Shown here: piece by piece, positions 1 through 64,000 of the stretch
Layout of the letters: each line of letters opens with the position of its first letter
How positions within the stretch are numbered: position 1 is the first letter of the stretch
Origin: Promethearchaeia archaeon
Lineage (GTDB): Archaea; Asgardarchaeota; Lokiarchaeia; Sigyniarchaeales; SOKP01
Length of the DNA: 64,000 bases
NCBI GenBank assembly: GCA_046497275.1
Contig: JAWOFX010000054.1
Location: forward strand, 3,880-67,879
Reading direction: 5' to 3'
The notes under the pieces: generated by a model
The model's input: the letters and a program-made list of their open reading frames with translations, nothing else
What the model was told of the DNA's origin: nothing
Database searches by the model: none
Program-made: the position numbers and the translations under genes

Positions 1-1
1 T

Positions 2-2524
2 GCTTACTTTCCAAATCCCATTCCAAATGATGGTAGTATTGAATATCCTGTATCTTTAACATGGAATAAAACAGGGACAGATATCGATGATTTTGATTTT
101 AATGTTTCATATTCAATATTAGTATATTCTCAAGAAGATTCTATAGTCAATTATTACGCAGATTATAATGGAGATATTTTATGGACAATAGATTATACGT
201 TAAATTTATTTAATTATAATTGGAATTTTACAGAATTGTGGTTTCTCTATCCCTCTTATCATGACAATATTAGCTTGATAACTCCTAGTACGGGAACAGA
301 AAATGTATTAGACCAAACACTAGGTGAAAGTACTTTAAACGAAAATCCAAGTCTTGATAAGCTTATAATACCCTATAATTTATCTAATTTTAGTGGTAAA
401 TATCAACTTAATCTAACTAGCTATAATGCTCTTAATGAGATTCATAGCTACCTCTATTATCAAGGAAATCTATTAGAAACATCAGGGTTTATGTATGGAG
501 ATACTATTAAAGCAGGAGTTGATATTTCTGGACCTAATATTTTCTCCCCTGATGGAGGAACCGCGCAATATACCTTTTATAACCCCAATCAATCTATAAA
601 TGATTCATTTAGCGATTCTACTGGAACTTTGTCTTCTGATAAAACTATACTTAATTTTGATTTTAATAATAAAACACTTTTATTTGTTGATAAGAATGCC
701 GAATATGGTACTTATTATCTCGGAATGTTCTGGGAAAATGGGAGTTTAATTGGTATTAATAATGTTCCAATTTATATCGAATATTATGATTTATCTTTCA
801 GTGATGTGGTAATAAAGGAATTGGAGAATAGAATTTTGATAGAAGATATAACAAGATTTGATGATATTAAGGAAAACTACTATTATTATTTCTTAGGAGC
901 ATCCATAAATAAAACAGATCAGTTTCCTCAAAACTTTTATGCAATTACTCTTGAAGGTATTGATCAACACTTTTCCTATGAAATCTCTGGAACAAATATA
1001 GATCTTGAATTTAACGATTTCCTCCAAAATGAATCAATTTTAAACCCAAGTGAAGAGATTAATTTTAAAATTTCCATGAAAAATAATAATCCAATCATAA
1101 AAGTTGAAGATGTTAAAGTTTCAGTTAAATTAGTATCTCCAATTAATGATAATTGGATTATGACTCTAGGCAATTCCTCATCTCAAACTTTAGAAATATT
1201 AGGAGATCCTAATGGTGGAAATCAGAAAGAGTTCTTACTATCTCTTCAGATGCCTGATATTAATCCTGATGGAATTTGGAAAGGATATAATTCTCCCATT
1301 AGGCTCGGCGGCGCAAAAACAATAGTGACAGTCTATATTGATAATGAACCGATATATACTTATAATTCACCTGAATATTCATTATTAGTAAATAAAACAG
1401 ATGATGAATTTGAAGGATATGTTTTATCCTTATCAGAAACACTTGAAGGCACCTCAACTAGCACAGCAATTAGAATTCCTAGAGATAAGTGTATCTATGC
1501 ACCAGATAAGACAAATATTCTAATAAATATACAAGACTATAACCATATTAGCTCATATAAACTATTTAATAATTCATATTTATTTAATAAATCCAGTAGA
1601 TTTGAAGATATATCCACTAGCCCAGATCCTCCTATAAAAGGAGAATCCTTCAATCTCAGTTCTAAATTAATTAGTGAATTTGGACAAATTATATCAGGAG
1701 AAGTTGTCAATTGTGAATATTATAATGGAACAAATTGGAGAGAGGTTGATGACTCCCCACAAACCACAGATGTAGATGGAATCTCTATTTTCGAAATAGA
1801 TACAAATGATGTAACGGTTGAAGATGATAAAATTTTATTCCGTTTATCTTGGGCAGGCTCGGAAGATATATTAAATAGAACTCAAGAATTTAATATTACT
1901 CTATTTGCTTATAAAAATGAGCTTACGATTAACGCAAGAATTAATAATCCTCCTATATATAGAAACGCAGATAAACTCTTGGATATAACATTAATTAACA
2001 CTGGAAATTCTAATCTCAATATCTCAAGCATTATATTAACATTTTCGGGTATCAACCCTTCCTATGAAATAATGCAACAAGACATCTATAAACTAGAGAG
2101 ATTAAAACCTGGGATTTCCACATTAATTATTTTTAAAATCCGTTTTAAAGCAATACCAAGTGATACTTTAACTATAAATATTTCTGTTACTGCTAATAAC
2201 ATAAATACTCAAGAAACTATTGTTTCAGAAAAGAGTATTTCTGAAAGCGTGATTAATAGTTCTATCTTCCAGAATCTGAGGAATTTTCTTCCGATTATCA
2301 TTCTTTCTCTTTTAGGATTAATTATTGGCCTGTTATTATGGTACTCTTATATTCTAAAACGGCGGATAGAAACTCCTGTTGCAAAACCTGCTCCAAAGAA
2401 AAAGCGGAGGGGAGTCTATAAAAAAGTTTCTGAATTAAAGAAAGAAACACCTGAGAAAGAGGAAGAAGCCGAAGAGAAAGAAAAAACTGATTTAGATTCC
2501 TTATTAGAAGAAGAAGGAATATAG
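2..2524 (+). CDS. Large cell-surface (S-layer/adhesin-like) protein with C-terminal membrane anchor; 5' end lies outside the window
   Basis: The frame is open from the window edge (AYFPNPIPNDGSIEYPVSLTWNK... runs into the TTG at 236). Many N-x-S/T sequons and an Asn/Ser/Thr-rich sequence. Single C-terminal TM helix (IIILSLLGLIIGLLLWYSYIL), then a Lys/Arg-rich and a Glu-rich tail. No specific family recognised. Confidence 0.6.
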   Translation, partial: AYFPNPIPNDGSIEYPVSLTWNKTGTDIDDFDFNVSYSILVYSQEDSIVNYYADYNGDILWTIDYTLNLFNYNWNFTELWFLYPSYHDNISLITPSTGTENVLDQTLGESTLNENPSLDKLIIPYNLSNFSGKYQLNLTSYNALNEIHSYLYYQGNLLETSGFMYGDTIKAGVDISGPNIFSPDGGTAQYTFYNPNQSINDSFSDSTGTLSSDKTILNFDFNNKTLLFVDKNAEYGTYYLGMFWENGSLIGINNVPIYIEYYDLSFSDVVIKELENRILIEDITRFDDIKENYYYYFLGASINKTDQFPQNFYAITLEGIDQHFSYEISGTNIDLEFNDFLQNESILNPSEEINFKISMKNNNPIIKVEDVKVSVKLVSPINDNWIMTLGNSSSQTLEILGDPNGGNQKEFLLSLQMPDINPDGIWKGYNSPIRLGGAKTIVTVYIDNEPIYTYNSPEYSLLVNKTDDEFEGYVLSLSETLEGTSTSTAIRIPRDKCIYAPDKTNILINIQDYNHISSYKLFNNSYLFNKSSRFEDISTSPDPPIKGESFNLSSKLISEFGQIISGEVVNCEYYNGTNWREVDDSPQTTDVDGISIFEIDTNDVTVEDDKILFRLSWAGSEDILNRTQEFNITLFAYKNELTINARINNPPIYRNADKLLDITLINTGNSNLNISSIILTFSGINPSYEIMQQDIYKLERLKPGISTLIIFKIRFKAIPSDTLTINISVTANNINTQETIVSEKSISESVINSSIFQNLRNFLPIIILSLLGLIIGLLLWYSYILKRRIETPVAKPAPKKKRRGVYKKVSELKKETPEKEEEAEEKEKTDLDSLLEEEGI

Positions 2525-2588
2525 AACTGTAGAATAATAATTATTATCTATTTTAATAACTTTTTTTCAAAAAGAGAGAAAAATAAAA

Positions 2589-2939
2589 TTATAGATTGGA
2601 AATTGAAATCAAATTCCTTTTTAAAAGTCCTAATGAAGCTCTGCCATCTACTCCAGCAAGAGCAATAAGTACAACCTGTTCAGACCCAACGAGAATAGCA
2701 AAACCATCCTCTAATTCGATTGTAATGTTTCTTACACTTCCTTTTCCAGTGTCTTGACCTAAAGTATTAGAATCATTTAAAATTTTTGTACAAGCTTTAG
2801 CAATTTTGCTATGGTTCATCTCAATTAATGTCTGCCCGACAATTACATTTCCCTCTTGATCTGCAGCAATTAAACCTTCACATTCGGGAACTAGATCCAT
2901 CAATTGTGCTAATTTTGGTTCAATGTCTTTTTTACTCAT
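2589..2939 (-). CDS. Roadblock/LC7 (MglB-like) domain protein
   Basis: 116 aa. The pattern ...GLIAADQEGNVIVGQ...ITIELEDGFAILVGSEQVVLIALAG... is typical of the Roadblock/LC7 alpha-beta-alpha sandwich. Confidence 0.75.
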   Translation of the reverse strand: MSKKDIEPKLAQLMDLVPECEGLIAADQEGNVIVGQTLIEMNHSKIAKACTKILNDSNTLGQDTGKGSVRNITIELEDGFAILVGSEQVVLIALAGVDGRASLGLLKRNLISISNL

Positions 2940-3103
2940 ATTGTTAGAATCCTCTTTTTAACAATTTCTTTAGATAAATAGTGAAAATACTTCTTAAAGT
3001 ATATATATAGAACTTTCTATTAATATTTTTATACTATTTGATACTCAATTTAAAATTCTCCTTTTAGAAATAAGAAACGAATGGAGAAGAAAAATTCGAA
3101 CCT

Positions 3104-3388
3104 TTATTTTAAGATTATGAGAATTAATTGCTCTTCCAATGCAATCATTATTTCTCCTTTTGATGTTTCTAAACGAATAAATTGCATTGATCCTTCCTTC
3201 AATGCATCCACGACTTGCTTTGCTTTGCCTATTAAGGATGTTATGTATGCTGAAACTTGTTCTGTCATATCCATATCAAGATTAGATTTGATTGGTAAAC
3301 CACTGGTGTCTGTAATTATAACTCCTCGTACACCCTCTTTTTCTTCAAAGCGCCTTATTATCTGCTTGACTTGATTGATGTCTATCAA
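3104..3388 (-). CDS. Roadblock/LC7 (MglB-like) domain protein
   Basis: 94 aa, TTG start. GVRGVIITDTSGLPIKSN...IRLETSKGEIMIALEEQLILIILK matches the dynein-light-chain Roadblock/LC7 pattern. Confidence 0.8.
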   Translation of the reverse strand: MIDINQVKQIIRRFEEKEGVRGVIITDTSGLPIKSNLDMDMTEQVSAYITSLIGKAKQVVDALKEGSMQFIRLETSKGEIMIALEEQLILIILK

Positions 3389-3571
3389 AATTTAATACCC
3401 TTTTAAATATCTACAAATAAAGTATGAAATATTCAAATTTATTATTAATAAAATAATCAGTGTATTTAATAATTTACTTCTAAAAAAAATTCATAAATGA
3501 AATAAAATAATCTAATTTTCACACTCTTTTTACAGAAATCTCTAGCCTTTTTCTTATTTAATGATTAATAA

Positions 3572-4213
3572 TCAAAGGAAATAATTTCTGTAAAAATTAT
3601 ATTGCCTTTCATCAGCAATTGTGGTTGTTCCCATATGTCCCGGAAACACAACAAAATTATTCCTTATGTTTGGATTATTCATTATCTTTTGTTTAATACT
3701 TGAAAATAGTTGTTGTTGATTTCCACCTTGGATATCTGAACGTCCTATACTCCGTCGAAATAATAAATCACCAGTAAATATTACTCCATCAACTTCTTTT
3801 CCATTATACTCTTTTACATCCTTAGTATAATAGGATAAAGCTCCAGGGGAATGACCAGGTGTTTCTAAAACGTGGAGAGTAATATCACCAATTTCAATAT
3901 TATCGCCCTCTTTTAGCCATTTATCCGCCTTTTTTTGAGTATAAATGCCAGAATCAAATTCTGTTTTATTATACATTAAGGGAATATCAAAATAACGTTT
4001 AATTCTTCCAACTTTCATAGAATGATCAAAATGCCCATGAGTCAGAAGCACAGCTATCGGTTTAGCTTCCAATTTCTCTATAGTTTCAATTATTTGTTGC
4101 GCATCTCCGCCTGGATCAATAATCACAACCTCTTTTGTATCTTCGGATCCAAAAATGTAACAATTCGTACCGATGGGTCCTACAATAAGTTTTTTAAAAA
4201 TCATAATTTCCAT
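3572..4213 (-). CDS. MBL-fold metallo-hydrolase (glyoxalase II-like)
   Basis: Motif LLTHGHFDH, later TPGHSPG and a C-terminal PGH. Length of 213 aa is typical. Confidence 0.85.
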   Translation of the reverse strand: MEIMIFKKLIVGPIGTNCYIFGSEDTKEVVIIDPGGDAQQIIETIEKLEAKPIAVLLTHGHFDHSMKVGRIKRYFDIPLMYNKTEFDSGIYTQKKADKWLKEGDNIEIGDITLHVLETPGHSPGALSYYTKDVKEYNGKEVDGVIFTGDLLFRRSIGRSDIQGGNQQQLFSSIKQKIMNNPNIRNNFVVFPGHMGTTTIADERQYNFYRNYFL

Positions 4214-4326
4214 TAAGAAAAAATTATAGCAATTTAAAATATAAAAAGAAAATTGAAATAAAAACTATTGAATTATAGAATCTAAACTCAAACCCAATGA
4301 TTTTATCAATTTTTATTTATTATATG

Positions 4327-4620
4327 CTATTCTTCCTTGATAAGCTCATTAATCTCAACTAAACGATTATAGACCTCTAAGCCTTTATCGGTTAATTTTA
4401 TAACTTTTGCATTTTCCTTTTCGTTTGGAACGATTTCAATTAATCCTCTTTTTATCAAGTCTTCTTTAACCCTGAAATAAGAGTTATAATAACTAAATTT
4501 ATTTAATTCATTATAGAACGTATGCTTGTCGACCTCATTATCTTTAAAACTTGTTAGAACTTTCAAAGTATCTCTAAAACCTTTCTTTTTAAGAAATGTA
4601 ATTAATTCTTCAATTGCCAT
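4327..4620 (-). CDS. Small winged-helix DNA-binding-like protein
   Basis: 97 aa, helical N-terminus followed by a ...IKRGLIEIVPNEKENAKVIKLTDKGLEVY wing-like segment. Assignment rests on pattern only. Confidence 0.4.
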   Translation of the reverse strand: MAIEELITFLKKKGFRDTLKVLTSFKDNEVDKHTFYNELNKFSYYNSYFRVKEDLIKRGLIEIVPNEKENAKVIKLTDKGLEVYNRLVEINELIKEE

Positions 4621-4861
4621 GCTTATCCCTCGATCTTACGATTCTTTTTGTTTAATTTGGCTCAATACACTAAAAAGTATTTATATTAAAAAATATTTAC
4701 ATTATAATTTCTAAATTTTTGTCCAAAACTGGTATTATTTAACGATATTTTTCTTATTCTAAAAATGTTTTCTTAAAAATATCAAATTATCCTTTATTCA
4801 ACAAACTAAAGTTTTTTTAATTTCCAAATATTTCAAAAATCAAATTAGATATGATTTAAAC

Positions 4862-5623
4862 GTGGATTTTAATAGATATTTTGAAATTGAAAAGGGTTCT
4901 ATACCAATTGTATTATCTTGTCCTCACGGAGGATTTCTAAAACCCAAATTTCTCTTAGATAAAGAAAGTGGAGTAAATATCGCAGATAAAGTTACTTATT
5001 TGGCTGCGAAACATACATTGAACCTTTTAAAACAAAAAAATATCAAAATTTATTATATTTTAAATAAAATTCACCGTAGTAAAATAGATGTGAATCGCCC
5101 TCCTAAAGCCACTAATGCGCTAAATCAAAAGGCTAAAAATGTAGAAATTGCAAAAAGGATCCATAGTTTATATCATCAGCAAATTAAGAAATTAACAGAA
5201 GAATGTATCTCTCTTTTTAAAGCATGTTTTTTCATTGATTTTCATGGGTTTACTAAGCCTCATCAAGAGTATCCTGATATAATAATTGGTAATATTTTTG
5301 GAAATACACTAAATATTAAAATAGAAAATCAAGGGAAAATTAAGGGAGAGAATCATAAATATTGGGGACATCATCAAATCGTACATGAATTTTCTAAAAA
5401 TTTTACCTTAGACGATGGCTTAGGATTGAATAATTATAACTTCGCATATTCAGGAGGGTATATTACCCATCAATTCTATAATAAAGACCACATAAATGCT
5501 ATACAATTAGAAGTAGCCAAATATATTAGAAAAAATCCTGTACTTCTCAGAATTTTTATTTCTGATTTAGTTAATGCTATTGAAGAGATAGTAAAAAAAT
5601 CTCTGGGTCTAACACATATTTAA
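4862..5623 (+). CDS. N-formylglutamate amidohydrolase family protein
   Basis: GTG start. Motifs SCPHGG, IDVNRPP and FFIDFHGF follow the metal-binding H/D/H arrangement of this family. Confidence 0.5.
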   Translation: MDFNRYFEIEKGSIPIVLSCPHGGFLKPKFLLDKESGVNIADKVTYLAAKHTLNLLKQKNIKIYYILNKIHRSKIDVNRPPKATNALNQKAKNVEIAKRIHSLYHQQIKKLTEECISLFKACFFIDFHGFTKPHQEYPDIIIGNIFGNTLNIKIENQGKIKGENHKYWGHHQIVHEFSKNFTLDDGLGLNNYNFAYSGGYITHQFYNKDHINAIQLEVAKYIRKNPVLLRIFISDLVNAIEEIVKKSLGLTHI

Positions 5624-5726
5624 AATCTTATTAGAAATTTTTTATATCTAATGTATGATAAAACCTAATATAAGCAAATTTTTATATTCATAAAGCACCA
5701 TAATAAAATATTTTAAGTATATTGCT

Positions 5727-6482
5727 ATGAATGTTGGTGGAATCGTGGATCTTTCCACTAAAGATATCCCAGGAAAAGCGTGTATGGTAATATTCACAAT
5801 AGGGTGCAATTTTAGATGTGATTTTTGCCACAATAAACATTTACTTATGAAAGATGCTGGAAGGGAATACTCAACCAAAGAACTTTTAGCATTAGTAAAA
5901 AATAACTTTTTAATTACTAGTGTGAGCGTCACTGGAGGGGAACCAACTCTACAAACAGATCTTATTGAGTTTTGTAAAGAGGTTAAAAAATTAGAAAAAT
6001 TCGTGAGTATAGATACTAATGGTTCTAATCCTGTTATAATTGAAACATTAATTCCTTATATTGATAGGATTGCGGTAGACTTAAAAAGTCCATTAATAAG
6101 AGAGAGATATAAAAATATTACTCATATCGATATTGATCCCTCTATTATAGAGAAGACTATTAAAATAATTAATCAGAATAAAAATGTTGATTTTGAAATA
6201 CGGACGACCTATGTAAAAAATCTTTTGGTCCAAAACGATATTCATCAAATAATTCAATATTTAAATAAGATTCGCTTTACTGGAACGTTCGTTCTCCAGC
6301 AATATCAATATTCTGAAGGAGTGGGTGAGGAATTCAAGGATAAATTTCAGAAACCAGAGCATACCTTATTGTTAGATATATTGCAACAATATTTAGACGA
6401 AGATTTACCTTTCAAAATATATATTAGAGATGAGATAATAGGTTATTCGGAAATTCATGAAATTTTTTCTAAATTACTTTAA
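5727..6482 (+). CDS. Radical SAM activating enzyme, NrdG-like (class III RNR activase family)
   Basis: N-terminus GGIVDLSTKDIPGKACMVIFTIGCNFRCDFCHN (CxxxCxxC) and VTGGEPTL. No nrdD in the window. Confidence 0.7.
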   Translation: MNVGGIVDLSTKDIPGKACMVIFTIGCNFRCDFCHNKHLLMKDAGREYSTKELLALVKNNFLITSVSVTGGEPTLQTDLIEFCKEVKKLEKFVSIDTNGSNPVIIETLIPYIDRIAVDLKSPLIRERYKNITHIDIDPSIIEKTIKIINQNKNVDFEIRTTYVKNLLVQNDIHQIIQYLNKIRFTGTFVLQQYQYSEGVGEEFKDKFQKPEHTLLLDILQQYLDEDLPFKIYIRDEIIGYSEIHEIFSKLL

Positions 6483-6589
6483 AAAACAACTAATAATAAT
6501 TAGGTTGCTTTATAGATTATAAATCTAAAATAAATGAATAATTATGCAAAATTCAAAAATTATCTAACTTTTTCTATATTGAATTAATT

Positions 6590-7723
6590 ATGAATGAAGA
6601 TAAAATCTTAGATCAAATTGAGTCTTGTATAGATTGTATGAGTTGTTTGGAAGTATGTGATACTTATTTAGCAACAGATAATGATTTGCAATCTCCCAAT
6701 GGACGTTTAAAAATTGCGGAGAAAGTTTTTACCAATCAAAAGATTTCTGAAGAAGAAAGATTTGGTATATACACATGCACTCTATGTTCTCTTTGCGATA
6801 CTGTATGTACTCAAGAAATTTCGATTTCCGAAATAATTCACGCAACGAAGATTAAACTATCTAAAACAGAAATGGGTCCATATGAAATTCACAATAAAAT
6901 TTCTAAAGGTATTATTGAGAAAGATAATTCTGTGAATGGTAAACCGGAGGAAAGGTTGGATTGGTTGCCTGAAAAATATAAGGATTTAGAGAATTTCGAT
7001 AATCGAAAATCAGATACATTACTCTTTCTTGGATGCATGTCATCCTTTAAAGTTAAAGAGAGTGCGAGTGCATCTTATCAAATTTTAAAAAAAGCTGATT
7101 ATGAATTCAAAATATTAAAGAACGAGCCTTGTTGTGGAGAGTATCTATATTCTGCAGGAAAATTAGAAGAAGCAAAAAAATATTTCAAAAAAACATATGA
7201 GATTCTAAAACAAAATGGAATAAAGAATATAATAGTGACATGTGCTGGGTGTTTATATGCTTTCAATAATGTATATCCTCAATATATTGAAGGATATGAT
7301 ATTGAAGTTCGTCATGTCGTTCAAGTTATTTATGATTTGGTAAAAGAGGGAAAAATTAAATTAAAAAAATTGGATGGAAAAGAAATTACATATCATGATG
7401 CATGTCGAATGGGGAGAAAGATAAAAGGTATGGATATATATGATGAGCCAAGAGAATTATTAAACCAAATAGGGATTAACATTCAAGAATTACCTAAAAA
7501 TAGGGTAGAGAGTCCTTGTTGTGGAGCAGGTTCTGGAATTAGAGGTGTTGCTAAAGATCTTTGTATAGATATAGGAACTTCGGTATTAAACAATTTAGAT
7601 AATGGAGAGATCGTTTCAAGTTGTCCTTTATGTATTTTCAATTATCGATATGTTAATTATAAAAATCAATTAGATAAGAGTATAAAATATATTACTGAAT
7701 ACATTCTCGATGCTATGGAATAA
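6590..7723 (+). CDS. Fe-S oxidoreductase, HdrD/GlcF/GlpC-like (2x[4Fe-4S] ferredoxin domain plus two CCG domains)
   Basis: CIDCMSCLEVC and CTLCSLCDTVC ferredoxin motifs, then two Cys-rich CCG motifs (EPCCGEYLY, SPCCGAGSG). Confidence 0.75.
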   Translation: MNEDKILDQIESCIDCMSCLEVCDTYLATDNDLQSPNGRLKIAEKVFTNQKISEEERFGIYTCTLCSLCDTVCTQEISISEIIHATKIKLSKTEMGPYEIHNKISKGIIEKDNSVNGKPEERLDWLPEKYKDLENFDNRKSDTLLFLGCMSSFKVKESASASYQILKKADYEFKILKNEPCCGEYLYSAGKLEEAKKYFKKTYEILKQNGIKNIIVTCAGCLYAFNNVYPQYIEGYDIEVRHVVQVIYDLVKEGKIKLKKLDGKEITYHDACRMGRKIKGMDIYDEPRELLNQIGINIQELPKNRVESPCCGAGSGIRGVAKDLCIDIGTSVLNNLDNGEIVSSCPLCIFNYRYVNYKNQLDKSIKYITEYILDAME

Positions 7724-7773
7724 AGCATAATCAAAATGTTCTAAAAAATAAGTACTGTTATACTTTATTTTCA

Positions 7774-7807
7774 ATATAATCCAATTACATTAGGATTATA
7801 TTTTTTT
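7774..7807 (+). terminator. Stem-loop plus T-tract downstream of 6590..7723
   Basis: Perfect 9-bp stem atataatcc (7774-7782) / ggattatat (7793-7801) with a 10-nt loop, running into T7 (7801-7807). Confidence 0.45.
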
Positions 7808-7942
7808 AAATTTTCAAACGGTTAATTCTTTCATTTTTTTTAAGAGAAAAAAGATGTTTGTCTAAAGAATCATTTATATATTTTTGTAAATAGGACCCAT
7901 TTATATTAAAAAACTATATTAATCAATTAATTAGGAAATTAT

Positions 7943-8674
7943 TTGAAAAAAATGACGTTAACATTAGTTGATTATGTAAATGGATCCTTAAGTTTGCTAT
8001 TTGTAATAATTTCTGTATATATAGGGATTATATTAATATTGAAGTATAAACAATATCAAGAAATAACTTTACTTTACGTTGGTATTACTTGGATTATCAT
8101 GTGTGAACCTTGGTGGCCGCATAGTGTTTCGTTTATTGTATCGTTACTTACAGGAACGGGATTAGATATAAGGACTTTTTATTTCTTAGCAGTGACTTTT
8201 ATTCCTATTGGTTTGTTAACTTGGTTGAAAGCTTCTCTTGAGTTCATGAATGTAAAGAAGCAAAAAACTATTTTAATACTCTCAGCCATTATTATGGGAA
8301 TATTTGAAATCATCTTTTTTATCGTTCTAATAATTAATCCTGCTATAATTGCTACGATGCTGACCGATGTGGATGCAGTAAATCATCTATTTATTCTGTT
8401 GTACTTTTTAGTAATTTTGGGGCTATTTTTAATCACTGGGATTTTATTCGCATTTAATGCAATGAAAACTGATCTAAAAAAAAATAAGATTAAAGGAAGA
8501 ATCTTACTTATTGCCATTTTGGTTTACACTCTTGGTGGAATTATCGATGGTGCTTTTGAGATGGGGATTGGTGTTCTAGTTGCCAGCAGAGTATTGTTAT
8601 TGCTAAGTTCTATATTATTTTATTTTGGATTTATCTTGCCAAAATGGTTAGAAAATATTCTTATAAGGGAATAA
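7943..8674 (+). CDS. Polytopic membrane protein (about 7 TM), unknown function
   Basis: TTG start. Hydrophobic segments throughout. No family recognised. Confidence 0.5.
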   Translation: MKKMTLTLVDYVNGSLSLLFVIISVYIGIILILKYKQYQEITLLYVGITWIIMCEPWWPHSVSFIVSLLTGTGLDIRTFYFLAVTFIPIGLLTWLKASLEFMNVKKQKTILILSAIIMGIFEIIFFIVLIINPAIIATMLTDVDAVNHLFILLYFLVILGLFLITGILFAFNAMKTDLKKNKIKGRILLIAILVYTLGGIIDGAFEMGIGVLVASRVLLLLSSILFYFGFILPKWLENILIRE

Positions 8675-8711
8675 TAAATATTAATAATCTTAATGAGTTT
8701 AGATCAATAAA

Positions 8712-9932
8712 TTGCCAAAAAATACCACTAATGAGGTTTTTACACCTCATAAGATAGGGAATTTAGAAATTCCAAACAGATTAGTTCGATCAGCAACATA
8801 TTTGAGCAAGGCTACCGAAGATGGATACGTCACAGATGATTTAATCCAAGTATATGAAGAATTAGCTGAGGGGGGTCCAGGTTTATGTATTACCGGTGTG
8901 TCAATAGTGCGAAAAGATGGACGCCAATTGGCAAAAATGTTAGGAAATTATTCGGATGAATATCTGGATGGATTAAATAGACTTGCAGTTGCTTATCATA
9001 GTAAAGTAAAAGAATTAGGTAATAATTCAAAAATATTTTTGCAAATAGGACATTGTGGAAGTCAGAGTACTCATTGGGGTTATCATGGAGAACTAGTATC
9101 TTCTTCTTCTGTTGAGAATACTATTTTGAAAAAAACCCCAAAAAAATTATCCATAAAAGAGATAGAGAAAGTAGTTGATTGCTTTGCAGATGCAACCGAA
9201 AGAGCTAAAAAAGCTGGATTCGATGGAGTACAATATCATGGTGCTCATGGATATTTAATCACACAATTTTACTCACCTTATTTTAATAAAAGAACCGACA
9301 AGTATGGTGGATCTACTGAAAATAGAGCTAGATTCGCAATAGAAATTTTAGAAAAGAGTAGAAAAAAAGTTGGAAATAATTTTCCAATAAATTTAAAGAT
9401 GAATGGTTCTGATAGAATAGAGGGAGGATTAGATATAAAAGAAGCTTTGGAATTAGCTAAAATCTTTGCTAAAAATGGATATGATTCATTAGAAATATCA
9501 TCATATATTCACGAGGCTGGAAGAACTGAAGAAGTAATCTCACTTCCACCAGAAACACAAAAAGACTTAAGAAAAAGGAATAAAGAAGCATACAATCTTG
9601 ATTTAGCAAAATATATTAAAGAAGGACTTAAACAACAAAAAAATACTGATATCCCTGTTATCTTAGTTGGGGGGCTTTATAAATTTGAAACAATTCAAGA
9701 AATTATTGAAAAAACACCAATTGAATTTTGTTCGATGTGCCGTCCTTTTCTTCGACAACCTAATTTAGCGATGATATGGAAAAATGGTCCTCCATATCCA
9801 GAAGCTACATGCACCCATTGTAATTTATGCACTAACGAATTTTTAATTAAGGGATCCAAAAGTAAAGGTGTTAGATGCATTCTAGAAGAAAAATTGGAGA
9901 AAAAAAGACGAAGAAAACAGAAAAAAAAATAA
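8712..9932 (+). CDS. NADH:flavin oxidoreductase, Old Yellow Enzyme family
   Basis: HGAHGYLITQFYSPYFNKRTDKYGGSTENRARF is the canonical OYE/2,4-dienoyl-CoA-reductase N-terminal-domain signature. Lys-rich C-terminal tail. Confidence 0.85.
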   Translation: MPKNTTNEVFTPHKIGNLEIPNRLVRSATYLSKATEDGYVTDDLIQVYEELAEGGPGLCITGVSIVRKDGRQLAKMLGNYSDEYLDGLNRLAVAYHSKVKELGNNSKIFLQIGHCGSQSTHWGYHGELVSSSSVENTILKKTPKKLSIKEIEKVVDCFADATERAKKAGFDGVQYHGAHGYLITQFYSPYFNKRTDKYGGSTENRARFAIEILEKSRKKVGNNFPINLKMNGSDRIEGGLDIKEALELAKIFAKNGYDSLEISSYIHEAGRTEEVISLPPETQKDLRKRNKEAYNLDLAKYIKEGLKQQKNTDIPVILVGGLYKFETIQEIIEKTPIEFCSMCRPFLRQPNLAMIWKNGPPYPEATCTHCNLCTNEFLIKGSKSKGVRCILEEKLEKKRRRKQKKK

Positions 9933-10013
9933 TTTCATTTCAATTTTTTATTTTATCTTTAATTTCCATTTTTTAAAATAGATTTTTATAATATATCCAT
10001 ATTAGCATTTCAA

Positions 10014-10033
10014 CGTGAAACAGAAGTTTCACG
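10014..10033. terminator. Hairpin between convergent genes
   Basis: cgtgaaac (10014-10021) / gtttcacg (10026-10033), an 8-bp perfect stem with a 4-nt loop, between the 3' ends of 8712..9932 (+) and 10051..11466 (-). Confidence 0.4.
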
Positions 10034-10050
10034 ACTATTTCTTAGAAAAT

Positions 10051-11466
10051 CTAATAATTTTTTATTAAACTCTTAATTTGAGTGAAATTCTTATTTAAAA
10101 AAGCCTCCTTAAATAATGCTTTATCCTCATTATTTAACTCAAGAATCGGAAATGTTTTAATTAATCTTCTCACTTGACTTAACCCTAAATATTTTCGAGT
10201 ATATTCGGCATTAGAATATTTATATGTTGTTAAGAATTCACTATCTAATCTTTCTCTAAAATATTCAAGAGTAAAATTAAAATAATCTTTTAATATCCTT
10301 TGATCAGAGATCTTCAATAAAGGGTTAAAAAAGATTTGAATAGGACAAGTTCTATAGGTATTTTTGGAGACAAATATACCATCTACATTGAAATCTTTTT
10401 GAATTTCATAAAGTCCTGCTCTTCCTTGAAATGTTCCACTATCAATAGTTTTTACGTACAAAATATTTTCCTTTACCTTCGTTGCCAATCTTTCATTTAT
10501 ATATAATATAGTTGATTCATATCCGCCAGAGACAAATTTATTTGTATCAATTACCTTTATTTTCTCATCTCCTTGATTACTTTGAATAATGTCCTTTTTC
10601 AAATAATAACTCACCTTAGGAGATTTATTTGTTTTATATGTTTCTAAAAATTCATCGAATTCAAATCCACCTCGAAAATTGTAGGTACTTAGGAGAATAT
10701 AATCTCTTTTAATTATACTGTTAGTTTTATATTTTATACCTTTGAATTTAGAAGGATTAAGATTTGGATTTTTTTTTCTTTGAAAGAAACCAATCATTAT
10801 ATTAGTTCCTGTAGAATCAAAAATTTGGGTTTCGAAAATTACAACTTTATTAACGTTATAGTATTTTAAAAAATCTAATCTGAATTTATTTGAAACAGAC
10901 GCCCCAAAAAGAAAATTAGTGGGAATTAAATAAATTAAATTTTCTAATTCATTTCGTAAGTCATTAATTAGAGCGATTTGATATAGATCTTGATATCCCA
11001 TATTCTCTCCCTCGAAATATTGAAGAAGAGGCTTCATTTCCTCATGTTTTCTGATATATCCCAAGTATAAATAAGGTGGATTCGTAATATGAAATAATGG
11101 ATATTGTTTTAATTTGAGAAAATCTGGGAAATTCTTAAGATTATCTCTGCATAAAATATTATTTTCAGCAATTTTCTGAGGGATAGAAAACTCTTTCGCT
11201 TTTTTTAAGCAATCTTTTACCATAACCTCTTGAGTGTCAGATAAGAAAATATGATGTTTAAAGAAAGAAATTCGCTCATCTTCAGGAATAAATTTCAAGA
11301 TAGGAAAAATTAAATCACCCTTTCCACAAAAAAGGTCAATCCATACATAATCATAGAGATAATCTTTAATATAGGGAAAAATATGGTCAATAAATATATC
11401 AGAAGGTGTCAGATGAACTCCTAATTTTCTCCTATTTCCTTTATCTATAGGTTTTTTTCTTTCCAT
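10051..11466 (-). CDS. N6-adenine methyltransferase (Eco57I/gamma-class-like) with a large C-terminal domain
   Basis: GVHLTPSDI near the N-terminus, SAM motif I DLFCGKGDL, catalytic motif IV FHITNPPY. About 330 aa of uncharacterised C-terminal sequence. Confidence 0.65.
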   Translation of the reverse strand: MERKKPIDKGNRRKLGVHLTPSDIFIDHIFPYIKDYLYDYVWIDLFCGKGDLIFPILKFIPEDERISFFKHHIFLSDTQEVMVKDCLKKAKEFSIPQKIAENNILCRDNLKNFPDFLKLKQYPLFHITNPPYLYLGYIRKHEEMKPLLQYFEGENMGYQDLYQIALINDLRNELENLIYLIPTNFLFGASVSNKFRLDFLKYYNVNKVVIFETQIFDSTGTNIMIGFFQRKKNPNLNPSKFKGIKYKTNSIIKRDYILLSTYNFRGGFEFDEFLETYKTNKSPKVSYYLKKDIIQSNQGDEKIKVIDTNKFVSGGYESTILYINERLATKVKENILYVKTIDSGTFQGRAGLYEIQKDFNVDGIFVSKNTYRTCPIQIFFNPLLKISDQRILKDYFNFTLEYFRERLDSEFLTTYKYSNAEYTRKYLGLSQVRRLIKTFPILELNNEDKALFKEAFLNKNFTQIKSLIKNY

Positions 11467-11559
11467 TATCTTTAATCTCCCTAATTACTTACATAATGTG
11501 AATAAAATTATCGATAAAATAAATCAATAATATTTTTGAAAAATAGCTTGTTTTTTTAT

Positions 11560-12267
11560 CTATTTCAGCCTAAAGTAAAGTCTTCTGTTATCTTTTCCCT
11601 TATTCACGCTTTTGATAAAAAAGATTTTTCCAATTTCTTGTAAATTTCTAACATGTGTTCCGGCATCTGCTTGTTCATCAATCTCCCCAATTTTAACAAT
11701 TCTAACGTGCTTAATATTATCTGGTAATCCCATTGATAATCGTGTTATTTCAGATCTTTTCATTGCTTCCTCTCTGGAAATAGTAAAAATCTCAATCGGA
11801 ATTTTCTTTTTTATAATCTTATTAGCTTTATCTATTGTTTGTTTAAATTTATTTGGATCATAATCCTCCATAGAAAAATCTATTCTTGTATGGTCTAAAC
11901 CAATTTGATTACCTGTAATCATCGCTCCATAATTATCATGCACTAAAGCTGATAATAAATGACTAGCTGTATGATAGCGCATAAATGTATATCTTCGTTC
12001 CCAGTCTAATTCACATTCTACTAAATCACCAGGTATTAACCCTTCTTTATCTACTTCATGACTAATTTTTCCAGAAAATTTCCCTACATAAACAACTTTA
12101 TACTTTTCACCGTTTTTCCGTATAATACCTTTATCGTAGGGTTGTCCACCTCCTTTCGGATAAAAAGCGGTTTCTGAAAGAATAATAAATTTTCCTTCTG
12201 AAACAGAAATAACTTTAGATTTCCAAGTTTTTAAATATGAATCTTCTAAATAAAGAGGAGATTCCAT
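11560..12267 (-). CDS. alaX: Alanyl-tRNA editing protein AlaX (AlaX-M type)
   Basis: N-terminal beta-barrel region, HTASHLL zinc motif, and a ...AGTHV... second motif. 235 aa. Confidence 0.8.
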   Translation of the reverse strand: MESPLYLEDSYLKTWKSKVISVSEGKFIILSETAFYPKGGGQPYDKGIIRKNGEKYKVVYVGKFSGKISHEVDKEGLIPGDLVECELDWERRYTFMRYHTASHLLSALVHDNYGAMITGNQIGLDHTRIDFSMEDYDPNKFKQTIDKANKIIKKKIPIEIFTISREEAMKRSEITRLSMGLPDNIKHVRIVKIGEIDEQADAGTHVRNLQEIGKIFFIKSVNKGKDNRRLYFRLK

Positions 12268-12383
12268 GAATAGAATTAAATGAGGATTCTATAAATTTTT
12301 TTTGAAGCATAGTTAATATTGAAATGTATTTAAATAAATATTATTGGATTTATTGAATATGTTAAAATAATGCTAAAATAGAA

Positions 12384-12692
12384 TTAATCAAGACCAACCA
12401 AAAGTTTAAATTCATCTGGTTCTGTTTTCTCGTCAATAGCTGAAATCTTATAATCAATTGCAATTCTATCTCTAAGATTAGATGATTTCCTCGCTGCAAT
12501 AAATTTTAAACGGGGTTCTGCTTCTGAGCCATGCCATAACCAGAGAGTTTTTGATAATTGATCAAGAAAAATTAAAACTGAATTTGAATTTAATAAATCA
12601 ATCAAAAGTTTTCCTTCAGGATTAATCTCTATAAATTCTTCTGATTCCAAATCTAATTTATAGACAACATAATCCTTTAGTTCTTCTTCCAA
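12384..12692 (-). CDS. Single-domain gelsolin/cofilin-like protein
   Basis: 102 aa. LLNSNSVLIFLDQLSKTLWLWHGSEAEPRLKFIAARKSSNL...EKTEPDEFKLLVG follows the gelsolin-repeat pattern (LnSgDvfILD..g..iyvW.G..as..ek..A....EG.Ep.eF). Confidence 0.55.
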   Translation of the reverse strand: MEEELKDYVVYKLDLESEEFIEINPEGKLLIDLLNSNSVLIFLDQLSKTLWLWHGSEAEPRLKFIAARKSSNLRDRIAIDYKISAIDEKTEPDEFKLLVGLD

Positions 12693-12941
12693 ATTTCAAC
12701 CCCTTACTTTTTATTTGTTTAAATTGAATATCTAACATTAATATTATATGATTATAACATTTATTATAATATTTACCAATATAACTCGAAAATTTCAATT
12801 ATAGAAGAATCTAAAACTAGATTTCACATCTTTTTATAAATAAAATTATGTTAATTATGTTTTAATAGAAATTATTAAATAATTAATGCAAATTTTACTT
12901 AATTAAAAAAAACAGAACTTATAAAATAGAGGAGAATTTGT

Positions 12942-13619
12942 TTGGTTTTAGAAGCAGAAAGTGACAAAATACCATTTTTTAAACAATATTTTTCAGTAAT
13001 TATCTTAGCAGCTAATGTTCTTGTATTCATATGGCAGGTTACCGACCCTACAGGAAATATGCAAATAGAATTTGCATTCGTTCCCTCAGAATTTTTCGCC
13101 GGGCAAAAGTTATGGACCCTTCTTACTTCAATGTTTATGCATGGCGATATAATTCATATTGTTATGAATATGTGGTTTTTTATTATCGTGACAGATAATT
13201 GTGAACATGCTATGGGACATATTGTGTATATTATTACGTATTTTGCCTCAGGATTTTTAGGGAGCATTCTTCATGCACTTAGCACACTGATTATACCGGT
13301 TTATGGACCAATATTAGCCAGCATTCCCTCATTAGGAGCATCTGGGGCAATCTTTGGACTTATGGGAGTATATATTATCTATTATCCTCAAAATAAGTTT
13401 TATATGCCATCAACAACTGGAACTTCAATGCGGAAAGTTAGTGCATACTATTTCATTATAACATATTTTATTACTGAATTGACCTACGCAATATATTCGT
13501 TATATGACCCATTTGGAATGGGTTCAACAGCTCATTTTGCTCATATTGGAGGATTTATAGCAGGTATAGTTATTGCAGGGATAGTGAAAGCAACTAAGAG
13601 CACTAAAAAAAAGACTTAA
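12942..13619 (+). CDS. Rhomboid family intramembrane serine protease
   Basis: TTG start. Catalytic GASGAIFGLMG (GxSG) and HFAHIGGFIAG histidine helix, HGD..H motif, 6 TM. Confidence 0.85.
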   Translation: MVLEAESDKIPFFKQYFSVIILAANVLVFIWQVTDPTGNMQIEFAFVPSEFFAGQKLWTLLTSMFMHGDIIHIVMNMWFFIIVTDNCEHAMGHIVYIITYFASGFLGSILHALSTLIIPVYGPILASIPSLGASGAIFGLMGVYIIYYPQNKFYMPSTTGTSMRKVSAYYFIITYFITELTYAIYSLYDPFGMGSTAHFAHIGGFIAGIVIAGIVKATKSTKKKT

Positions 13620-13793
13620 GTTTAAACTCGAAAAATTGACTCAATTTTTTTTATTTTTTTAGATTTAGTTTTTAATTATATTCTTACACGAAAAGGGAAT
13701 AGAATTTATTATAGACTGGAAAGCAATTTTCATATTCTGAGTATGTTAAAATCATCTTAAAAATATTTGAAAAGAAAAAAAAGAAAAAAATGA

Positions 13794-14645
13794 TTATTCG
13801 ATCGAATCGATAATTTTATCTAGCTCCTTATCTGATAAAAATCCTTTATGTTGCATAATTTCTTTAATTTGAGCAACAATTTTCGGAGCATCTTTTATTT
13901 TTTCTAGATCTTGTTTATGGTGTTCAATATCTTTAGTTAATGCATCTATTACATTATTTTTATCATCGATTTTCTCTTTTAACTCTCTAATTTCATTGTC
14001 TTTAGCCGAAATTTCCTCTTTCAACCTTGAAGTTTCAGTATTGAGTTCAGTTCTAATTCTACTAATCTCGTCATCCTTCTCTTTAATAGTTTCTTCTAAG
14101 TCATTGTTTAATTTATTTATCTCGTTTTTATTCCCTTCAATTGAATTTTTTAATTCTTCTATTTCGTCTTTTTGTTGAGAAATTATATTTTCTTTTTCTT
14201 TAATCTGCTCTTCAAGATGCTTCTTTTCGTTTTGAAGTACACCTAATTTTTTATTTAAATCTCCTTCAATTTCAAGTAATTTTGATTCTAGATCAGATCT
14301 TTCGGATTCTAATCTTTCTATCTCTTCATTATTCTGATTTAATTCTCGCTCTAACGTTTTTAGCTTTTCTTGTTCAGATTCTAATTCCGTTTCAGTTTTT
14401 TTTAATTTTTTATTTAGCTTATCTATAGTTTCCCTTTTTTCTTTAAGTTCTCTTTTACAAGAAGAAATTTGGCTTTCAAGATCGTTAATTCTATTTCTTA
14501 AATCAATCAAATGCGTCCCTACGATCTTGTGTTTTTTATCTGGTTTTTTTTCTATATCTTCCCATTCAATGCTAATGACTCTCACCTTCGTATTATGGTT
14601 GTAAATAATAAACTTATAACACACTTTAGATAAAAATGTTTTCAT
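13794..14645 (-). CDS. Coiled-coil protein, unknown function
   Basis: About 220 aa of Glu/Lys/Leu heptad-like sequence after a short beta-rich N-terminus. Confidence 0.5.
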   Translation of the reverse strand: MKTFLSKVCYKFIIYNHNTKVRVISIEWEDIEKKPDKKHKIVGTHLIDLRNRINDLESQISSCKRELKEKRETIDKLNKKLKKTETELESEQEKLKTLERELNQNNEEIERLESERSDLESKLLEIEGDLNKKLGVLQNEKKHLEEQIKEKENIISQQKDEIEELKNSIEGNKNEINKLNNDLEETIKEKDDEISRIRTELNTETSRLKEEISAKDNEIRELKEKIDDKNNVIDALTKDIEHHKQDLEKIKDAPKIVAQIKEIMQHKGFLSDKELDKIIDSIE

Positions 14646-14770
14646 TTAAATCTAAATCTTTATTTCATTTTTGTAAAAAATCACTTTATCAATTTAATTC
14701 GTTGCTTTCAACTTAGTTTTCCTTTTTAAAAAAATTTAATAACATTTAAATATGAATGATACTTTGTGTG

Positions 14771-14794
14771 ACATAGTATTGAGCCACATAGTAT
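14771..14794. promoter_or_regulatory. Candidate operator: direct repeat acatagtat x2 upstream of the PadR gene
   Basis: acatagtat at 14771-14779 and 14786-14794 (15-bp period), embedded in tgtg-N14-caca, about 70 bp upstream of the PadR start at 14865. Confidence 0.25.
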
Positions 14795-14864
14795 AAGTGA
14801 AATAATATATCAAAAATATTATGGTACTCAAAAAAACCTTTAAAAAAACACGGAGGATATAAAA

Positions 14865-15395
14865 ATGATAAAAAGAGTGAAAGAATTACGAGCCGATGTG
14901 GAAATAGCATCTCCAAAATTTAGAGAATTTTTAGAGAAATTTGAATCTGAAATAAATCGCGGTATCAGTACCTTATGTATTTTGTCTATTATTGATCAGC
15001 ATAAAAACGATGGAACATATGGATATCAATTAATGAAAGAACTGGAAGAGAAAACAAGTGATATGTTAATAATTGAGGAAGGAACCTTGTATCCTCTTTT
15101 GAAAAATCTAGAACGGGATGAATTAATCGAATCAAAAAAGCAAAAAACGGGTAGACGCAGAAAATATTATTTTATCACAGAAAACGGTAAAAAAATTTTA
15201 AACTATTTAACTGGTTATTATTCAAAATTAACAAAGGCTATATCTGGAATAATTGATATCAATGTTGAGTTAAAAAACAAATATATCTATTGCCCAATGT
15301 GTGCAAATAAGATGGATATAACTAAAAATAAGTATAAATATTGTCCCGTTTGTGGATATAACCTTGAAGAAGATTTAAAAAAAAGAAAGGTGTAA
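14865..15395 (+). CDS. PadR family transcriptional regulator with C-terminal zinc ribbon
   Basis: GYQLMKELEE...EEGTLYPLLKNLERDELIES...GRRRKYYFITENGKK is the PadR wHTH. C-terminal CPMC...CPVC. Confidence 0.8.
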   Translation: MIKRVKELRADVEIASPKFREFLEKFESEINRGISTLCILSIIDQHKNDGTYGYQLMKELEEKTSDMLIIEEGTLYPLLKNLERDELIESKKQKTGRRRKYYFITENGKKILNYLTGYYSKLTKAISGIIDINVELKNKYIYCPMCANKMDITKNKYKYCPVCGYNLEEDLKKRKV

Positions 15396-15399
15396 AAAA

Positions 15400-16431
15400 A
15401 TGAATAAACAATCAGAAAAGATGATAGAAGGATATTTAAAAGAAGTTAAGGAAAAGCTGCCTGAATGGTTAAAAGATGATAAAGATGAATTGAATGGAGT
15501 TCTAGCAGAACTAGAAGATCATATTAGGAATAAAGCAATGGAAGTATCTAAGTCAGAAGAACTTTCAGAAGAATCAGTAGAATACGCTTTATCTTCTATG
15601 GGAAATCCGAGCAAAATTGCAAGAGAATATAAAAAGAGAGGGACTCCCTATGTATATATTACCAAAGAATTATGGCCAACCTATAAGAATGTGGTGTTAA
15701 TCGTTTTTACAGTGCTTGCTAGTGTATTCACATTTACTTTTATCTTGAATTTAATCTCGGGAAATTTCAAAGATGCGTTCAATTTTGCGGGATATATGTT
15801 AGGATTTTTTGCTTCCTTTACTATAATAACTGCAATTTTTGTTGCTTTATCAATGGAAGGATACTTACCGGAGGATTTTATATCTAAAGAGGAGAAGGAG
15901 AAAAAGGAAAAGGAATTGAAAAAAGCAGAAGAAATGGGAATGCCAATATCTCCTAAAACTGGTAAGCCTATGAAACCATTTGTAAATAAATGGGAAAAAT
16001 TAATAGGTGGAGCGATTGGTGCAATAATTGGAATTATTCTAATAGTTCAACCAGTTTCAGGATTCTTTGGGTTAATGGATGCTGAATTTCGATTTTATTT
16101 ATTAATAATTGGTGTGCTTTCATTAATCGATGCTTTTACTACAATAGTGAGAGGAGTTTTAGGAAATACTCGTGTAGAAATTCATCAAGCGATACAAATC
16201 TTTACAATTGTTCTAAAATTAATAGGAATTCCTATTCTTATATTGATACTTCTACAACCGGAAATTGTGCCAATTATTTATTGGAATGGATCTACATTCA
16301 TCAACGTGGGAATACCAATTGATTTCTACGATTCTTTCAGAATTACTTTAGGCATCTTAACAACCATATTCAGTATTTCTATAGCAGCAAATGTTTATGA
16401 GACTGTTAAATTAGAACGATATAAATTATAA
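15400..16431 (+). CDS. PadR-associated membrane protein (DUF1700/HAAS-like N-terminal domain plus multi-TM)
   Basis: Starts 5 nt after the PadR stop. N-terminus IEGYLKEVKEKLP...ELNGVLAELEDHIRNKA...SMGNPSKIAREY resembles DUF1700/HAAS. Several TM helices follow. Confidence 0.55.
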   Translation: MNKQSEKMIEGYLKEVKEKLPEWLKDDKDELNGVLAELEDHIRNKAMEVSKSEELSEESVEYALSSMGNPSKIAREYKKRGTPYVYITKELWPTYKNVVLIVFTVLASVFTFTFILNLISGNFKDAFNFAGYMLGFFASFTIITAIFVALSMEGYLPEDFISKEEKEKKEKELKKAEEMGMPISPKTGKPMKPFVNKWEKLIGGAIGAIIGIILIVQPVSGFFGLMDAEFRFYLLIIGVLSLIDAFTTIVRGVLGNTRVEIHQAIQIFTIVLKLIGIPILILILLQPEIVPIIYWNGSTFINVGIPIDFYDSFRITLGILTTIFSISIAANVYETVKLERYKL

Positions 16432-16440
16432 AACAATATT

Positions 16441-16471
16441 TATTTTTTTTTATTTTTTTATTTTATTTTTT
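16441..16471 (+). terminator. Oligo-T tract (archaeal-type terminator candidate)
   Basis: tatttttttttatttttttattttatttttt lies 10 nt downstream of the 16431 stop. Confidence 0.35.
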
Positions 16472-16567
16472 AGGTTATATAGTACTAATACTTTTTAATT
16501 AGAATTTTAAAAAACCTTTCTTTTAGTAAGAATATTATTTTAACAATATTTTAAAATTAATTAATCA

Positions 16568-17391
16568 ATGAAGGAAATTTTAAAAGAGAAAGAAGTAGTT
16601 AATAATACACCTCATCCTAACACAAAAAATTCATTAAAAAGAGATCTAAAAAGATTAGGATTAATTAAGGAAGATATCATAATTTTACATACTTCCTTAA
16701 GTAAAATTGGATGGACTATAGGTGGATCTGTAACTGCTATTAATGCTCTGATGGAAGTTTTAACATTAAATGGAGCAATTGTAATGCCGACCTTTACCTC
16801 TGATAATAGTGAACCATCGAGATGGGAAAATCCTTCTGTTCCCCAAGATTGGTGGCCTTCAATAAGAAAACACATGCCCCCATATAATCTAGAATATATA
16901 CTCCAACGAGAGGTGTTGGGAGAATTCCAGAAGTTTTTAGAAAATTCCCAAATGTAATTAGGAGTGATCATCCAATTTCTTCTTTTGCTGCGTGGGGTAA
17001 ACATGCGAAAGAAATAATTGAGAATCACAAGCTTGAAGCCGATTTAGGAGAAGGATCACCACTTTCCAAAATTTATGAGTTAAATGGAAAAATCTTATTA
17101 TTGGGTGTTGGTCATTCTAATAATACGTCCCTTCATCTTGCAGAATATAGAAGTAACTATAATGGAAAAGAATTTAGAGATACAGGTTCGGCCATGAATG
17201 TTGATAATAAACGAAAATGGGTGATATGGAGGGAGTTAAATCATAATAGTGATGATTTTAATAAGATTGGGAACGATTATGAACGGAAAATAGGGTATAT
17301 ACCTAAGAAAGTTGGATTAGCAACCTCAAGATTGTTAAATCAGAGAGATTTAATTGATTTTGCTGTGGAATGGATGAGAAAAAATCGATAA
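16568..17391 (+). pseudogene. Aminoglycoside N3-acetyltransferase (AAC(3)) family gene interrupted by a frameshift
   Basis: Frame 2 (16568-16957) encodes LKRDLKRLGL...ILHTSLSKIGW..GG...MPTFT. Frame 1, open from 16888, continues [37 protein letters not shown]...[17 protein letters not shown]. Together they make one collinear AAC(3)-family protein. The shift is most likely in the atatata run at 16894-16900. Confidence 0.7.
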
Positions 17392-17493
17392 AATTGGTTT
17401 AAATTAACTTTTTAAATTAATTATTTAATCGATATTTATTAGTGGTTTTTTACAAATAATTGATCTATTTTTATTAGTATTCAAAAAATATTG

Positions 17494-17510
17494 AATTGAA
17501 AATTTCAATT
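17494..17510. promoter_or_regulatory. 17-bp perfect palindrome upstream of the acx-like operon
   Basis: aattgaaa-a-tttcaatt, about 165 bp upstream of the 17673 start. Confidence 0.25.
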
Positions 17511-17672
17511 TCCATTATTATCAAGTAAACTTTTATAAATTAAAAAAAAGAATTTAGATTTGTCAAAAAAACTTAATGGAAAATTTAGAAATCTTATTAT
17601 TCAGTAATAAAATTCAACTGGATATGATATTTTCTAAAATTTTTTTGAGATTTAATTAAAATTTAATAAAAA

Positions 17673-19838
17673 TTGGAGGTAAATTTAATGTCGAAACCTG
17701 ATAGAGAAATTGGAAATTTTACTTTAAAAGCAATTGCACTTGATACTGGAGGGACTATGACGGATGCATTTATTATTGATGATAAAGGGAATTTTTCAGT
17801 AGGGAAAGCGGTTACCACTCCAGAAGAAGAATCTAAAGGTATATTAAACTCTATTAATGATTCTTTAATTCCTTGGAAAATTACCATTGATCAAGCTGGT
17901 GGGGGTGTTGATGCATTGGTATATTCAGGTACAGCTATGTTGAACCGTTTATTAGAAAGAGAAGGAAATTCTAATATTGGAGTTATAATAAATGCAGGTT
18001 TTGAAGATTTACATAGATTAGGAAGAGCTCTTCAGTGTTGGATATGGCTTGATTATGGAGGACGTCTACATGCTCGTGAACATGAACATCCTGAACCTCT
18101 AATATCTCATAAGAATATCAAAGGTGTGAGAGGGCGAATTAATTTTTGGGGTGAAGAACTCATTCCCTTATATAAAGACGAAGCAGAAAGGGCTGTGAAT
18201 GAATTATTAGATATGGGAGTTGATAGTATATGTGTATGTTTATTGTGTTCTTATATGAATCCTCGACAAGAAAAGGCAGTCGCGAGAATCGCTAAAAAAG
18301 CAATGAAAAAACGAGATATTGATATACCTATAGTCTTATCTAGTGAGCATAATCCGGTAAGAGGAGAAACCCCTCGATTGAACGCATTAATAATTGAACA
18401 ATATGCTGCTGAGCCTTCTCGAGCTCAAATGATTGATATTGCAGAAAAGCTTAAAAATAAGGGAGTAACAGCACCATTAAGGATATTAACTTCATATGGA
18501 GGAACGATTTCTCCTTATCATAAAACTCTTATTCCTACAATGGTTTCAGGACCAATAGGAGGGATGATTGGGACAAAGTTTCTCGCTGAGACCTATAATA
18601 TTACTAATTTAGTTTCTTCAGATGTGGGTGGAACAAGCTTCGATGTAGGTATTTTAAGTCAACGATATATACCTACTAAATGGGAATCTAGTCTAGGAAG
18701 ATTTATATTAAATATTCCAATGATCGCATTAGATTCAATTGGAGCAGGTACGGGAATGTATGTAAGATATAATGATATTTCAGGCAGATTAGAATTTGGA
18801 CCTGAAAGCGCTGGTCATTTAATAGGTGTATGTAATGAGAATTCAGGAGTAGAAATTGTTACAATGACAGATTGTAGTTTAATTTTAGGCTATATAAATC
18901 CAGAATACTTTTTAGGGGGTAGAATTAAATTAAATAAAGAGAGAGCCTATGAATACATTGAAGAGCAGCTAGCAGAGCCTTTAAATGCTGATGCATATAG
19001 TACTGCACGAGGTTCTTTAGATTTAATCGAAATTAATATGAGAAACCACCTTAATGGAATGATTCAAGGATTAGGGTTTAGACCAGAAAATTATACTTTA
19101 GTATCTTTCGGAGGAGGGGGACCATTACATGTGGCAGGATATGCAAGTGGTCTGAAATTTGAAAATATAATGATACCAGAATGGGCTCCTGCATTTAGTG
19201 CATTTGGCTGTGCGTGTGCCGATCATTCTTACCGTCATGAAAAATCCGTTGATTTAATAATCACTCCTTCAGGAGATCTAAATGCTGCTGTCGCGATGAT
19301 GCTTAATGCTACATGGTCAGAACTCAAGAAAGATATTATAAAGGAATTTAAAAAAGAAGGAAGGGATCCAGAGGAGATGGTATTTCAACCGTCCTTACGG
19401 ATTCAATACTTAGGTATGTTAGATGATTTAGAGGTTGAATCTCCTTTTGAGGTTGTTAAAGAAGAAGATCTATCAGTCCTTACAAAAAAATATGATGATC
19501 TTTTCGAACAAATATTTAGAAGAGGTACCAAAAGCCCAGAACTGGGTTATCATATAACCAAAGCTGTTGCAACAGGCATAGTTCCTGTACCCAAACCTAA
19601 ACTACCAGATGATCAAGAGATGGGTAAAACTCCTCCTGAAAAAGCATCGAAAGGATATAGGGATATCTTTTGGGAAGGAGGATGGCATGAGGCTTCCCTT
19701 TGGGAAATGAGTCTGCTGCAGTGTGGTAATATAATTGATGGTCCATCAGTTATTGAAGCACCTGCTACTACCCTTCTTGTGCCTCCAGGATACCGTGTTA
19801 AACTAGATAATCATAGAATTTTTCATATGGAGGTGTGA
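17673..19838 (+). CDS. acxA: Hydantoinase A/oxoprolinase family, acetone-carboxylase beta-subunit-like
   Basis: 721 aa. Actin-fold ATPase-type motifs (LDTGGTMTD, SDVGGTSFDVG, SFGGGGPLH). GGAGGT RBS. First gene of a three-gene operon with B- and gamma-type subunits. Confidence 0.75.
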   Translation: MEVNLMSKPDREIGNFTLKAIALDTGGTMTDAFIIDDKGNFSVGKAVTTPEEESKGILNSINDSLIPWKITIDQAGGGVDALVYSGTAMLNRLLEREGNSNIGVIINAGFEDLHRLGRALQCWIWLDYGGRLHAREHEHPEPLISHKNIKGVRGRINFWGEELIPLYKDEAERAVNELLDMGVDSICVCLLCSYMNPRQEKAVARIAKKAMKKRDIDIPIVLSSEHNPVRGETPRLNALIIEQYAAEPSRAQMIDIAEKLKNKGVTAPLRILTSYGGTISPYHKTLIPTMVSGPIGGMIGTKFLAETYNITNLVSSDVGGTSFDVGILSQRYIPTKWESSLGRFILNIPMIALDSIGAGTGMYVRYNDISGRLEFGPESAGHLIGVCNENSGVEIVTMTDCSLILGYINPEYFLGGRIKLNKERAYEYIEEQLAEPLNADAYSTARGSLDLIEINMRNHLNGMIQGLGFRPENYTLVSFGGGGPLHVAGYASGLKFENIMIPEWAPAFSAFGCACADHSYRHEKSVDLIITPSGDLNAAVAMMLNATWSELKKDIIKEFKKEGRDPEEMVFQPSLRIQYLGMLDDLEVESPFEVVKEEDLSVLTKKYDDLFEQIFRRGTKSPELGYHITKAVATGIVPVPKPKLPDDQEMGKTPPEKASKGYRDIFWEGGWHEASLWEMSLLQCGNIIDGPSVIEAPATTLLVPPGYRVKLDNHRIFHMEV

Positions 19839-22057
19839 AAATGGATAAAAACGAAATTGGTTGGGATGGAAAAAGCTTAATAGAAATGTTTGAAGAAAGT
19901 GAAAAATTAATCAATGAAACGGGAAAATATTATGGCATAGATATATTAAGTTTGAAAGAGAGGAACCCATTTAGATATGAGAGATCATATGCGAGCTTAA
20001 GGGGTGCGTTAGTGTCTGCAAGGGAGACAGCATTACATATTGCTGCTTCGCCTATTGTGAAAGAAATTGGTGAATTATGTTTTGCTTTATATACTCCAGA
20101 AGGCGACTCCATAGTAGTTTCAACGGGTATACTCGTTCACGTTCATACTATGAGTGAAGCGATAAAATTTATGATACAACAGGATTATGAAGATGACCCT
20201 GGGATAAATCCCGGAGATATTTTTTTAAATAATGATCCAGAATGCGGAAATGTTCATACTACAGATGTACAAACTATCATACCCATTTTCTGGAGGGATG
20301 AATTAATTGGATGGGCTGGTGGGGTCACACATCAAATCGATTCAGGGGGTATTACTCCGGGTCATGATCTAGTTGCAGCAATTCAAAGATTTGATGATGG
20401 AGTATATTATACGTGCCGAAAAATTGGATCAAATGATAAAATTTGGAAAGATCATATGATCAATGCTCGCCGATCGGTAAGAACACCATTATACTGGGAA
20501 CTTGATGAGAAATGCAGATTAGCCGGTAATCTTATGATTAGAGATGCAGTACTAGATTTTATAGAGAAAGAAGGAATTGATTATTATAAACAGTTTATAA
20601 GAGAAGCAATTGAAGAAGGAAGAAGAATCGTCTTAAAAAGAGTAAAAGAGCGATTAATACCCGGTAGATATCGAGCAGCATCTTTTTTTGATGTACCATT
20701 CAAAGAAGAAGCGTGGCAACCTAAAGCTAAAGTAGATAAAGTAACAAATGAGCCAATTGAAATAATTATTGATAAAGATGGCAGACTTTCAATAGATTTT
20801 GAAGGGGCTAGTGGACCAGGTCCAAATCCTATGAATTGTGGAAAAGGAGCAATGGAAGGAGGTCAATGGGTTTTACTAACTCAAATATTAATTTACGGAG
20901 ATAAAGTTAATGATGGAGCATATTTTGCAGTTGAAAAAAATTATCCCTTAGGAACTTGGTGTAATCCAGGCGATCCATATTTAAGTTATCAAAGCCCTTG
21001 GGGAAATCTTATTCCAGCCTATACTGGGATGATGAAATGCCTTTCTTTTGGATTATACTCTCGTGGATATCGTGAAGAGGTTGTCCCAGGGTATGGATTT
21101 ACGGGTGATGCTATACAAGGCGGTGGGATTTACTCGAGTGGGCCATTAAAGGGAGATAGATGGGCTTTATCTACTTTTGAGATTAGTGGGCAAGGTCTAG
21201 GTGCTAGTGCTGTGAGAGATGGGCTGGACTGGGGATATGCGATGTGGAATCCTGAATCAGATTTAGGAGATGTTGAAACATGGGAGTTATTTCAAGGAGG
21301 GATTCCTTATTTATCTCGAAAAGTAAAGCCTAACACGGCGGGACATGGTAAATATAGAGGTGGGGCAAATTATGCTGGTGTAGCGATGATTGCAAATTCA
21401 GAAGATGTGGACTTTTTTGGAGCGCGAGAGGGAATGGTATTCCATGGATCAGGAGGAATGCATGGCGGTTATCCCCATGGAACAGGATATAGATTAATTG
21501 CTAAAAACACAAATTTTAAAGAAATTATTGATAACCAAGAAGAATATCCTTTAGGAGATCCGGATCCAAGTAACGGTGAATTTGAAAGATTATTAAAAGG
21601 TGATATCATTAGAAAACCTTATTCTTCAATATACCCTGTGACATTAGAAAATTATGACTTAGTTCACTATGCTTTAAGTGGAGGACCTGGATATGGTGAT
21701 CCTTTGGAAAGACGTCTTGATAAGGTACGACAAGATTTGAATGATGGAATATATACTGATGATATTGTTTATAATGTCTATGGGGTAAAAGCGGGATATA
21801 ATGAACATGAAAAAAGCTGGAGTATTAATGATGAGAAAACAGAACAAAGACGTGAGGATTTGAGAAATGAACGAAAAGAGAGATCAATGACCTATGAAGA
21901 ATTTTGGAAGTATGAAAGAGATAAGATAACAGAAAACAAATTGACTGAACCGGTAAAAAGAATGTATTCTGAGAGTTTAAACCTTTCAGAAAAATGGAAA
22001 AGATTATTCATCGAATATTGGGAATTACCAGAAGATTTCAAATTGGAGGTGAAATGA
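19835..22057 (+). CDS. acxB: Hydantoinase B/oxoprolinase family, acetone-carboxylase alpha-subunit-like
   Basis: 740 aa. Start overlaps the upstream stop (GTGTGA; alternative ATG at 19841). Long hydantoinase_B-type sequence (GGVTHQIDSGG, GGANYAG...). Confidence 0.75.
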   Translation: MKMDKNEIGWDGKSLIEMFEESEKLINETGKYYGIDILSLKERNPFRYERSYASLRGALVSARETALHIAASPIVKEIGELCFALYTPEGDSIVVSTGILVHVHTMSEAIKFMIQQDYEDDPGINPGDIFLNNDPECGNVHTTDVQTIIPIFWRDELIGWAGGVTHQIDSGGITPGHDLVAAIQRFDDGVYYTCRKIGSNDKIWKDHMINARRSVRTPLYWELDEKCRLAGNLMIRDAVLDFIEKEGIDYYKQFIREAIEEGRRIVLKRVKERLIPGRYRAASFFDVPFKEEAWQPKAKVDKVTNEPIEIIIDKDGRLSIDFEGASGPGPNPMNCGKGAMEGGQWVLLTQILIYGDKVNDGAYFAVEKNYPLGTWCNPGDPYLSYQSPWGNLIPAYTGMMKCLSFGLYSRGYREEVVPGYGFTGDAIQGGGIYSSGPLKGDRWALSTFEISGQGLGASAVRDGLDWGYAMWNPESDLGDVETWELFQGGIPYLSRKVKPNTAGHGKYRGGANYAGVAMIANSEDVDFFGAREGMVFHGSGGMHGGYPHGTGYRLIAKNTNFKEIIDNQEEYPLGDPDPSNGEFERLLKGDIIRKPYSSIYPVTLENYDLVHYALSGGPGYGDPLERRLDKVRQDLNDGIYTDDIVYNVYGVKAGYNEHEKSWSINDEKTEQRREDLRNERKERSMTYEEFWKYERDKITENKLTEPVKRMYSESLNLSEKWKRLFIEYWELPEDFKLEVK

Positions 22058-22058
22058 A

Positions 22059-22556
22059 TTGCCGAAATATGATAAAAGAACATTAGAGAGATTGATCGAA
22101 GGTGATTTAAAATGGGAAGAATTAAAACCTATTATTTCAGGGGATAAGGATACAAATAGATTTGATATGATCTTAGAAATACTTCAAGAAAAAGTTCCGT
22201 GGGAAGAAAAAATCATTTTACCGCTTCATGAACACCTTTATATTGTAGCGAAAGATGGTAATAGGATTGTTAAATGTGATTGCGGATATGAATTTGGAGA
22301 TTACAAGGAAAATTGGAAGAAAAAATGCCGAATCCATGTCAGAGATAAGATTGAAGATATAGAAGAACTCTATCCAAAAGATATGGGGTGCGATCCAGAT
22401 TGGATGGAAATTAGAGAATATTATTGTCCGGGATGTTTCACTTTATTAGAGGCAGAAAGCGTCCCTCCAGGATATCCTTTAGTTTTCAACTTCTTACCAG
22501 AAATAGATGTGTTTTATAAAGAATGTTTAGGAAAAAAGGCTCCAGATAAAGAATAA
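22059..22556 (+). CDS. acxC: Acetone carboxylase gamma-subunit family protein
   Basis: 165 aa. ILQEKVPWEEKIILPL, CDCGYEF...W, IREYYCPGCFTLLEAESVPPGYPLVFNFLPEIDVFY closely follow the AcxC pattern as I remember it (ILQERMPWDDKIILPL ... IREYFCPECGTL ... F.PDIEGFY). Confidence 0.85.
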   Translation: MPKYDKRTLERLIEGDLKWEELKPIISGDKDTNRFDMILEILQEKVPWEEKIILPLHEHLYIVAKDGNRIVKCDCGYEFGDYKENWKKKCRIHVRDKIEDIEELYPKDMGCDPDWMEIREYYCPGCFTLLEAESVPPGYPLVFNFLPEIDVFYKECLGKKAPDKE

Positions 22557-22576
22557 TAAACAAATTAATATTAACT

Positions 22577-22600
22577 TCTTTTTTTATTTTATTTTATTTT
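22577..22600 (+). terminator. Oligo-T tract downstream of the acx-like operon
   Basis: tctttttttattttattttatttt begins about 20 nt after the stop. Confidence 0.35.
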
Positions 22601-22619
22601 GAAGAATCTTTAAAAAATT

Positions 22620-22897
22620 TTAGAAATTTAATTCATATTGCTTTTTCTCATCATAAATACTTTTTAATTTAACCTTTTTCAATCGTTTTAATATTTCTCG
22701 TTGATTATCTTTTTTATCAAATATTTTTGGAATATTTTTCCTAAACTCATGATATTGCCATAGGCTATTTGATGAAAAAAATCATCCTCTTCAAAATTAA
22801 GTGCGAAAATATTTGCTATTCCTTCGATCGCCTTTTGTATATCTTTTATCGATTTAATAGGATCAATGACTTTTTTAATATTGCTTCGACAATCAGT
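22620..22897 (-). pseudogene. Degraded paralogue of the small gene at 24115..24396 (no start codon, internal frameshift)
   Basis: The minus strand reads ...KKVIDPIKSIKDIQKAIEGIANIFALNFEEDDFFHQIAYGNIMSL, then after a frame change KNIPKIFDKKDNQREILKRLKKVKLKSIYDEKKQYELNF*. This is collinear with INSLKSISDMKEAIKGLAKIFEMSLDEDDFFRTAAYDNITILAKNIPKIFENLENKSKILKELKQVKL of 24115..24396. Confidence 0.55.
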
Positions 22898-23119
22898 TTA
22901 AATTAATATATAAATGTTCTCAATGCGGAAGTTTTCAAAAAATCTTACTCGATACCAATCTTGCATCTGGGAAATAAAGAATTTCAAATGTTCAAAATGC
23001 GGCGGAACAACAGTAATTCTAAAAGATTTTAAAATTGCCTAAAAATCTTCTAATTTTTAGCCTTTTTTTTTTATGGAATTTGCCAAAATTTATATTAGGT
23101 TGGTTTTATATTCCTATCG

Positions 23120-23716
23120 TTGAAAATGTTTAGAAAAGGAAAAGAACTTGTAAAAAAATTGAAAGAAGCAGAAAAAAATTTGGAAAAATATCGTATTAAA
23201 CATACCGTAGAAAAGGCAAAAAACCTAAATTTATCTTTTAAATTAGAACCTTTCTCTAAATACAAACTTCGGGTATACGGAGAGAATAGCATAGGTAAAG
23301 CCTTAACCTCTGGGGGTGTAGGAGCGGAGAAAGTTGTAAGCGTAGAACCTATTTATGTTGTAGGGGAATTCACTATTTGGGTGGATGGAAAAAAATACGA
23401 TACCTTTAAATTTAATAAATCAGGAACTAGTTCTGAATTAACTCGTACAGTAATTCAAGGCTCAAAACTATATGATTTTAAACCCACAGAAGAAACTGAG
23501 ATAACCATCGAGGGTACTAGGTATAAAGGAAAACATCTTGGCGTCGAGATATTTAAAGACATTCCAGAACACATAGAATTGGACGTAGAGGAAGAAATGG
23601 AGCAAGCAAAAGATTATACGAAAAACCTTATGCGTCAACTGAAGATACTACTTACTATTGCGGCAATCGTTCTTACTGGCTTGATTGTTACCTTTATAAT
23701 TCTCATAGCAATTTAG
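23120..23716 (+). CDS. Hypothetical tail-anchored protein
   Basis: 198 aa (TTG at 23120, ATG at 23126). Lys-rich N-terminus, beta-rich middle, single C-terminal TM (ILLTIAAIVLTGLIVTFIILIAI). Confidence 0.45.
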   Translation: MKMFRKGKELVKKLKEAEKNLEKYRIKHTVEKAKNLNLSFKLEPFSKYKLRVYGENSIGKALTSGGVGAEKVVSVEPIYVVGEFTIWVDGKKYDTFKFNKSGTSSELTRTVIQGSKLYDFKPTEETEITIEGTRYKGKHLGVEIFKDIPEHIELDVEEEMEQAKDYTKNLMRQLKILLTIAAIVLTGLIVTFIILIAI

Positions 23717-23897
23717 ATTTTGGAATAATGATCTAAGATCTTATCTTTTTTTTTGATTCTTTTATACCTCAGAAATAAGATATATCTTAGTTCCAATCTT
23801 TAGAATTTATCATAGAAAAAAATAAACTAATTTCTCCATTATTATAAATGTAAAATCTTTGAAAAAATTGAAACTTTGAAGTTATGAGAAAATCTAA

Positions 23898-23983
23898 CCA
23901 TACGAATTACAGTTTTCAACCTCTTGCCTGAGATAGATGTATTTTATGAAGATTGTTTAGGAAAGAAAGCTCCAGACAGATAA
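23898..23983 (+). pseudogene. Relic of an acxC 3' end (gene fragment)
   Basis: agttttcaacctcttgcctgagatagatgtattttatgaagattgtttaggaaagaaagctccagacagataa (VFNLLPEIDVFYEDCLGKKAPDR*) parallels 22481-22556 of the intact gene (VFNFLPEIDVFYKECLGKKAPDKE*). No upstream coding sequence. Confidence 0.7.
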
Positions 23984-24114
23984 TTTATAAATAATTATTA
24001 ATTCATTATTTTCTTTTTTTTACCTTAAGATATATCATTATATCGAACATCCAAAGAAGAAGTAGAAATTATTTCCAATTTTTATTTATTATTATTTGAA
24101 AGAAACGAATAATA

Positions 24115-24396
24115 TCACTTTAAAAAATTACTAAAAGGTTTCTTTTTTTGATATTGATTTAATTTAACCTGTTTAAGTTCTTTTAGTATTTTTGATTTGT
24201 TTTCCAAGTTTTCAAATATTTTTGGGATATTTTTTGCTAAGATGGTGATATTATCATATGCTGCGGTACGAAAAAAGTCGTCTTCATCAAGACTCATCTC
24301 AAATATTTTTGCTAATCCTTTGATTGCTTCTTTCATATCACTTATTGATTTTAAAGAATTAATGGTTTCCATGGAATCAACTTGTTCAGAATTCAT
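24115..24396 (-). CDS. Small helical hypothetical protein
   Basis: 93 aa. Has a decayed paralogue at 22620..22897. Confidence 0.45.
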   Translation of the reverse strand: MNSEQVDSMETINSLKSISDMKEAIKGLAKIFEMSLDEDDFFRTAAYDNITILAKNIPKIFENLENKSKILKELKQVKLNQYQKKKPFSNFLK

Positions 24397-24633
24397 TTTT
24401 AAAAAGCTTTTTATTTATTCTTATGATATTATAAATACTAATTGTATAAAAATGTGCAGAAAAAGGTATTAATCTTTATATAGTCATGACTCTTTTCATC
24501 ACTTTCACTAATATTTTGCATATAAAAAAATCATAAAAATTTAATACTGTTCCATTTTAAATACTGATTCAAATGCTTATTGATATAATTTTAGGATAAA
24601 ATTTTAGAATTTTACATTATTTGTGTATATAAT

Positions 24634-25032
24634 ATGGAAGAAAACAATAAAGAAGAAACAACAATAAAGGAGTATATTGGTCCCGGATTGGGATTAATTG
24701 GAGGGATAATGCTTCTTTTGGTTTCTATTCTCTTTTTCTCAGAATATAGTCTTATATTAGAATTTTATCCTTTATTAATAGTTCCAGAAATAATCACTCC
24801 TATTTTGGCAATTAGTGCCATTATTTCTTCATTATTGACTATGAATAGAAGGAGCTATGGAAAATTTATTCTTTTTTTTGTAGGAATAGTTGCTTGTATC
24901 ACCAATTTCATCCCAATTCAAACTATACCTATTGATGGTGGAATGTTGAATATAACAATAAGCGGAAACTTTTTTATTATTGATCCTCTCCTTGTTGCTG
25001 TGGGGGGTCTTTTTAGCCTGTTTTTTAATTAA
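24634..25032 (+). CDS. Small membrane protein (about 4 TM)
   Basis: 132 aa, hydrophobic. No family recognised. Confidence 0.45.
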   Translation: MEENNKEETTIKEYIGPGLGLIGGIMLLLVSILFFSEYSLILEFYPLLIVPEIITPILAISAIISSLLTMNRRSYGKFILFFVGIVACITNFIPIQTIPIDGGMLNITISGNFFIIDPLLVAVGGLFSLFFN

Positions 25033-25113
25033 GATTAAAAAATCAATCTTTATTTTGAAGATCTAATTTTTAAATAAAGTAAAAAGAGGATTAAGAAAGA
25101 TGTTCTTTCATCA

Positions 25114-26178
25114 TTATTTCAAAAGGAGATCCCAATCCAATGTATCTTTAACTAAATCAACAACAATATCAATTTCGTCCTCTTGTATTCCAGGTTTTAT
25201 TTTTTCCATATTCCTAAGGGTAGTATAAGTATCAGAAGGACTAAGAATAATCGGAATATTTTTATTGTTAGCGGCAGTAATTACGGAAGTGTCAGGTTTA
25301 ATAAATCCCGTTAAGATCAAGCAAGACACATCCTCATTAAGAGCAGTGAGAAGAAGATCAGACCTGTCACCTCCAGTAATAAACGCAACATTTTTGACCT
25401 GTCGTAAATATTTTAAAGCCGATTGGGGACCCATAGCTCCCACTAAATAAGTTTCTGCTCGATTTTCGAGGGCAGACGAAGCAGCTTCATTTATTAATGT
25501 TCCTCCAATTGACTCTTTGATCTCTGATACGCGTGGAGCTAATAATTTTAGACTTTTTCCTACAATTCCAATTATAGGAATGTCATATCTTTCAATATGT
25601 TCTTCTTTTAATTCTTTAATTCTGGCGAAATATTCATGATCAATCTTATTAAAAATAATTCCTTTAATTTTGATGTTTCGATAATCAAAATATTTCTTAG
25701 TAAAGAACAAATTATCGATACATTTATCTGACGATTCCGTTTCAATGTATACTAATTCATTTATAGCTAATGCTTGAGCAATACTTACATCATCTACCCC
25801 TACACGTATATATTTCTTTATACTTTGAGCGCCCTCTATTATGATATAATCATATTGCTTTTGAGCCTCTTGGTATGCGTTTTTAATATCATTCAGAAAA
25901 ATTTCCTTTTGGTCAGCATTAATAAGATCGATATAATAACATTCTGGAATTGAAATTGGAGAGAGTATATCATATGGAAGTTCTGTAATATCTACACAAC
26001 TTTGCAAGAATCCCACATCAGTATCTGCTTTATTGGTAAACGTTGATTTTGGGATTCCAATAGGTTTAAAATACCCAATTTTTTTACCTTCTTTTTTCAA
26101 TTTCTGTATAATACCGACAGAAAGTAAAGTTTTTCCCACTCTCTCGTTTAATGAACATAAATAAATTCCTTTAGCCAT
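25114..26178 (-). CDS. Phosphotransacetylase N-terminal-like protein (BioD/CobQ-like P-loop domain plus DRTGG domain), lacking a PTA catalytic domain
   Basis: N-terminus GIYLCSLNERVGKTLLSVGIIQKLKKEGKKIGYFKPIG. C-terminal half has ITGGDRSDLLLTA (DRTGG signature). 354 aa, too short to include the Pta catalytic domain. Confidence 0.6.
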   Translation of the reverse strand: MAKGIYLCSLNERVGKTLLSVGIIQKLKKEGKKIGYFKPIGIPKSTFTNKADTDVGFLQSCVDITELPYDILSPISIPECYYIDLINADQKEIFLNDIKNAYQEAQKQYDYIIIEGAQSIKKYIRVGVDDVSIAQALAINELVYIETESSDKCIDNLFFTKKYFDYRNIKIKGIIFNKIDHEYFARIKELKEEHIERYDIPIIGIVGKSLKLLAPRVSEIKESIGGTLINEAASSALENRAETYLVGAMGPQSALKYLRQVKNVAFITGGDRSDLLLTALNEDVSCLILTGFIKPDTSVITAANNKNIPIILSPSDTYTTLRNMEKIKPGIQEDEIDIVVDLVKDTLDWDLLLK

Positions 26179-26249
26179 TGTTATCTTCTCTAATTTTTTA
26201 TTTTTAATCTATTTTATTATTTTATAAATTCTTTAATATTTTTATCAAT

Positions 26250-28424
26250 CTAATTTTCTTTTCGTGAAATCACACATTTAATATCCACAGCACTATATCC
26301 ATCAATAAAAGATAATAGGGGATTAATGTCTATTTCGACAATTTCAGGGAAATCATTCACTAATTGTGCCATTCTTTGAAGTACTTCGATTACAGCATCT
26401 ATATCTGATGGCTGTTCTCCCCTTACGCCTTGAAGTAAACGATATACTTTAGTTTCTTGTAGCATAGATATTGCATCCTCTCTCGTAAATTTATATGAAA
26501 GTGCAAATGCTACATCTTGTAAAAAATTTGCATATATACCTCCTGATCCTACCATCAACATAGGACCAAATTGTGGGTCTCTGGACATTCCTAAAATTAA
26601 TTCATTCACTTTTTCTTTCTTGCTAAAATCAATCATTTCTTGGACTTCTACTCCATAAATTTTAGCATTTTGTGGTCCAAATTTTTTTGTTTTATTTACT
26701 ATTTCAATGTAGGCTTCAAAAGCTTCTTCAGGTTTATTAATATTTTTTACAATTCCCCCGATATCCGATTTGTGGGTGATCTGGGGGCTGACAATTTTCA
26801 TTATTGCTTTTCCTATTTCTGGTTGTATTTCCATAGCTTCACGTGGCGTATTTGCTAATCTTGATTTAGGAGCTTTTATTCCGTAATATTCAAACATCTC
26901 TGCAGTTTCTGTTCCTATTAAAACTGTTCTTTCATCTTTTCTGACATTCTGGATTATCTCACTCACTCTTTCCCGGTTTACTTCAAATTCGGGGATATCT
27001 AACTCTGAAATTGGTTTTTCATCAAGATACCATCTCCTTTTTATCATAGTTTTTAGTGAATGAGCTCCTCGATCTGGAAATTGATAACAAGGAATATAAT
27101 GGTCTTTAAGGAACTTTTTTCCTTCTGCAATTGATTTTTGCCCTATAAAAGAGCAAATTAATGTTTTATTTGCAAGGTGCTTCGATTTTGTTTCATAAAT
27201 TAACTCAGCCACTTTAGTAGGTTTCGTTTGTGGTTGGGGTGTTAATATTATTAATACTCCTTCCGTATTAATTTGATTTTGATCAAGATTCTCATCATTA
27301 GCTTTACTATTAATTCCAAATAAAGTTTTCAAGGTAAAAATGTATCTTTCTGGAGTAGCATCTCCTACTATATCTACGGGATTAAAAATAGCAGCTTCTT
27401 CAGGTAAATTTTCTCTAAGGCTGTGCAAAATATTTTCTGAAAATTCAGCTAATTTTAAACCCTCTGAAGAAAAAGCATCAGTGGCAACTATTCCAGGACC
27501 ACCAGCGTTAGTTATAATTGAGAATGAATTTTTTTTTGGAATCGGTTGAAACAAAAATATTTCGCCAAAATCGAAGAGATCCTCAATTGTTTCTGCTCTT
27601 ATTACCCCACATTTATTAAATGCTAAAGAATACGCTTTATCTGAGCCAGCTAATGCTCCTGTATGACTGGATGCTGCTCTTGCGCCTGCCTCACTCTTTC
27701 CAGCTTTTAATATTACAATTGGTTTTTTCCTGGAAGCTTTAGGCACAACTTCTAAAAATCTATCTCCATCTTTGACATTTTCTAAATAGCATAGAATTAC
27801 TTTTACATTATCATCATTCGCAAGGTATTCAATAAAATCGACGGCACCTAGATCAGCTTTATTTCCCAAACTTATATTACAATAAAATCCATAGCTTTGT
27901 TCCATAGAATAGTCCATCATACCTGTAAGCATCGCTCCAGATTGAGAAATCATAGCAATCTCTCCTTCTTTAGGTGTCTCCATCGCAAAGGAGCCATTAT
28001 AATGAGTTCCAATAAAACCTAAGCAGTTGGGACCAAGTATTCTCATATTATATTTTTTTGCGACTTCTTTTAATTTTTCCTCTCTTTCTGCCCCTTCGCC
28101 ACCAATTTCCTTAAAACCCGCAGAGATAACGATTAATCCCTTAACTCCCTTTTCACCACATTCTCTGGCCACTTGAACCACATATTTGCTTGGAATGACG
28201 AATATAGCAACTTCTACTTCCTTAGGGACATCCAATACACTTTGATAGGCTTTATAATCTAAAATTTCATCATAGCCCGGATTAATAGGATAAATACCCC
28301 CCTCATATCCCGAATTAAGTATATTTATCATCACACTATGCCCTACTTTTCCTTCTGTATTAGAAGCTCCAATTATTGCTATACTTTTAGGATTAAAAAA
28401 ATAAGAAATGTCGCTTTTTGGCAT
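26250..28424 (-). CDS. acd: Acetate--CoA ligase (ADP-forming), fused alpha-beta type
   Basis: 724 aa. N-terminal CoA-binding domain (IAIIGASN), succinyl-CoA-synthetase-like ligase domain with SHTGALAG phosphohistidine loop, C-terminal ATP-grasp domain. Confidence 0.85.
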   Translation of the reverse strand: MPKSDISYFFNPKSIAIIGASNTEGKVGHSVMINILNSGYEGGIYPINPGYDEILDYKAYQSVLDVPKEVEVAIFVIPSKYVVQVARECGEKGVKGLIVISAGFKEIGGEGAEREEKLKEVAKKYNMRILGPNCLGFIGTHYNGSFAMETPKEGEIAMISQSGAMLTGMMDYSMEQSYGFYCNISLGNKADLGAVDFIEYLANDDNVKVILCYLENVKDGDRFLEVVPKASRKKPIVILKAGKSEAGARAASSHTGALAGSDKAYSLAFNKCGVIRAETIEDLFDFGEIFLFQPIPKKNSFSIITNAGGPGIVATDAFSSEGLKLAEFSENILHSLRENLPEEAAIFNPVDIVGDATPERYIFTLKTLFGINSKANDENLDQNQINTEGVLIILTPQPQTKPTKVAELIYETKSKHLANKTLICSFIGQKSIAEGKKFLKDHYIPCYQFPDRGAHSLKTMIKRRWYLDEKPISELDIPEFEVNRERVSEIIQNVRKDERTVLIGTETAEMFEYYGIKAPKSRLANTPREAMEIQPEIGKAIMKIVSPQITHKSDIGGIVKNINKPEEAFEAYIEIVNKTKKFGPQNAKIYGVEVQEMIDFSKKEKVNELILGMSRDPQFGPMLMVGSGGIYANFLQDVAFALSYKFTREDAISMLQETKVYRLLQGVRGEQPSDIDAVIEVLQRMAQLVNDFPEIVEIDINPLLSFIDGYSAVDIKCVISRKEN

Positions 28425-28680
28425 GATTCAATATATTAGGGTGTTTTTATTTAGGAAGTACTTTAAACTAATTTAAAATTACATTTAATAAAAATCTTCA
28501 AATTCTAAAATATTAACCTTATCATATTGATTTTTTTCTTAATAATTCAAATTTTTTTAAAAATGATATTTTTGATTATAAGAAATCTATAAAGTAAAAG
28601 ATTTTAAATTCCCAAATTTTTAATTTTTAGAATAAATCTAAACCTTAATTCTTTTAAAAATAAGTTCTTTTATTGATCAT

Positions 28681-29157
28681 ATGACTAAAGTTAAAATTAT
28701 TACTGAAAAAGGAGATATAAATTTACAGTTATTTGATGAGGATGCTCCAAAAACAGTTGCGAGTTTTCTTTATTTAATAAAACAAGGTTTTTATGATGGG
28801 GTAACATTTCATCGAGTGATCGATGATTTTATGATACAGGGGGGAGATCCTACCGGTACCGGAAGAGGGGGTCCCAATGATAAGGGAATCAGTTCATTTT
28901 CTTATAAAGGAGAACAAGTATCATATCCATTTGAAGATGAATTCCAGAGTGGAAGAAAATTTGAGAAACCAGGTATTTTAGCTATGGCTAATGCCGGACC
29001 AAATACGAACGGAAGTCAATTTTTCATTACACATGTTCCAACTCCCTGGTTAACTGGAAAGCATACTATTTTTGGGGAAATTGTTACTAAAAAAGATCAA
29101 GAAGTAGTTAATTCAATTGAACAGGGAGATAAAATCAAGGAAATAAAAATTCTATAA
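28681..29157 (+). CDS. Peptidyl-prolyl cis-trans isomerase, cyclophilin type
   Basis: [23 protein letters not shown] and [16 protein letters not shown] signatures. Confidence 0.9.
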
Positions 29158-29190
29158 TCATTTTTTAAATATTTTTTTAATCTAAATAAT

Positions 29191-30441
29191 TTAATAAGCA
29201 CTATCTTCTATACCTTCTAAATTACCCTTATTTTTAAGTCTCTTTTCCATTGGTTTATGCAAAAACCATAATCCTATCATAGATATAAATGATAATATTG
29301 CTGCAAAATACCAAACCCAATTAGGACCAATATAATCCATTAATAATCCTGCTAAAATGACTCCAAATATACTTGGTATTGCCCAAGAGAATCCAAATAA
29401 TGCCATATATCTACCCCGCTTATCTTCAGGAGCTAATAATCCAACTGCTCTCTGACTAAGGGGCATTACGATCATTTCTCCGATAGTTATTATAATCATA
29501 GCTATAAAAAATAAATAAACCTCAGAAATAAATCCATACATACCAAATCCTATTAAATAAAATAAAGACCCAAATGCCATTACTTTCATTGGTTTATATT
29601 TTTTAATTCTATTTGCTATTAGAAATTGAAATAACACCACAATTATTGCATTCGTAGCAAGTAAAAATCCAAAACGATCTTCTCCGAAATTATGTTCATC
29701 TCTTAGAAAAACCGATAATGTTGAATTAAGTTGTAAATACACAAGAGCCATAATGATAGAAACTAACAAAAACAATATAAACACCCAATCTTTCAAAGCT
29801 TCCTTATACCCTACAATTGTTTTCATTATTGAATCCTCTGACTCTTCACTTACTTTTATAGGTTTTGTTTCTGGGATACTAATATATACAATAATTGCAG
29901 TAATAATACTGCTTATAGCATCTGCAATAAATAAAATCATATATGATTGATTTACTAATAGAGAACCGAATATAGGTCCGATTGTTGCTGATAAATTAAC
30001 TGCCACACGTAAGATTCCAAATCCTGCTCCTTGTAAGTCAGTAGATAATAGGTCTACCACCATTGCTTGCCGAGCAGGATGGCCGAGGTCACCAAAAAAT
30101 CCTAAAAATCCAGCTAATATTAAAAAAAGAATAAGACTATTAACTAATCCCATTAAAATACTACCAATTCCACTTATTATTAATCCTAATATCGATATAA
30201 ATCGACGACCATACTTATCTGCTAATGCTCCACCAATTACACCTCCAAATATACTTCCAATAGAGAAGAAAGCAAATAAGATTCCAACCTCTGTCATACC
30301 TACAGCAAAACGAGCAGTGATATATAAAGCAAAAAAAGGATAGAGTAAAAAACTTCCTAAACGGTCAATAAACGTAGCAAATACTAATACTTTGAAGGGA
30401 TTAGGATATTTATTATAACTTTGTTTAATTTTTTGAAACAT
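29191..30441 (-). CDS. MFS transporter
   Basis: 416 aa, about 12 TM. ALADKYGRRF loop motif between TM2 and TM3. Confidence 0.75.
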   Translation of the reverse strand: MFQKIKQSYNKYPNPFKVLVFATFIDRLGSFLLYPFFALYITARFAVGMTEVGILFAFFSIGSIFGGVIGGALADKYGRRFISILGLIISGIGSILMGLVNSLILFLILAGFLGFFGDLGHPARQAMVVDLLSTDLQGAGFGILRVAVNLSATIGPIFGSLLVNQSYMILFIADAISSIITAIIVYISIPETKPIKVSEESEDSIMKTIVGYKEALKDWVFILFLLVSIIMALVYLQLNSTLSVFLRDEHNFGEDRFGFLLATNAIIVVLFQFLIANRIKKYKPMKVMAFGSLFYLIGFGMYGFISEVYLFFIAMIIITIGEMIVMPLSQRAVGLLAPEDKRGRYMALFGFSWAIPSIFGVILAGLLMDYIGPNWVWYFAAILSFISMIGLWFLHKPMEKRLKNKGNLEGIEDSAY

Positions 30442-30678
30442 TTTTCATTTTAAATTATAAACGCTTAATATAATCATAGAATTAATGTATAATAATTATT
30501 AAATTATATCAAAGTTATTCTTAGGATTAAAGAAATCAAATTTTTATTATTCTTGACTTATTTCTTAAATAGAACAAAATTAGGTTTTGTTTAATTATAC
30601 ATATAACATAAAGTTTGTAATTTAAATAATTGGAAAATAAAATTAAGAAGCTATAGGAAAAAAAAAAATTATATATAT

Positions 30679-31164
30679 TTATATTCTAGAATCTGATACA
30701 GCAGGTGGCTCAGGAGGTTTATATTTTTCATAGAGTTCATTCATTAATCTATAAAAATCTTTTCTTCTATTTATGTAATGATTTTTATCTTCTTCTTTAT
30801 TTCGATCGACAGAAAGTTTCCATTTTGTTACCTTTGGTTTATCACCTTTCAGTACTAAATTTCCATCTTTATCGCGTTTGTACATCTGAATTTTGATAAC
30901 ACCTTTTTCGGGTTTCGCTGGAATAATTTCATCAATATCACCCCATCTAACCCATTTGCTCTTTCCCATACTATACATTGATGTGCTGAAGCCCGCTTTT
31001 ATTCTCCAAGAGAATCCATTTTCTCCTACAACAATTAAACCATTTTCTTTATCTAATCCGCATTTTGATGTAAGTATAGGTTCACCAACTGGATCTGATT
31101 CCATTATTTTTTCATACATCCCTTGTCGATCGGGAGATAATTCCCATCCATCTAAAAACGGCAT
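30679..31164 (-). CDS. Hypothetical protein (beta-rich core plus C-terminal helix; possibly PH-like fold)
   Basis: 161 aa. No motif recognised. The fold suggestion comes only from the beta-strand pattern followed by the helix RRKDFYRLMNELYEKY. Confidence 0.3.
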   Translation of the reverse strand: MPFLDGWELSPDRQGMYEKIMESDPVGEPILTSKCGLDKENGLIVVGENGFSWRIKAGFSTSMYSMGKSKWVRWGDIDEIIPAKPEKGVIKIQMYKRDKDGNLVLKGDKPKVTKWKLSVDRNKEEDKNHYINRRKDFYRLMNELYEKYKPPEPPAVSDSRI

Positions 31165-31340
31165 ATTATTTCAATTTTTTTTGTCTAATTATCAGTAAAT
31201 TGTATGTTACATTTCTAGAAAAATGTATATTTATAAATATGTCTAAAATCATCCATTTTTATCTTATTTATTATAAAAAAGATAATATTTGAAGCAAAGT
31301 TATGCATTTTATATCAGACCTTTAAAAACTCAAAGTAAAT

Positions 31341-32780
31341 ATGAATACTATATTAATTTATCCACAGTTGGAATTTTCAAAAGCTCAAATACCCGCCCCA
31401 CCGTATTCTATTTTATTTATCGCAGATTATTTGAATAAAAGACATATAAATGTGAAGATTTTTGACCTTAGATTTGACAAAAATTTAGATGTTTTAAATG
31501 AAATATCCCGTAACGAATTGGAATATATAGGGATTTCAGTTATGACTGGACCACAAATAAAATATGCGTTAAGAATTTCAGAATTAATAAAAAAGAAATT
31601 TGACAAGATAAAAATTGTATGGGGTGGAATGCATCCAACAATAAGACCTAAACAAACCCTTAAGCATCCATTAATAGACTTAGTTGTCCGGGGAGAGGGA
31701 GAAAAAACATATTTTGAGCTAGTTTCCGGAAGAGAATTAGAGAAAATTGATGGATTGTCTTTTAAAAGAGGAAATAAAATAATTCATAATAAAGAAAGAA
31801 TCTTAATGAGTGATTCGGAAATCAATGAGTTAAGTATTCCTTGGGAACTAATGAAACCAAAATATTACATTAATAATCAAAACTTTAATCTTATCACTAG
31901 TAGAGGTTGTCCTTATCAATGTGCGTTTTGCTATAATAGTATGGCTAAGAATAGATGGAGAGGGTGGACTGTAAATAAATGTATACATGAATTCAATAAG
32001 GTTTTAAATTATGATGTTAAAAAAATTACTTTTTATGATGATAATTTCTTTGCAAATCCAAAAAGAATTAGCGGGATATTCAATTATTTAAAAGAACATG
32101 ACATCATTTGGAAGGCAGAAATTAGAGTCGATCGTTTAGATCTTCCTTTAGCAGAAGCTGCAAAAAAGGCAGGCTGCCGACAATTATTTTTTGGTGCAGA
32201 ATCTGGATCTGAAAGGCTATTAAAATTAATTATGAAAAATATAACCATTCAAGATATAATTAAGAGTGCTAAAATAACTAAAAAGGTCGGATTGGTGGCA
32301 GATTATAGTTGGATGGTTGGAATTCCAGGAGAAAAACAAATTGATAGAAAAAAAACAATTTCTTTGATTAAGAAAATTAAGAAAATTAATTCAGAATGTG
32401 AATTCTCTATAAAAATCCTTTATCCATATCCGAAAACCTTAATTTTTCAAGATGCTGTTAAACATGGTTTTAAGCCACCTGTTAATCTTATTGAATGGTC
32501 AAATGTGAGAAGGGAGCGGGCTCCAGATTATTTAGAAAACGGAAATAACCTTGAAATGATCTCATTAATAAGTGCAATTGTGGGAAGAAAAGTATTTGAA
32601 AAAAGTAACTTCCCAATTTTAAAAATATTGAAATTTTACGCCGATTTCAGATGGAAATATGAATTTTTTGATGTTGGTATTGAAAACTTTTTGTTCAAAA
32701 TCTCTCGAGGGATGATTAATGAATATATGAATAGAAGAGATACCAAAGGATACGATCAATTCTCTCAAAAAATAATTTGA
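31341..32780 (+). CDS. B12-binding-domain radical SAM protein
   Basis: N-terminal Rossmann-like cobalamin-binding-type domain (YIGISVMTGPQ...IVWGGMHPT), then ITSRGCPYQCAFCYN (CxxxCxxC). Confidence 0.75.
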   Translation: MNTILIYPQLEFSKAQIPAPPYSILFIADYLNKRHINVKIFDLRFDKNLDVLNEISRNELEYIGISVMTGPQIKYALRISELIKKKFDKIKIVWGGMHPTIRPKQTLKHPLIDLVVRGEGEKTYFELVSGRELEKIDGLSFKRGNKIIHNKERILMSDSEINELSIPWELMKPKYYINNQNFNLITSRGCPYQCAFCYNSMAKNRWRGWTVNKCIHEFNKVLNYDVKKITFYDDNFFANPKRISGIFNYLKEHDIIWKAEIRVDRLDLPLAEAAKKAGCRQLFFGAESGSERLLKLIMKNITIQDIIKSAKITKKVGLVADYSWMVGIPGEKQIDRKKTISLIKKIKKINSECEFSIKILYPYPKTLIFQDAVKHGFKPPVNLIEWSNVRRERAPDYLENGNNLEMISLISAIVGRKVFEKSNFPILKILKFYADFRWKYEFFDVGIENFLFKISRGMINEYMNRRDTKGYDQFSQKII

Positions 32781-32971
32781 ATTAAGAGAATAATTTATTT
32801 TCAATTTAATTAATTATTTTAATCACAATATATGTGTTAAATAAAATAAAGAACTGTAGAAAAAAGTAAGAAACTTTTGAATTTGGAAAAGAAATATTTA
32901 TAATGGATGTTTAAATCAAAATATTAATTCAAATACCATTATATTATTTCAAAAAGTCATAAAAAACAATT

Positions 32972-33730
32972 ATGGTTAAAACGAATAGTAAAATAAAACG
33001 AATTGGGTTTTTTTTTTTAATGGTATTTCTTTTTCAAACAATTTTTATATTTTTTTCGTTGAATAATTTTCTAAATATTTTCTCTTCTCTTCAATATGCT
33101 TATATTTCTGGGAATTCCCTCTATATGCCTTTTATACCATATATTAATTTATTGTTATTTCTCCCTCCAAGATTTTTCCATCTTCACTTTACATTAGGTA
33201 ATTTAGTAGATATTCTCATATTAATCAGCCTTTCATCTGTTATAGATTCAATTTTCTACCATGGTATTTTAAAGAGATTTTTAGACGAAGAAATAGAGTT
33301 TGCCAAATATTCTTTATTGGACATCGATTTTGGATATAAAAATAAAAAAAATATTCAAGAACAAGGAATTTGGTTATTTCCCATGAATGATAAGATATTA
33401 GATAACAAAGGAAGAGAAAATACAATGGATATTGGAAAATTTTTGAACTTAAACGAGATGAAAAAATCTAGATCTTTTGCATTTAAATTCAAAAATGCGG
33501 TATATAGGAATAAAATTCGAAAATTTATATTCCTTCATAAAAATAACATTTGCTTACTTAGAAATGAAAAAAACATATTTCTTCATACTGGTTTAACCTA
33601 TTCCCATATAAAAACTATTTTTTCACTCCCTTTTGAAAATTTAAGATTTTCTCCAAAAATAAATTGTTTATTTTTAAAGAGCTTTCGAAAAACTTGGAGA
33701 ATGACAAGAAAATACAAACCAATTCAATGA
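32972..33730 (+). CDS. Phe/Asn/Lys-rich membrane-associated hypothetical protein; paralogue of 50713..51504
   Basis: A 252-codon open frame in extremely AT-rich DNA, which is unlikely by chance. N-terminal TM segments. Three blocks collinear with 50713 (SVIDSIFYHGILKRFLDEEIEF / IIESSIFFYIWEACMEDLDFY; IFSLPFEN / IFNSLPFN). Confidence 0.4.
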   Translation: MVKTNSKIKRIGFFFLMVFLFQTIFIFFSLNNFLNIFSSLQYAYISGNSLYMPFIPYINLLLFLPPRFFHLHFTLGNLVDILILISLSSVIDSIFYHGILKRFLDEEIEFAKYSLLDIDFGYKNKKNIQEQGIWLFPMNDKILDNKGRENTMDIGKFLNLNEMKKSRSFAFKFKNAVYRNKIRKFIFLHKNNICLLRNEKNIFLHTGLTYSHIKTIFSLPFENLRFSPKINCLFLKSFRKTWRMTRKYKPIQ

Positions 33731-33784
33731 ATTAAATATAATTTTTAAAATTAAATAAAAAATAATTAAAAGAGGTTATATAAA

Positions 33785-35149
33785 ATGGATTGGACTGATG
33801 AAATAGAAAATCTGTTTCAGAAAATAATGAATTTAACTCCCGAAGATTTTCGTGCTTCAATAGCGCCAATGTGGCATGATGCTGCCGAAAAAACTGCAAG
33901 ATTAAGAAATTCGGGATTTGTAAGCGAAGATGATCTGTTAACTGCATTATTTGATATCACCCCGGAAGCATTCCAACCCGCAGTAGTGAAGGATTTAACT
34001 GAAATCGGTATAGATACTGATCGTTATATTAAGTTGTCTGAAATAAGAAAAACATATGCCAGAACATGGAATGAAATCAGTGGGGCATTTAAACCAGGAG
34101 TTTACCATTTTACAATGTACATTACAGATCGTTGTAATCAAAATTGTTTACATTGCGCAGCTTCCGTAACGGAAAATAGAGAAGAATTATCAATACAAAA
34201 ATGGATTCAAATTATAGAAAATATAGAACAAACTCTTAGAAAACGAGGTAGAAATGGCTGTTATATTTGGTTCGGTGGAGAACCAACTGTACGGAAGGAC
34301 TTGAAAGATTTAATCGAATATTGTGGAGAAAAGGGATATTATCAAGCAGTTGCAACGAATGGAATCCTATTTGATGAGAAATTAGCAAAATTATGTGCTA
34401 AAGTTAAAATGAGTCATGTCTTTATCAGTTTAGACAGTACAAAACCCGAACGGGCTGCAAAAATAAGAGGTCACCCTAAAGCTTATGAATCTGCTATTAA
34501 AGCGATAAAATTAGCTAATGAATATGGATTGTTTACTATTGGAAATGCCACAATTCAAAAAGAAAATTTTGATGAATTAGAAGAGATACAAAATTTATAT
34601 GATTCTTTAGGAGTTATTCCATATTTTAGAGCAGTTATTAAGAAAAGGAGTGCAGATAAAAATTGGGAAGAGATCGGACTTGATTATGATCAATTTCGAG
34701 AGTTTTACAATTTTAAATATAACAATGTCGTTGATGCGATTCGAAGTGGAAAAGCATCGAGTATAAACAAATTTTATACTTGGGATATGGTCCCTTTTAT
34801 GGAAATTCCTAAAAATGATGAAGAAAGAGCCTCTCTAGAATGGGGAGTTGGTTGTCAAGCATGCAGATCGATTTCAGGAATTGATATCAATGGCGATGTT
34901 TTTCCATGTGATTATCCGTCTGAATTAATCTTAGGCAATGTTCTTGAACAGAGCTTTGATGAAATTATGGAATCTGAGATTTTTAAAGCCATTCGAGACA
35001 GGAAAATTAAAGGTAAGTGTGCTGATTGCCATCATCTGGAATTATGTGGTGGTGGTTGCAGAATTCATGCGGAAAATGAAACTGGTGACTTTCTCGCTGC
35101 TAGCCCTTATTGTTGGCATATAATGGATCATAAACACAATGAAGAGTGA
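33785..35149 (+). CDS. Radical SAM/SPASM enzyme with N-terminal PCP_red-like helical module
   Basis: aa 1-84 are the shared module (MDWTDEIENLFQKIMNLTPEDFR...). Then ITDRCNQNCLHCA (CxxxCxxC) and GGEPT. C-terminal SPASM Cys set CQAC...NGDVFPC...GKCADCHHLELCGGGC...C. GAGGT RBS. Confidence 0.8.
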   Translation: MDWTDEIENLFQKIMNLTPEDFRASIAPMWHDAAEKTARLRNSGFVSEDDLLTALFDITPEAFQPAVVKDLTEIGIDTDRYIKLSEIRKTYARTWNEISGAFKPGVYHFTMYITDRCNQNCLHCAASVTENREELSIQKWIQIIENIEQTLRKRGRNGCYIWFGGEPTVRKDLKDLIEYCGEKGYYQAVATNGILFDEKLAKLCAKVKMSHVFISLDSTKPERAAKIRGHPKAYESAIKAIKLANEYGLFTIGNATIQKENFDELEEIQNLYDSLGVIPYFRAVIKKRSADKNWEEIGLDYDQFREFYNFKYNNVVDAIRSGKASSINKFYTWDMVPFMEIPKNDEERASLEWGVGCQACRSISGIDINGDVFPCDYPSELILGNVLEQSFDEIMESEIFKAIRDRKIKGKCADCHHLELCGGGCRIHAENETGDFLAASPYCWHIMDHKHNEE

Positions 35150-35160
35150 TGTGAAAAATT

Positions 35161-36585
35161 ATGGAATGGGATGAAAATACAAAAAAAATATTTCAGCAGA
35201 TTGTCAAACAAATACCAGGTGGTTTTAGATCCGCTGTTGAACCACAAATAGTGAAAGCAGCAACACAGAGATGTTTAGATAGAAATGAATCGTATATTAA
35301 TGAATCAGATGTTGTTTTAGGAATTTTTGATATTATTCCTGAAGCATTTAAAGCAATGATGGTTGAAGATCTGACCGCTTTAGGAATAGATGTCCAAAGA
35401 TATATAGAATTGAAGGAAATTAAAGATCGCCTTAAGCTTTCTTGGGATAAATTAGAAAAAGCATTTCATCCTGGGGTTATACATTTTGCAATGTACATAA
35501 CAGATAAATGTAATATGAAATGTATTCACTGTGCTGCAGATGATTATATACCCAGAAAAGAATTACCTAAAGAAAGATGGTTTGAGATTATTGAAAATTT
35601 GGAATCTGGTTTAAGAAATCATGGTCGAAGAGGTTGCTACATTTGGTTTGGAGGAGAACCTACTTTACGCAAAGATATAGGGGAGATCATGGAATTTTGT
35701 AATAAAAATGATTATTTTCATGCTATTATCACTAATGGAGTAGAATTCAATGAAGATTTTGCTAAAAAGTGTAAAGATAATAATATGAGCCATGTTTTTG
35801 TAAGTTTTGACAGTGCTGATCCTGAAAAAAATGATTATATACGTGGTTTTAATAATTCTCTTCCATATGCTAAAAGAGCAATAAAAAATTGTTTAAAATA
35901 TGGACTTTTTGTCTGTTCATCGATTACTGTGATGAAGCAAAATATAAATGAACTTGATGATCTTGATTCCTTATCTTTAAAATGGGGAGCACAACCATTT
36001 TTTAGACCAGTAGTTAAACAAAATCGGGCTGCAGAATATTGGGATGAAATCGGACTTAACAAAGAAGAATATCATAAACTATACAATTATAAATATGAGA
36101 GAGCCATCAAAAAAATAAGAAATGCAGAGGCAGGCAGTCTTCCGGCTTACGAAATTTACGAGATGATGCCTTTTATGGAATGTCCGAAAAATGACAAGGA
36201 ATTAAGTGCAATTGAATGGGGTGTGGGTTGCTTAGCATGCAGAACGATGATGGGGGTAGGTATCGATGGCACTATTTTTCCTGCTGGATATCCAACTAAA
36301 TTAACTCTTGGAAATGCTTTGAAGGATGATTTTGACGACGTTTTAGATTCACAACTTTATAAAGATATAAGAGATAGAAAAAAGATCAAGGGAAAATGTG
36401 CAAAGTGCCATCATTTAGATTTATGTGGAGGAGGTTGCCGAGTCACTGCTGAATATATCACAGGCGACTTTTTTGCTTCTTTTCCTTTCTGCTGGCATGA
36501 AAATGATCATGAACATAAGAATTGCTTGAATCATAAGCAAAGAGTTGAAACAGAAAATATTCTATTAAAAAAACCTATTGAATAG
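35161..36585 (+). CDS. Radical SAM/SPASM enzyme with N-terminal PCP_red-like module (tandem paralogue of 33785..35149)
   Basis: Collinear with the upstream gene. ITDKCNMKCIHCA. SPASM region CLAC...DGTIFPA...GKCAKCHHLDLCGGGC, where the GxxxxC cysteine is Ala (codon 36283-36285). Confidence 0.8.
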   Translation: MEWDENTKKIFQQIVKQIPGGFRSAVEPQIVKAATQRCLDRNESYINESDVVLGIFDIIPEAFKAMMVEDLTALGIDVQRYIELKEIKDRLKLSWDKLEKAFHPGVIHFAMYITDKCNMKCIHCAADDYIPRKELPKERWFEIIENLESGLRNHGRRGCYIWFGGEPTLRKDIGEIMEFCNKNDYFHAIITNGVEFNEDFAKKCKDNNMSHVFVSFDSADPEKNDYIRGFNNSLPYAKRAIKNCLKYGLFVCSSITVMKQNINELDDLDSLSLKWGAQPFFRPVVKQNRAAEYWDEIGLNKEEYHKLYNYKYERAIKKIRNAEAGSLPAYEIYEMMPFMECPKNDKELSAIEWGVGCLACRTMMGVGIDGTIFPAGYPTKLTLGNALKDDFDDVLDSQLYKDIRDRKKIKGKCAKCHHLDLCGGGCRVTAEYITGDFFASFPFCWHENDHEHKNCLNHKQRVETENILLKKPIE

Positions 36586-36615
36586 TCTCATAAAATTTTA
36601 AAAAAGGGATAAAAA

Positions 36616-38031
36616 ATGCGAGTTTTATTGATTTCAGTAAGTAGAGAAATAGTCCATGTAATGACACCACCATTAGGTGAGTCTTATATTGCTTCCTATC
36701 TAATAAATAAGGGTCATCAAGTTAAAATATTAGACTTAACCCATAGTAATGATTCAGAGAATGATATCTCAAAAGCGATAAACAATTTTAACCCACAACT
36801 AATAGGAGTTTCTATTCGAAATATTGATTCAACAACATATCCTGGTAATTTGTTTTTTTACTTACCAGCAAGAAAAATTATTAAATATATTAAACATATC
36901 GCAGAACCAGATGTGCCGATAATACTAGGAGGAGCAGGATTTTCTATTTTTTCAGAAGAAATCCTAAAGGATTTAAATCATTCCCTTGGAGTAATTGGTG
37001 ATGGGGAACAAGTTTTTGCTGAAATCTGCAAAAGGGTAGAGAAACAAGAGGATTTAAGAAAAATAGAAAAAGGAATTTGCTATTTAGATAAAAATGGAGA
37101 ATATCATCAAAAAGCCCCTTGGCGAGTAAACAATCTCGATAAATTACCAATTCCGGCAAGACATTTAATCGATAATCAAGCATATTTAATCGATCCTTTA
37201 GATGTGAATGGAGAAATATGGGGTAATATTCAAACTAAGCGTGGTTGTCCAAAGAATTGTATTTATTGTAGTTATAAATATATAGAAGGTTCTAATGTGC
37301 GATATAGAAGTCCAAAAAGTGTTGCCGAAGAAATAGAAGTCCTAGTTAATAATTATGGAGTAAAAAACATATTTTTCGTGGACAGTGTGTTTAATTTAAG
37401 CTATGATCACCTAAAAAATACTTGCCAAAAAATAATAAAAAAAAATCTTGATTTAAATTGGGGCGCAAATTATGTACCTGATAAAAAATTTATCAATCTA
37501 TTACCTCTTATGAAAGAGAGTGGTGCAATTCATCTAGCAACTGGTATAGAATCATTATCAGGAGAAATGCTCAAGAGTATGAAAAAAGGAAGGAAAAGTG
37601 AAGATGCTATAATCACATCTAAAAGATGTTTTGAACTTGAAATAGAGCAATTAATCCATATAATAATAGGGGGTCCGAATGAAACACTTAAGACTGTTCG
37701 TGCTTCTTTAGATTTATTAGAAACAATTAAGAATTATCAAAATAAAATTTGGCAAGGTGATGGAGATGTTTTATTATTTATAGGAATTAGGATATACCCA
37801 CATACAGAAATCCAGGTTATAGCTGAAGAGGAAGGAATAATAGTTGAAGATGAGAATTTACTACGGCCGAAGTTCTATATATCTCCAAAAATTAAAGAAA
37901 TTGAACTTTTTCAAGTCGTTAGGAAATATTGTGCTAGAAATCCCAGATGGATGGCTCCAGGATTAGGAATAAACAATCCAGATGGTTTTGCAGAATTAAG
38001 TAATATGCAGTTTGCAAAATATCAAACTTGA
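36616..38031 (+). CDS. B12-binding-domain radical SAM protein
   Basis: MRVLLIS...LIGVSIRN...IILGGAGFS N-terminal domain, then QTKRGCPKNCIYCSY. Confidence 0.75.
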   Translation: MRVLLISVSREIVHVMTPPLGESYIASYLINKGHQVKILDLTHSNDSENDISKAINNFNPQLIGVSIRNIDSTTYPGNLFFYLPARKIIKYIKHIAEPDVPIILGGAGFSIFSEEILKDLNHSLGVIGDGEQVFAEICKRVEKQEDLRKIEKGICYLDKNGEYHQKAPWRVNNLDKLPIPARHLIDNQAYLIDPLDVNGEIWGNIQTKRGCPKNCIYCSYKYIEGSNVRYRSPKSVAEEIEVLVNNYGVKNIFFVDSVFNLSYDHLKNTCQKIIKKNLDLNWGANYVPDKKFINLLPLMKESGAIHLATGIESLSGEMLKSMKKGRKSEDAIITSKRCFELEIEQLIHIIIGGPNETLKTVRASLDLLETIKNYQNKIWQGDGDVLLFIGIRIYPHTEIQVIAEEEGIIVEDENLLRPKFYISPKIKEIELFQVVRKYCARNPRWMAPGLGINNPDGFAELSNMQFAKYQT

Positions 38032-38077
38032 ATCTTTTTAAATTAGAATTATATAATAATAAAAAAAAATTAGAAAA

Positions 38078-39250
38078 ATGAATTGGGAACAAAAAATTAA
38101 AGAACTTTATAATAAAGTTGTAGAAAGAATACCAGAATCTGTCCGACCAATTATAAAGCCAGCATTAGCTGAAGCTGCTAAAGAAAAATGTACTGAACGT
38201 AATGGAACAGAGATATCTGAGGTCGATTTAGTTGTCGCCTTATTTGAAGTCACTCCTCCGGCATTTCAACCGACGATGATTGAAGATCTAAAAAAGCTTG
38301 GTGTAGATTATGATAGGTATTTAGCAAAAGTGAAAGGAGATTTTAAATGTAATAATGATCTGGAGATTATGGTTGAGGATACTCTAAAATTATGCAAAAT
38401 AGCTGGAATTAATGGAAATAAACCAGCTATTTGGAAGGTTATAAATGTTTATGAACCCTTTTTTAGAGGTTCTTCCATCTCTATAAGAACAACTACGAAA
38501 CCAATCGAAAAGAGAGATGTATCGGTAAGATATGTAGAACTTATGCATCCACACAAACCAGATGCGTATTCGACTGCTATTAATGAAGGACTTATTGAAA
38601 ATAATGGCCATATCATTCATGACGCTATTAAAGAGGTAATAAATAAATTTCAGATTATGGGATATGGAATCGATCTAGATGCAAGAAAAGGATTATCAAA
38701 AATATGGCCTTTTGTGGTACCAGGTTCTTTGGATCCAATATTTGACTTGGAAAATTATCCTGAAAGTGTAAAAAACTACAAAGCATATTTTGATAAACAT
38801 AAATTAAACATTTTTAGTCTTTTTGCTTTTGATTTCTGTCATTACACTACAAATATTTATATCATGCTTAAAAATCCTTCAGCTAATTCATTAGATGTAT
38901 CTAAAAAATTAGTAAGTGATTTAGGATTTAGTTTACCTTCGGATAAGGTTATGGAAAGTTGCGCTAAAGCAGCACATTTGAATTATACATTTAATTGGGA
39001 TGATGAAAAAGTACAAAGGCTTTGTTTTGGAGTTACATGTCAAAAATCTCAAGAAGTCCCTACAGATCTTCATCCTCTCATCAATAAATTTATCGAAAAA
39101 TCTCCATTTCAAAGCGAAATTCATAAATTTATATATGGAGTGACCTTTACTCCGGATGATATTTATTATAAAATCGAAAATGATTACAACGGTACGATGG
39201 TTGATTTTTTGTTGATGGGAGCTCAAGCAGGGATTAATTCATACAAATGA
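38078..39250 (+). CDS. ABBA-type aromatic prenyltransferase (NphB/CloQ/Orf2-like) fused to N-terminal PCP_red-like module
   Basis: aa 1-84 are the shared module. The remainder aligns, from my memory of NphB, in its C-terminal half: YTFNWDDEKVQRLCFGV vs TLNWETGKIDRLCFAV, and FIYGVTFTPDDIYYKIENDY vs LVYGLTLSPKEEYYKLGAYY. Confidence 0.6.
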   Translation: MNWEQKIKELYNKVVERIPESVRPIIKPALAEAAKEKCTERNGTEISEVDLVVALFEVTPPAFQPTMIEDLKKLGVDYDRYLAKVKGDFKCNNDLEIMVEDTLKLCKIAGINGNKPAIWKVINVYEPFFRGSSISIRTTTKPIEKRDVSVRYVELMHPHKPDAYSTAINEGLIENNGHIIHDAIKEVINKFQIMGYGIDLDARKGLSKIWPFVVPGSLDPIFDLENYPESVKNYKAYFDKHKLNIFSLFAFDFCHYTTNIYIMLKNPSANSLDVSKKLVSDLGFSLPSDKVMESCAKAAHLNYTFNWDDEKVQRLCFGVTCQKSQEVPTDLHPLINKFIEKSPFQSEIHKFIYGVTFTPDDIYYKIENDYNGTMVDFLLMGAQAGINSYK

Positions 39251-39285
39251 GAATTTTATATTACATTTAAATAAGAGGTGATTAA

Positions 39286-40431
39286 ATGAAATTTATTATT
39301 GAAGGAAATTATGATATAGGTTTATTGGATAAAATAAAAGAAGAAGATTTACCCATAAGTCATATAATTTTACATGTTCCGAAAAATCCAATAGGAAATA
39401 GTTCAATTTTCTTACCAAAAGACCAACCGTCTTTTAAAGAATTTGAAAACTATACAAATGCTGTTCAAGAATCTGGGTTTATTCCTATCGCAGGATTAGA
39501 TTCGACTTGTCAAGGTAATTTAGAAGCTCATATGCAACATTATGAGGCAACGAAAAATTTATTGAATTCTTTAGAAAATTTAAATTATAGAAATATTCTA
39601 GTTTCTGCTCCCAACAATGTTGGTTTCATTAAAGAAAATTATAGTGAAGTAAATATTTTTCTTTCATATTCACAATATGTGACATCTACCAATAGAGCTA
39701 AGATTTTTTTTGATATTGGAGTTGATTCTATTATTCTACACCCAGATATAAACAGATCCTTTGGAGCTTTAAGGAATTTCATTAAAATGAAAGAGAAAAA
39801 AACCAATTCATATGAATTTGTAATTCCTCTAAATATCGGGTGTAATTGGGGATGTATTTACTGGTATCAGCACCATAATCTACAAAGTCATAGAACAATC
39901 AATTCTCCCATATCAAATGAACAAATAAATATATCGGACATAGAAAATAGCTTTGATTATCCCATATTAAATTGTTGGAAGAATCGTCTCAAAAGTCCTC
40001 AAAATATATTGAAATCAGGTTGGATTAGCCCATATAATTTCTCCGAATATATTAATCTGGGATATGAAACATTTTATCTTTCGTCATATAAAATGTCAAA
40101 TGATTGTATAATTAATACACTGAAATCCTATCTAGAAGCAAATATCGATGATAACTTCTTAGAATTAATAAGCATACCTTATCCTTATGGAGAGTATTGG
40201 AATGATGAATATAAACTATCTTCTTTTTTTAAATTTGATTCGGACTTAATAAAAGAATTCTGTAAAAAAATACCATATGAAGAACATTATCCAAAAGAAA
40301 ATAAGATGATAAGTTATTGTAATGAATTTAGTAAAAGGATAAAGATAAAAGATCAAGAGCTTAGAGAAAAGGTTTTAGATATAATAAATCATAAGCTAAA
40401 TGAAATTGAAAAAGGATCTATTAAGAGGTAA
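39286..40431 (+). CDS. Divergent U32-like TIM-barrel protein (paralogue of 40437 and 49092)
   Basis: GAGGTGA RBS. Same layout as its neighbours (KFIIEGNYDIGLLDKI vs KLTVATNWDYNLIDEL; ...VSAPNNVGFIKENY...IILHPDINRSF...IPLNIGCNWGCIYWYQHH), but only two Cys in the cluster region. Confidence 0.45.
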   Translation: MKFIIEGNYDIGLLDKIKEEDLPISHIILHVPKNPIGNSSIFLPKDQPSFKEFENYTNAVQESGFIPIAGLDSTCQGNLEAHMQHYEATKNLLNSLENLNYRNILVSAPNNVGFIKENYSEVNIFLSYSQYVTSTNRAKIFFDIGVDSIILHPDINRSFGALRNFIKMKEKKTNSYEFVIPLNIGCNWGCIYWYQHHNLQSHRTINSPISNEQINISDIENSFDYPILNCWKNRLKSPQNILKSGWISPYNFSEYINLGYETFYLSSYKMSNDCIINTLKSYLEANIDDNFLELISIPYPYGEYWNDEYKLSSFFKFDSDLIKEFCKKIPYEEHYPKENKMISYCNEFSKRIKIKDQELREKVLDIINHKLNEIEKGSIKR

Positions 40432-40436
40432 AAAAA

Positions 40437-42479
40437 ATGAGAATATCTTTAGCATGTAATTGGCGGATGGATTTACTACATAAACTGGAAAACGAGCCCG
40501 AATCGCTTAAAAATCTTTATGATTTTTATGGAACTTTCGACTTGAGTTTTACAGGTACAGGAAGACCTTTCTTTCTAATGGCAAAGAGAAATAAAGAAGA
40601 AATTGAGGAATTTATAAATAAAGTCCATGATTTAGGATTAAAATTCACTTGGTTATGGAATGGAATGTGTCTAGGATATCATATGTTCAATCAAGAAGAG
40701 CAAACAAAAGCTCTTAAGGAGCTAGATTGGTTAAGCGATCTTGATGTTGAATATCTTACTGTAGCAGATCCTTATTTGGCGAAATTTGCTAAAAAATATA
40801 GTCCAAATTTAAAATTGAAAGTATCCGTTATTTCAGAGGTAAATTCTCTCTCTAGAGCATTAGAATGGGAAAAAATAATTGGAAAAGAAGGAGTTATAAC
40901 GTTATCAATAATGTTAAACCGTAATTTTCCCCTTCTTAAAGAAATAAGAGAAAAGGTTGATTGTGATATAGAACTTCTCACAAATGATTGTTGTTTAAAT
41001 GAATGTCCGTTCAGATTTTTTCACTATTCCGAATGTTCCCATGCAAGTCAGTCGTATGATAAACTAGAAGGTTATTATAATGATTGGGCTACAATTGCAT
41101 GTCAGAATCAGAAAGTCTTCAAACCTAGACAAATTATCATGGCAAAATGGATCCAACCAAAAGACTTAGATAAATATATAAACATCAATATAGATTATTT
41201 TAAGATTTCTGGAAGGAGGTATGGAACAGCTTGGTTATATAGAGCTTTAAAATCCTATAGTAATAAATCTCATAAAGGAAACCTTGGTGAGATATTTAAT
41301 GGATATTCTTTCGTATCTGATCCCTTAGAATTAGCAGGAAATCAGTTTTCAGAATTTTCACTTAAACAAGAAAAAATGGGAGTGGACGCAGATAATCAAA
41401 GTATCATGCTGAGTATACCCGATTTCAATGCTCAATTGAAAGCAGAGGCACTATCAGACTTGATTGAGAAAATGCCTTTCAAAGGGGAAAAATGTGCTGA
41501 AAATTGTGGAGTAACATGTTTTTATTGCGACACATTTATAGATCGCGCATACTTTATCCCCTCTGGGAAATCCAATGATTCATATCGGAATTATATGAAA
41601 TTCCTCTATGATTATCTAAATAAAGGAGAAATGTTTGTACCCAAAGAAAAAAGAACACTAAAACCACCAACAAAGGAAACTGAATCCGACACGTATTTTG
41701 GGTTTAAATGGACTCCAGAAGCGGAAAAATTTCTTGAAGAGACGATGTTAATTGTACCAGAAAGTATGCAACTGGCTGCAAAAAAAGGGATCGGAATGAC
41801 GGCTGAGAGAACAGCAGAAAAAAAAAATCTAGATTATGTTGATAAAGATCTTATAATTTCTATAACGTTCCAATTAGTTCCTCAACCATTCAAACATGAT
41901 TTTTATGATTTTTGTCTGGAAAAAGGAATAGTTCCTCAGAAATATTTAAATGAGGATGAAATAAAATCAATCAAGTCTTTACCTTATGCTACAGACATTA
42001 TAAAAAAAACAGCTGAAGAACGAGGTAGACTTGTTGGAAGAAAACAACTTGAAAAAAAATCAAAAAAAAAACCAAAAGTGATACCAAATATGAATACAAA
42101 AAAAGAATGGGAAGCGTATTTAACTCGCTTCATGAAAGCATATAATGAGTTACCGGATGTAGAATCAATGTTAGAACCTGTAGCACCTCTTGTATTTCAA
42201 TATAAAATATCTGACAGACCAGAGATGAATTATTGGCAAAAGATTGAGAAAAATGAGATGAAGTGGGGAATGGGAGAATATGAAGGAGAGCAAACCCCAA
42301 CTGTGATCCATAAAACGAATTTTGACACAATAAAAAAAGTTAATTCTGGTGAAACAAATCCTATTGAAGCAACTATGGCTGGTACTTATGTCATTGAAGG
42401 AGATGCTACAAAACTTATGGCTTGTGCACCTCTTTTACCATTGAATGCTAAAGCTCATGAAAAAGCTATCAAAATGTGA
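40437..42479 (+). CDS. Multidomain protein: U32-like Fe-S TIM barrel, Cys4 motif, PCP_red-like module, Lys-rich linker, SCP2-like lipid-binding domain
   Basis: U32-like layout (ISLACNW..., LTVADPYLAKFAKKYSPNLKLKVSVISEVNS, IELLTNDCCLNECPFRFFHYSEC). CAENCGVTCFYC motif. Shared module at 41709-41948 (WTPEAEKFLEETMLIVPE...). C-terminal LVFQYKISDRPEMNYWQKIEKNE...TVIHKTNFDTIKKVNSGETNPIEATMAGTYVIEGDATKLM fits the SCP2 pattern (F.FKv.d....W.vd.k......d.ti....df..l..Gk.np..A...Gk..i.Gd). Confidence 0.6.
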   Translation: MRISLACNWRMDLLHKLENEPESLKNLYDFYGTFDLSFTGTGRPFFLMAKRNKEEIEEFINKVHDLGLKFTWLWNGMCLGYHMFNQEEQTKALKELDWLSDLDVEYLTVADPYLAKFAKKYSPNLKLKVSVISEVNSLSRALEWEKIIGKEGVITLSIMLNRNFPLLKEIREKVDCDIELLTNDCCLNECPFRFFHYSECSHASQSYDKLEGYYNDWATIACQNQKVFKPRQIIMAKWIQPKDLDKYININIDYFKISGRRYGTAWLYRALKSYSNKSHKGNLGEIFNGYSFVSDPLELAGNQFSEFSLKQEKMGVDADNQSIMLSIPDFNAQLKAEALSDLIEKMPFKGEKCAENCGVTCFYCDTFIDRAYFIPSGKSNDSYRNYMKFLYDYLNKGEMFVPKEKRTLKPPTKETESDTYFGFKWTPEAEKFLEETMLIVPESMQLAAKKGIGMTAERTAEKKNLDYVDKDLIISITFQLVPQPFKHDFYDFCLEKGIVPQKYLNEDEIKSIKSLPYATDIIKKTAEERGRLVGRKQLEKKSKKKPKVIPNMNTKKEWEAYLTRFMKAYNELPDVESMLEPVAPLVFQYKISDRPEMNYWQKIEKNEMKWGMGEYEGEQTPTVIHKTNFDTIKKVNSGETNPIEATMAGTYVIEGDATKLMACAPLLPLNAKAHEKAIKM

Positions 42480-42557
42480 ATTTATAAAAAATTAAAGAAA
42501 TTTACTTTCTTTTTTTTATATCAGTATTTAATTATTTATTTTTTTTCATATTTTTTA

Positions 42558-44024
42558 CGGTGGTCGGTTAGCCGACATTATTTGTGAATTATCCCACCAC
42601 CCCCATGGATTTTTGCTCCACTCTAAGAAACAACCCTCTAAGGACATCTTGGTTCTGGTTAAGATTCCAGCTGCGAGAGCTCATTTTTCGAGTTCGCTCA
42701 AGTTGAATGCGCTTCCTATTCATTTTCCAAGAGTTATAAAGGAGTATTCGTGCAAGCATATCGAGATATCTTACGTTATCGTGGTTAGATCGCCATCGCC
42801 GATTAATCCGATTTAAGTCGGAAAATCCAGTTTCGATAAGCCATCGACGGCGATAAAAGAGGGATGTGCGGGATGCCCACGAGCTTTCCTTCCCTTTTGG
42901 TTTCTCGGTTGTCATTATCGTAAAAACCCTATGATATGCATCCTTCAAGGAGAGAATCCCTCTCCGAACATCTCTTTTAATACCTCGGAGAGAGAAGCCT
43001 TGTTTTGCCCGTATTATGAGGTTAACATCGCATTTAAATTGTCGCTTTGCTGCGGTAGCAGTAGAAAATGTATACCTTCGCACTCGTCCCGCTTTTCCCT
43101 CCAAGTATTCCTTAATAAATTGTTTAATTTTTTTATATTGTTTCGCAGGCATGAGTACATTGCCGCCTTTTTGTTTTATATCGTCTATCAATTCAGCTCT
43201 ATAAAACTCACGATCCATTAACACATATTTTAATTCAAATCCCAATTCGAGAAGATGAGCCAAAAAGGTTTTGATTATTGGAATCTTAGATTGTCCATTT
43301 GCCACATGCTCCAATCCTGCATAGAGATGAACATTCCGGGAAAGTAATGAAAAACCGAGATAATGACGCATCTTTTTGGTTCCCTTTTGTCGATTAGTAC
43401 CCTTAATCATTTTATCCTCACGAGACCCGAAATATGGATGTTCTGTAAAATCAATTAATACGTTCACCTTTTTTGAGATGAGTTTTGACTTGTATGCTTC
43501 TTTTAATTGTTCATCAAGACATTCACGTAAAAGTTTGCGCGCTTTCTTGATGCCAATTCCGCGTAAATACTTGTTCACTTCGGTTTGGTGTGGAACATAT
43601 CTCTTTTTACGCCCGTCTGAAAAGATTTTCCGTCTTCCCTTTTTATGACTCAGTATGTACGCATTAAGCTGCTCGCTGGTGTCGTGTATGGATCTACCTA
43701 TAATTTCTGAAAAGAAGAATACTCTTAAAAAGTCTGAATCCTCATATTTAGCGTTTTTTGCCCTTTTGACCCGCCATGTGCGAGAGATGACAACATCACA
43801 AAACTTTTTATAAAATGAGAGAATATTATCATTAGAAAGAAGTGATTTGATTCCTAACTTTTGAATAGAAGTAGGAAATATTTCTTGTAATCGCATACAT
43901 GAATATAATCACTTCTTTCTTTTTAATTTTACGGTTATCCATCAGAGGAATAAAATCCTAAAAAATAATGTTTCATAATACCAATTGAGAGGCAGTATTT
44001 CATAGGATGGGCCAGAGACCATCG
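42558..44024 (-). mobile_element. IS4-family-like insertion sequence (boundaries approximate)
   Basis: Visibly higher G+C than its flanks. Single DDE transposase gene. Candidate imperfect terminal inverted repeats cggtggtc (42558-42565) / gaccatcg (44017-44024). No target-site duplication identified. Confidence 0.55.
42589..43896 (-). CDS. DDE transposase, IS4 family-like
   Basis: 435 aa. LIDFTEHPYFG (D), YVLMDREFY (D), YRRRWLIETGFSDLNR (Y-x2-R-x3-E signature). Confidence 0.75.
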   Translation of the reverse strand: MRLQEIFPTSIQKLGIKSLLSNDNILSFYKKFCDVVISRTWRVKRAKNAKYEDSDFLRVFFFSEIIGRSIHDTSEQLNAYILSHKKGRRKIFSDGRKKRYVPHQTEVNKYLRGIGIKKARKLLRECLDEQLKEAYKSKLISKKVNVLIDFTEHPYFGSREDKMIKGTNRQKGTKKMRHYLGFSLLSRNVHLYAGLEHVANGQSKIPIIKTFLAHLLELGFELKYVLMDREFYRAELIDDIKQKGGNVLMPAKQYKKIKQFIKEYLEGKAGRVRRYTFSTATAAKRQFKCDVNLIIRAKQGFSLRGIKRDVRRGILSLKDAYHRVFTIMTTEKPKGKESSWASRTSLFYRRRWLIETGFSDLNRINRRWRSNHDNVRYLDMLARILLYNSWKMNRKRIQLERTRKMSSRSWNLNQNQDVLRGLFLRVEQKSMGVVG

Positions 44025-44185
44025 ACAATAATATGATCTACTTCCTTTGAGACTGTTTATATATTAAGAATGTGAATCAATAATCCGAAATTCAAATCAA
44101 AAGTAAATTATATTAAAATAATTTAAGTATATAACAATAGAAAAAGAAAAAATGATTAAATTAAAATTTATAGTGATCAGAAATA

Positions 44186-45445
44186 ATGATATCTAATGAA
44201 TTAGTGAAAAATAATAAAATTAGGAACATCATTAATACAGATTTTAAAGATACTCTCTTTATTCAACATATAAGAGAAGTTATAAACGATGCGAAAGTAA
44301 AAAATAAGATATATAGAAGATTAATTGAAAATAATAATTTTAATATTGATGATTTGAATAAAATTGAGGATCTTTCTACGATTCCTTATTTGAATGCTTT
44401 TGATTTCAAAGAATCAAATCAAATGTATAAAAAGTTTTTAAAAATTCCTTTCAATTCACCTGAATTTGATTCTTGGAATGTATCTTCTTGTACTTCTGGC
44501 AATCCTTCTTTGGTGGGCAGGTCTAAATATGATAATGAATTATTGGCAAGCATGACTATAAAATGCATTTATGATTTTATACCGATTCCTGAAAATGAGT
44601 GGTTCAATACACTTTCATTTAATTTTGCTCCTAACATCAAATTTTTAAATAGAATCGCTCTTAGATATACTAAAGAGAGACCGGTTAAGTTATATAGTAG
44701 TAATTTGCACAAAATATCCACTCGGATGTCGGATCCTTATTTTTTAGTTAAATTTAAACTGTTAAAAGCTATTAAAGAAATAATCGTTAACAGAAGTTTA
44801 GTTGGGGCATTTAATATCGATTCTAAATTTGTGATTAAAAAAATCAATAAGAATTTAAAAAAACCAGAAGATAAAAGAAAATATGTTTCATTTGGCGGCA
44901 GTCTCCAATTAGTAAATAATTTTATGAACGGATTTTTAGAAGTGAACGGTCTCAGATATAATTTAAAAGATAGTGTAGTTAATTTTGGGGGAGGCGGCTG
45001 GGATGGTCATAAAAGCCAATTAAAATATCCTCCTATAGAAAAAACTAAGTTTGTTAATGATTGTGAGAAATATCTTGGAACGCCCCCCGAAAATATCACA
45101 GATATGTACGGATTTACTGAAACACCTATAGTGTTTGGATCACATTGGTCTGAAAAACGCCAAGATTTCATAATGCATTGCCCACCTCAAGCTAGAATAA
45201 TTATAAGGGATATGAAAACAAAAGATCCTTTAACCAGTCTTGGAGACATTGGTTTTCTTGAAGTGATAACTCCGTTTGGAGTAAATGCATCGCTAAATCA
45301 TGCAATCCTAATTGATGATGTTGTTGAACTTATTTCGAAAAATAGGTGCCCCGAATGTGGATATGAAGGAGATACTTTTAGAGTATTAGGAAGATTAGAA
45401 AATCCTGAAGGGTTAGGATGTTCTTCAATAGTAGAATGGATATAA
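44186..45445 (+). CDS. LuxE-like acyl-protein synthetase / adenylate-forming enzyme
   Basis: SSCTSGNPS (degenerate SSGTTG), NFGGGGWDG (GGGWK-like), MYGFTETP, C-terminal FRVLGRLENPEGLGCS (GR....e.RGCS-like). Paralogue of 52579..53880. Confidence 0.55.
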   Translation: MISNELVKNNKIRNIINTDFKDTLFIQHIREVINDAKVKNKIYRRLIENNNFNIDDLNKIEDLSTIPYLNAFDFKESNQMYKKFLKIPFNSPEFDSWNVSSCTSGNPSLVGRSKYDNELLASMTIKCIYDFIPIPENEWFNTLSFNFAPNIKFLNRIALRYTKERPVKLYSSNLHKISTRMSDPYFLVKFKLLKAIKEIIVNRSLVGAFNIDSKFVIKKINKNLKKPEDKRKYVSFGGSLQLVNNFMNGFLEVNGLRYNLKDSVVNFGGGGWDGHKSQLKYPPIEKTKFVNDCEKYLGTPPENITDMYGFTETPIVFGSHWSEKRQDFIMHCPPQARIIIRDMKTKDPLTSLGDIGFLEVITPFGVNASLNHAILIDDVVELISKNRCPECGYEGDTFRVLGRLENPEGLGCSSIVEWI

Positions 45446-45588
45446 GGAAGTTAATTTTTTTCAAAATAATCTTTTTATTAGATTATTATTTAGTAATACT
45501 AATTTTTAAAGATTCAAATCAAAAATCTTTCCATTCAAATTATTTTATCCAATAGATTTCAAATGATATTAATATTATAAAAAAAAAA

Positions 45589-45906
45589 TTAAGGGCTCCA
45601 ATATCTAATAAACCGCACTAAACCTATAGACATTAGAATTACAGTAAAAATAACTGCAACGGAACATAAAACTAGTCCCACAATTGCAAAAACTTTTTTA
45701 TCATCCCCAGTTATAGCTACTATTCCCATTATATCGCCAAGAACAGCTATTATAAGAACTATGATACCAATGGTGACCGAAAAGATTATTACCATCGGCT
45801 CTCCATAAACTACAGCAGGAATATAAGAAAGAATTCCAATAGTCCATAATATGGCATTTGCAATAATCCCTAATATCATTGAAGCGATACCAAAACCATT
45901 TTCCAT
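45589..45906 (-). CDS. Small membrane protein (3-4 TM)
   Basis: 105 aa, Ile/Gly/Val-rich TM helices. The only minus-strand gene inside the cluster apart from the IS. Confidence 0.45.
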   Translation of the reverse strand: MENGFGIASMILGIIANAILWTIGILSYIPAVVYGEPMVIIFSVTIGIIVLIIAVLGDIMGIVAITGDDKKVFAIVGLVLCSVAVIFTVILMSIGLVRFIRYWSP

Positions 45907-46133
45907 CCATTTTCGCCTTTTTTAATATTCTAACAAAATATTAAAACTCTAAATTATTTTGAATTTTTAAATTTTTTCCTTGCTAAAATCATTTTTTCAT
46001 GATCAATTAATAAAAAAAGTAAAAAAGACTTAAATTAAAAAAAATCTTTTTCTTGCATTTCATTTTATATTTAAGGAATTTATTCTTTTAAAATTGTATA
46101 AAATATATAGATTGTAAAAAAATTGAGTCTTTA

Positions 46134-47276
46134 ATGATAAAAATATCATTTAAACCGAAAAACCAAAAGAATAATGTAATTCCAATTTTGGAATATTATG
46201 GTTATGTTATAGCCAAATTAGTTGATTCATTTTCTCTGTTTTCGACTTTTATTGATAAATTGGAAACATTATATATAAGAAAAACAATTGGTACTATAGA
46301 GATTAATAGCCCAATCTTTATAACTGGAATTCCAAGATCTGGCACAACTATCACTCTTGAAATGTTAGCCAAACATCCTGAAGTAGCTTCTCATAAATAT
46401 AAGCATCTTCTCATGCCTTATATTCCATATTGGTTTAGTAACGCAATAAATAAATTGAAAATTTCTTTAGAACCAACTGAAAGAATACATCAAGATAGAA
46501 TATTCATTAATCAAGATAGTCCGGAAGCTGTAGAAGAGATTTTTTGGCAAAGATTCTTTGAAAATGTTCATAATGAAAGTGATTCAAATATTTTAGACAA
46601 TAATACTAAGAATGAAGAATTCGAAAATTTTTATAAGAATCATATTAAAAAGTTGCTAATAAGTCAAGAATCTTCAAGATATATCGCAAAAAATAATTAT
46701 AATTTAACAAGATTGGAATATTTAATCAAAATTTTTCCAGATGTTAAATTTGTAATACTAATACGTAATCCTATAAATCAAATTGCTTCAATTATTAAAC
46801 AACAAAAATCATTCATTAAAATGGAATCAATCTCACCTCTATTATCAGAGTGGAATAATATTCTTGGCCATCATGAATTTGGAAATCATTCTAGTTTAAT
46901 TAATTTGAATGACTATGAATTAGTTAAAAAAATTAGAAGTTTATTAAAGAATAAAAATTCATATGTAAAAGGATGGGGTTATTATTGGACTTCTCTTTAT
47001 GATCATGTCATGAAAATTATAAAAATTAATAAAAAAGTCAAAAAAGCTAGTTTAATTGTACGATATGAAGATTTATGCGAATCCTCATCATCAACAATCG
47101 ATAAAATCCTTGATCACACCAACCTACCACATGAGCAGTTTGATCATACGAAAAAGTATTATGTTAGATGTCTAGAGAAACCTTCTTATTATAAACCACA
47201 TTTTTCGGATATAGAAATTGAAAATATATTAAAAATCACAAGACCAACAGCGAAAAAATATGGATATCAATTATAA
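46134..47276 (+). CDS. Sulfotransferase family protein (PAPS-dependent type)
   Basis: 5'-PSB-like loop ITGIPRSGTTITLEML and 3'-PB-like RNPINQIAS. Confidence 0.65.
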   Translation: MIKISFKPKNQKNNVIPILEYYGYVIAKLVDSFSLFSTFIDKLETLYIRKTIGTIEINSPIFITGIPRSGTTITLEMLAKHPEVASHKYKHLLMPYIPYWFSNAINKLKISLEPTERIHQDRIFINQDSPEAVEEIFWQRFFENVHNESDSNILDNNTKNEEFENFYKNHIKKLLISQESSRYIAKNNYNLTRLEYLIKIFPDVKFVILIRNPINQIASIIKQQKSFIKMESISPLLSEWNNILGHHEFGNHSSLINLNDYELVKKIRSLLKNKNSYVKGWGYYWTSLYDHVMKIIKINKKVKKASLIVRYEDLCESSSSTIDKILDHTNLPHEQFDHTKKYYVRCLEKPSYYKPHFSDIEIENILKITRPTAKKYGYQL

Positions 47277-47457
47277 TATTCTCTTCGATTTTAATTTCTA
47301 TAATGGCTTATTCCAAGTCTTAAATTATTAGAAATAGTATCAATTCGTATAAAAAGCTATAGCATTTTAATAATTCTCCCAAATTAAAGAGCTTAAAATT
47401 TTTATGTATGTAATAATATTTTAAAATATTTAGTTAATAATCTAAAGGAAACTGAAT

Positions 47458-48921
47458 TTGAAAAAATATAATATACTATTTATCCACCCCCCAATCAATT
47501 CCAGCTCGATTCAAGATGAAAGTCCTCATAAAAGACGCGGAAATTATATATTTATTCCCATGGGCGTTTTTGCTATCGCTGACCTATTGGAAAGAGAGGG
47601 TTTTAGTGTCAAAATAATAAATTTTCCTTTAGAGAAATTCCTTAATTCTAAATGGAATTTAAAAGATTTTTTAAAAAACCTTGATTTCGATATTTGCGCA
47701 ATTGATCTACATTGGATCCACAATTCTTACGGTGCTTTATATATTTCTAAGGTAGTTAAAGAAATTGATAAAAATATCAAAGTAATTTTTGGAGGTTATA
47801 GTGCTTCATATTTCCATAAACAGATTTTGAAATATTATCAAACAGTAGATGGAATTATTAGAGGAGATGGTGAAATTCCATTTTTAGAATATACTAGATG
47901 CCATCTAAGAAACAAAAATTTTGATAAAGTTCCAAATTTGACTTATAGAAATTCATCAGGCATGATAAAAGTTAATCCAATTTCCTATATTGCAAAATCT
48001 TTAGAAGATTTAAATTTTTCTAATATATCTTTAATGCACAATGCGGAGTCATATTTAAATAATAGCAGAAAAATTATGGGAATATCTTATAATGTTTCTG
48101 TTGGAAGAGGTTGTCCATTTAATTGTCCGTTTTGTGCAGGAGGAAAAAAGGCTCAAGAAAAATATTCTTGTCGAACAGAGGTAATTCTAAGGAATCCACG
48201 AAGAGTTGTTGAAGATATTTTATTTATTTATCATAATTATAATATTGATAATTTCTTTTTTGGACATGGAACTTATCCAAAAACCCTTAAGTACTGGGAG
48301 AAATTGTTTTCTATTATCAGAGAAGAAAATATCGATATTTCTGCTGATTTAGAAATTTGGAGATTACCATTTCCTAAAAAAATGGTTCAGAGTTTTTATG
48401 AGACATTCAATAATAAAAAATCTTCGTTAAGTATCTCCCCAAGAACAATCTCTTCTTCTGTCCAGAAGAAAATTGCGAAATTAGATGATCCAACATTTAT
48501 TTTCAGAAAAAGTGAAATTTTCAAGCTTATTGAAGACACAATTCAATACCGAATCCCATTAAGAATATGGTTGACAATTGGATTTCCTTTTCAAAATAGA
48601 AGAGAAATTATAAAAGATATTATGTTTGCTATAGAATGTGTATTAAAGTATGGAAAATCGAAAAAAAATCCTATAGCAATTATGAGTGAACCGTACTTTA
48701 TATTCCCAGGCTCCCCCGTATTTGAGGATCCTGAAAAATATGGAATTAAATTAAAATTAACTAATTTTCCTGAAATTGTAAATGCATTTAAGAATTCTAA
48801 AATTTCATTTTTTTATAACTTGACAAATTATGATAATAAATATTTTTCAAGTAATTTTATAAGAAAATTGAATCTGCTATTTTTCTTAATTGTAGCACCA
48901 ATGTTCCTTACAAGTGGTTAA
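47458..48921 (+). CDS. B12-binding-domain radical SAM protein
   Basis: TTG start. N-terminal Rossmann-like domain (ICAIDLHW...VIFGGYSAS), then VSVGRGCPFNCPFCAG. Confidence 0.7.
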   Translation: MKKYNILFIHPPINSSSIQDESPHKRRGNYIFIPMGVFAIADLLEREGFSVKIINFPLEKFLNSKWNLKDFLKNLDFDICAIDLHWIHNSYGALYISKVVKEIDKNIKVIFGGYSASYFHKQILKYYQTVDGIIRGDGEIPFLEYTRCHLRNKNFDKVPNLTYRNSSGMIKVNPISYIAKSLEDLNFSNISLMHNAESYLNNSRKIMGISYNVSVGRGCPFNCPFCAGGKKAQEKYSCRTEVILRNPRRVVEDILFIYHNYNIDNFFFGHGTYPKTLKYWEKLFSIIREENIDISADLEIWRLPFPKKMVQSFYETFNNKKSSLSISPRTISSSVQKKIAKLDDPTFIFRKSEIFKLIEDTIQYRIPLRIWLTIGFPFQNRREIIKDIMFAIECVLKYGKSKKNPIAIMSEPYFIFPGSPVFEDPEKYGIKLKLTNFPEIVNAFKNSKISFFYNLTNYDNKYFSSNFIRKLNLLFFLIVAPMFLTSG

Positions 48922-49091
48922 AAATAAGTTATTCTAGATTGATTTTTTTAATTTTATTCAAATTAATCAAAATCAAAATATCTTCCAAGAAGTTTAAATT
49001 TATTCTAAAATTTTAAATTAAAATCTATTTTTAGATTATTAAAAGATTTTTTGATCTTAATTACATTTAAATATATCATAAATGAATTTCA

Positions 49092-50492
49092 ATGAAACTA
49101 ACAGTAGCAACTAATTGGGATTACAATTTAATTGATGAATTAGTAAAATATCCAGTTTCAGATTTGTATGGAGTTGCACAAGAAAGCCCGGTTGGTGGAG
49201 GACGTCCTTCATTTCTATTAACATCAATCTCTAAAAAAAAAATAGAAAAATATATCAAAGAGGTTCATAATAAGGGTATGAAATTTTCATATCTTCTTAA
49301 TGCACCTTGCATGGGCAATATGGAATATAATAAAGAATATCATAAACTATTAATCAAATATATCCAATGGATAAGCGATATCGAGGTAGATAGTGTAATT
49401 GTTACCATTCCGTTTTTGATTCAAGTCATCAAAAAACAATTTCCAGAATTAAAAATACGCGTTTCTACAATTGCAACCGTTAATAGTATTAATCGAGCAA
49501 AATTTTATGAGATGCTTGGAGCCGATGAGATCACTCCTGATGTCATGATAAATCGAGATTTTAAAACATTAAAAAATATCCAAAAGGCAACTAATTGTAA
49601 AATCGTGTTATTACTAACTGATGGTTGTTTATACCAATGCCCTTTTAGATTATATCATTATAATCTTTTAGGTCACGCATCTCAAACAAATAACGAGATT
49701 GGGCAAAACTATATTGATACTTGCATTTTAAACTGTAGCATTATTAAATATTCTGATCCTGCAGAAGTTTTAAAAGCAAGGTGGATCCGTCCTGAAGATC
49801 TTTCTCATTATATGGAAATCGGAATAGATCATTTTAAAATCGCAGGAAGGCGTATGTCTACACCATGGATTCTTAGAGCAGTTAAAGCTTTCTCATCTCA
49901 AAAATATAATGGGAATCTAGTAGATATTATTCAAGGATTTTCAATGTCATTTGGTGGTTTAGAACAGAAAGATCCCAATTTAAGCTTGAGAAAAACCATA
50001 GGAGAAGAGTCTAAATCCAAATTATATATTGACAATACAAAATTAGATGGCTTTATAGATTTTTTTAAAAACCAAAATTGTATATCTATGTGTGATCAAT
50101 GCGATTATTGTGAAAAATGGGCAAATAAAGCAGTAAGATTAGATCCTGAAAAGTCTTCTAATTATTTAAAATCTCTTAAAGCATATCTTGATGATATCAT
50201 AACAAGCAGAGAATTTGGACTAAAAACTTCAGAAAGCAAAGAAGAAATAAAAAAGGGCATGAACTGGAATTCTAAAACAGAACAACTTTTCAATGAATTA
50301 ATCAATTTGACTCCATCCCAATTTAGGTCTATGGCAAAAGTAGCTATATCCTCGGTTGCTGAAGAGAATGCTAGAAAGAGAAAATCTAATGAAGTTATGA
50401 ATCAAGATATGATAAAAGCATTCATAGAGGGTACTCCAGGACCTTTTCAAGATGATATGAAGAAGGGACTTAAAAAATTTAATCTCATATAA
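49092..50492 (+). CDS. U32-like Fe-S TIM-barrel protein with Cys4 motif and C-terminal PCP_red-like module
   Basis: MKLTVATNWDYNLIDEL...GGGRPS...VIVTIPFLIQVIKKQFPELKIRVSTIATVNS...LLLTDGCLYQCPFRLYHYN. CISMCDQCDYC motif. Shared module at 50259-50489 (MNWNSKTEQLFNELINLTPSQFR...). Confidence 0.6.
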   Translation: MKLTVATNWDYNLIDELVKYPVSDLYGVAQESPVGGGRPSFLLTSISKKKIEKYIKEVHNKGMKFSYLLNAPCMGNMEYNKEYHKLLIKYIQWISDIEVDSVIVTIPFLIQVIKKQFPELKIRVSTIATVNSINRAKFYEMLGADEITPDVMINRDFKTLKNIQKATNCKIVLLLTDGCLYQCPFRLYHYNLLGHASQTNNEIGQNYIDTCILNCSIIKYSDPAEVLKARWIRPEDLSHYMEIGIDHFKIAGRRMSTPWILRAVKAFSSQKYNGNLVDIIQGFSMSFGGLEQKDPNLSLRKTIGEESKSKLYIDNTKLDGFIDFFKNQNCISMCDQCDYCEKWANKAVRLDPEKSSNYLKSLKAYLDDIITSREFGLKTSESKEEIKKGMNWNSKTEQLFNELINLTPSQFRSMAKVAISSVAEENARKRKSNEVMNQDMIKAFIEGTPGPFQDDMKKGLKKFNLI

Positions 50493-50712
50493 ATTGAAAA
50501 CAATTTTTTTAAGATTTAATTTCTTTTAGTTCCACTTAGATTATCGTAAACAAGAAATCTTTAAATAGATTCATTATAACTCCAATTTCATAAGTAAAAT
50601 CTAAGAGATATAATTCCATAAATTAAAATTCTAAAACTTTATAAATAATTTCTTATAACAAATCATATAATTACTGATATTTAATATATTAAAATTTTTA
50701 ATTGGTATAAAG

Positions 50713-51504
50713 ATGTTTAAGTTCAATTTTAGGAGAATTCAATCATCTAATTTCCTTGGATTTAAATTGATTTTTACATTAATACTGATTAGCATTTTTG
50801 TTCCTTTATCTCTAGTAATTTTCTATTTTTTTGATGCTATTAATTATAAGGCATTAATTTTTGATTTTAGTAACGAATTCAAATCTCTTAATTATTTAAA
50901 TTTCTTTAAAAGTGTTCTACTTATTAATCCCTTTAAGAACACGGAGATTTTTTTTATATTTATAACAATATTGCTAAATTTAATTTTTGTGTGCATTGTT
51001 ATAGCAATAATAGAATCAAGCATTTTTTTTTACATTTGGGAAGCATGTATGGAGGATTTAGATTTTTACGTCCCATATAATTCCAAAGAAGAACATGAAA
51101 TGCCTTATGACCCATTTTTAAATCAAGAAGAAAATAATATGAAAAAAATATCTGAATCAAACAACTTTTTCGGTATAATACCATTAAAAAATTTTAATAA
51201 GAACCGAAATCATAATCTATTTTATTATGAAAATCATCTAATTAAAAAAACAAAAATTTTATTAACAAAACCCAAACAACTCCAAGATTCTTTAAGGAAA
51301 ATATCAATAAAAAGAAAAAAAAGATTTTCTTATAATTCAAATTCAAACTTTCTAATCCTTATTTTCTATATTTTTAATTCCTTACCTTTTAATTACCCAA
51401 TAAAATCTCATTTTAAAGAATCTTCATTTAATAAAGAGGGAAATATCTTCAATCTAAAATTTAGGATAAATTATGATTTCAGATTTGAATTTTTAAATAT
51501 ATGA
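50713..51504 (+). CDS. Phe/Asn/Lys-rich membrane-associated hypothetical protein; paralogue of 32972..33730
   Basis: 263 aa. Same composition and architecture, and collinear blocks with 32972..33730. Confidence 0.4.
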   Translation: MFKFNFRRIQSSNFLGFKLIFTLILISIFVPLSLVIFYFFDAINYKALIFDFSNEFKSLNYLNFFKSVLLINPFKNTEIFFIFITILLNLIFVCIVIAIIESSIFFYIWEACMEDLDFYVPYNSKEEHEMPYDPFLNQEENNMKKISESNNFFGIIPLKNFNKNRNHNLFYYENHLIKKTKILLTKPKQLQDSLRKISIKRKKRFSYNSNSNFLILIFYIFNSLPFNYPIKSHFKESSFNKEGNIFNLKFRINYDFRFEFLNI

Positions 51505-51529
51505 AAAAAAAAATAATTGAAAAAAATAG

Positions 51530-52480
51530 TTGAATAAAAAAATGTTTGCAATAATATTTGAATTGATTTTTCCATTGGCACTAATTGGAATCTTGATAAT
51601 TATATTCATAAAGGGAATCTTTACTAAAGCTGAGGAACGAGATTATATGACATTCGATGAATTTATTAAAGATTGGATCAGAGATCATGGTGTAGAGCAT
51701 AAGCTTGAACCATACTTTGAATCAATGAAGAAAAATCCTGCGGGAAAATTATATATGCCGATAACATATAAGTGGGGAAAATTTTTCAGTAAACTGGGAG
51801 TATCAGCAAATGAGGTCTCTATTATTAATTTGACATTATCTTTTCTTGGCTTTTATGGTGTAATTATGGCTGGGAGAGGACATCTATTAAATTATCTGAC
51901 TCGGCAACCTGCTTTCGGATCTTGGTTTATTGTTCTTGGTATTATATTTTTAGTTGCGGGAATAATAGATGGAGCAGATGGCGCAATCGCTAGATTAGAA
52001 AATACCAAGTCGGCGTCTGGTGCTTGGTTTGATAATAATATTGATAGAATCAGCGATATATTGATGTTGGTATGCTTGATACCTGGAGGACTCTCAATAA
52101 TACCAGAATACAACTATGATTTTAGATGGCTTGTGTGGACAAATGTATTATTAATCTTTATTTATGAATATATGAGAGCCAGACATCAAGGTTTAGGATT
52201 ACATGCATTACAACCAACCATAGGCGAGAGAATTTCTAGGATAATAATAATTTCTACGTTTTTCTTTATTTATGGAATCTCTAGTTTTTCGGTTTTCATA
52301 ACGTACTTAATAAACCCTTCCTTAACTTCTCTCTGGTCGGTTTCTCATAGTGGAATTATAAACTGGGTTATGATAATACATCAAATTGCTCTGCTTTTAG
52401 TAATGATTATCTCAGTGATTCGCACTATAATATTCGTATGGAAAAACTTAAAAAAAATGGACGAGAGTGAGAATAATTAG
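51530..52480 (+). CDS. CDP-alcohol phosphatidyltransferase family protein
   Basis: TTG start. Exact family signature DG-x2-AR-x8-G-x3-D-x3-D in IIDGADGAIARLENTKSASGAWFDNNIDRISD. Polytopic membrane protein. Confidence 0.85.
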   Translation: MNKKMFAIIFELIFPLALIGILIIIFIKGIFTKAEERDYMTFDEFIKDWIRDHGVEHKLEPYFESMKKNPAGKLYMPITYKWGKFFSKLGVSANEVSIINLTLSFLGFYGVIMAGRGHLLNYLTRQPAFGSWFIVLGIIFLVAGIIDGADGAIARLENTKSASGAWFDNNIDRISDILMLVCLIPGGLSIIPEYNYDFRWLVWTNVLLIFIYEYMRARHQGLGLHALQPTIGERISRIIIISTFFFIYGISSFSVFITYLINPSLTSLWSVSHSGIINWVMIIHQIALLLVMIISVIRTIIFVWKNLKKMDESENN

Positions 52481-52578
52481 AAGAAAAGAAGGGTTATTAA
52501 GAAAATTATTTAATTATTTTATTTTTTTGATTTTTTTTAAAACTTTAAATAAATTAATAATTAGAGGTTAGTCTGAAA

Positions 52579-53880
52579 TTGTTATTTAAATTTGAAGATT
52601 ATTTACCTGACGAATTAAAAGAAAAATATTTTGATTTTTCTCCACGTAATTATTCGGACGAGGAATTCTATAATGCTTTATTAACTCAAATTAAGAAATC
52701 ATTTGAAAATTGTAAATTATATAGAGATGTTATTTGTAAAAGATTTGACTACTCAATCCCAGATGAAATTAATGCCGATGACTTAGAAAAAATTCCTTAT
52801 ATCAATACAAATTTGTTTAAAAAAATAAATAAAAACGTTTTGAACCTTATGAAAGTCCCTCCCGAGGAGATTGCATTATTTTCTTGTTCTTCCTCTACAT
52901 CTGGAGATCCCTCAATAATGCCGCGCACTTTAGAAGATTTTGATCAGATTCAATATAATTCTATCAAAGTATTTACTGAATTTTTTAGATGGAAAAGCTT
53001 AACGAAGGATGGGAAAAAACCCCTCGTTTTTAATTTTGCCCCGAGTCGGCATATGATGTCATTTATGGCTAAAAAGAATGCAAAAGGATTTAAATATCTT
53101 GAAAAAACACGATATTTTTCAGCTTGTATGAATAAACCTTGGGAATATCTTGGACATGAAGAATATTTAGTGAAAGTGAAAATATTGAAAACATTATGGG
53201 CTATCATCTCTACATTTTCAGCTAGAGGAGGATTCGTGTTAGATATATCAAAAATGTTGAAAATGATTGAGAAAGTCTTAGATAAAGGATCTTATAAAAA
53301 TATGGAAATAAGTACAATTATTTTCGGAGGAAGTCCCTTATTGATGAATAATATGTTCGAGAACCGATTGTTAAAAGAGAATAAATTCTACAATCTTCAA
53401 GATATTGGATTTGCAGGTTGTGGTGGAGGAGGTTGGGATGGTGTAAAAGGAGAGGCAAAGATGGATTCAGTAAATAAATCTAAATTTATTGGATATTTCG
53501 AAAAAGTATTCAATATGAAACATGAAAATATCGCAGATATTTATGCATTTACAGAATCACCAACGCTATTCGGTGCTCATTGGTCTGAAAAATATCAAGA
53601 TTTCTTATATCATTGTCCTAACACATCTCGAATCATCGTGAGAGATATAAAATCATTACAACCTGTTAATATTGGACAAGAGGGGTTACTTGAAGTTATT
53701 ACTCCTTATGGAGTGAATGGAGCTGTAAATCAAGCAATGCTCGTGGATGATATAGTAGAAATAGTATCCGCTGATAAATGTTCAGAATGTGGCTATCAAG
53801 GTGCTACTTTTAGAGTTTTAGGAAGGTTAAAAAACTTAAAAGGTGAGAGTTGTTCTTCTTTGATAGATTGGCTACATTAA
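52579..53880 (+). CDS. LuxE-like acyl-protein synthetase / adenylate-forming enzyme
   Basis: TTG start with GAGGT RBS. CSSSSTSGDPS, GCGGGGWDG, IYAFTESP, FRVLGRLKNLKGESCS. Collinear with 44186..45445. Confidence 0.55.
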   Translation: MLFKFEDYLPDELKEKYFDFSPRNYSDEEFYNALLTQIKKSFENCKLYRDVICKRFDYSIPDEINADDLEKIPYINTNLFKKINKNVLNLMKVPPEEIALFSCSSSTSGDPSIMPRTLEDFDQIQYNSIKVFTEFFRWKSLTKDGKKPLVFNFAPSRHMMSFMAKKNAKGFKYLEKTRYFSACMNKPWEYLGHEEYLVKVKILKTLWAIISTFSARGGFVLDISKMLKMIEKVLDKGSYKNMEISTIIFGGSPLLMNNMFENRLLKENKFYNLQDIGFAGCGGGGWDGVKGEAKMDSVNKSKFIGYFEKVFNMKHENIADIYAFTESPTLFGAHWSEKYQDFLYHCPNTSRIIVRDIKSLQPVNIGQEGLLEVITPYGVNGAVNQAMLVDDIVEIVSADKCSECGYQGATFRVLGRLKNLKGESCSSLIDWLH

Positions 53881-54019
53881 ACTAATTTTAACATCACTTT
53901 TTTTATCATAAAAAATATCAAGATTTTCCAAAAGAGAATATTTCATTGAAAAAAATATCTCTACATGAAAATTTTTTAAAATCATTGAAAAATCGGTTTA
54001 GTAACCGAGAACAAAAATT

Positions 54020-54628
54020 TCAAATAATAAAGAATCCATAGGAAAAATTTATAAAACCGATGGAAATTAGACTTCTTATTAATCCTAAAGATGAAAGACC
54101 TAATGTAATTAAACTTAAAATAAGACCTAATATTAACAAATTGCTACCCTTTTCTTCGTCAATATCGTATGGGGTCAATCTTCTTGCTTTACTGCTATAT
54201 GATTTTGAAATTATCGCAAAAATCAATCCAAGGACAGAAAATAACAAGGAAAAACCTGAAAATATTATTCCTAAAGCTGGGATTTCTGGTAAGATATATC
54301 CATACATCCAATTTCTGTAAAGTTTGATACCACTCAATCCAATACCTATCCCTGATAGCACAACTGATGCTATTGCATAAGACAAACATTTCCTACCAAG
54401 GCTGGAGGCTTGAATTTCTTCTTTCTTTGGTATAGTATTATAATCTTTTGGTTTTATTTCGTGATGTTCTTTTTTTTCATATTTATCAAATTCTTTCGAT
54501 TGAGTTTCCTTAATCTTATAAGGATATTCCTCATGGCTAAAGATTTCTGTTCCACAATTTTGACAATATCTTTGATAGTCACTTTCTAATTTAGAACCAC
54601 ATATAGGACAATACATTTTACTGTTCAC
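54020..54628 (-). CDS. Zinc-ribbon membrane protein (family member 1 of 3)
   Basis: N-terminal MYCPICGSKLESDYQRYCQNCGTEI, charged linker, C-terminal multi-TM domain. Confidence 0.6.
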   Translation of the reverse strand: MNSKMYCPICGSKLESDYQRYCQNCGTEIFSHEEYPYKIKETQSKEFDKYEKKEHHEIKPKDYNTIPKKEEIQASSLGRKCLSYAIASVVLSGIGIGLSGIKLYRNWMYGYILPEIPALGIIFSGFSLLFSVLGLIFAIISKSYSSKARRLTPYDIDEEKGSNLLILGLILSLITLGLSSLGLIRSLISIGFINFSYGFFII

Positions 54629-54887
54629 ATTATTTTATCAAATGGTATATTAAATATTATTTAAGTTTACGACTTATTAATCTTACTCCTTCATAAAGCT
54701 TTTAAGCATAATGGAAATCAATTAATTTATAACCCCACTTTTTTATAATCATATGGTTCTACTAAGTCAAAAGTAGTTTTATTCCAATTCTTTTAAATTT
54801 ATAATTGCTCTATGTTTTTCAGATGTAAAAAAATATAGTAATATTAAGGTAAAAAAATAAAAAAGATAATTTTTGTATTAAAAAATC

Positions 54888-55523
54888 TTATATAAATGGA
54901 AATAATGTACCTAAGTCAATCAATACAATAATAGCTAATATTATTCCAATAAGGGCTAGTGCTAATGCCATTACATTCATTATAATACCAAATATAGCAA
55001 GAGTACTTCCTACTTGTTCAATTACATTTTTTGGTTCTGATTTATTCGCTTCCTTACTATAACCTCTAGAGGATGATGCAAATATCAATCCAGGAATAGA
55101 TAATCCCAGAGAAATACTTGAAAGAATTATACCTAAAATAGGACGTGGAGAACTGCTTCTAATAATTAAAACAGTAAATCTACCTACTCCAAATCCAATT
55201 GAAACTCCAAAAAATGCTAAAGATACAATTGCAAATATTAAACATTTTTTAGAATATTCACCCGCCTCACCTTCTTCTTTCGGTGATTCAGCACTATAAT
55301 CGACAGTTTTTGCTTTTGGTTCCTCAGGTTGAGTAATTGGCTCTTCTAGTTCAGTTTCCTTAGCGGGTGGTTTATCATCTTCAATAGGAGACGGCTCTGG
55401 TTCATCAGTTACAATTGGCGTTTCGCTGGGAATAACAATTTCAGATCCACAATTCTGACAAAATTTTTGATTTTCGCTTTCTAATTCCGCTCCACACATT
55501 GGACAATACATACGAATATTCAC
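54888..55523 (-). CDS. Zinc-ribbon membrane protein (family member 2 of 3)
   Basis: MYCPMCGAELESENQKFCQNCGSEI, Pro/Glu-rich linker, TM domain. Upstream region conserved with member 3. Confidence 0.6.
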   Translation of the reverse strand: MNIRMYCPMCGAELESENQKFCQNCGSEIVIPSETPIVTDEPEPSPIEDDKPPAKETELEEPITQPEEPKAKTVDYSAESPKEEGEAGEYSKKCLIFAIVSLAFFGVSIGFGVGRFTVLIIRSSSPRPILGIILSSISLGLSIPGLIFASSSRGYSKEANKSEPKNVIEQVGSTLAIFGIIMNVMALALALIGIILAIIVLIDLGTLFPFI

Positions 55524-55697
55524 ACTATTTTTTTAAAATTCTGATTAATTATAATATAATTTAGATGTTAATCTATTTAATTTTACGTGTAATTGTAATT
55601 TTTAAGACAATATTAGATCCCTAAAATAGAGAAAAATACTTTTTTGTTAATTTAGATTTGTAAAAAAAGAAAAGAAAAAATTTTTTATTTAAAAAAA

Positions 55698-56315
55698 TTA
55701 AGGGAATATGCCTAAACCTATAAGTATACTAATTACAGCAAGTATAGAAAGCCCTGTAACTACAACTGTCATTATTATCCCTATTATATTCAATACCAAA
55801 CCCACTATAGCAAGAGAACTTCCAACTTTTTCAACTGTGTTATCTGGATCTAACTCTGATGCTTTTTTACTAATTTTTCTCGATGAAGTAGCAAATATTA
55901 AGCCAATTATAGATAATATTAAAGTTATAACTGTAAAAACTAATCCTAAAATCGGATAATATGACCCACCTGAAGTAATCCTCTCTCCTCTGAATGATAT
56001 CATTCCAGAATATATTCCAAAAATTATAATCGAAATTATAGCGTATGCAAGACATTTACCTGCATAATTGCTTGCTAAATCCTTTTCTTCTGGTTTTTGA
56101 GAACTATAATCTTTAGTTGTTATTTCAGATTCTTTATCTTCTATAGATGGTTCTTCAGGCTTAGTTTCCTTAATTTTTGGTGCTGGTTCTTCAGTCGACG
56201 ATGGTTCAGTTTTTTCAATTTGCGTTTCACTGGGGTTAATAATTTCAGATCCGCAGTTCTGACAGAATTTTTGATCTTCACTTTCTAATTTCGCTCCACA
56301 CATTGGACAATACAT
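55698..56315 (-). CDS. Zinc-ribbon membrane protein (family member 3 of 3)
   Basis: MYCPMCGAKLESEDQKFCQNCGSEI, Pro/Glu-rich linker, TM domain. Confidence 0.6.
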   Translation of the reverse strand: MYCPMCGAKLESEDQKFCQNCGSEIINPSETQIEKTEPSSTEEPAPKIKETKPEEPSIEDKESEITTKDYSSQKPEEKDLASNYAGKCLAYAIISIIIFGIYSGMISFRGERITSGGSYYPILGLVFTVITLILSIIGLIFATSSRKISKKASELDPDNTVEKVGSSLAIVGLVLNIIGIIMTVVVTGLSILAVISILIGLGIFP

Positions 56316-56486
56316 TTGAGTATCACACTAGTTTTTTTAAAGTTCTGATTAATTCTAATTAAATTTAGATTTAATCTTTCTAATATTCTTATCTTAAAAA
56401 AGCTTTAATAAACCATTTTTTGTTACTTAATTAAAAATTGTATTATAAATTATATTTCATGGAGTTAAAGGATAAAATTTATAGAT

Positions 56487-57578
56487 TTAAATTTTGAATT
56501 CTTGATCTATCTCTTTTTTCTCATCTTCTGTAAATTTTTTCACTACTTTTGCAGGAGACCCTATTGCGATTGAATATGGTGGGATATCTTGAGTTACTAC
56601 CGAATTTGCTCCAATAATAGATCCTTTACCTATTGTAACTCCTGGCATTATAAAAGAATATGCACCGATTCTAGCATTTTCACAGATTTTAATAGGAGCA
56701 TAGCTAAAGGTTGTATGTCTTAGTGTCATAGCATTATGAGTTATTAATTTCACTCCAATTCCACAACCACTTCCATCTTCGAATTCAATCAATTCAGGTA
56801 ATAATGGATCAGGTACTGATCTTTCTGAAATATGACAATTATCTCCAATCTTCATTCCTAAAAATTTAAATAAAATATTTCTAGCACGTGGCCATCCGGT
56901 TAGATAGGAAATGATTAATGATAATAAGTGATTAAATGCACCTTTGACAAACCAAGCTATTGAGAATCTTTCTTTTTGCAAATGGTTAGCTATTATTAAC
57001 ATCGGTATGGGAGTGAAAATATGCTGGTCGGTATATATATCTATATGCGTCATTTTTCCTTCAGTTCTTATTTCAAATTCAGGTTTTTCATGTTTCCATA
57101 CATGACGGGCAGAAACCAAATCTTTAAGAAACACGAAAAAATCGATGCTTACTAAAAATAAGATAACATTAAAACCGATATTGACAGGCATTAATAATAA
57201 TAAGAACATAAATCTCGTATTCAAACTAATATCCTTATGAAACAAGATTCCAAAATATGCATAAGTTATTATTATAAAAGTTACAAGCACGATTCCGAAA
57301 AGACTAAATATATACATTATCGAACCGCTTAATTGTTTATTTTTTGCTATATTATATCCTAAGATAAATATTAGCATTAGAAGTACATATGTTATTAAAG
57401 TAATAGCATAGATATATAGTGAATAATCAAAAAAAAACAAGTAAAGAAGGGGAGCTATATTTTCATAAATTAAATCGATTATTGGAATATCAATAAAAAT
57501 TCTATTAATTATAATTAAGATTATGATAGATGCACTTAATAGTAGGAATAAAAAGGCAATTATGAAACTTTTTTTCAT
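56487..57578 (-). CDS. Membrane-anchored hexapeptide-repeat (LbH) acetyltransferase
   Basis: About 160 aa with 4-5 TM helices, then a C-terminal left-handed beta-helix: ICENARIGAYSFIMPGVTIGKGSIIGANSVVTQDIPPYSIAIGSPAKVVKKF. Confidence 0.65.
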   Translation of the reverse strand: MKKSFIIAFLFLLLSASIIILIIINRIFIDIPIIDLIYENIAPLLYLFFFDYSLYIYAITLITYVLLMLIFILGYNIAKNKQLSGSIMYIFSLFGIVLVTFIIITYAYFGILFHKDISLNTRFMFLLLLMPVNIGFNVILFLVSIDFFVFLKDLVSARHVWKHEKPEFEIRTEGKMTHIDIYTDQHIFTPIPMLIIANHLQKERFSIAWFVKGAFNHLLSLIISYLTGWPRARNILFKFLGMKIGDNCHISERSVPDPLLPELIEFEDGSGCGIGVKLITHNAMTLRHTTFSYAPIKICENARIGAYSFIMPGVTIGKGSIIGANSVVTQDIPPYSIAIGSPAKVVKKFTEDEKKEIDQEFKI

Positions 57579-57703
57579 TTTTTTATTATTTAGTGATGTT
57601 AATTAAAATTTAGTTGAATTTAAAGAATAATAATTTAATAATAAATCTAATTTATTATTATTAAGATTAGCTTATTAAAGATTTATTTAATCTCAGAGAA
57701 ATT

Positions 57704-58468
57704 ATGAATATGCAAATGGAAATTGAGAACCCTAAAATTTCTGTTATAATACCGACTTATAATGAAGAAGAAAATATCAAAAGAACTTTATTAGCAATCA
57801 AAGATCAACAAACAAATATTCCTTATGAAATCCTTGTGAGTGATGGAGGGAGTACAGATAATACTGTGAAAATAGCTAGAAACTATGCTAAAGTTTATAA
57901 CTCTCCCCAAAAAGGAAAAGTAAATCAATTAAATTATATTATTAAATATCTCAATAGTGATCTTTTCTTATTTTTAGACGCAGATACGCTTATTGATCCT
58001 TTTTTTATCCAAAAAATTTATAATTTATTCGAGAAAGATGAGGAGCTTTTTGCTTGTAGCGCTCGTTACAAATATTATGACGGACAAGTTTTATCATTTA
58101 AAATGGGTTCATTAAAATTTACTCTTACAGATTATTTTTTTCTAAACTTTTTATCACACACGTGGTATTTTTTTAAAGATCTATTTGGGTATCCAGAGCT
58201 ATCAGGATGTAACATCGCGATTCGCAAAAATGTATTACTTAAAGTAGGAAAATTTAAACAACCTCCAAATTCCTTAGGTATAGACAGAGTACTTTCAGAA
58301 TCTGTTTTATATTATATTAAAAAAATCGGAAGAGGGAAAGTAAAAACGTTAAATTTCTTATCTGTACTAACAAGTGGAAGAAATTTAAGTACGCAGAGAA
58401 GTTTAAAACGCATTAATCAGTATGTAAGGGAAAAAGAGACTTATCGTCAGTTAGTAAGATCAACATAA
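57704..58468 (+). CDS. Glycosyltransferase family 2
   Basis: ISVIIPTYNEEENI, SDGGSTDNT, FLDADT (DxD). Confidence 0.8.
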   Translation: MNMQMEIENPKISVIIPTYNEEENIKRTLLAIKDQQTNIPYEILVSDGGSTDNTVKIARNYAKVYNSPQKGKVNQLNYIIKYLNSDLFLFLDADTLIDPFFIQKIYNLFEKDEELFACSARYKYYDGQVLSFKMGSLKFTLTDYFFLNFLSHTWYFFKDLFGYPELSGCNIAIRKNVLLKVGKFKQPPNSLGIDRVLSESVLYYIKKIGRGKVKTLNFLSVLTSGRNLSTQRSLKRINQYVREKETYRQLVRST

Positions 58469-58514
58469 ATATTAATCATAAATTTTTACAAAAACTACAA
58501 TCAATACTAATTTT

Positions 58515-59267
58515 ATGAAAATTGCTCTCACTTTTGATGTGGAAAGAGATATTCCAAATCTTTTAGATACATATAATGGATTAGAAGTTGGTTTAGGAAA
58601 AATTATAGAAATCTTGGACAGATTTGGAATTAAAGGAACGTTTTTTTGGAATGTTGACGCAGCACGGAAATTTCCAGATATTTTAAGATCTCTAACCCAT
58701 AATGGTCATGAAATAGCTTCACACGGTATGTATCATGAAAGATTAAAAAATTTAAAATTTGAAAAATGTAAAGAATTGATTTCTCAAAGTAAAAAAATTT
58801 TGGAAAATTTATCCAATTCACAAATTTTCGGTTTTAGAGCTCCTTATTTGAAAGCTCCTAACTATTTATTTCAAGTTTTAGAAGAATCTGGATATAAATA
58901 TGATTCTTCTTTAACCAAATTCAATAAAAATCAAGAAGATGATATACACAAATATCAAATTAAGGAATATCCTCCCTATAATTTTAATTTCTATTTTAGA
59001 ATTTCTTTCTTAAATTTTATTTTAAAAAGAACACTTAAAAAACGCGAATTCACTGTATTATTCGCTCACCCTTGGGAGGCAATTGATATTAAGAAATTAT
59101 TAAAGGAAAAAACAGACCGAAAAACTAGAATGAAAAATTTATTTTTAAGACCTGACAGATGGAAAAACACGGGCGAAGAATTTTTAATAAGATTTGAAAA
59201 ATTCATTAAAGAATATATTTCTAAGGAATATAAATTTGTAATCTTAAAGCAAATCGATTGTATTTGA
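58515..59267 (+). CDS. Polysaccharide deacetylase (CE4-like) family protein
   Basis: LTFDVERD, GHEIASHGMYHE, FRAPY motifs. Confidence 0.6.
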   Translation: MKIALTFDVERDIPNLLDTYNGLEVGLGKIIEILDRFGIKGTFFWNVDAARKFPDILRSLTHNGHEIASHGMYHERLKNLKFEKCKELISQSKKILENLSNSQIFGFRAPYLKAPNYLFQVLEESGYKYDSSLTKFNKNQEDDIHKYQIKEYPPYNFNFYFRISFLNFILKRTLKKREFTVLFAHPWEAIDIKKLLKEKTDRKTRMKNLFLRPDRWKNTGEEFLIRFEKFIKEYISKEYKFVILKQIDCI

Positions 59268-59399
59268 GTGAGAATATTTAAAAAATGAAGATTTTAAATA
59301 AATATCAACCTTTTATATGGGATTAAGATTAATTTATATATCTTTTGGATAAAACAAAATATTAATAAAACCTTAAAATATCTTTAAAATATCATAAGC

Positions 59400-60158
59400 A
59401 TGAAAGTTATCATCTTAGCTGGTGGAAAAGGAACTAGATTAAGACCACAAACAAATAATATTCCAAAAGCACTTGTTAAAATTGGAAAACACCCTATTAT
59501 TTGGCATATAATGAAATATTACTCCCATTATGGTTTCAAGAAATTTATTATATGTCTTGGATATAAAGGGAAAGCCTTAAGAGATTATTTTTTAAATTAC
59601 ATTTATCAATTTAGTGATTTTACTATAGATTTAAGGAGTTCTGATATCCACTTTCATAAGAAAACTAATGAAGATTGGAAAGTAACATTAGTAGATACAG
59701 GTTTGGAAACTACGAAAGGTGGAAGAATCAAACAAATTGAAAAATATTTAGATTCTGATATAAATTTACTAACTTATGCAGACGGTTTATCTAATATTAA
59801 TATTAAAGAATTAGTAGACTTTCACAAAAGTCATAAAAGAATATTAACGATAACGGGAGTATCTCCTAATTCAAAATTTGGAAGGATTGTTGAAAAAGAA
59901 GGTAAGGTAATTAATTTTGAAGAAAAAGCAAGAAGTTCTCTGATTAATGGAGGATTTATGGTATTTAACAAAAAGCTATTAAATTACATAGATTTAGAGA
60001 GCGATCTTGAGAGAGACGTATTCGATTATTTAGTAAATATAGGTGAATTAATGGTGTATAAACATAACGGAGAGTGGAAATGTATGGATACAGAAAAGGA
60101 TTATTTAGAGTTAAATGAACTTTGGAATAATAAAGATGCGTTTTGGAGAATTTGGTAA
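59400..60158 (+). CDS. rfbF: Glucose-1-phosphate cytidylyltransferase
   Basis: MKVIILAGGKGTRLRPQTNNIPKALVKIGKHPIIWHIMKYYSHYGFKKFIICLGYKG, VTLVDTGLETTKGGR and INGGFMVFN closely follow RfbF over the full length. Confidence 0.85.
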   Translation: MKVIILAGGKGTRLRPQTNNIPKALVKIGKHPIIWHIMKYYSHYGFKKFIICLGYKGKALRDYFLNYIYQFSDFTIDLRSSDIHFHKKTNEDWKVTLVDTGLETTKGGRIKQIEKYLDSDINLLTYADGLSNINIKELVDFHKSHKRILTITGVSPNSKFGRIVEKEGKVINFEEKARSSLINGGFMVFNKKLLNYIDLESDLERDVFDYLVNIGELMVYKHNGEWKCMDTEKDYLELNELWNNKDAFWRIW

Positions 60159-60300
60159 TTTAAAATATTTTTAAATTGATTTTAGAATGCTTAAAGCTGG
60201 AAAGTAAGAAACTGAATAAAGTATGCTATTCCATACGAATTACTAATAAATAAAAGGTCATAACATTTTTCTTATTATAAAAAAAATAGGTTTAATATCT

Positions 60301-60864
60301 GTGAATAGTCAAAATTATGATCATTTTTTTAGATGTACAAAATGTCAAAAAAGAGGAGCGATATTTTTATTAAAAGTTAATAATAATCAGATCATTATAA
60401 AACAGAGATGTCCTCAGCACGGGGCAAGAAGTTTTAAAGTTCCATTAATAAAATTAGCGGAATATATAGAGTTAATTAAAGATTCAATCTTTCGATGCTA
60501 TAAGTGCGGGGAAAAAACAACTTTACAGAATATCAAATTTAGTGGACCATGGGCATTATTAAAAGGGTATTGTCCCACTCACAAAGATGGATTACCTGTC
60601 CAAAAGATTTGGAGTGCGATCTATATTACAGCGACTGAAATAGATATTGGCAACATTAAGAATATTATAATTTCTGAAAATCAAGAAGAATATCAACATA
60701 AAGAAAATAATATCGATAATTATCATTCTAAATCTCTAGGAAATACTAAGAATGTTTCAAATCCAGAATCCAATATCCCAGAAATAAAGTTTTGTGCGAA
60801 TTGCGGTACGAAAATAAGGGGTGAAGAACGTTATTGCTCTGTATGTGGTTCTAAAATTCGTTAA
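60301..60864 (+). CDS. Multi-zinc-finger protein (two CxxC...CPxH units plus C-terminal zinc ribbon), paralogue 1
   Basis: GTG start. FRCTKCQKRG...RCPQHG; FRCYKCGEK...YCPTHK; FCANCGTKIRGEERYCSVCGSKI. Confidence 0.55.
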   Translation: MNSQNYDHFFRCTKCQKRGAIFLLKVNNNQIIIKQRCPQHGARSFKVPLIKLAEYIELIKDSIFRCYKCGEKTTLQNIKFSGPWALLKGYCPTHKDGLPVQKIWSAIYITATEIDIGNIKNIIISENQEEYQHKENNIDNYHSKSLGNTKNVSNPESNIPEIKFCANCGTKIRGEERYCSVCGSKIR

Positions 60865-61149
60865 TCTCTATATTAATTTTAAAGTTAAGGATTGATGATT
60901 TAGAATAAATTAGCTTTATAACGAATTTAGTGAATAAAAAAACACAATTTTAATAAGAAAGAGTAATCTTACACTGAACTTGAAGATTGAAAAGAGATTT
61001 TTTCTTTTTTATCTCTAATAAATCCTTCTTAACATAAAGAATTTATATTAGATTGTTTTAAGAAATAATCTAATCTTATATGCATTCTTTATAAAACAAA
61101 ATATTTAAATTCCTTAAACAGATAAAAAAAGAATTTTAAATTAAACTCA

Positions 61150-61189
61150 CTTGGAAATCAATAAAACGCGTTTTGGAAAATTTAGCTAA
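61150..61189 (+). pseudogene. Relic of the rfbF 3' end carried along by a tandem duplication
   Basis: cttggaaatcaataaaacgcgttttggaaaatttagctaa parallels ctttggaataataaagatgcgttttggagaatttggtaa (60120-60158, the end of rfbF). Confidence 0.6.
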
Positions 61190-61322
61190 TAATATTTCAA
61201 TATATTTTAAATATACTTAAGGTAAAAACCAACAATAGAATAAATAGTTCTATTCTATACGAAATAGTAACAAATATAAGATGAATTTTTCTTATTTTTA
61301 ATAAAAAGAAGGATTAATTTCT

Positions 61323-61886
61323 ATGTCAAATCAAGATTATAGCCAAGTTTTTAAATGCCCTGAATGTGGGACTGTTGGATCTATATATCTTTTAAAGGTA
61401 GATGGTGAAGATATAATAATAAAGCAGAGATGTCCCACACATGGAGGAAGAAGTTTTAAAATTTTATTAAGAAATTTAGACAAATATCTTCCTTATATAA
61501 ATGACTCAATTTTCAGGTGCTATGAATGTGGTAAAAAAGCCGATTTAGACCGACTTATCTTTACTGGACCATTTGCAAAATTAAGTGTTATATGTCCAAC
61601 ACACCAAAATAAGTTACCAGACCAAAAAATTTGGAGTTTAGTTTATATGCTTGCAAAAGATATGATAACAAAGGAAGATGATGGCAACAATTTAGAAAAA
61701 GAAGACAACATTGAAGCCACCTCTGAGATAATAAAAGATAATGAAGAAATTATTAATACAGAAACAACTGAAAATCAAGAAATTATAAACAATTCTCTCT
61801 CTGATATGAAATTTTGTCCAAATTGTGGTACGAAAATAACGGGGGAAGAAATTTATTGTGCTGGATGCGGCACCAAATTAATTTAG
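61323..61886 (+). CDS. Multi-zinc-finger protein, paralogue 2
   Basis: FKCPECGTVG...RCPTHG; FRCYECGKK...ICPTHQ; FCPNCGTKITGEEIYCAGCGTKL. Same length (187 aa) as paralogue 1. Confidence 0.55.
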   Translation: MSNQDYSQVFKCPECGTVGSIYLLKVDGEDIIIKQRCPTHGGRSFKILLRNLDKYLPYINDSIFRCYECGKKADLDRLIFTGPFAKLSVICPTHQNKLPDQKIWSLVYMLAKDMITKEDDGNNLEKEDNIEATSEIIKDNEEIINTETTENQEIINNSLSDMKFCPNCGTKITGEEIYCAGCGTKLI

Positions 61887-62026
61887 TCTATTTATATAAG
61901 AAATGTTATAAAAAATCAACTTTTTATTTTCATTTTTCTATAAACTGATAATATTTTTTAAAGAAAAACATTCATTAGATCATAAAGCTCTTAAAAAATT
62001 AGCATTAATCTTAAAAAGAAGAAATA

Positions 62027-63187
62027 ATGGATAACAATATAAAAGATCTAATTGATGAGGTGGAAAAGGAGAATGCTACACGTGCTCAAATGGAACATGA
62101 GAATAAATATCTTAAGGAAGAAATAAAGAGATTAAAGTTTACCATAAAAGAGCAGAGTATGATAATTGAGGATCAAGAAAAGAAAATTAGAAAGCAGAAC
62201 ATTATTCCCGATGATATTGAAATCTTAAAGGAGATTATTCAAAAGCAACGAGAAAACTTGGAGAAAAAGAGCAGAAATATAGATAATCTTAAATTTAATA
62301 TAGATAATTTAATAAATGAGCTCCAAGAACTAAGAAGGGAATCATCAGATAAGGTTTCTAAGGATGATTTGATTAGTGCTAACAGTAGAATTGAGGAATT
62401 AAAAGATATAAATTCTAAACAATCAATAGAAATTAGTAAATTAAAATCTGAAATCGCTATTTTAGAAGAAAGACCCCAGCAAGATTTAATAAAGGATCAA
62501 TTAACTAAGGCGGAAACAAGAATAAAACAATTAGAAAGTAGAAATGAAGATTTAATTGCTCAAATAAACTATTTTCAAGATGAATTAGATAAATCCACTC
62601 TAACAATCAAATCAATTAACCAAACGAGAAATCAATTGTTAGATGAAATTCAATCATATAAAGAAAAGATAAAAGATTTGAACTCCGAAATTGAGTCAAT
62701 GAAATCAGAAGTGAAAACAAGAGAACTCAAAAATAAGGAATTAGGAGAAATGAAAGAAAATTTAAATGAAAGAATAGAGAAATTAATTGACGTTTCTAAA
62801 GACTTTAAATATAAGTCTAATTATAATCTTAGTTATCACCCTCTTGACAGATATTCTCCAATTCAATTAATAGAAAGATCCCTCAATTTAATGAATGAAG
62901 AAAATAAACAAAAAATAATTAATTCTTTAATATCCGATTTATCTCATTCTAATTTAGAAATCAGAACTCTCGCGGTAATCATTTTGGGTATAGTGCGTTC
63001 TGATGCAGCTTTTAATGCATTAATAAAATTGAAGAATGATGATAATTGGATTGTTCGATATTATCTAGTTAAAACTTTAAGTAGATATGGTCAAAGGGAA
63101 GGATTAAGGGAAATAATGGTAGAGTTTTTAAAAGATAAAGATATCGATGTAAGGGAATTAGCCTTTTCTTACTTTAATAAGTTTTAA
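62027..63187 (+). CDS. Long coiled-coil protein with C-terminal HEAT/PBS-lyase-like repeats
   Basis: About 260 aa of Glu/Lys/Leu heptad sequence, then SNLEIRTLAVIILG...NDDNWIVRYYLVKTLSRYG...DKDIDVRELA repeats. Confidence 0.5.
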   Translation: MDNNIKDLIDEVEKENATRAQMEHENKYLKEEIKRLKFTIKEQSMIIEDQEKKIRKQNIIPDDIEILKEIIQKQRENLEKKSRNIDNLKFNIDNLINELQELRRESSDKVSKDDLISANSRIEELKDINSKQSIEISKLKSEIAILEERPQQDLIKDQLTKAETRIKQLESRNEDLIAQINYFQDELDKSTLTIKSINQTRNQLLDEIQSYKEKIKDLNSEIESMKSEVKTRELKNKELGEMKENLNERIEKLIDVSKDFKYKSNYNLSYHPLDRYSPIQLIERSLNLMNEENKQKIINSLISDLSHSNLEIRTLAVIILGIVRSDAAFNALIKLKNDDNWIVRYYLVKTLSRYGQREGLREIMVEFLKDKDIDVRELAFSYFNKF

Positions 63188-63279
63188 TTATCTAACATAT
63201 AAAAAAAATTTTAAATAAAATTTGATTATTTTATAAAAAAAGGCCAAAAATTTTTTTAAATTTTGGTTGTTCAAAATTA

Positions 63280-63555
63280 ATGATTATGAGAGATTTTCCA
63301 ACCAATCGATGGAATTGGTCAGATGAGTTAGGAAAGTGGGTATATGCTGAAAGGGATCAAGATGGTAATATTAAATATACCTATCAAGTTAAACCTCCAA
63401 AGGAGTTTCTAATCCTAACTGAAAAATTAGAAGAGATGAATAAAAAATTAATGATCGCTAAAGATGCAGAAGAGAAAATGGAGATTTTTGAACAATTAAT
63501 GGAAATTTCTAAGGAAATGAACAACATGCGCAAAAAAAAGAATGATTCATCTTAG
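63280..63555 (+). CDS. Small hypothetical protein
   Basis: 91 aa, Lys/Glu-rich helical C-terminus. No family recognised. Confidence 0.35.
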   Translation: MIMRDFPTNRWNWSDELGKWVYAERDQDGNIKYTYQVKPPKEFLILTEKLEEMNKKLMIAKDAEEKMEIFEQLMEISKEMNNMRKKKNDSS

Positions 63556-63741
63556 CCTTTCTGTTTTTTTAAGCAATATATGAGTTAAATAAATCATAAT
63601 AATATAAAATTATGAGATATAAATTAATTTCTTAAAATCGTTATAAAATCCTTATAGATTTAATTGAGAATTATTAAATTGAAAGATAAATATTTAATTT
63701 ATTTAAAACTCTACCTCAACTAATAATATTAGGTTATTCAA

Positions 63742-64000
63742 ATGAAAATCGCGGTATCTGGAAAAGGAGGAGTTGGCAAAACTCTTATTGCTGGAACATT
63801 AGCTAGATTATTTGCTAAAGATGGTTATAATGTTTTAGCTATTGATAATGATTCTGCTATGAATTTAAGCTATACTCTTGGTATTGATCCCGAAGTCAAG
63901 AAAGATATAATACCAATTTCAGAGATGAAAGAGTTGGTAAAGGAAAGAACTGAAGTAAAAGGAGGAGGACCAGGAGTGTATAATATAAATCCTAGGGTTT
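63742..64000 (+). CDS. CooC/MinD-type P-loop ATPase; 3' end lies outside the window
   Basis: MKIAVSGKGGVGKTLIAGTLARLFAKDGYNVLAIDNDSAMNL has the deviant Walker A of the Mrp/MinD/CooC group. The frame is open to the window edge. Confidence 0.7.
   Translation, partial: MKIAVSGKGGVGKTLIAGTLARLFAKDGYNVLAIDNDSAMNLSYTLGIDPEVKKDIIPISEMKELVKERTEVKGGGPGVYNINPRV

Follow-up and report, generated by a model that had tools for sequence, protein, structure and literature searches.

The 390-residue product of an Asgard archaeal gene is, by family and by fold, a genuine soluble aromatic prenyltransferase (PT) of the NphB/AmbP (ABBA) type, and it carries at its N-terminus a small module that recurs on its neighbors in a conserved gene cluster. 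The gene lies in the 64,000-nucleotide stretch of DNA that we analyzed (the window). Taking the reading as a whole, we consider it reasonably likely that an active ABBA prenyltransferase commits an aromatic acceptor to an O2-independent, UbiT/U/V-like pathway leading to a quinone-like lipid, with the module as a partner domain.

Aromatic prenylation in archaea is attributed to membrane UbiA enzymes. The literature places soluble ABBA prenyltransferases in the metabolism of bacteria, fungi and plants (reviewed in PMC7839719). Literature searches pairing Asgard or Lokiarchaeota with aromatic or ABBA prenyltransferase, DUF2621, PF11468, UbiU, U32 or radical SAM found nothing relevant, and for the Asgard enzyme, its cluster and its pairing with the module we found no describing paper, only an automatic NCBI name. 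The archaeal novelty proposed in an earlier note on this DNA stands for the literature searched but not for the databases: the NCBI pipeline names archaeal proteins ‘aromatic prenyltransferase’ and, therefore, the homology is already on record there.

Family, fold and predicted diphosphate site of the prenyltransferase

The gene and its parts are as follows.

38078-39250, + strand: module-ABBA prenyltransferase fusion, complete gene (ATG start, 390 aa)
38078-38341, + strand: five-helix DUF2621-like module, aa 1-88 (AF2 helices, sub-threshold DUF2621 match)
38360-39211, + strand: ABBA (Orf2/NphB-type) PT-barrel domain, aa 95-378 (PF11468, AF2 model, Foldseek)
In the PT barrel: predicted diphosphate site, R151, K208, N259, Y261, R314, Y363 and K365 (HMM alignment and conservation)

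The protein matched the Pfam profile PTase_Orf2 (PF11468) with an E-value of 9.9e-48 and 163.4 bits (cut-off 22). The ABBA assignment in the earlier note had been drawn from two short blocks, YTFNWDDEKVQRLCFGV and FIYGVTFTPDDIYYKIENDY. Both are present, at aa 303-319 and 351-370, respectively, and the similarity is not confined to them, as aa 95-378 cover positions 3-283 of the 287 in the profile. In phmmer searches of the PDB the best matches were AmbP1 (2.5e-34), AmbP3/FamD1 (about 1.6e-33) and EpzP (1.2e-28), followed by NphB (8.6e-19) and CloQ (4e-6); a profile search gave 1.7e-57 for AmbP1 and 3e-37 for NphB. The AF2 model (pLDDT 95.2, pTM 0.92) is devoid of transmembrane segments and predicts a barrel of ten beta strands (aa 133-369) with flanking helices, a PT barrel being built of ten antiparallel strands in five alpha-beta-beta-alpha repeats. 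It superposes on AmbP3, AmbP1, EpzP, NphB and CloQ, with Foldseek values of E 1.4e-27, TM 0.92 and rmsd 2.2 Å for AmbP3, TM 0.83 for NphB and 0.78-0.82 for CloQ. Calling the enzyme NphB/CloQ-like was thus correct as to family and fold, but its closest solved relatives are AmbP3/FamD1/AmbP1 and the phenazine enzyme EpzP. A regular-expression search of the 390 residues found no [ND]DxxD; the (N/D)DxxD motif characterizes trans-prenyl synthases and UbiA enzymes and is not expected in ABBA enzymes.

In the HMM alignment K208, N259, Y261, R314, Y363 and K365 correspond to K119, N173, Y175, R228, Y282 and K284 of NphB, and R151 aligns with an arginine common to AmbP1/3 and EpzP. R151, K208, Y261, R314 and K365 are invariant in 84 homologue sequences and the rest of the set is nearly so; the basic residues expected to bind diphosphate are all among the invariant ones. 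D147 aligns with the Mg-binding D62 of NphB, an alignment from which Mg2+ dependence is not predictable, and N302 aligns with NphB Y216, a position where tyrosine is found only in a paralogous Asgard clade. The enzyme is likely to be catalytically competent. The barrel would bind a prenyl diphosphate through R151, K208, N259, Y261, R314, Y363 and K365; the bound diphosphate would be ionised and the prenyl cation passed to an electron-rich aromatic acceptor in the barrel lumen.

Gene cluster, host and distribution

The archaeal origin given in the earlier note is confirmed, and the host is an Asgard archaeon. A protein of 100% identity is listed at NCBI as ‘MAG: aromatic prenyltransferase [Promethearchaeati archaeon]’, and related loci carry Asgard-type Arf/Ras/Roc GTPases or, where they come from Thermoplasmata, archaeal ribosomal proteins and eIF-6. 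About 115 full-length orthologues (48-76% identity) from Loki-, Thor-, Odin-, Hermod- and Hodarchaeota MAGs share the 390-aa length and an M-E/N-W start. It is scarcely credible that the gene is a bacterial contaminant in an archaeal MAG, or its PT domain a non-catalytic ligand-binding scaffold. All sources being MAGs would favor such a reading, but over 30 independent Asgard assemblies contain the gene, on contigs of up to 498 kb with Asgard signature genes, and a closed 3.58-Mb Thermoplasmata chromosome carries it too; moreover, its GC content of 30% matches the window and the complete predicted diphosphate-binding set is invariant. Neither Prometheoarchaeum syntrophicum MK-D1 nor Lokiarchaeum ossiferum was among the 34 related loci, which came from a pattern-based scan that may miss them.

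In the window the cluster has about 17 genes, for radical-SAM, cobalamin, Fe-S U32 and SCP2 proteins. The neighbors of the prenyltransferase are listed below.

31341-32780, + strand: B12-binding radical SAM enzyme on the cluster's upstream edge (family searches)
32972-33730, + strand: poorly conserved multi-pass membrane protein (no family match; same position in 9 loci)
33785-35149, + strand: module (aa 1-89) plus radical SAM/SPASM enzyme, AhbD/NirJ-like below all curated cut-offs
35161-36585, + strand: second module-radical SAM/SPASM enzyme (family searches, cysteine conservation, synteny)
36616-38031, + strand: B12-binding radical SAM enzyme directly upstream of the prenyltransferase (closest to TIGR04072 and BzaD, below cut-off)
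39286-40431, + strand: U32-like protein (weak Pfam U32 match, homology to the other U32 genes)
40437-42479, + strand: putative U32 Fe-S protein with internal module and C-terminal SCP2 domain, 680 aa (Pfam, module profile)
42589-43896, - strand: DDE transposase (IS) inside the cluster (Pfam DDE_Tnp_1)
47458-48921, + strand: B12-binding radical SAM enzyme, TIGR04190-like (in most other genomes it precedes the SPASM genes)
49092-50492, + strand: third putative U32 Fe-S protein, with C-terminal module at nt 50259-50486 (Pfam U32, 1.4e-14)
51530-53880, + strand: CDP-alcohol phosphatidyltransferase (archaetidylinositol-phosphate-synthase-like) and LuxE/PaaK-like adenylating enzyme (recurrent cluster neighbors)

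The gene order B12-radical SAM, two radical SAM/SPASM, B12-radical SAM, prenyltransferase and Fe-S U32 proteins (one of them SCP2-fused) is kept in 34 genomes. No cluster protein reached a curated NCBIfam cut-off. The first radical SAM/SPASM enzyme (33785-35149) has a CxxxCxxC motif and SPASM cysteines that are 100% conserved, and is syntenic in nearly all related loci. The B12-binding enzyme next to the prenyltransferase scored 287 bits against TIGR04072, ‘lipid biosynthesis B12/rSAM’, whose cut-off is 360, and is a probable methylase. Invariant four-cysteine sets occur in all three U32 proteins (C75, C186, C190 and C230 in 39286-40431), their Fe-S binding being putative. The largest of them, 40437-42479, combines a Peptidase_U32 match (3.3e-9), the module (nt 41703-41969) and an SCP2 domain (nt 42153-42437, aa 573-667; 8.6e-5, 23.3 bits against the Pfam cut-off of 21.3). 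Depending on the genome, SCP2 is stand-alone, fused to a radical SAM/SPASM enzyme or fused to a U32 protein. In most other genomes the counterpart of 49092-50492 directly follows the U32-SCP2 gene, and the transposase sits where the gene order of the window departs from theirs. The membrane protein 32972-33730, with 30-42% identity across its 9 loci, resembles 50713-51504 by eye.

The same Asgard genomes also hold a smaller paralogous cluster, SPASM-PT-U32-U32/SCP2-SPASM (e.g., L027, 1654-9045). A Pfam search of the remaining window genes found no prenyl-diphosphate synthase or aromatic-precursor genes in the cluster, and scanning the window for tRNAs and Rfam families gave no matches. Genes for a sulfotransferase, a GT2, a polysaccharide deacetylase and a hexapeptide transferase flank the cluster both in the window and in locus L040.

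The DUF2621-like module

A profile search found exactly five, mutually homologous, copies of the module in the window, in agreement with the cluster-wide module to which the earlier note had described an N-terminal fusion. The copies are N-terminal in 33785-35149, 35161-36585 and 38078-39250, internal in 40437-42479 and C-terminal in 49092-50492; besides the prenyltransferase, two radical SAM/SPASM and two U32 neighbors thus bear one. The AF2 helices in the prenyltransferase span aa 5-16, 23-40, 48-58, 61-73 and 78-86. Pfam DUF2621 (PF11084) was matched by 10 of 11 module copies (best E 7.7e-8) over profile positions of about 55-137. Set against the gathering cut-off of 27.7 bits, the prenyltransferase copy scored 19.3 and that in 49092-50492 scored 29.2, above the cut-off. 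No solved-structure relative of the module was found in the PDB by sequence search or Foldseek, and PDB, Foldseek and literature searches returned no function, structure or literature for DUF2621. Fifteen short proteins from the profile search were considered as stand-alone modules and rejected, since those inspected (P0130, P0124, P0133, P0126 and P0128) looked like fragments or frameshift-split fusion genes, P0130 being an example.

The fusion, which had been regarded as unusual, is real but also occurs outside archaea and outside this cluster. Module and prenyltransferase are linked in three topologies: with the module N-terminal, with the module C-terminal (in Thermoplasmata relatives), and as a separate adjacent gene of 90 aa on a Clostridia-like contig (E 5e-21), a gene that as query matched only itself. 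The subfamily occurs in other anaerobic bacteria as well, including the cultured Acetivibrio clariflavus DSM 19732, which encodes a module-prenyltransferase fusion (WP_014254177.1). Because the bacterial relatives occur without radical SAM, U32 or SCP2 genes, and have a NUDIX hydrolase adjacent instead, the module is not solely a dock for a radical SAM/U32 pathway. All module-linked prenyltransferases fall within one clade; they form an ABBA subfamily of their own, with the module as its specific partner domain. The most likely function of the module would be to bind or present the substrate or its carrier, a role that we assign tentatively.

We also weighed two readings in which the module would recognize something else. 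In the first, the pathway would modify a ribosomally synthesized peptide (RiPP), the module would recognize the leader peptide and the prenyltransferase would act on a Trp or Tyr side chain. Peptide maturation is typical work for radical SAM/SPASM enzymes, and maturases of this sort account for many of the weak NCBIfam matches. The recurrence of a recognition domain from one tailoring enzyme to the next follows the logic of RiPP recognition elements (RREs), and the closest solved prenyltransferases act on indoles. Against this, a screen for ORFs of 50-130 aa found none conserved inside the cluster across the 34 loci, the module is all-alpha with no PqqD match and not a PqqD-type winged helix, lipid-binding SCP2 domains are integral to the cluster, and cyanobactin-type peptide prenyltransferases were absent from Foldseek matches with E <= 0.001. 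We regard this reading as improbable.

The second, which we consider very improbable, has a tetrapyrrole or a similar cofactor as the substrate, over which the module would form a lid, as the C-terminal PCP_red domain of BchB does. The radical SAM/SPASM enzymes score best against AhbD, NirJ and AhbC, and the B12-radical SAM enzymes match BchE weakly, but the scores lie far under the family cut-offs (e.g., 129-149 bits against 500), the window has no tetrapyrrole genes, and SCP2 and ABBA chemistry do not fit. A relationship to PCP_red (PF08369) had been suspected from a W..E....L...P..vR pattern and was rejected as unsupported: one of 11 copies matched, with an E-value of 0.078, and BchB/ChlB was recovered neither in PDB searches with the module profile and the best candidate copy nor by Foldseek.

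Proposed pathway and comparison with known systems

In Asgard archaea and some Thermoplasmata, we propose, the prenyltransferase would commit its acceptor to a conserved pathway that needs no oxygen. The U32 Fe-S proteins would hydroxylate the intermediate, as UbiU/UbiV do, the B12-radical-SAM enzymes would methylate it, and the radical SAM/SPASM enzymes would carry out side-chain or ring chemistry. Through the module on the radical SAM/SPASM and U32 neighbors, every enzyme of the pathway may engage the same lipophilic intermediate, which SCP2 domains would keep in solution. The product would be a prenylated, hydroxylated and methylated aromatic lipid. This cluster of oxygen-independent radical enzymes, then, probably builds a prenylated aromatic lipid; that the lipid is, most simply, a quinone-like redox lipid is possible, if doubtful. 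A point against the quinone is that the recurrent neighbors, namely the CDP-alcohol phosphatidyltransferase, LuxE-like ligases, sulfotransferase and glycosyltransferases, would suit a polar lipid or glycolipid equally well or better.

An alternative that we think unlikely is that a polar lipid or glycolipid of the membrane, and not a redox quinone, is what the cluster modifies. The prenyltransferase would then prenylate a head-group precursor, phenolic or otherwise nucleophilic, the B12-radical SAM and radical SAM/SPASM enzymes would modify isoprenoid chains, and the CDP-alcohol transferase, LuxE-type ligases, sulfotransferase and glycosyltransferases would assemble the head. The resemblance of the prenyltransferase-adjacent B12 enzyme to a lipid-biosynthesis family agrees with this, as do the envelope genes in the flanks here and in L040, the recurrence of the CDP-alcohol phosphatidyltransferase and LuxE-like ligases beside the cluster in many genomes, and the general lipid binding of SCP2 domains. 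However, all characterized Orf2-type ABBA enzymes take aromatic acceptors, the minimal Thermoplasmata clusters and the paralogous Asgard mini-cluster are without head-group genes, and the envelope genes may merely be inherited synteny.

Returning to the prenylated aromatic lipid, the most specific version of our proposal is an unrecognised, largely soluble and fully O2-independent route to a novel redox lipid of this kind, with an ABBA prenyltransferase in the place of the universal membrane enzyme of UbiA type and the module, throughout the pathway, recognizing or docking an SCP2-held intermediate. This version is speculative and, on balance, unlikely to hold in full; if it did, the DUF2621 module would be the small-molecule counterpart of the RRE. 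What the findings offer irrespective of the product is an ABBA enzyme that is widely kept among the archaea nearest to eukaryotes and is central to a multi-gene cluster, and, in DUF2621, a probable new accessory domain whose partnership with one ABBA subfamily is genetically well supported. Membrane and electron-carrier chemistry in Lokiarchaeia and their relatives is poorly known, and the cluster points to an unrecognised lipid or cofactor there. The prenyltransferase question is directly testable: ABBA enzymes usually express well, cultured A. clariflavus has the fusion, and archaea offer a compact form of the cluster with five genes.

Among known enzymes, AmbP3/FamD1 and AmbP1 (PDB 5Y7C, 5YNT, 5YK9), which prenylate indoles in cyanobacterial hapalindole/ambiguine synthesis, match best in both sequence and structure, with 26-28% identity, TM 0.88-0.92 and rmsd 2.1-2.6 Å over about 290 residues. 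The PT barrel is common to them and the Asgard enzyme, as is the R-Y/K/N-x-Y/R/K diphosphate site with R151. In contrast to the Asgard enzyme, they consist of a single domain (about 300 aa), belong to the secondary metabolism of aerobic cyanobacteria, and have neither a DUF2621 module nor a radical SAM/U32/SCP2 context. The Streptomyces enzymes NphB (Orf2), EpzP/PpzP and CloQ belong to the same PF11468 family, and the Asgard enzyme keeps the NphB site residues aligned above, yet identity is only 18-23%; they come from actinobacterial antibiotic and pigment clusters, whereas the Asgard enzyme belongs to a conserved archaeal cluster.

UbiU-UbiV is a [4Fe-4S] hydroxylase that works with the SCP2 protein UbiT, has been reported only from ubiquinone-producing Proteobacteria as part of UbiTUV, and is known in Zymomonas with UbiT fused to UbiU (Pelosi et al. 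2019, PMC6747719). Like UbiTUV, the Asgard cluster has adjacent paired U32 proteins with invariant four-cysteine motifs and an SCP2 domain, its SCP2-U32 fusion parallels that of Zymomonas, and both systems would act on a prenylated aromatic under anoxia. The U32 proteins of the window did not match the NCBIfam UbiU/UbiV models, their best U32 match being TrhP at 33.7 bits against 534, and the window contains no UbiA, UbiE or UbiG. Where the Ubi pathway uses membrane UbiA, the Asgard cluster has a soluble ABBA prenyltransferase, and its methylases would be B12-radical-SAM enzymes and not UbiE/UbiG. The Asgard U32/SCP2 set would at most work like UbiTUV and is not a member of it. PqqD-like RREs are a conceptual parallel to the module, since there too a small recognition domain recurs among the tailoring enzymes that make up a pathway; the RRE is a winged helix-turn-helix, whereas the module has five helices and stands in a lipid-oriented SCP2 context.

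Sequence and predicted structure of the prenyltransferase

The open reading frame at 38078..39250 (+), in a window of ~28-30% GC throughout, starts with ATG and encodes a product of 390 aa (PT). The two peptide blocks from which the earlier note had recognised an Orf2/NphB/CloQ-type prenyltransferase were both found (aa 303-319 and aa 351-370), and the similarity proved not to be confined to them, spanning the entire C-terminal 300 residues. The PTase_Orf2 profile (PF11468) matched with an E-value of 9.9e-48 and a score of 163 bits, well above its cut-off of 22, with aa 95-378 aligned to profile positions 3-283 of 287. A phmmer search of all PDB chains with the single PT sequence matched only ABBA prenyltransferases, with E-values of 2.5e-34 for AmbP1, ~1.6e-33 for FamD1/AmbP3, 1.2e-28 for EpzP, 8.6e-19 for NphB and 4e-6 for CloQ; with a profile of 84 homologues these were 1.7e-57, 3e-57, 1.4e-51, 3e-37 and 2e-19, respectively.

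As with every structure in this analysis, that of PT is a prediction, a highly confident AlphaFold2 model made from an 84-sequence alignment (mean pLDDT 95.2, pTM 0.92). The model has five N-terminal helices, which form a domain of residues 1-88, then ten beta strands with interleaved helices (residues 133-369), the ten-strand barrel for which the earlier note had proposed a comparison with NphB (Foldseek TM 0.81-0.86) and CloQ (0.78-0.82). The top 41 PDB chains were all ABBA enzymes, including AmbP3 (E 1.4e-27, target-normalised TM 0.92, rmsd 2.2 A), AmbP1 (TM 0.88-0.90) and EpzP (0.83-0.85), and DMATS-type barrels ranked after them with E-values of only ~1e-5 to 1e-3.

PT residues and their NphB equivalents, taken from the HMM alignment with PT positions verified
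K208, NphB K119
W210, NphB Y121
N259, NphB N173
Y261, NphB Y175
R314, NphB R228
Y363, NphB Y282
K365, NphB K284
D147, NphB D62 (Mg-binding)
N302, NphB Y216

Roles given for NphB residues follow those reportedly assigned by Kuzuyama et al. in 2005. The counterpart of PT R151 is an Arg of AmbP1, AmbP3 and EpzP, and N302 is replaced by Tyr in a paralogous Asgard clade. Residues R146, R151, Y152, D162, K208, W210, Y261, R314, K365, E367, D369 and Y370 are invariant in 84/84 sequences, and thus the predicted diphosphate-binding basic residues (K208, R314, K365 and R151) are all conserved. Based on the profile match, the predicted fold, the conserved site and the lack of an (N/D)DxxD motif in a motif search of the PT sequence, PT has all the sequence and predicted fold characteristics of the ABBA family.

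Archaeal hosts and the gene cluster

The archaeal origin of PT was supported by a 100% identical protein with the database title 'MAG: aromatic prenyltransferase [Promethearchaeati archaeon]', an NCBI automatic name through which the homology is already known to databases. About 115 further PT proteins (388-390 aa, 48-76% identity) are all from MAGs, labelled Promethearchaeota/Lokiarchaeota, Thor-, Odin-, Hermod- or Hodarchaeota. A scan in which each GTDB species was represented by one genome identified 34 loci, using family-specific peptide patterns that divergent members, including those of cultured Asgard strains, could escape; all were in Asgard or unclassified-archaeon MAGs, with the sole exception of one Thermoplasmata MAG. 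Genes flanking related loci bear out an archaeal setting, with Arf/Ras/Roc GTPase arrays on a 498-kb Asgard contig and L31e, L39e, S19e and eIF-6 on a closed 3.58-Mb Thermoplasmata chromosome. Several genomes have two or three PT paralogues. Genes for PT fused to its helical domain (hereafter the module, DUF2621-like) are duplicated, in tandem or nearly so, within single loci of an Asgard MAG (L027, 3086-4261 and 9042-10217) and a Deltaproteobacteria MAG (L041, 8647-11158), which suggests successive prenylations or different acceptor specificities.

Genes of the cluster in the window, with module copies as located by the module profile
31341-32780, B12-rSAM
32972-33730, membrane protein
33785-35149, rSAM/SPASM, module at N-terminus
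35161-36585, rSAM/SPASM, module at N-terminus
36616-38031, B12-rSAM, closest to TIGR04072 'lipid biosynthesis' and BzaD
38078-39250, PT, module at N-terminus
39286-40431, U32-like
40437-42479, U32-SCP2 (680 aa), module internal
42589-43896 (-), IS transposase, DDE_Tnp_1
44186-45445, LuxE/PaaK-like ligase
45589-45906 (-), 105-aa membrane protein
46134-47276, sulfotransferase
47458-48921, B12-rSAM, TIGR04190-like
49092-50492, U32 (466 aa), module at C-terminus
50713-51504, second membrane protein
51530-52480, CDP-alcohol phosphatidyltransferase
52579-53880, second LuxE-like ligase

No cluster protein searched reached the NCBIfam curated cut-offs. A tetrapyrrole substrate, for which similarity to AhbD/NirJ/BchE is the sole support, is highly improbable, as those scores fall far below thresholds.

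BLAST mapping of 37 loci gave the conserved order B12-rSAM, (membrane protein), SPASM, SPASM, B12-rSAM, PT, (U32-like), U32/SCP2, U32-module. The same genomes also hold a compact paralogous cluster (SPASM-PT-U32-U32/SCP2-SPASM), and in Thermoplasmata-type clusters PT is accompanied either by two or three SPASM enzymes or by the U32 pair. SCP2 occurs in three forms, as a stand-alone gene of 125-132 aa, an rSAM/SPASM fusion and a U32 fusion. Four-cysteine sets are fully conserved in 3/3 U32 proteins, and 2/3 have a second set, CxxxCxxxCxxC. Based on the conserved synteny, the intact site of PT and the way in which SCP2 and the module have repeatedly been exchanged between enzymes of the same types, we argue that the cluster genes work together in a single pathway on a lipophilic intermediate. 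A polar lipid or glycolipid as its product is a serious rival, if a rather unlikely one, to the quinone-like lipid proposed below, because CDP-alcohol transferase, LuxE-type ligase, sulfotransferase and glycosyl-transfer genes recur as neighbours, the first three near the conserved cluster in the mapped loci.

The usual arrangement, seen in most other genomes, has the U32-module gene straight after the U32-SCP2 gene and the TIGR04190-like B12-rSAM gene upstream of the SPASM genes. In the window, the transposase separates the U32-SCP2 gene from the remaining cluster and both genes lie ~5-7 kb downstream, past the IS, a LuxE-like gene and the sulfotransferase; this displacement suggests an IS-associated rearrangement. 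The membrane proteins at 32972-33730 (252 aa) and 50713-51504 (263 aa) are low-complexity, multi-pass and without a family match; by eye they resemble paralogues, both with a TM block of similar appearance and then an acidic 'E/D-x-D-F' stretch. A counterpart of the former occupies the equivalent place in the cluster of other Asgard genomes (30-42% identity), and the two may be the pathway's membrane component.

Elsewhere in the window, a three-gene operon at 17673-22556 (hydantoinase A, hydantoinase B, acetone-carboxylase-gamma-like) has 36-37% GC and strong positive GC skew, against ~28% GC in its surroundings; it may have been acquired recently and encode an acetone or acetophenone carboxylase-type system. 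At 25114-28424 (-), a 724-aa ADP-forming acetyl-CoA synthetase (CoA-binding, succinyl-CoA-ligase-like and ATP-grasp domains) adjoins a DRTGG/AAA_26 (phosphotransacetylase N-terminal-like) protein, a fermentative energy conservation pair typical of Asgard archaea. Five paralogous proteins of ~190-210 aa at 54020-56315 (-) and 60301-61886 (+), each with a terminal zinc-ribbon and at least one with a membrane domain, border a sugar-modifying block at 56487-60158 (hexapeptide transferase, GT2, polysaccharide deacetylase, NTP transferase). A comparable block adjoins the cluster at another locus (L040).

The shared helical module

The N-terminal fusion of PT to a cluster-wide module, also claimed earlier, was confirmed by a module profile that matched exactly five copies in the window. 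Pfam DUF2621 was matched by 10/11 module copies; at its gathering cut-off of 27.7 bits the U32 C-terminal copy passes (29.2) and the PT copy falls below (19.3). Neither sequence searches nor Foldseek (best E 0.28) found a relative among solved structures, and kinship with the PCP_red domain of BchB was rejected since searches gave it no support. RiPP modification as the role of the pathway is quite unlikely, given that the module is all-helical, that SCP2 domains are present and that a search for ORFs of 50-130 aa in 34 loci found no conserved one in the cluster.

Searched exhaustively with HMMER, 1.84 billion cluster representatives yielded only 184 ABBA clusters. The module is N-terminal in 22/124 and C-terminal in 3/124 sequences with a near-full-length PT domain, a set of representatives, most without taxonomy, and reference sequences. 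It lies at the PT C-terminus in the Thermoplasmata-type proteins P0116, P0117, P0119 and P0120, and one Odinarchaeota PT protein has no module. On a Clostridia-like contig (L038, 7702-7974) the module is a separate 90-aa gene (E 5e-21) directly upstream of a 298-aa PT. All module-linked PTs group in one clade of a rough neighbour-joining tree without support values; bacterial members of that clade include a protein of Acetivibrio clariflavus DSM 19732 (WP_014254177.1, 380 aa) and tandemly arranged copies from Deltaproteobacteria MAGs. No rSAM, U32 or SCP2 genes were present in the bacterial module-PT contexts examined. The module-PT partnership is therefore old and specific: the module is primarily associated with this ABBA subfamily, and its extension to the rSAM/SPASM and U32 enzymes characterises the archaeal clusters.

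In Clostridia, a NUDIX hydrolase gene directly follows the module-associated PT (L038 7702-9530, L042 8001-9716), the sources being an uncultured SLH/dockerin-bearing contig and A. clariflavus DSM 19732; this small system of two or three genes, available in a cultured anaerobe, could serve for study of the module. A further module-PT fusion (P0144, 377 aa, 37% identity; L039 199-8556, GCA_040960975.1) neighbours several SAM methyltransferases, an ABC exporter and a squalene-hopene-cyclase/AstC-like terpene cyclase, a gene set that resembles a secondary-metabolite cluster of meroterpenoid type.

No function is known for DUF2621, and a full-text literature search found no mention of it and no paper on archaeal ABBA prenyltransferases or this cluster; a 2020 review assigned ABBA enzymes to bacteria, fungi and plants (PMC7839719). 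What is new about PT is that it is archaeal, module-fused and set in an anaerobic radical-enzyme cluster, and the surrounding pathway may be of a new kind.

A proposed pathway and its precedent

The likeness of the cluster to the UbiTUV parts list led us to propose how the single pathway on a lipophilic intermediate might proceed. PT would prenylate an aromatic acceptor, the U32 proteins would hydroxylate the prenylated aromatic without O2, the B12-rSAM enzymes would methylate it, the SPASM enzymes would contribute additional radical chemistry, and SCP2 would keep the intermediate soluble. A quinone-like lipid is a possible, if tentative, product.

The U32 proteins UbiU and UbiV form a heterodimer in which each binds a [4Fe-4S] cluster through four conserved cysteines, the SCP2 protein UbiT has the proposed role of holding the prenylated intermediates, Zymomonas has UbiT and UbiU fused, and the system was found only in ubiquinone-producing Proteobacteria (PMC6747719). 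The archaeal U32 proteins gave no matches to the UbiU/UbiV models and so are not orthologous to them. However, the archaeal cluster shares with UbiTUV an adjacent U32 pair, an SCP2 fusion and the putative Fe-S cysteines, and by analogy this O2-independent ubiquinone hydroxylation system is its nearest mechanistic precedent.

Follow-up and report, generated by a model that had tools for sequence, protein, structure and literature searches.

U32 proteins and their partners in described systems

U32 proteins are Fe-S enzymes needed for O2-independent hydroxylations, and they work as heterodimers or with an extra Cys-rich domain. In the U32-dependent reactions known from the literature, the target is always an sp2 carbon of a ring, either in ubiquinone or at C5 of a pyrimidine, and the oxygen donor for UbiU-UbiV is prephenate (PMC6747719, PMC10990095, PMC11574389). 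That U32 proteins are "hydroxylases" is itself an inference, because these papers report no U32 activity reconstituted in vitro. In the UbiU-UbiV-UbiT system of Proteobacteria, two divergent U32 paralogues are encoded adjacently and have an SCP2 lipid-binding partner; the Fe-S ligands of UbiU include C169, C193, and C232, and a UbiT-UbiU fusion with the same U32/SCP2 logic is documented in Zymomonas (PMC6747719). TrhP (or TrhP1-TrhP2) and RlhA are the U32 proteins for ho5U34 of tRNA and ho5C2501 of 23S rRNA, and they follow the same logic of a heterodimer or an extra Cys domain. In the aerobic Ubi metabolon of E. coli (UbiJ/UbiK), an SCP2 domain holds hydrophobic intermediates for several tailoring enzymes. 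The only solved U32 structure is the U32 domain of Mk0906 from Methanopyrus kandleri (PDB 5d88).

Adjacent U32 proteins in an Asgard archaeon

The window (the whole stretch of 64,000 nucleotides that we analysed) encodes three paralogous U32-family TIM-barrel proteins with invariant sets of cysteines, one of which has a tethered SCP2 domain. (All features are on the + strand unless noted.) Two of these are divergent paralogues that lie side by side on the same strand with five intergenic bases: a short U32 protein of 381 amino acids (39286..40431; a TIM barrel with a helical extension) and a U32-SCP2 protein of 680 amino acids (40437..42479), in which profile, Pfam, and fold comparisons place the barrel and extension at residues 1-400 (40437..41636). 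The initial annotation had the coordinates and spacing of this pair right, and all of the peptide strings that it quoted are found in the translations. At other loci, the two genes are 4 bp apart or overlap by 8 bp.

Pfam's Peptidase_U32 model (gathering cut-off 22.4 bits) matches the 680-aa protein at 36.8 bits and the third paralogue at 54.4 bits. The short protein scores 13.1 bits, which is under the cut-off, but a profile of its orthologues aligns with the 680-aa family over 345 columns (hhalign, 98.7% probability, E = 3e-16). The AF2 models of the 680-aa and short proteins (pLDDT of 85 and 89) both have 5d88 as their top Foldseek match (E = 2.7e-11 and 1.5e-9, respectively; target TM-score 0.73-0.74). 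Among solved structures, 5d88 is also the closest to both in sequence, with a profile match to the 680-aa protein at E = 1.2e-7. Both adjacent proteins are thus U32 TIM barrels in sequence profile and in predicted fold, as had been proposed. Mk0906 does not have the conserved cysteines at the aligned positions, nor any of the additional domains. The source is an Asgard MAG, as an NCBI protein with 100% identity is labelled "Promethearchaeati archaeon." Public labels for the U32 proteins are "U32 family peptidase" or "collagenase-like PrtC"; homologues of the short protein were found only in Asgard archaea (82 of 82) and are all labelled "hypothetical proteins."

In the third paralogue (U32-DUF2621; 49092..50492), the barrel is accompanied by a Cys4 motif and, at the C terminus, by a DUF2621 domain (residues 390-465; 29.2 bits, over the Pfam cut-off). 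This protein aligns with the 680-aa family at E = 8.5e-84 (hhalign). Its gene is normally the next one after U32-SCP2, as in nine loci, and is 6.6 kb away here. Directly after U32-SCP2 there is instead a DDE transposase of an insertion sequence (42589..43896, - strand; DDE_Tnp_1, 49 bits), with a GC content of 0.36 versus about 0.28 around it. The transposase is absent from the other loci; it does not belong to the system and indicates that the region has been rearranged locally.

Invariant cysteines

Across 39 orthologues of the 680-aa protein, the barrel cysteines C78, C176, C186, C190, and C222 are 100% conserved, and so is the Cys4 motif C353-x3-C357-x3-C361-x2-C364 (41493-41528). The third paralogue has the equivalents, which agrees with the original description of a barrel cluster plus a Cys4 motif in both large paralogues, and the invariance extends to the bacterial relatives. 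The short paralogue had been described as Cys-depleted. It does lack the Cys4 motif and an equivalent of C176, and so, by number, most of the cysteines that were quoted, but the description is misleading: its C75, C186, C190, and C230 are invariant in 40 orthologues and are in register with C78, C186, C190, and C222 of U32-SCP2. Because these four barrel cysteines are kept, the short protein is not a decayed copy.

When the 680-aa protein is aligned to UbiU with hhalign, C186 pairs with C169, C190 with C193, and C222 with C232, so the Asgard cysteines match the UbiU [4Fe-4S] ligands in part. They are spaced as C-Xn-C-X9-C-X3-C-X31-C, whereas the canonical pattern is CX6CX15CX3/4C.

SCP2 and helical domains

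The fusion of an SCP2 domain to a U32-like enzyme, proposed in the initial annotation, is borne out. The last ~125 residues of the 680-aa protein (555-680; 42099..42479) include a Pfam SCP2 match (residues 573-667, 23.3 bits, cut-off 21.3), and Foldseek matches this part of the AF2 model to solved SCP2 structures: UbiJ-SCP2 6h6o/6h6p (target TM-score 0.66-0.73), which is among the best fold matches, 1wfr, 4jgx, and 4uei. Alignment with UbiT is confined to the surroundings of the EGD motif. A Lys-rich tether with no secondary structure that is predicted to be disordered (about residues 529-553; 42021..42095; pLDDT 37-38) links the enzyme body to SCP2, and its length varies among orthologues of 811-867 amino acids. 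In sister loci, paralogous SCP2 domains are fused to radical SAM-SPASM enzymes or to the prenyltransferase, or stand alone, so SCP2 is a mobile module within this cluster family.

Between the barrel and the tether lies a four-helix domain that resembles DUF2621 and PCP_red (residues 423-510; 41703..41966; domain HMM E = 1.1e-26; helices at 427-495 in the AF2 model). Its Pfam matches are weak (DUF2621, E = 0.005; PCP_red, E = 0.1). PCP_red is named after the protochlorophyllide reductase BchB. According to our domain HMM, five ORFs in the window and no others carry this ~80-aa domain: besides U32-SCP2, they are the third U32 paralogue, with the domain at the C terminus, and two radical SAM-SPASM enzymes and the prenyltransferase, with the domain at the N terminus. 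The short U32 protein has neither this domain nor SCP2. Its position is shuffled, as the prenyltransferase of one sister locus carries it at the C terminus. Among 1.84 billion representative proteins, it occurs almost exclusively on homologues of the prenyltransferase, U32, SPASM, and SCP2 proteins. The initial annotation had overlooked this domain.

A conserved gene cluster

One core member of the cluster is a membrane protein (32972..33730) that has no Pfam or NCBIfam match and has 2-3 predicted transmembrane helices in its first ~110 residues. It is always directly upstream of radical SAM-SPASM 1, and its homologues occupy the same position in both types of cluster described below (phmmer E = 1e-8 to 1e-31). 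Radical SAM-SPASM 1 (33785..35149; Radical_SAM 85 bits, SPASM 45.7 bits; helical domain at residues 1-89, E = 2.9e-36) is syntenic in all loci, and radical SAM-SPASM 2 (35161..36585; identified by Pfam and the domain HMM, with the helical domain also at residues 1-89) has syntenic orthologues at 62-83% identity. A B12-binding radical SAM enzyme (36616..38031; B12-binding and Radical_SAM domains) is found only in type A clusters, where it is syntenic. The initial annotation also noted an aromatic prenyltransferase immediately upstream of the U32 pair (38078..39250), and this gene invariably adjoins the pair in Asgard genomes. It is of the Orf2/NphB/AmbP type (PTase_Orf2, 163 bits; helical domain at residues 1-87, E = 2.6e-37), and its nearest solved structures are AmbP1 (alignment E = 2.5e-34), AmbP3, 4ee6, NphB, and CloQ. 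As a rule, ABBA prenyltransferases take short prenyl donors and produce secondary metabolites. The Asgard enzyme is a clear member of this family (AmbP1/AmbP3, NphB, CloQ, and EpzP-type), but it carries the helical domain and is encoded in a radical SAM/U32 operon rather than in a polyketide, phenazine, or indole pathway.

Two other genes recur near the cluster. A TIGR04190-like B12-binding radical SAM enzyme (47458..48921; NCBIfam) has homologues (55-60% identity) at the upstream edge of type A clusters, and a CDP-alcohol phosphatidyltransferase (51530..52480; CDP-OH_P_transf, 37 bits) is a recurrent but not invariant neighbour (near the cluster in four loci).

Synteny of the module is strong across about 19 loci, which come from MAGs of the Loki, Thor, and Hod types. 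The U32 genes are always encoded with the ABBA prenyltransferase, the two radical SAM-SPASM enzymes, and the small membrane protein; these and the short U32 and U32-SCP2 genes form the core, while U32-DUF2621 and the B12-binding radical SAM enzyme are optional. Genomes with the module often have two paralogous clusters (types A and B), in which the short U32 and U32-SCP2 genes have been duplicated together as a pair. A single pattern-based scan, which could miss such clusters, detected none in cultured Asgard strains. No genes for polyprenyl synthase, UbiA/MenA, UbiE/G, or UbiD/X are found in the cluster. The closest U32 relatives outside Asgard archaea are encoded beside B12-binding radical SAM, SPASM, and glycosyltransferase genes and lack the prenyltransferase and SCP2; there is also a bacterial fusion of 1104 amino acids with U32, PCP_red, two SCP2, and DUF2621 domains. 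The bacterial relatives, and the membership of the radical SAM-SPASM genes and the membrane protein in the core, had gone unnoticed in the initial annotation.

Comparison with described systems

The arrangement had been likened to UbiU/UbiV/UbiT. The likeness holds for the paralogous pair and for the logic of the SCP2 fusion, and it would extend to an anaerobic context and a prenylated aromatic lipid substrate, as we infer for the Asgard cluster. A specific relationship does not hold. The window's U32 proteins fall short of the NCBIfam equivalog models for UbiU and UbiV, BLAST against the E. coli counterparts gave no matches, and a profile of the subfamily scores 33.9 bits on TrhP, 16.4 on RlhA, 9.1 on UbiU, and nothing on UbiV. 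These comparisons rule out orthology to UbiU/UbiV/UbiT. The Asgard proteins are a separate U32 subfamily, for which UbiU is a more distant profile match than TrhP or RlhA, and the cluster is an analogue and not a copy of the bacterial ubiquinone system. Besides the cysteine spacing, it differs in its archaeal host, the extra CX3CX3CX2C of the large subunits, the third paralogue, the C-terminal SCP2 on a disordered tether, the common helical domain, and the partner enzymes (ABBA prenyltransferase, radical SAM-SPASM, and B12-binding radical SAM instead of UbiA/D/X/E/G).

Among E. coli proteins, the subfamily profile matches TrhP and RlhA best (hhalign, 95% and 89%), but the similarity is confined to the barrel: TrhP and RlhA have no SCP2, helical domain, or prenyltransferase/radical SAM operon, and the context of the Asgard proteins is not related to RNA. 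As in the UbiJ/UbiK metabolon, the Asgard SCP2 may hold hydrophobic intermediates for several enzymes; unlike UbiJ, it is covalently fused to enzymes, and a helical domain on each enzyme would take the place of a separate scaffold.

A proposed pathway

The U32 trio, SCP2, an aromatic prenyltransferase, and radical SAM enzymes are encoded in one conserved cluster, which therefore probably makes or tailors a lipophilic aromatic compound without O2. We put at about even the chance that this Asgard operon serves to synthesize or tailor a prenylated, lipophilic aromatic compound by an O2-independent and membrane-associated route. Several observations weigh against this reading: the noncanonical cysteine spacing, the lack of polyprenyl synthase and Ubi/Men-type genes in the cluster, the short donors and secondary-metabolite products usual for ABBA prenyltransferases, the closest non-Asgard U32 relatives having neither prenyltransferase nor SCP2 beside them, and the negative scan of cultured strains. 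In the proposed pathway, the prenyltransferase would prenylate an aromatic head group, and the tethered SCP2 would hold the hydrophobic tail and offer the head group to the enzymes. By analogy to UbiU-UbiV and TrhP1-TrhP2, the short U32 and U32-SCP2 proteins could form a heteromeric Fe-S "U32 oxidase," joined by U32-DUF2621 in type A clusters. Each large subunit would bind a [4Fe-4S] cluster in its barrel (at C78/C186/C190/C222, perhaps together with C176) and a further metal at CX3CX3CX2C. Ring hydroxylation by this complex would need no O2 and might draw its oxygen from prephenate. Radical SAM-SPASM and B12-binding radical SAM enzymes could carry out further radical steps (e.g., C-methylation, decarboxylation, or C-C bond formation), and the helical domain may be a common docking module that assembles the five enzymes or binds a common partner. 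The product might, for instance, be a redox lipid similar to a quinone or to methanophenazine.

Alternative explanations

The same enzymes might instead tailor ordinary archaeal isoprenoid lipids, by radical methylation and O2-independent hydroxylation of the chains or head groups of archaeol or GDGTs, with SCP2 extracting the lipid from the membrane. Several NCBIfam matches have a lipid flavour: the B12-binding radical SAM enzyme at 36616..38031 has "lipid biosynthesis B12-binding/radical SAM protein" as its best match (TIGR04072; 287 bits, cut-off 360), the phosphatidyltransferase has archaetidylinositol phosphate synthase (68 bits, cut-off 180), and there are matches to HpnJ (148 bits), Tes (62 bits), and heptaprenylglyceryl-phosphate O-acetyltransferase (71 bits). 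All of these are far under the curated cut-offs. The recurrent phosphatidyltransferase, the membrane protein in the core, and the abundance of SCP2 modules also fit; however, lipid tailoring leaves the invariant prenyltransferase without a role, and none of the U32 reactions in the literature is on a saturated isoprenoid chain, so we consider it unlikely. Anaerobic catabolism, in which U32-SCP2 would hydroxylate an exogenous hydrophobic compound (aromatic or isoprenoid) and so activate it for breakdown, is suggested by the bacterial 1104-aa fusion. Its gene lies beside genes for two aldehyde:ferredoxin oxidoreductases, Amidohydro_2, cupin, alpha/beta hydrolase, and polyketide-cyclase-like proteins, and these catabolic-looking neighbours count against a prenylated-aromatic pathway. 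But the prenyltransferase, an anabolic enzyme, is invariant in the Asgard core, and the Asgard clusters have no conserved neighbours for transport or beta-oxidation, which makes degradation quite improbable.

We give a similarly small chance to maturation of a RiPP-like ribosomal precursor peptide by the radical SAM-SPASM, B12-binding radical SAM, prenyltransferase, and U32 enzymes, with the helical domain recognizing the leader and U32 acting as hydroxylase or leader peptidase. No conserved small ORF is present in or near the cluster in the 19 loci, the prenyltransferase is of the Orf2/AmbP small-molecule type, SCP2 lipid carriers are foreign to RiPP systems, and the shared domain is predicted to be all-helical whereas an RRE is a winged helix. 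This is despite a combination of radical SAM-SPASM and B12-binding radical SAM enzymes that is typical of RiPP clusters, a RiPP-like logic of one recognition-type domain on every tailoring enzyme, and the peptide maturases WgkB, MftC, and PqqE among the NCBIfam and PDB matches. Prenylation and hydroxylation of a haem- or sirohaem-type macrocycle is very unlikely. AhbD, NirJ2, AhbC, and NirJ1 are the top NCBIfam matches of both SPASM enzymes, at just 120-150 bits against cut-offs of 500-650, and we found no tetrapyrrole biosynthesis genes in the window or the sister loci; the weak PCP_red matches and BchE among the matches of the B12-binding radical SAM enzymes point the other way. Known tetrapyrrole prenylation uses UbiA-type rather than ABBA enzymes, which is a further argument against it. 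Least probable of all is that the U32 proteins, independently of their neighbours, cleave peptides as collagenase/PrtC-like enzymes or hydroxylate RNA as TrhP/RlhA-like ones, as their public labels and the rank of TrhP as the closest E. coli U32 to the subfamily profile might suggest. These proteins are tightly co-inherited with the prenyltransferase and SPASM enzymes, have the system-specific helical domain and SCP2 in common with them, and keep invariant cysteines in an Fe-S class pattern that the Cys-less Mk0906 lacks. Their score on the NCBIfam equivalog for TrhP is 33.7 bits, compared to a cut-off of 534.

A gene cluster conserved in Asgard archaea

We assigned the genes of the window, which is AT-rich (GC of about 28%), from matches to Pfam and NCBIfam profiles. 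Eight genes on the + strand, between 31341 and 42479, are separated by gaps of only 5–191 bp. In order, they encode a B12-radical SAM protein (B12-rSAM; 31341), a membrane protein of about 250 amino acids with two or three predicted transmembrane helices and no Pfam match (32972–33730), two rSAM-SPASM enzymes (SPASM1 at 33785 and SPASM2 at 35161), another B12-rSAM (36616), an ABBA aromatic prenyltransferase (PTase; 38078), a short U32-like protein of 381 amino acids (39286), and a 680-amino-acid protein with a U32 barrel and an SCP2 domain (U32-SCP2; 40437). Directly 3' of U32-SCP2, in the slot that a third U32 paralog occupies in other genomes, lies the DDE transposase of an insertion sequence (42589–43896, - strand; GC of 0.36 versus 0.28 for the rest). 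We looked for clear terminal inverted repeats of this element and found no convincing ones. Next come a LuxE-like adenylating enzyme, a sulfotransferase, a B12-rSAM, and the third U32 paralog (49092), which lies 6.6 kb from U32-SCP2 with the insertion sequence included. This gene is followed by a membrane protein, a CDP-alcohol phosphatidyltransferase, and a second LuxE-like gene.

Several other features of the window are worth recording. The membrane ORF 3' of the third U32 paralog (50713–51504) is unrelated to the membrane protein at 32972–33730. The two LuxE/PaaK-like adenylating enzymes (44186–45445 and 52579–53880) are paralogs that flank this region, and they have homologs near the cluster in two of the comparison loci (L006 and L008). 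Just upstream of the cluster region are an ADP-forming acetyl-CoA synthetase of the ACD type (724 amino acids; 26250–28424, - strand) and an MFS transporter (29191–30441, - strand). Two paired genes for hydantoinase/oxoprolinase A and B (17673–22057) have a GC content of 0.36–0.37, distinctly above the rest of the window, and may have been acquired horizontally. No Rfam families or tRNAs were found in the window.

The 680-amino-acid protein has about 60 full-length orthologs (50–77% identity) and the short protein has 82 homologs (annotated as “hypothetical” at most); in both families, every protein with an organism name is from Asgard archaea. Gene order is conserved in 19 species-level genome loci and in three further contigs, and the cluster takes two paralogous forms. 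Type A has the order B12-rSAM (in some loci), membrane protein, SPASM1, SPASM2, B12-rSAM, an rSAM-SPASM-SCP2 fusion and a free SCP2 (in some loci), PTase, short U32, U32-SCP2, and U32-DUF2621 (the third U32 paralog). Type B has the order membrane protein, SPASM1, PTase, short U32, U32-SCP2, and SPASM2, and it is the second cluster of genomes that also have type A (e.g., BC1, Bin_204, and co228_481). The membrane protein of the 32972 type is directly upstream of SPASM1 in both forms. The flanks of type B are not conserved: the HMG-CoA-synthase-like, FMN_dh, and FA_hydroxylase genes beside it in locus L002 are not conserved at L016 or L019. Because of this, we limit the autonomous core, as judged from gene order, to six genes: the membrane protein, the two SPASM enzymes, the PTase, the short U32, and U32-SCP2. 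Asgard genomes of the Loki, Thor, and Hod types have conserved this cluster, often in duplicate, and what it makes therefore likely matters for their physiology.

The L002 flank (8696–16530) contains two long HMG-CoA-synthase-like genes, FMN_dh, an AAR2-like gene, an Arf/Ras-type GTPase, and FA_hydroxylase. Other type B loci do not share this neighborhood, and we give it no weight as a link to isoprenoids. In a Thorarchaeota locus (L001, 15416–17979), genes for a GlcD-like FAD oxidase and for an HdrD/TfrB-like Fer4_8/CCG protein follow the cluster; these two proteins could feed electrons to the U32 or rSAM enzymes or take electrons from them. The window encodes a similar CCG protein at 6590–7723, far from the cluster.

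The U32 barrels and their cysteines

The initial annotation described the two adjacent ORFs as U32-like TIM barrels, and several comparisons agree with this. Against Peptidase_U32 (PF01136; gathering cut-off of 22.4 bits), U32-SCP2 scored 36.8 bits and the third paralog, a protein of 466 amino acids, scored 54.4 bits. The short protein by itself scored 13.1 bits, which is below the cut-off; an alignment of its orthologs matched the 680-amino-acid family with 98.7% probability (hhalign, E = 3e-16, 345 columns), and BLAST found direct matches between the short-U32 family and U32-SCP2 orthologs (22–24% identity, E < 1e-10). AF2 models of the 680- and 381-amino-acid proteins had pLDDT of 85 and 89, and the best PDB match of both by Foldseek was the only solved U32 structure, Mk0906 (5d88; E = 2.7e-11 and 1.5e-9, target TM-score 0.73–0.74).

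The large paralogs do have clusters of cysteines, and every cysteine that had been singled out in them is 90–100% conserved in 39 orthologs. The short paralog was said to have lost most of these cysteines, which is correct in part. It has neither the CX3CX3CX2C motif nor an equivalent of C176, but C75, C186, C190, and C230 are invariant in 40 orthologs, in the context of the motif GCNWGCIxWYQHHNLQSHRT. These four are in register with C78, C186, C190, and C222 of U32-SCP2, and all three U32 paralogs have invariant cysteines. Their spacing (C-Xn-C-X9-C-X3-C-X31-C) differs from the known CX6CX15CX3/4C, or the variants in UbiU and UbiV, that ligate [4Fe-4S]. When the profile was aligned to the sequence of UbiU from E. 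coli (E = 2.8e-4), C186, C190, and C222 of U32-SCP2 fell on C169, C193, and C232 of UbiU, which are experimentally defined ligands (PMC6747719); C78 pairs weakly with C39 of UbiV. The invariant, in-register cysteines and their alignment to the UbiU ligands argue that the short protein is probably a conserved Fe-S subunit rather than a decayed copy.

SCP2 domains and the prenyltransferase

The C terminus of U32-SCP2 passed the cut-off for SCP2 (PF02036) narrowly (23.3 versus 21.3 bits), and PF02036 is precomputed in many of its orthologs. Foldseek matched this domain to 1wfr, 6h6o/6h6p (UbiJ-SCP2), 4jgx, and 4uei with probability 1.0. So the proposed fusion of a U32 enzyme to SCP2 holds up, and the two parts are joined by a disordered, Lys-rich linker (pLDDT of about 37). 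The U32-fused copy is the only SCP2 in the window. Sister loci also have SCP2 attached to extra rSAM-SPASM enzymes, attached to the PTase, or as one or two free-standing copies (L001, 5621–7129, 7174–7569, and 14986–15360; L006, 5460–7034 and 7069–8574; L007, 7188–8795). This modularity argues that several enzymes of the pathway, and not the U32 step alone, have lipophilic substrates.

An aromatic prenyltransferase had been placed directly upstream of the U32 pair, and we confirmed its identity: the protein at 38078 scored 163.4 bits on PTase_Orf2 (PF11468; cut-off of 22) and matched solved ABBA PTases, including AmbP1 (E = 2.5e-34 over 286 residues), NphB, and CloQ.

A helical domain shared by five proteins

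Five proteins of the window carry copies of a helical domain of about 80 amino acids that resembles DUF2621 and PCP_red. It is N-terminal on SPASM1 (33785–34051), SPASM2 (35161–35427), and the PTase (38078–38338), lies at amino acids 423–510 of U32-SCP2 (41703–41966), and is C-terminal on the third U32 paralog (50259–50486). Its consensus is W..P..FR..AE..A..R...V..D...F..TP.AFQP. The copy on the third U32 paralog scored 29.2–32.9 bits on DUF2621 (PF11084), above the cut-off of 27.7, while the other four were below it (13–27.6 bits) and the match to PCP_red was weak. All five copies align with each other and to a single HMM (E = 1e-26 to 1e-37), which found no further copies among the ORFs of the window.

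To look for the domain elsewhere, a search of a word-indexed database of 5.8 billion proteins with the domain alignment was inadequate, as it returned only fragments of SPASM2 orthologs. A set of 1.84 billion representative proteins, searched exhaustively, gave only 235 matches, and some of these are noise from helical repeats (saposin repeats, HEAT, and TPR). Nearly all of the matches of at least 150 amino acids are homologs of PTase_Orf2, U32, rSAM-SPASM, or SCP2. Others are small stand-alone copies, a fusion to an SCP2 domain, a fusion of LuxC, the domain, and rSAM-SPASM, and a NuoE-like ferredoxin that carries the domain twice. The ferredoxin is in an unrelated bacterial locus of the NuoEF type, and therefore the domain is not strictly exclusive to this system. 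Its position can be shuffled: in the PTase of locus L013, it is C-terminal. A distribution that is restricted to a set of enzymes, together with a shuffled position, is how a docking or recruitment module would behave, and the domain looks like such a module, specific to this enzyme set.

Relationship to UbiU/UbiV/UbiT

The U32 pair and its SCP2 domain had been likened to UbiU, UbiV, and UbiT of E. coli. As a statement of kinship, this failed: BLAST, NCBIfam, and hhalign all gave no support to orthology, and we rejected it. UbiU, UbiV, and UbiT of E. coli gave no significant BLAST matches. The only match to the NCBIfam model for UbiU (NF047963) was the third paralog, at 17.8 bits (cut-off of 440); neither U32-SCP2 nor the short protein matched. 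Among the U32 proteins of E. coli, the subfamily profile ranked TrhP (33.9 bits; hhalign 95%) and RlhA (16.4 bits; 89%) above UbiU (9.1 bits; 41%), with no match to UbiV. An hhalign comparison of the SCP2 region with UbiT (E = 0.076) covered just 32 columns around the EGD motif, and so indicates no specific kinship. Also, we found no ubiA, ubiD/X, ubiE, or ubiG in the 64-kb window or in the 20-kb flanks of the sister loci. There are also relatives of about 390 amino acids from bacteria and other MAGs (28–36% identity), which have the barrel and the Cys4 motif and nothing more. By these alignments, the Asgard U32 proteins and their ~390-amino-acid relatives are a separate U32 subfamily that is marked by the barrel cysteines and the C-terminal CX3CX3CX2C.

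At the level of design, the analogy is real: both systems have paired paralogs, cysteines of the Fe-S type, and an SCP2 partner. UbiU and UbiV are two U32 paralogs in a heterodimer; the Asgard pair is adjacent, with 5-bp spacing or an overlap, and was co-duplicated. A fusion of UbiT to UbiU is known from Zymomonas (PMC6747719). The U32 oxidases described so far are heterodimers or have an extra Cys-rich domain (PMC11574389), and prephenate is the oxygen donor in hydroxylation by UbiU-V (PMC10990095).

The closest relatives outside the Asgard ortholog group, from a JGI contig (L024) and an Elusimicrobiota MAG (L026), are also pairs of paralogs of about 390 amino acids. Several B12-rSAM, rSAM-SPASM, GT2, and PMT_2 genes lie around them, and thus the combination of U32 with radical SAM is an anaerobic gene module that recurs.

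Candidate pathways

The best-supported interpretation is an O2-independent, membrane-associated pathway that acts on a prenylated aromatic lipid. The PTase would make the lipid and the SCP2 domain would hold it. The U32 proteins, as a putative Fe-S-binding heteromer, would oxidize or hydroxylate the ring by analogy with UbiU-V, other radical steps would fall to the rSAM enzymes, and the shared domain would assemble the enzymes. The comparisons establish the families and folds, the conserved cysteines, the gene order, the co-duplication, and where the shared domain occurs, whereas Fe-S binding, the heteromer, hydroxylation, the class of substrate, and a docking role are inferred. A quinone-type product is possible; the cluster contains no UbiA/MenA, UbiE/G, or UbiD/X genes. 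A more specific version, which we put forward tentatively and consider rather unlikely, is an assembly line that builds a prenylated aromatic redox lipid (an analog of quinones or methanophenazine) wholly without O2. In it, the new DUF2621/PCP_red-type docking domain would join the PTase and the rSAM enzymes to a U32 Fe-S hydroxylase that is heteromeric, and a tethered SCP2 would pass the lipid among them. If so, the closest archaeal relatives of eukaryotes would have a membrane electron carrier of this kind.

The cluster might instead tailor membrane lipids. The best profile matches have a lipid flavor and a CDP-alcohol transferase recurs near the cluster, but this would not account for an aromatic PTase, and we think it quite unlikely. 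That PTases are anabolic also speaks against a role in anaerobic catabolism, which is suggested by a bacterial U32-SCP2 fusion that sits among AFOR, Amidohydro_2, and cupin genes; we give catabolism little chance. We are equally doubtful of the maturation of a ribosomal peptide (RiPP), even though placing one domain on every enzyme fits RiPP logic: the shared domain is all-helical, SCP2 would be out of place, and no precursor is apparent, in that no small ORF (25–149 amino acids) is conserved across the 19 loci except for the stand-alone SCP2 proteins.

Tetrapyrrole modification would explain matches that resemble AhbD/NirJ and PCP_red, but all of these are far below threshold and there are no tetrapyrrole genes in the context, which makes it very improbable. 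Finally, the operon is tight and its enzymes share domains, both of which contradict the idea that the U32 proteins are simply a peptidase or an RNA hydroxylase, and we find this idea hardly credible.

Novelty and significance

The U32 “peptidases” are emerging as a large and mostly uncharacterized class of Fe-S enzymes that carry out hydroxylations without O2. To our knowledge, their known substrates are ubiquinone and RNA only, all in bacteria. The cluster would be the first archaeal U32 system that is linked to lipids, with a different set of enzymes and an integral SCP2 carrier. Its enzymes also share a putative docking domain, which suggests that the pathway is physically organized. The individual families are already known, and the public annotation of the 680-amino-acid protein (a 100% identical NCBI entry) is “U32 family peptidase.” In the searchable literature, outside of subscription journals, we found no description of the cluster, the short Asgard-only U32 paralog, or the shared domain. 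What is new is the domain, the partners, and the organization around a putative U32 Fe-S oxidase and its SCP2 carrier. If the product is a redox-active lipid, then it bears on energy conservation in these anaerobes and on the lipid chemistry that eukaryogenesis could draw on. With any other product, the cluster would still offer a tractable handle on U32 chemistry, as it has genes that can be co-expressed, a soluble PTase, and a tethered carrier.

Related bacterial loci

A bacterial MAG (JBFMGO010000019.1; locus L030, 10001–13315) encodes a 1104-amino-acid protein with U32, PCP_red, two SCP2, and DUF2621 domains. Its neighbors are B12-rSAMs, an 84-amino-acid stand-alone DUF2621, SCP2, two aldehyde:ferredoxin oxidoreductases, Amidohydro_2, cupin, and polyketide-cyclase-like genes. 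The same toolkit may serve catabolism here, or a different biosynthesis. At another bacterial locus (L031), LuxE and LuxC adjoin the fusion that joins LuxC, the shared helical domain, and rSAM-SPASM. Together with the LuxE/PaaK-like neighbors of the Asgard clusters, this arrangement hints that carboxylate activation or reduction is part of the wider system.

Follow-up and report, generated by a model that had tools for sequence, protein, structure and literature searches.

The region at positions 44186 to 53880 of the window (the whole 64,000-nucleotide stretch of Promethearchaeia archaeon DNA that was analysed, its source being an Asgard archaeon of Lokiarchaeia type) is not a self-contained module and comprises two separable gene sets in an arrangement associated with an insertion sequence (IS). 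The reading we favor, with moderate confidence, is that it represents a lineage-specific rearrangement within a conserved locus of Asgard archaea, the most likely role of which is to make a membrane-anchored, decorated glycoconjugate (a phospho-glycolipid or a lipid-linked glycan). A literature search found no earlier description of this Asgard locus, and its anatomy was derived from comparison with about 120 related loci. Every ORF and motif that an earlier note had named in the region was found where that note had placed it, the motifs by regular expression and the families by Pfam and NCBIfam searches (Table 1). In the NCBIfam searches of the cluster proteins, every equivalog model scored under its threshold. 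The genes are spaced by 26 to 690 bp and include one ORF on the opposite strand, such that a single operon is not evident.

Table 1. Features of the locus in the window, with the matches that define them
Feature	Position	Strand	Basis
161-aa protein, conserved partner of B12a	30679..31164	-	no Pfam/NCBIfam match
B12a, HpnJ/BchE-like B12-binding radical-SAM enzyme	31341..32780	+	Pfam B12-binding + Radical_SAM
mem1, membrane protein, first gene of translocated D-module segment	32972..33730	+	no Pfam match
Two radical-SAM/SPASM paralogues	33785-35149, 35161-36585	+	Pfam Radical_SAM + SPASM
B12b, B12-binding radical-SAM enzyme	36616..38031	+	TIGR04072 287 bits (cut-off 360); BzaD 203 bits
ABBA-type aromatic prenyltransferase	38078..39250	+	PF11468 1e-47, residues 95-378; N-terminal D domain, residues 1-85
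Divergent U32-like protein	39286-40431	+	27% identical to U32c (49092) over 295 residues; 4 invariant Cys in common
U32/D domain/SCP2 fusion	40437-42479	+	Pfam U32 + SCP2
IS element, ISH3-like	42546..44036	-	transposase ORF 42589-43896; DDE_Tnp_1 7e-13
LuxE1, LuxE-family acyl-protein synthetase, clade A	44186-45445	+	PF04443 48.7 bits
105-aa four-TM ORF	45589..45906	-	no family match; in 0.6-kb window-only segment 45446-46057
PAPS-type sulfotransferase	46134..47276	+	Sulfotransfer_3 PF13469 4.5e-24
B12c, TIGR04190-like B12-binding radical-SAM enzyme	47458..48921	+	TIGR04190 229 bits (cut-off 500)
U32c, U32 TIM-barrel iron-sulfur protein, C-terminal D domain	49092..50492	+	Peptidase_U32 PF01136 1.4e-14
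mem2, 263-aa membrane ORF, lineage-specific	50713..51504	+	no family match
CDP-alcohol phosphotransferase	51530..52480	+	CDP-OH_P_transf PF01066 37.2 bits (cut-off 22); ~6 TM segments
LuxE2, LuxE-family acyl-protein synthetase, clade C, core of locus	52579-53880	+	PF04443 72.0 bits
Three paralogous zinc-ribbon membrane proteins	54020..56315	-	Zn_Ribbon Pfam matches
Hexapeptide acyltransferase	56487-57578	-	Pfam/NCBIfam
GT2	57704-58468		Pfam/NCBIfam
NodB-type polysaccharide deacetylase	58515-59267		Pfam/NCBIfam
Glucose-1-phosphate cytidylyltransferase	59400-60158		Pfam/NCBIfam

The conserved core and its LuxE-family enzymes

The conserved core of the Asgard-wide locus consists of the CDP-alcohol phosphotransferase and LuxE2, the orthologues of which are 58 to 70% identical in Loki-, Thor-, Hermod-, Hod-, Hel-, Odin-, and Heimdallarchaeota. 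Elsewhere among the Asgard genomes, these two genes are separated by a 450-residue membrane GT2 of the PgaC/NodC type, and further glycan genes lie alongside. Within the 39 loci of the LuxE2 clade, the membrane GT2 is found in 35, the CDP-alcohol enzyme in 32, the hexapeptide transferase in 24, the small GT2 in 20, and the deacetylase in 16. The conserved sugar genes that flank the core run on beyond 53880 in the window (56487 to 60158). The membrane GT2 is absent from the window and from its sister lineage, where only a 99-bp gap is present, and the pathway may hence have changed or partly decayed here. No nearby gene encodes a LuxC-like protein or any other obvious acyl acceptor.

Between LuxE2 and the sugar genes lies a variable slot, the content of which differs among genomes. 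It may hold the sulfotransferase (11/39 loci, with orthologues 49 to 54% identical), one to three B12-radical-SAM enzymes, zinc-ribbon membrane proteins (a family that recurs here after LuxE2, in 19/39 loci), or the whole set of genes that we call the D-module; alternatively, it is filled by a second LuxE paralogue of varying clade.

The two LuxE-like proteins are true LuxE-family paralogues that have kept the acyl-accepting C-terminal cysteine. Both exceed the Pfam cut-off for PF04443 (24.9 bits), and they are collinear with each other and 39% identical over 419 residues (E 2e-78). Among solved structures, their closest relative is LuxE 7xc6_E (E 7e-15), which they match end to end by profile. 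The motifs SSCTSGNPS/SSSTSGDPS, GGGGWDG, FTETP/FTESP, and GRLENPEGLGCS/GRLKNLKGESCS were confirmed by regular expression; the C-terminal GxGCS aligns with the LuxE motif of the acylated Cys364 (for this motif and the mechanism of LuxE, see PMC9157457) and the GR with the catalytic Arg354/355. The pair had been seen as bracketing the distal half of a cluster. This bracket is specific to the present lineage, as none of the 33 other LuxE1-clade loci contains any cluster family and LuxE1 orthologues sit elsewhere; in other words, LuxE1 was recruited to the locus only here.

Rearrangement of the D-module

The D-module comprises B12c, a membrane protein, two radical-SAM/SPASM enzymes, B12b, the ABBA prenyltransferase, a U32 protein with or without SCP2, and U32c. 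Five of its enzymes have in common a rare helical D domain of 80 residues, which in each of the SPASM enzymes is N-terminal (residues 1 to 82); identity between the two is 47%, and to their orthologues 69 to 77%. U32c has eight conserved cysteines and 687 homologues across Asgard phyla, and its AF2 model (pLDDT 83) matches the U32 structure 5d88 (E 5e-10). The earlier note had counted it as the third U32-like protein, but with the divergent protein at 39286 there are four. B12b is closest to TIGR04072, described as a "lipid biosynthesis B12-binding/radical SAM protein," and B12c, for which TIGR04190 is the best NCBIfam match, combines a B12-binding with a radical-SAM domain and carries a CPFNCPFC motif. 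The mem1 family is located between B12c and the first SPASM gene in more than 20 loci (family HMM score of mem1, 208 bits). This HMM does not detect mem2, which is conserved only in the sister lineage; the two Phe-rich ORFs, once taken for one family present in both halves, are thus not detectably homologous.

Canonically, the D-module operon begins with B12c and ends with U32c, and it is constantly embedded in the Asgard locus (the order B12c-mem-SPASMa occurs in L051, L068, L069, L088, L091, L094, and others). Within the window, the module's internal part (32972 to 42479) stands between B12a and LuxE1 with the IS at its end, so that B12c and U32c have become neighbors in the "distal half." Given the canonical order, this looks like an IS-associated translocation. 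The IS, present as a single copy in the window, scores 104 bits against the ISH3 model NF033541 (cut-off 225) and has candidate inverted ends of 20 nt that are 80% complementary. No target-site duplication was found; the junction is identical in three assemblies.

Contigs of the sister lineage are collinear with the window at 80 to 92% nucleotide identity, save for three window-only segments (32777-44146, 45446-46057, and 48926-50372), the IS lying at the 3' edge of the first. The sister lineage keeps the order B12a-LuxE1-sulfotransferase-B12c-mem-CDPOH-LuxE2 and has no IS. It has lost the D-module, including U32c, and retained the rest; a decayed 3' remnant of U32c shows that a deletion took place there. 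The distal half therefore does not hold together as the single module that had been proposed, since U32c and usually B12c canonically belong to the upstream radical-SAM/ABBA/U32 operon. B12a, in turn, belongs with the LuxE gene set, being kept in the sister lineage directly 5' of LuxE1 (contigs L086/L087). Its best NCBIfam match is HpnJ (148 bits, under the cut-off), and orthologues of the 161-residue protein (47 to 49% identity) lie divergently beside B12a orthologues in L038, L048, and L054.

The question of whether the two halves also occur together in related genomes lacking the IS can be answered in the affirmative for many of them. In every contig that reaches beyond the D-module, the latter adjoins LuxE2, the CDP-alcohol enzyme, the membrane GT2, the sulfotransferase, or the hexapeptide transferase, and this linkage exists without the IS in L051, L052, L061, L068, L069, L072, L076, L081, L091, L094, L098, L102, L104, L117, and L121. 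The LuxE2/CDP-alcohol core is found without the D-module in 31/39 loci as well as in the sister lineage, indicating that its function is independent of the D-module enzymes. Growth of the cluster by modular duplication, as suggested earlier, is at odds with the identities of LuxE1/LuxE2, U32SCP2/U32c, and B12a/b/c: paralogues are 22 to 39% identical, whereas each is 55 to 73% identical to its own orthologues across Asgard phyla, so all these splits are ancient. B12-radical-SAM enzymes do occur in both halves, three in all, but they are mutually only 22 to 26% identical and fall in different subfamilies.

Proposed product and rival explanations

In the glycoconjugate pathway that we favor, the CDP-alcohol enzyme, working at the membrane, would link a CDP-activated partner to an alcohol through a phosphodiester, after which glycosyltransferases may extend the product and the deacetylase may free an amine. 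The LuxE-type enzymes would adenylate a carboxylic acid, bind it in thioester linkage to their own C-terminal cysteine, and transfer it to the head group, without CoA and without a LuxC reductase. The sulfotransferase might add sulfate from PAPS and the B12-radical-SAM enzymes might methylate unactivated carbons. The D-module may have as its substrate a hydrophobic and probably prenylated moiety that SCP2 domains would hold; a hydrophobic substrate is suggested by the fusion of SCP2 to U32 here and to additional radical-SAM enzymes in other genomes.

The same genes could be read as producing an aromatic lipid that is prenylated, hydroxylated anaerobically, and C-methylated, for example a membrane cofactor resembling a quinone or phenazine. 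A LuxE-type enzyme would then activate an aromatic or acyl acid precursor, consistent with the likeness of the LuxE-like N-terminal parts to phenylacetate-CoA ligase; the ABBA enzyme, with its strong family match, would prenylate it, the B12-radical-SAM enzymes would methylate it, and the CDP-alcohol enzyme and sulfotransferase would modify the polar end. Hydroxylation without O2 might fall to the U32 and SCP2 proteins, as in the UbiU/UbiV/UbiT system (PMC6747719), the composition of which is mirrored by the U32-like protein at 39286 together with the adjacent U32/SCP2 fusion, and more broadly by three to four U32 proteins whose Fe-S cysteines are conserved; the SCP2-fused radical-SAM enzymes of other genomes would also fit. 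However, the UbiU and TrhP equivalog scores are far under the cut-offs, the constant neighbors of the core are sugar enzymes, and the core so often lacks the D-module that we consider this route unlikely.

Less probable still is a RiPP-like modification of a ribosomal peptide or membrane protein, in which the SPASM enzymes would crosslink, the B12-radical-SAM enzymes methylate, the ABBA enzyme prenylate, and the LuxE-like enzymes acylate or ligate a substrate recognized by the D domain. SPASM enzymes with an extra N-terminal domain and several B12-radical-SAM enzymes are typical of RiPP clusters, and mem1, poorly conserved and directly 5' of the SPASM pair, has a conserved C-terminal "HLPSKNN...EG" patch. 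Tyrosine sulfation could be envisaged too: the sulfotransferase carries the PAPS loops GIPRSGTT and RNPINQIAS, its 5'-PSB and 3'-PB loops align to those of TPST1/2, and these protein-tyrosine sulfotransferases are its nearest solved relatives, so that a protein or peptide substrate would fit. Yet no conserved small precursor ORF was seen, two AF2 models show the D domain as entirely helical, which sets it apart from the PqqD-type recognition element with its winged helix, lipid-binding SCP2 domains are fused to D-module enzymes, and the constant neighbors are glycosyltransferases and the CDP-alcohol enzyme. We give very little credence to the notion that two functionally unrelated clusters were joined by the IS through chance; the IS exactly at the boundary, the presence of one gene set without the other in the sister lineage, and the unlinked LuxE1 orthologues would all agree with it, but it is contradicted by the recurrent linkage of the D-module to core and glycan genes in genomes without the IS.

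The head-group tailoring that the earlier note had proposed, with a membrane-anchored, possibly sulfated conjugate as its predicted product, is plausible and in part borne out. In other Asgard genomes, the sulfotransferase, B12-radical-SAM enzymes, second LuxE paralogue, and CDP-alcohol enzyme recur beside glycosyltransferases, a NodB-type deacetylase, and an acetyltransferase, which makes an anchored, possibly sulfated and acylated conjugate reasonable. Likewise, luxE genes are known from a bacterial glycan island (PMC7874193). The CDP-alcohol enzyme carries DGAIARLENTKSASGAWFDNNID at residues 150 to 172 (by regular expression); its identity as an archaetidylinositol-phosphate synthase was considered and rejected (67.9 bits against an NCBIfam threshold of 180). 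The assumed transfer of an alcohol onto a CDP-activated lipid is just one of two possible directions, since the closest solved relatives of this enzyme, AF2299 and DIPPS, use soluble CDP-inositol and not a CDP-lipid.

LuxE-family proteins and the locus around LuxE2

Two proteins of the window, LuxE1 and LuxE2, belong to the LuxE family, scoring 48.7 and 72.0 bits, respectively, against PF04443 (gathering cut-off, 24.9), and are collinear and 39% identical. The ORFs named in the earlier note were all recovered on the + strand at the positions tabulated below, as were, by regular expressions, all the motifs that it had quoted, including DGAIARLENTKSASGAWFDNNID in the CDP-alcohol enzyme. The best solved relative of a profile of 31 Asgard LuxE-like sequences is LuxE (PDB 7xc6_E; E, 7e-15), with both halves covered and the alignment reaching LuxE residue 365 of 373; resemblance to PaaK is limited to the N-terminal 100 residues. 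Cryo-EM of the LuxC-LuxE complex has revealed that LuxE is without the ANL C-terminal subdomain and has instead a short C-terminal motif, TRxxKGCxLS, of which Cys364 is the acylated residue, and that Lys238 and Arg355 are essential (PMC9157457). In LuxE1 and LuxE2, too, the alignment has a short C-terminal motif with the acyl-accepting Cys in place of this subdomain. The Asgard GRxxxxxGxGCS falls on R354/R355 and G-C364-S of LuxE, and R403 and C412 are invariant across the 31 sequences, which indicates, at the level of sequence, that the Asgard proteins are acyl-enzyme-forming LuxE relatives and not CoA ligases. An invariant K276 sits four residues past the W of GGGW; the catalytic Lys238 of LuxE directly follows this W.

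All 31 aligned Asgard proteins also carry an invariant CxEC pair ~20 residues ahead of the acyl-accepting Cys. Bacterial LuxE has 'APDP' aligned at this segment and lacks the Cys. The pair may form a metal or redox site.

In a distance-based tree, the LuxE-like proteins form four clades, A (with LuxE1), B, C (with LuxE2), and D. Clades A and C often occur together in one MAG, and the LuxE1/LuxE2 duplication is therefore old. LuxE2 orthologues are 58 to 70% identical and were found in all Asgard phyla sampled. Every homologue of LuxE1, LuxE2, and U32c (687 for the last) comes from Asgard archaea, namely, Promethearchaeota/Lokiarchaeia and Thor-, Hermod-, Hod-, Hel-, Odin-, and Heimdallarchaeota MAGs.

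The genomic context was assessed at 79 loci anchored on LuxE relatives, all on MAG or metagenome contigs, by mapping the window proteins onto them and clustering all ORFs. A membrane GT2 of 450 aa with a QxxRW motif (best NCBIfam matches, PgaC/IcaA, NodC, and HpnI) lies directly upstream of LuxE2 in 35 of the 39 clade-C loci, preceded by the CDP-alcohol enzyme, which is present in 32. Recurrent further members are a hexapeptide acyltransferase (24/39), a small GT2 (20/39), a second membrane GT2, a radical-SAM protein, and a NodB-type deacetylase (16/39 each), an alpha/beta hydrolase (15/39), UDP-galactopyranose mutase (12/39), and a sulfotransferase (11/39). No LuxC- or ALDH-type family was among the recurrent neighbors within +/-10 kb at these 39 loci. 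In the window, a hexapeptide transferase, a small GT2, a deacetylase, and a glucose-1-phosphate cytidylyltransferase follow just beyond 44186-53880. The membrane GT2 is absent between the CDP-alcohol and LuxE2 genes in the window and in a sister lineage, where a 99-bp spacer remains (52480-52579). The slot between LuxE2 and the downstream sugar genes varies in content by genome and may hold zinc-ribbon membrane proteins, a sulfotransferase, three tandem B12-binding radical-SAM (B12-rSAM) enzymes, a further LuxE from clade B or D, B12a together with the 161-aa protein that accompanies it, or a whole D-module, the operon described below.

Conserved partners of LuxE1, on the other hand, were sought without success: its orthologues have differing, unrelated neighbors (nitroreductase, amidohydrolase, ABC permeases), and cluster genes of the window occur at none of the 33 other clade-A loci. 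Hence, the two LuxE-like genes that the earlier note took to bracket a module at 44186-53880 do not form a conserved bracket.

Two side observations concern the downstream genes. Five paralogous small proteins of the window combine a zinc ribbon (N-terminal in three, C-terminal in two) with a membrane domain, and the family recurs after LuxE2 in other Asgard genomes in variable copy number, up to five. The cytidylyltransferase, which would make CDP-glucose, scores 291.7 bits against TIGR02623 (cut-off, 300.25). It is encoded ~7 kb from the CDP-alcohol enzyme, the nearest structurally solved relatives of which take soluble CDP-alcohols as donors, and may be its putative donor supplier.

Coordinates of features in the window and in related Asgard loci (L numbers)
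Feature	Sequence	Coordinates	Remark
Hydantoinase/acetone-carboxylase-like genes	window	17673-22556	alpha, beta, gamma subunits
B12a	window	31341-32780	B12-rSAM
mem1	window	32972-33730	membrane protein
B12b	window	36616-38031	B12-rSAM
Divergent U32-like ORF	window	39286-40431	
IS	window	42546-44036 (-)	
IS transposase ORF	window	42589-43896 (-)	
LuxE1	window	44186-45445	
Sulfotransferase	window	46134-47276	
B12c	window	47458-48921	B12-rSAM
U32c	window	49092-50492	
mem2	window	50713-51504	
CDP-alcohol enzyme	window	51530-52480	
LuxE2	window	52579-53880	
Zinc-ribbon paralogues	window	54020-56315, 60301-61886	
Sugar genes	window	56487-60158	
Glucose-1-phosphate cytidylyltransferase	window	59400-60158	
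CxEC pair, LuxE1	window	~45347-45358	residues 388-391
CxEC pair, LuxE2	window	~53779-53790	residues 401-404
D domain	window	33785-34039, 35161-35415	rSAM-SPASM enzymes
D domain	window	38078-38332	ABBA prenyltransferase
D domain	window	41691-41960	U32-SCP2
D domain	window	50256-50489	U32c
Window-only segment	window	32777-44146	mem1 to U32-SCP2 + IS
Window-only segment	window	45446-46057	small membrane ORF
Window-only segment	window	48926-50372	U32c
Decayed U32c 3' end	L086	13905-14070	sister lineage
Membrane GT2	L081	8512-9864	
mem1 orthologues	L051	18625-19308	
	L076	9605-10285	
rSAM-SCP2 extra genes	L095	6826-9943	
	L103	7983-9491	
	L105	544-3581	
	L106	6906-8411	

The D-module and its separation from the LuxE2 locus

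An ABBA-anchored metagenome scan yielded a canonical D-module order of B12c, mem, SPASMa, SPASMb, B12b, optional rSAM-SCP2 fusions, an ABBA prenyltransferase, a divergent U32 protein with U32-SCP2 or free SCP2, and lastly U32c. In the canonical arrangement, zinc-ribbon genes and convergent LuxE2-GT2-CDP-alcohol enzyme genes follow, and every contig reaching past the D-module operon carries genes of the LuxE2 locus.

Five window enzymes, two rSAM-SPASM proteins, the ABBA enzyme, U32-SCP2, and U32c, share the 80-residue D domain (consensus, W..e..lf....P..fR...kp....Ae.....R.....v...D...a.f..tP.aFqp). Two AF2 models predict it to be all-helical, and no solved structure matches it significantly, the histone-fold-like Foldseek matches being weak and not significant. 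It is weakly similar to DUF2621/PCP_red (Pfam), and we found no literature on DUF2621. Of 1.84 billion cluster representatives, 237 match this rare domain, which often stands alone (80 to 100 aa) or is fused to SCP2, rSAM-SPASM, or U32 proteins. It may be a docking domain; a PqqD-type RRE was rejected, given that the fold is all-alpha and there is no PqqD match.

In other D-modules, B12b and ABBA are separated by one or two additional genes of ~500 aa, absent from the window, that encode a radical-SAM core with a C-terminal SCP2 lipid-binding domain. The mem1 family, always directly upstream of the rSAM-SPASM pair, has a conserved two-TM N terminus, a variable middle, and a semiconserved patch, 'HLPSKNN..FS.......EG', that ends the protein; mem1 could be a scaffold or a substrate.

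The contigs of the sister lineage, L086 and L087, are collinear with window 24067-57539 at 80 to 92% nucleotide identity (LuxE1, 88%; LuxE2, 93% identical), except for three segments found only in the window. The sister type is represented in ERZ27257072 and JGI 3300007533. The sister retains B12a-LuxE1-sulfotransferase-B12c-mem2-CDP-alcohol enzyme-LuxE2, and the genes that it misses are exactly the D-module minus B12c. The two gene sets are therefore separable, and U32c belongs functionally with what the earlier note called the proximal half. A decayed U32c 3' end with stop codons lies past B12c in the sister ('ETFIEGLQDFS*' versus 'KAFIEGTPGPFQ' in the window), so that U32c was lost there by deletion. 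This remnant speaks directly for removal of the D-module in the sister and against its gain in the window.

The window itself is identical to part of GCA_051746095.1, and the U32SCP2-IS-LuxE1 junction is present in three independent assemblies and thus is not an assembly artifact. The IS is a single copy within the window. Its transposase passes DDE_Tnp_1 and is ISH3-like (104 bits versus a cut-off of 225), and its ends carry a candidate 20-nt inverted-repeat pair, 80% complementary; no clear target-site duplication was found. No gene is truncated (U32-SCP2, 680 aa versus 683 in the related locus L081; LuxE1, 419 aa versus 419 to 420 in orthologues). Since placing 32972-42479 between B12c and U32c restores the canonical order, the window is best read as a translocation of this segment, whose 3' edge carries the IS. 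Either the canonical order is ancestral, and the sister underwent one deletion and the window lineage one translocation, or the window order is ancestral, and the sister underwent two deletions.

Elsewhere in the window, the hydantoinase/acetone-carboxylase-like genes have a G+C content of 36 to 37%, versus ~28% in the rest, and may be a horizontally acquired island, as judged from composition. Rfam and tRNA scans of the window gave no matches.

Enzyme families and the proposed product

All functional statements rest on family-level similarity, and every equivalog model scores below threshold. The CDP-alcohol enzyme passes PF01066 (37.2 bits; cut-off, 22), with DGx2ARx8Gx3Dx3D at residues 150 to 172 and six hydrophobic windows, and scores 67.9 bits against the archaetidylinositol-phosphate (AIP) synthase equivalog NF040950 (cut-off, 180). 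The sulfotransferase belongs to Sulfotransfer_3 (PF13469, 86.4 bits; cut-off, 27), and its PAPS loops, GIPRSGTT at residue 65 and RNPINQIAS at residue 211, both align to TPST1. B12c has the features of class B radical-SAM enzymes, an N-terminal B12-binding domain (51 bits; cut-off, 32.1) and a CxxxCxxC core (CPFNCPFC at residue 219), with a Radical_SAM Pfam score (27.8 bits) slightly below the cut-off of 29.5 and 229 bits against the Ta0216-type equivalog TIGR04190 (cut-off, 500). U32c is predicted by Foldseek to share the fold of the U32 structure 5d88 (E, 5e-10). The 13 sequences compared, from the three U32 groups, share four invariant cysteines (C73, C179, C183, and C215), and equivalog scores are under the cut-off for UbiU (17.8 versus 440 bits) and TrhP (33.7 versus 534 bits). 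To the three U32-like ORFs counted earlier, a fourth, divergent one must be added, which is 27% identical to U32c and shares the four invariant Cys. Its Pfam matches are all below threshold. It directly precedes the U32-SCP2 fusion, an arrangement that resembles a UbiU/UbiV pair with UbiT fused on.

The earlier proposal of activation and head-group tailoring is consistent with the glycosyltransferases, deacetylase, acetyltransferase, and sulfotransferase around LuxE2 and the CDP-alcohol enzyme. The data do not support the distal half as a unit, as the sister lost U32c together with proximal genes and kept the rest. Neither do they support growth by modular duplication: the LuxE duplication is old, the three B12-rSAMs are separate subfamilies only 22 to 26% identical to each other, and the two Phe-rich membrane ORFs, previously taken for one family, have no homology detectable by HMM. 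Chance juxtaposition by the IS was likewise rejected, since the linkage recurs elsewhere.

As the product, we propose a membrane-anchored glycoconjugate with a head group that would bear sulfate, methyl groups, and an acyl group delivered through a LuxE thioester. Fusion of SCP2 to U32 and, elsewhere, to rSAM enzymes argues that the D-module handles a hydrophobic substrate. The alternative that the D-module makes a RiPP is weakened by these fusions, by the D domain being all-alpha, and by our finding no conserved small ORF for a precursor; nor was a PqqD-type winged-helix element found. A quinone-like prenyl-aromatic pathway is a serious rival for the D-module, in keeping with its UbiTUV-like U32/SCP2 proteins and ABBA enzyme, but it leaves the core unexplained, because the core occurs without the D-module in most genomes. 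A more far-reaching scheme, which we advance with low confidence and regard as rather unlikely, is a phylum-wide, previously undescribed Asgard pathway to a new class of membrane conjugate, in which a phospho-glycosyl head group would be acylated via a LuxE-type thioester without CoA, ACP, or LuxC, and then sulfated and C-methylated. In D-module genomes, the hydrophobic part would be prenylated and O2-independently hydroxylated by an ABBA/U32-SCP2/radical-SAM metabolon joined by the new 80-residue helical domain, which would serve in docking.

No known organisms are closer relatives of eukaryotes than the Asgard archaea, and to our knowledge very little has been learned about their membrane and cell-surface chemistry. 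The locus, conserved in all Asgard phyla sampled, unites kinds of enzymes that have not been seen in combination before. Its LuxE-type acyl-enzyme synthetase, without LuxC, is accompanied by a CDP-alcohol transferase paralogue of the inositol-phosphate type, a sulfotransferase, numerous B12-radical-SAM enzymes, anaerobic hydroxylases resembling UbiTUV, and an ABBA prenyltransferase with a new domain. A description of it was not found in the literature covered, itself incomplete, on Asgard archaea or Lokiarchaeota combined with radical SAM, prenyltransferase, U32, SCP2, LuxE, or ABBA. The window and its sister are a natural pair with and without the D-module, so that the contribution of the D-module is directly testable by comparative lipidomics or glycomics.

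Likeness to known systems

With LuxE of the LuxC-LuxE fatty-acid reductase, the Asgard proteins share a passing Pfam LuxE score, end-to-end alignment, the ANL-type P-loop (SSxTSGxPS), GGGW, the conserved Arg, and the C-terminal Gly-Cys-Ser. Unlike lux LuxE, they are ~50 residues longer, have no LuxC reductase, LuxD, or luciferase nearby, and were found only in Asgard MAGs, where they lie beside the CDP-alcohol enzyme and glycosyltransferases. luxE genes also occur in flagellin glycosylation islands of Aeromonas, where a lipo-sugar is suspected (PMC7874193). The CDP-alcohol enzyme resembles AIP/PIP synthases, AF2299, and IPCT-DIPPS in its DGx2ARx8Gx3Dx3D motif and polytopic topology (best NCBIfam match, AIP synthase; best solved relatives, AF2299 and DIPPS). 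It differs from these enzymes in an ~85-residue N-terminal extension and is a dedicated paralogue within a glycan locus, not a housekeeping lipid synthase.

The D-module is reminiscent of UbiT/UbiU/UbiV, the O2-independent ubiquinone hydroxylase, in its paired U32 proteins with four conserved Cys and an SCP2 lipid-binding domain, although the UbiU similarity is low (17.8 bits); a U32-SCP2 fusion is known also in Zymomonas. In contrast to UbiTUV, an additional CX3CX2CX2C cluster is present in U32c and U32SCP2, as is the D domain, the genes lie amid rSAM and ABBA enzymes, and the host is an anaerobic archaeon not known as a quinone maker. Like the archaeal lipid-modifying radical-SAM enzymes (Tes, Grs, Gms, and GDGT methylases), the locus has enzymes of the B12-rSAM and of the SPASM-rSAM class; the nearest family to B12b is 'lipid biosynthesis B12-binding/radical SAM', whereas SPASMb weakly matches Tes, with no family threshold reached. 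Here, however, the rSAMs carry fused D or SCP2 domains, and their genes cluster with those for the ABBA and U32 enzymes. Finally, the locus follows the same logic as Nod-factor synthesis (NodC, NodB, NodA, NodH/NoeE, and NodL), with a membrane GT2 (QxxRW), a NodB-type deacetylase, an acyl-transfer step, a PAPS sulfotransferase, and a hexapeptide acetyltransferase, an analogy only, as all matches are weak. NodA is absent from the Asgard locus and the NodC-like GT2 from the window, whereas the CDP-alcohol enzyme and the rSAMs are without a Nod counterpart.
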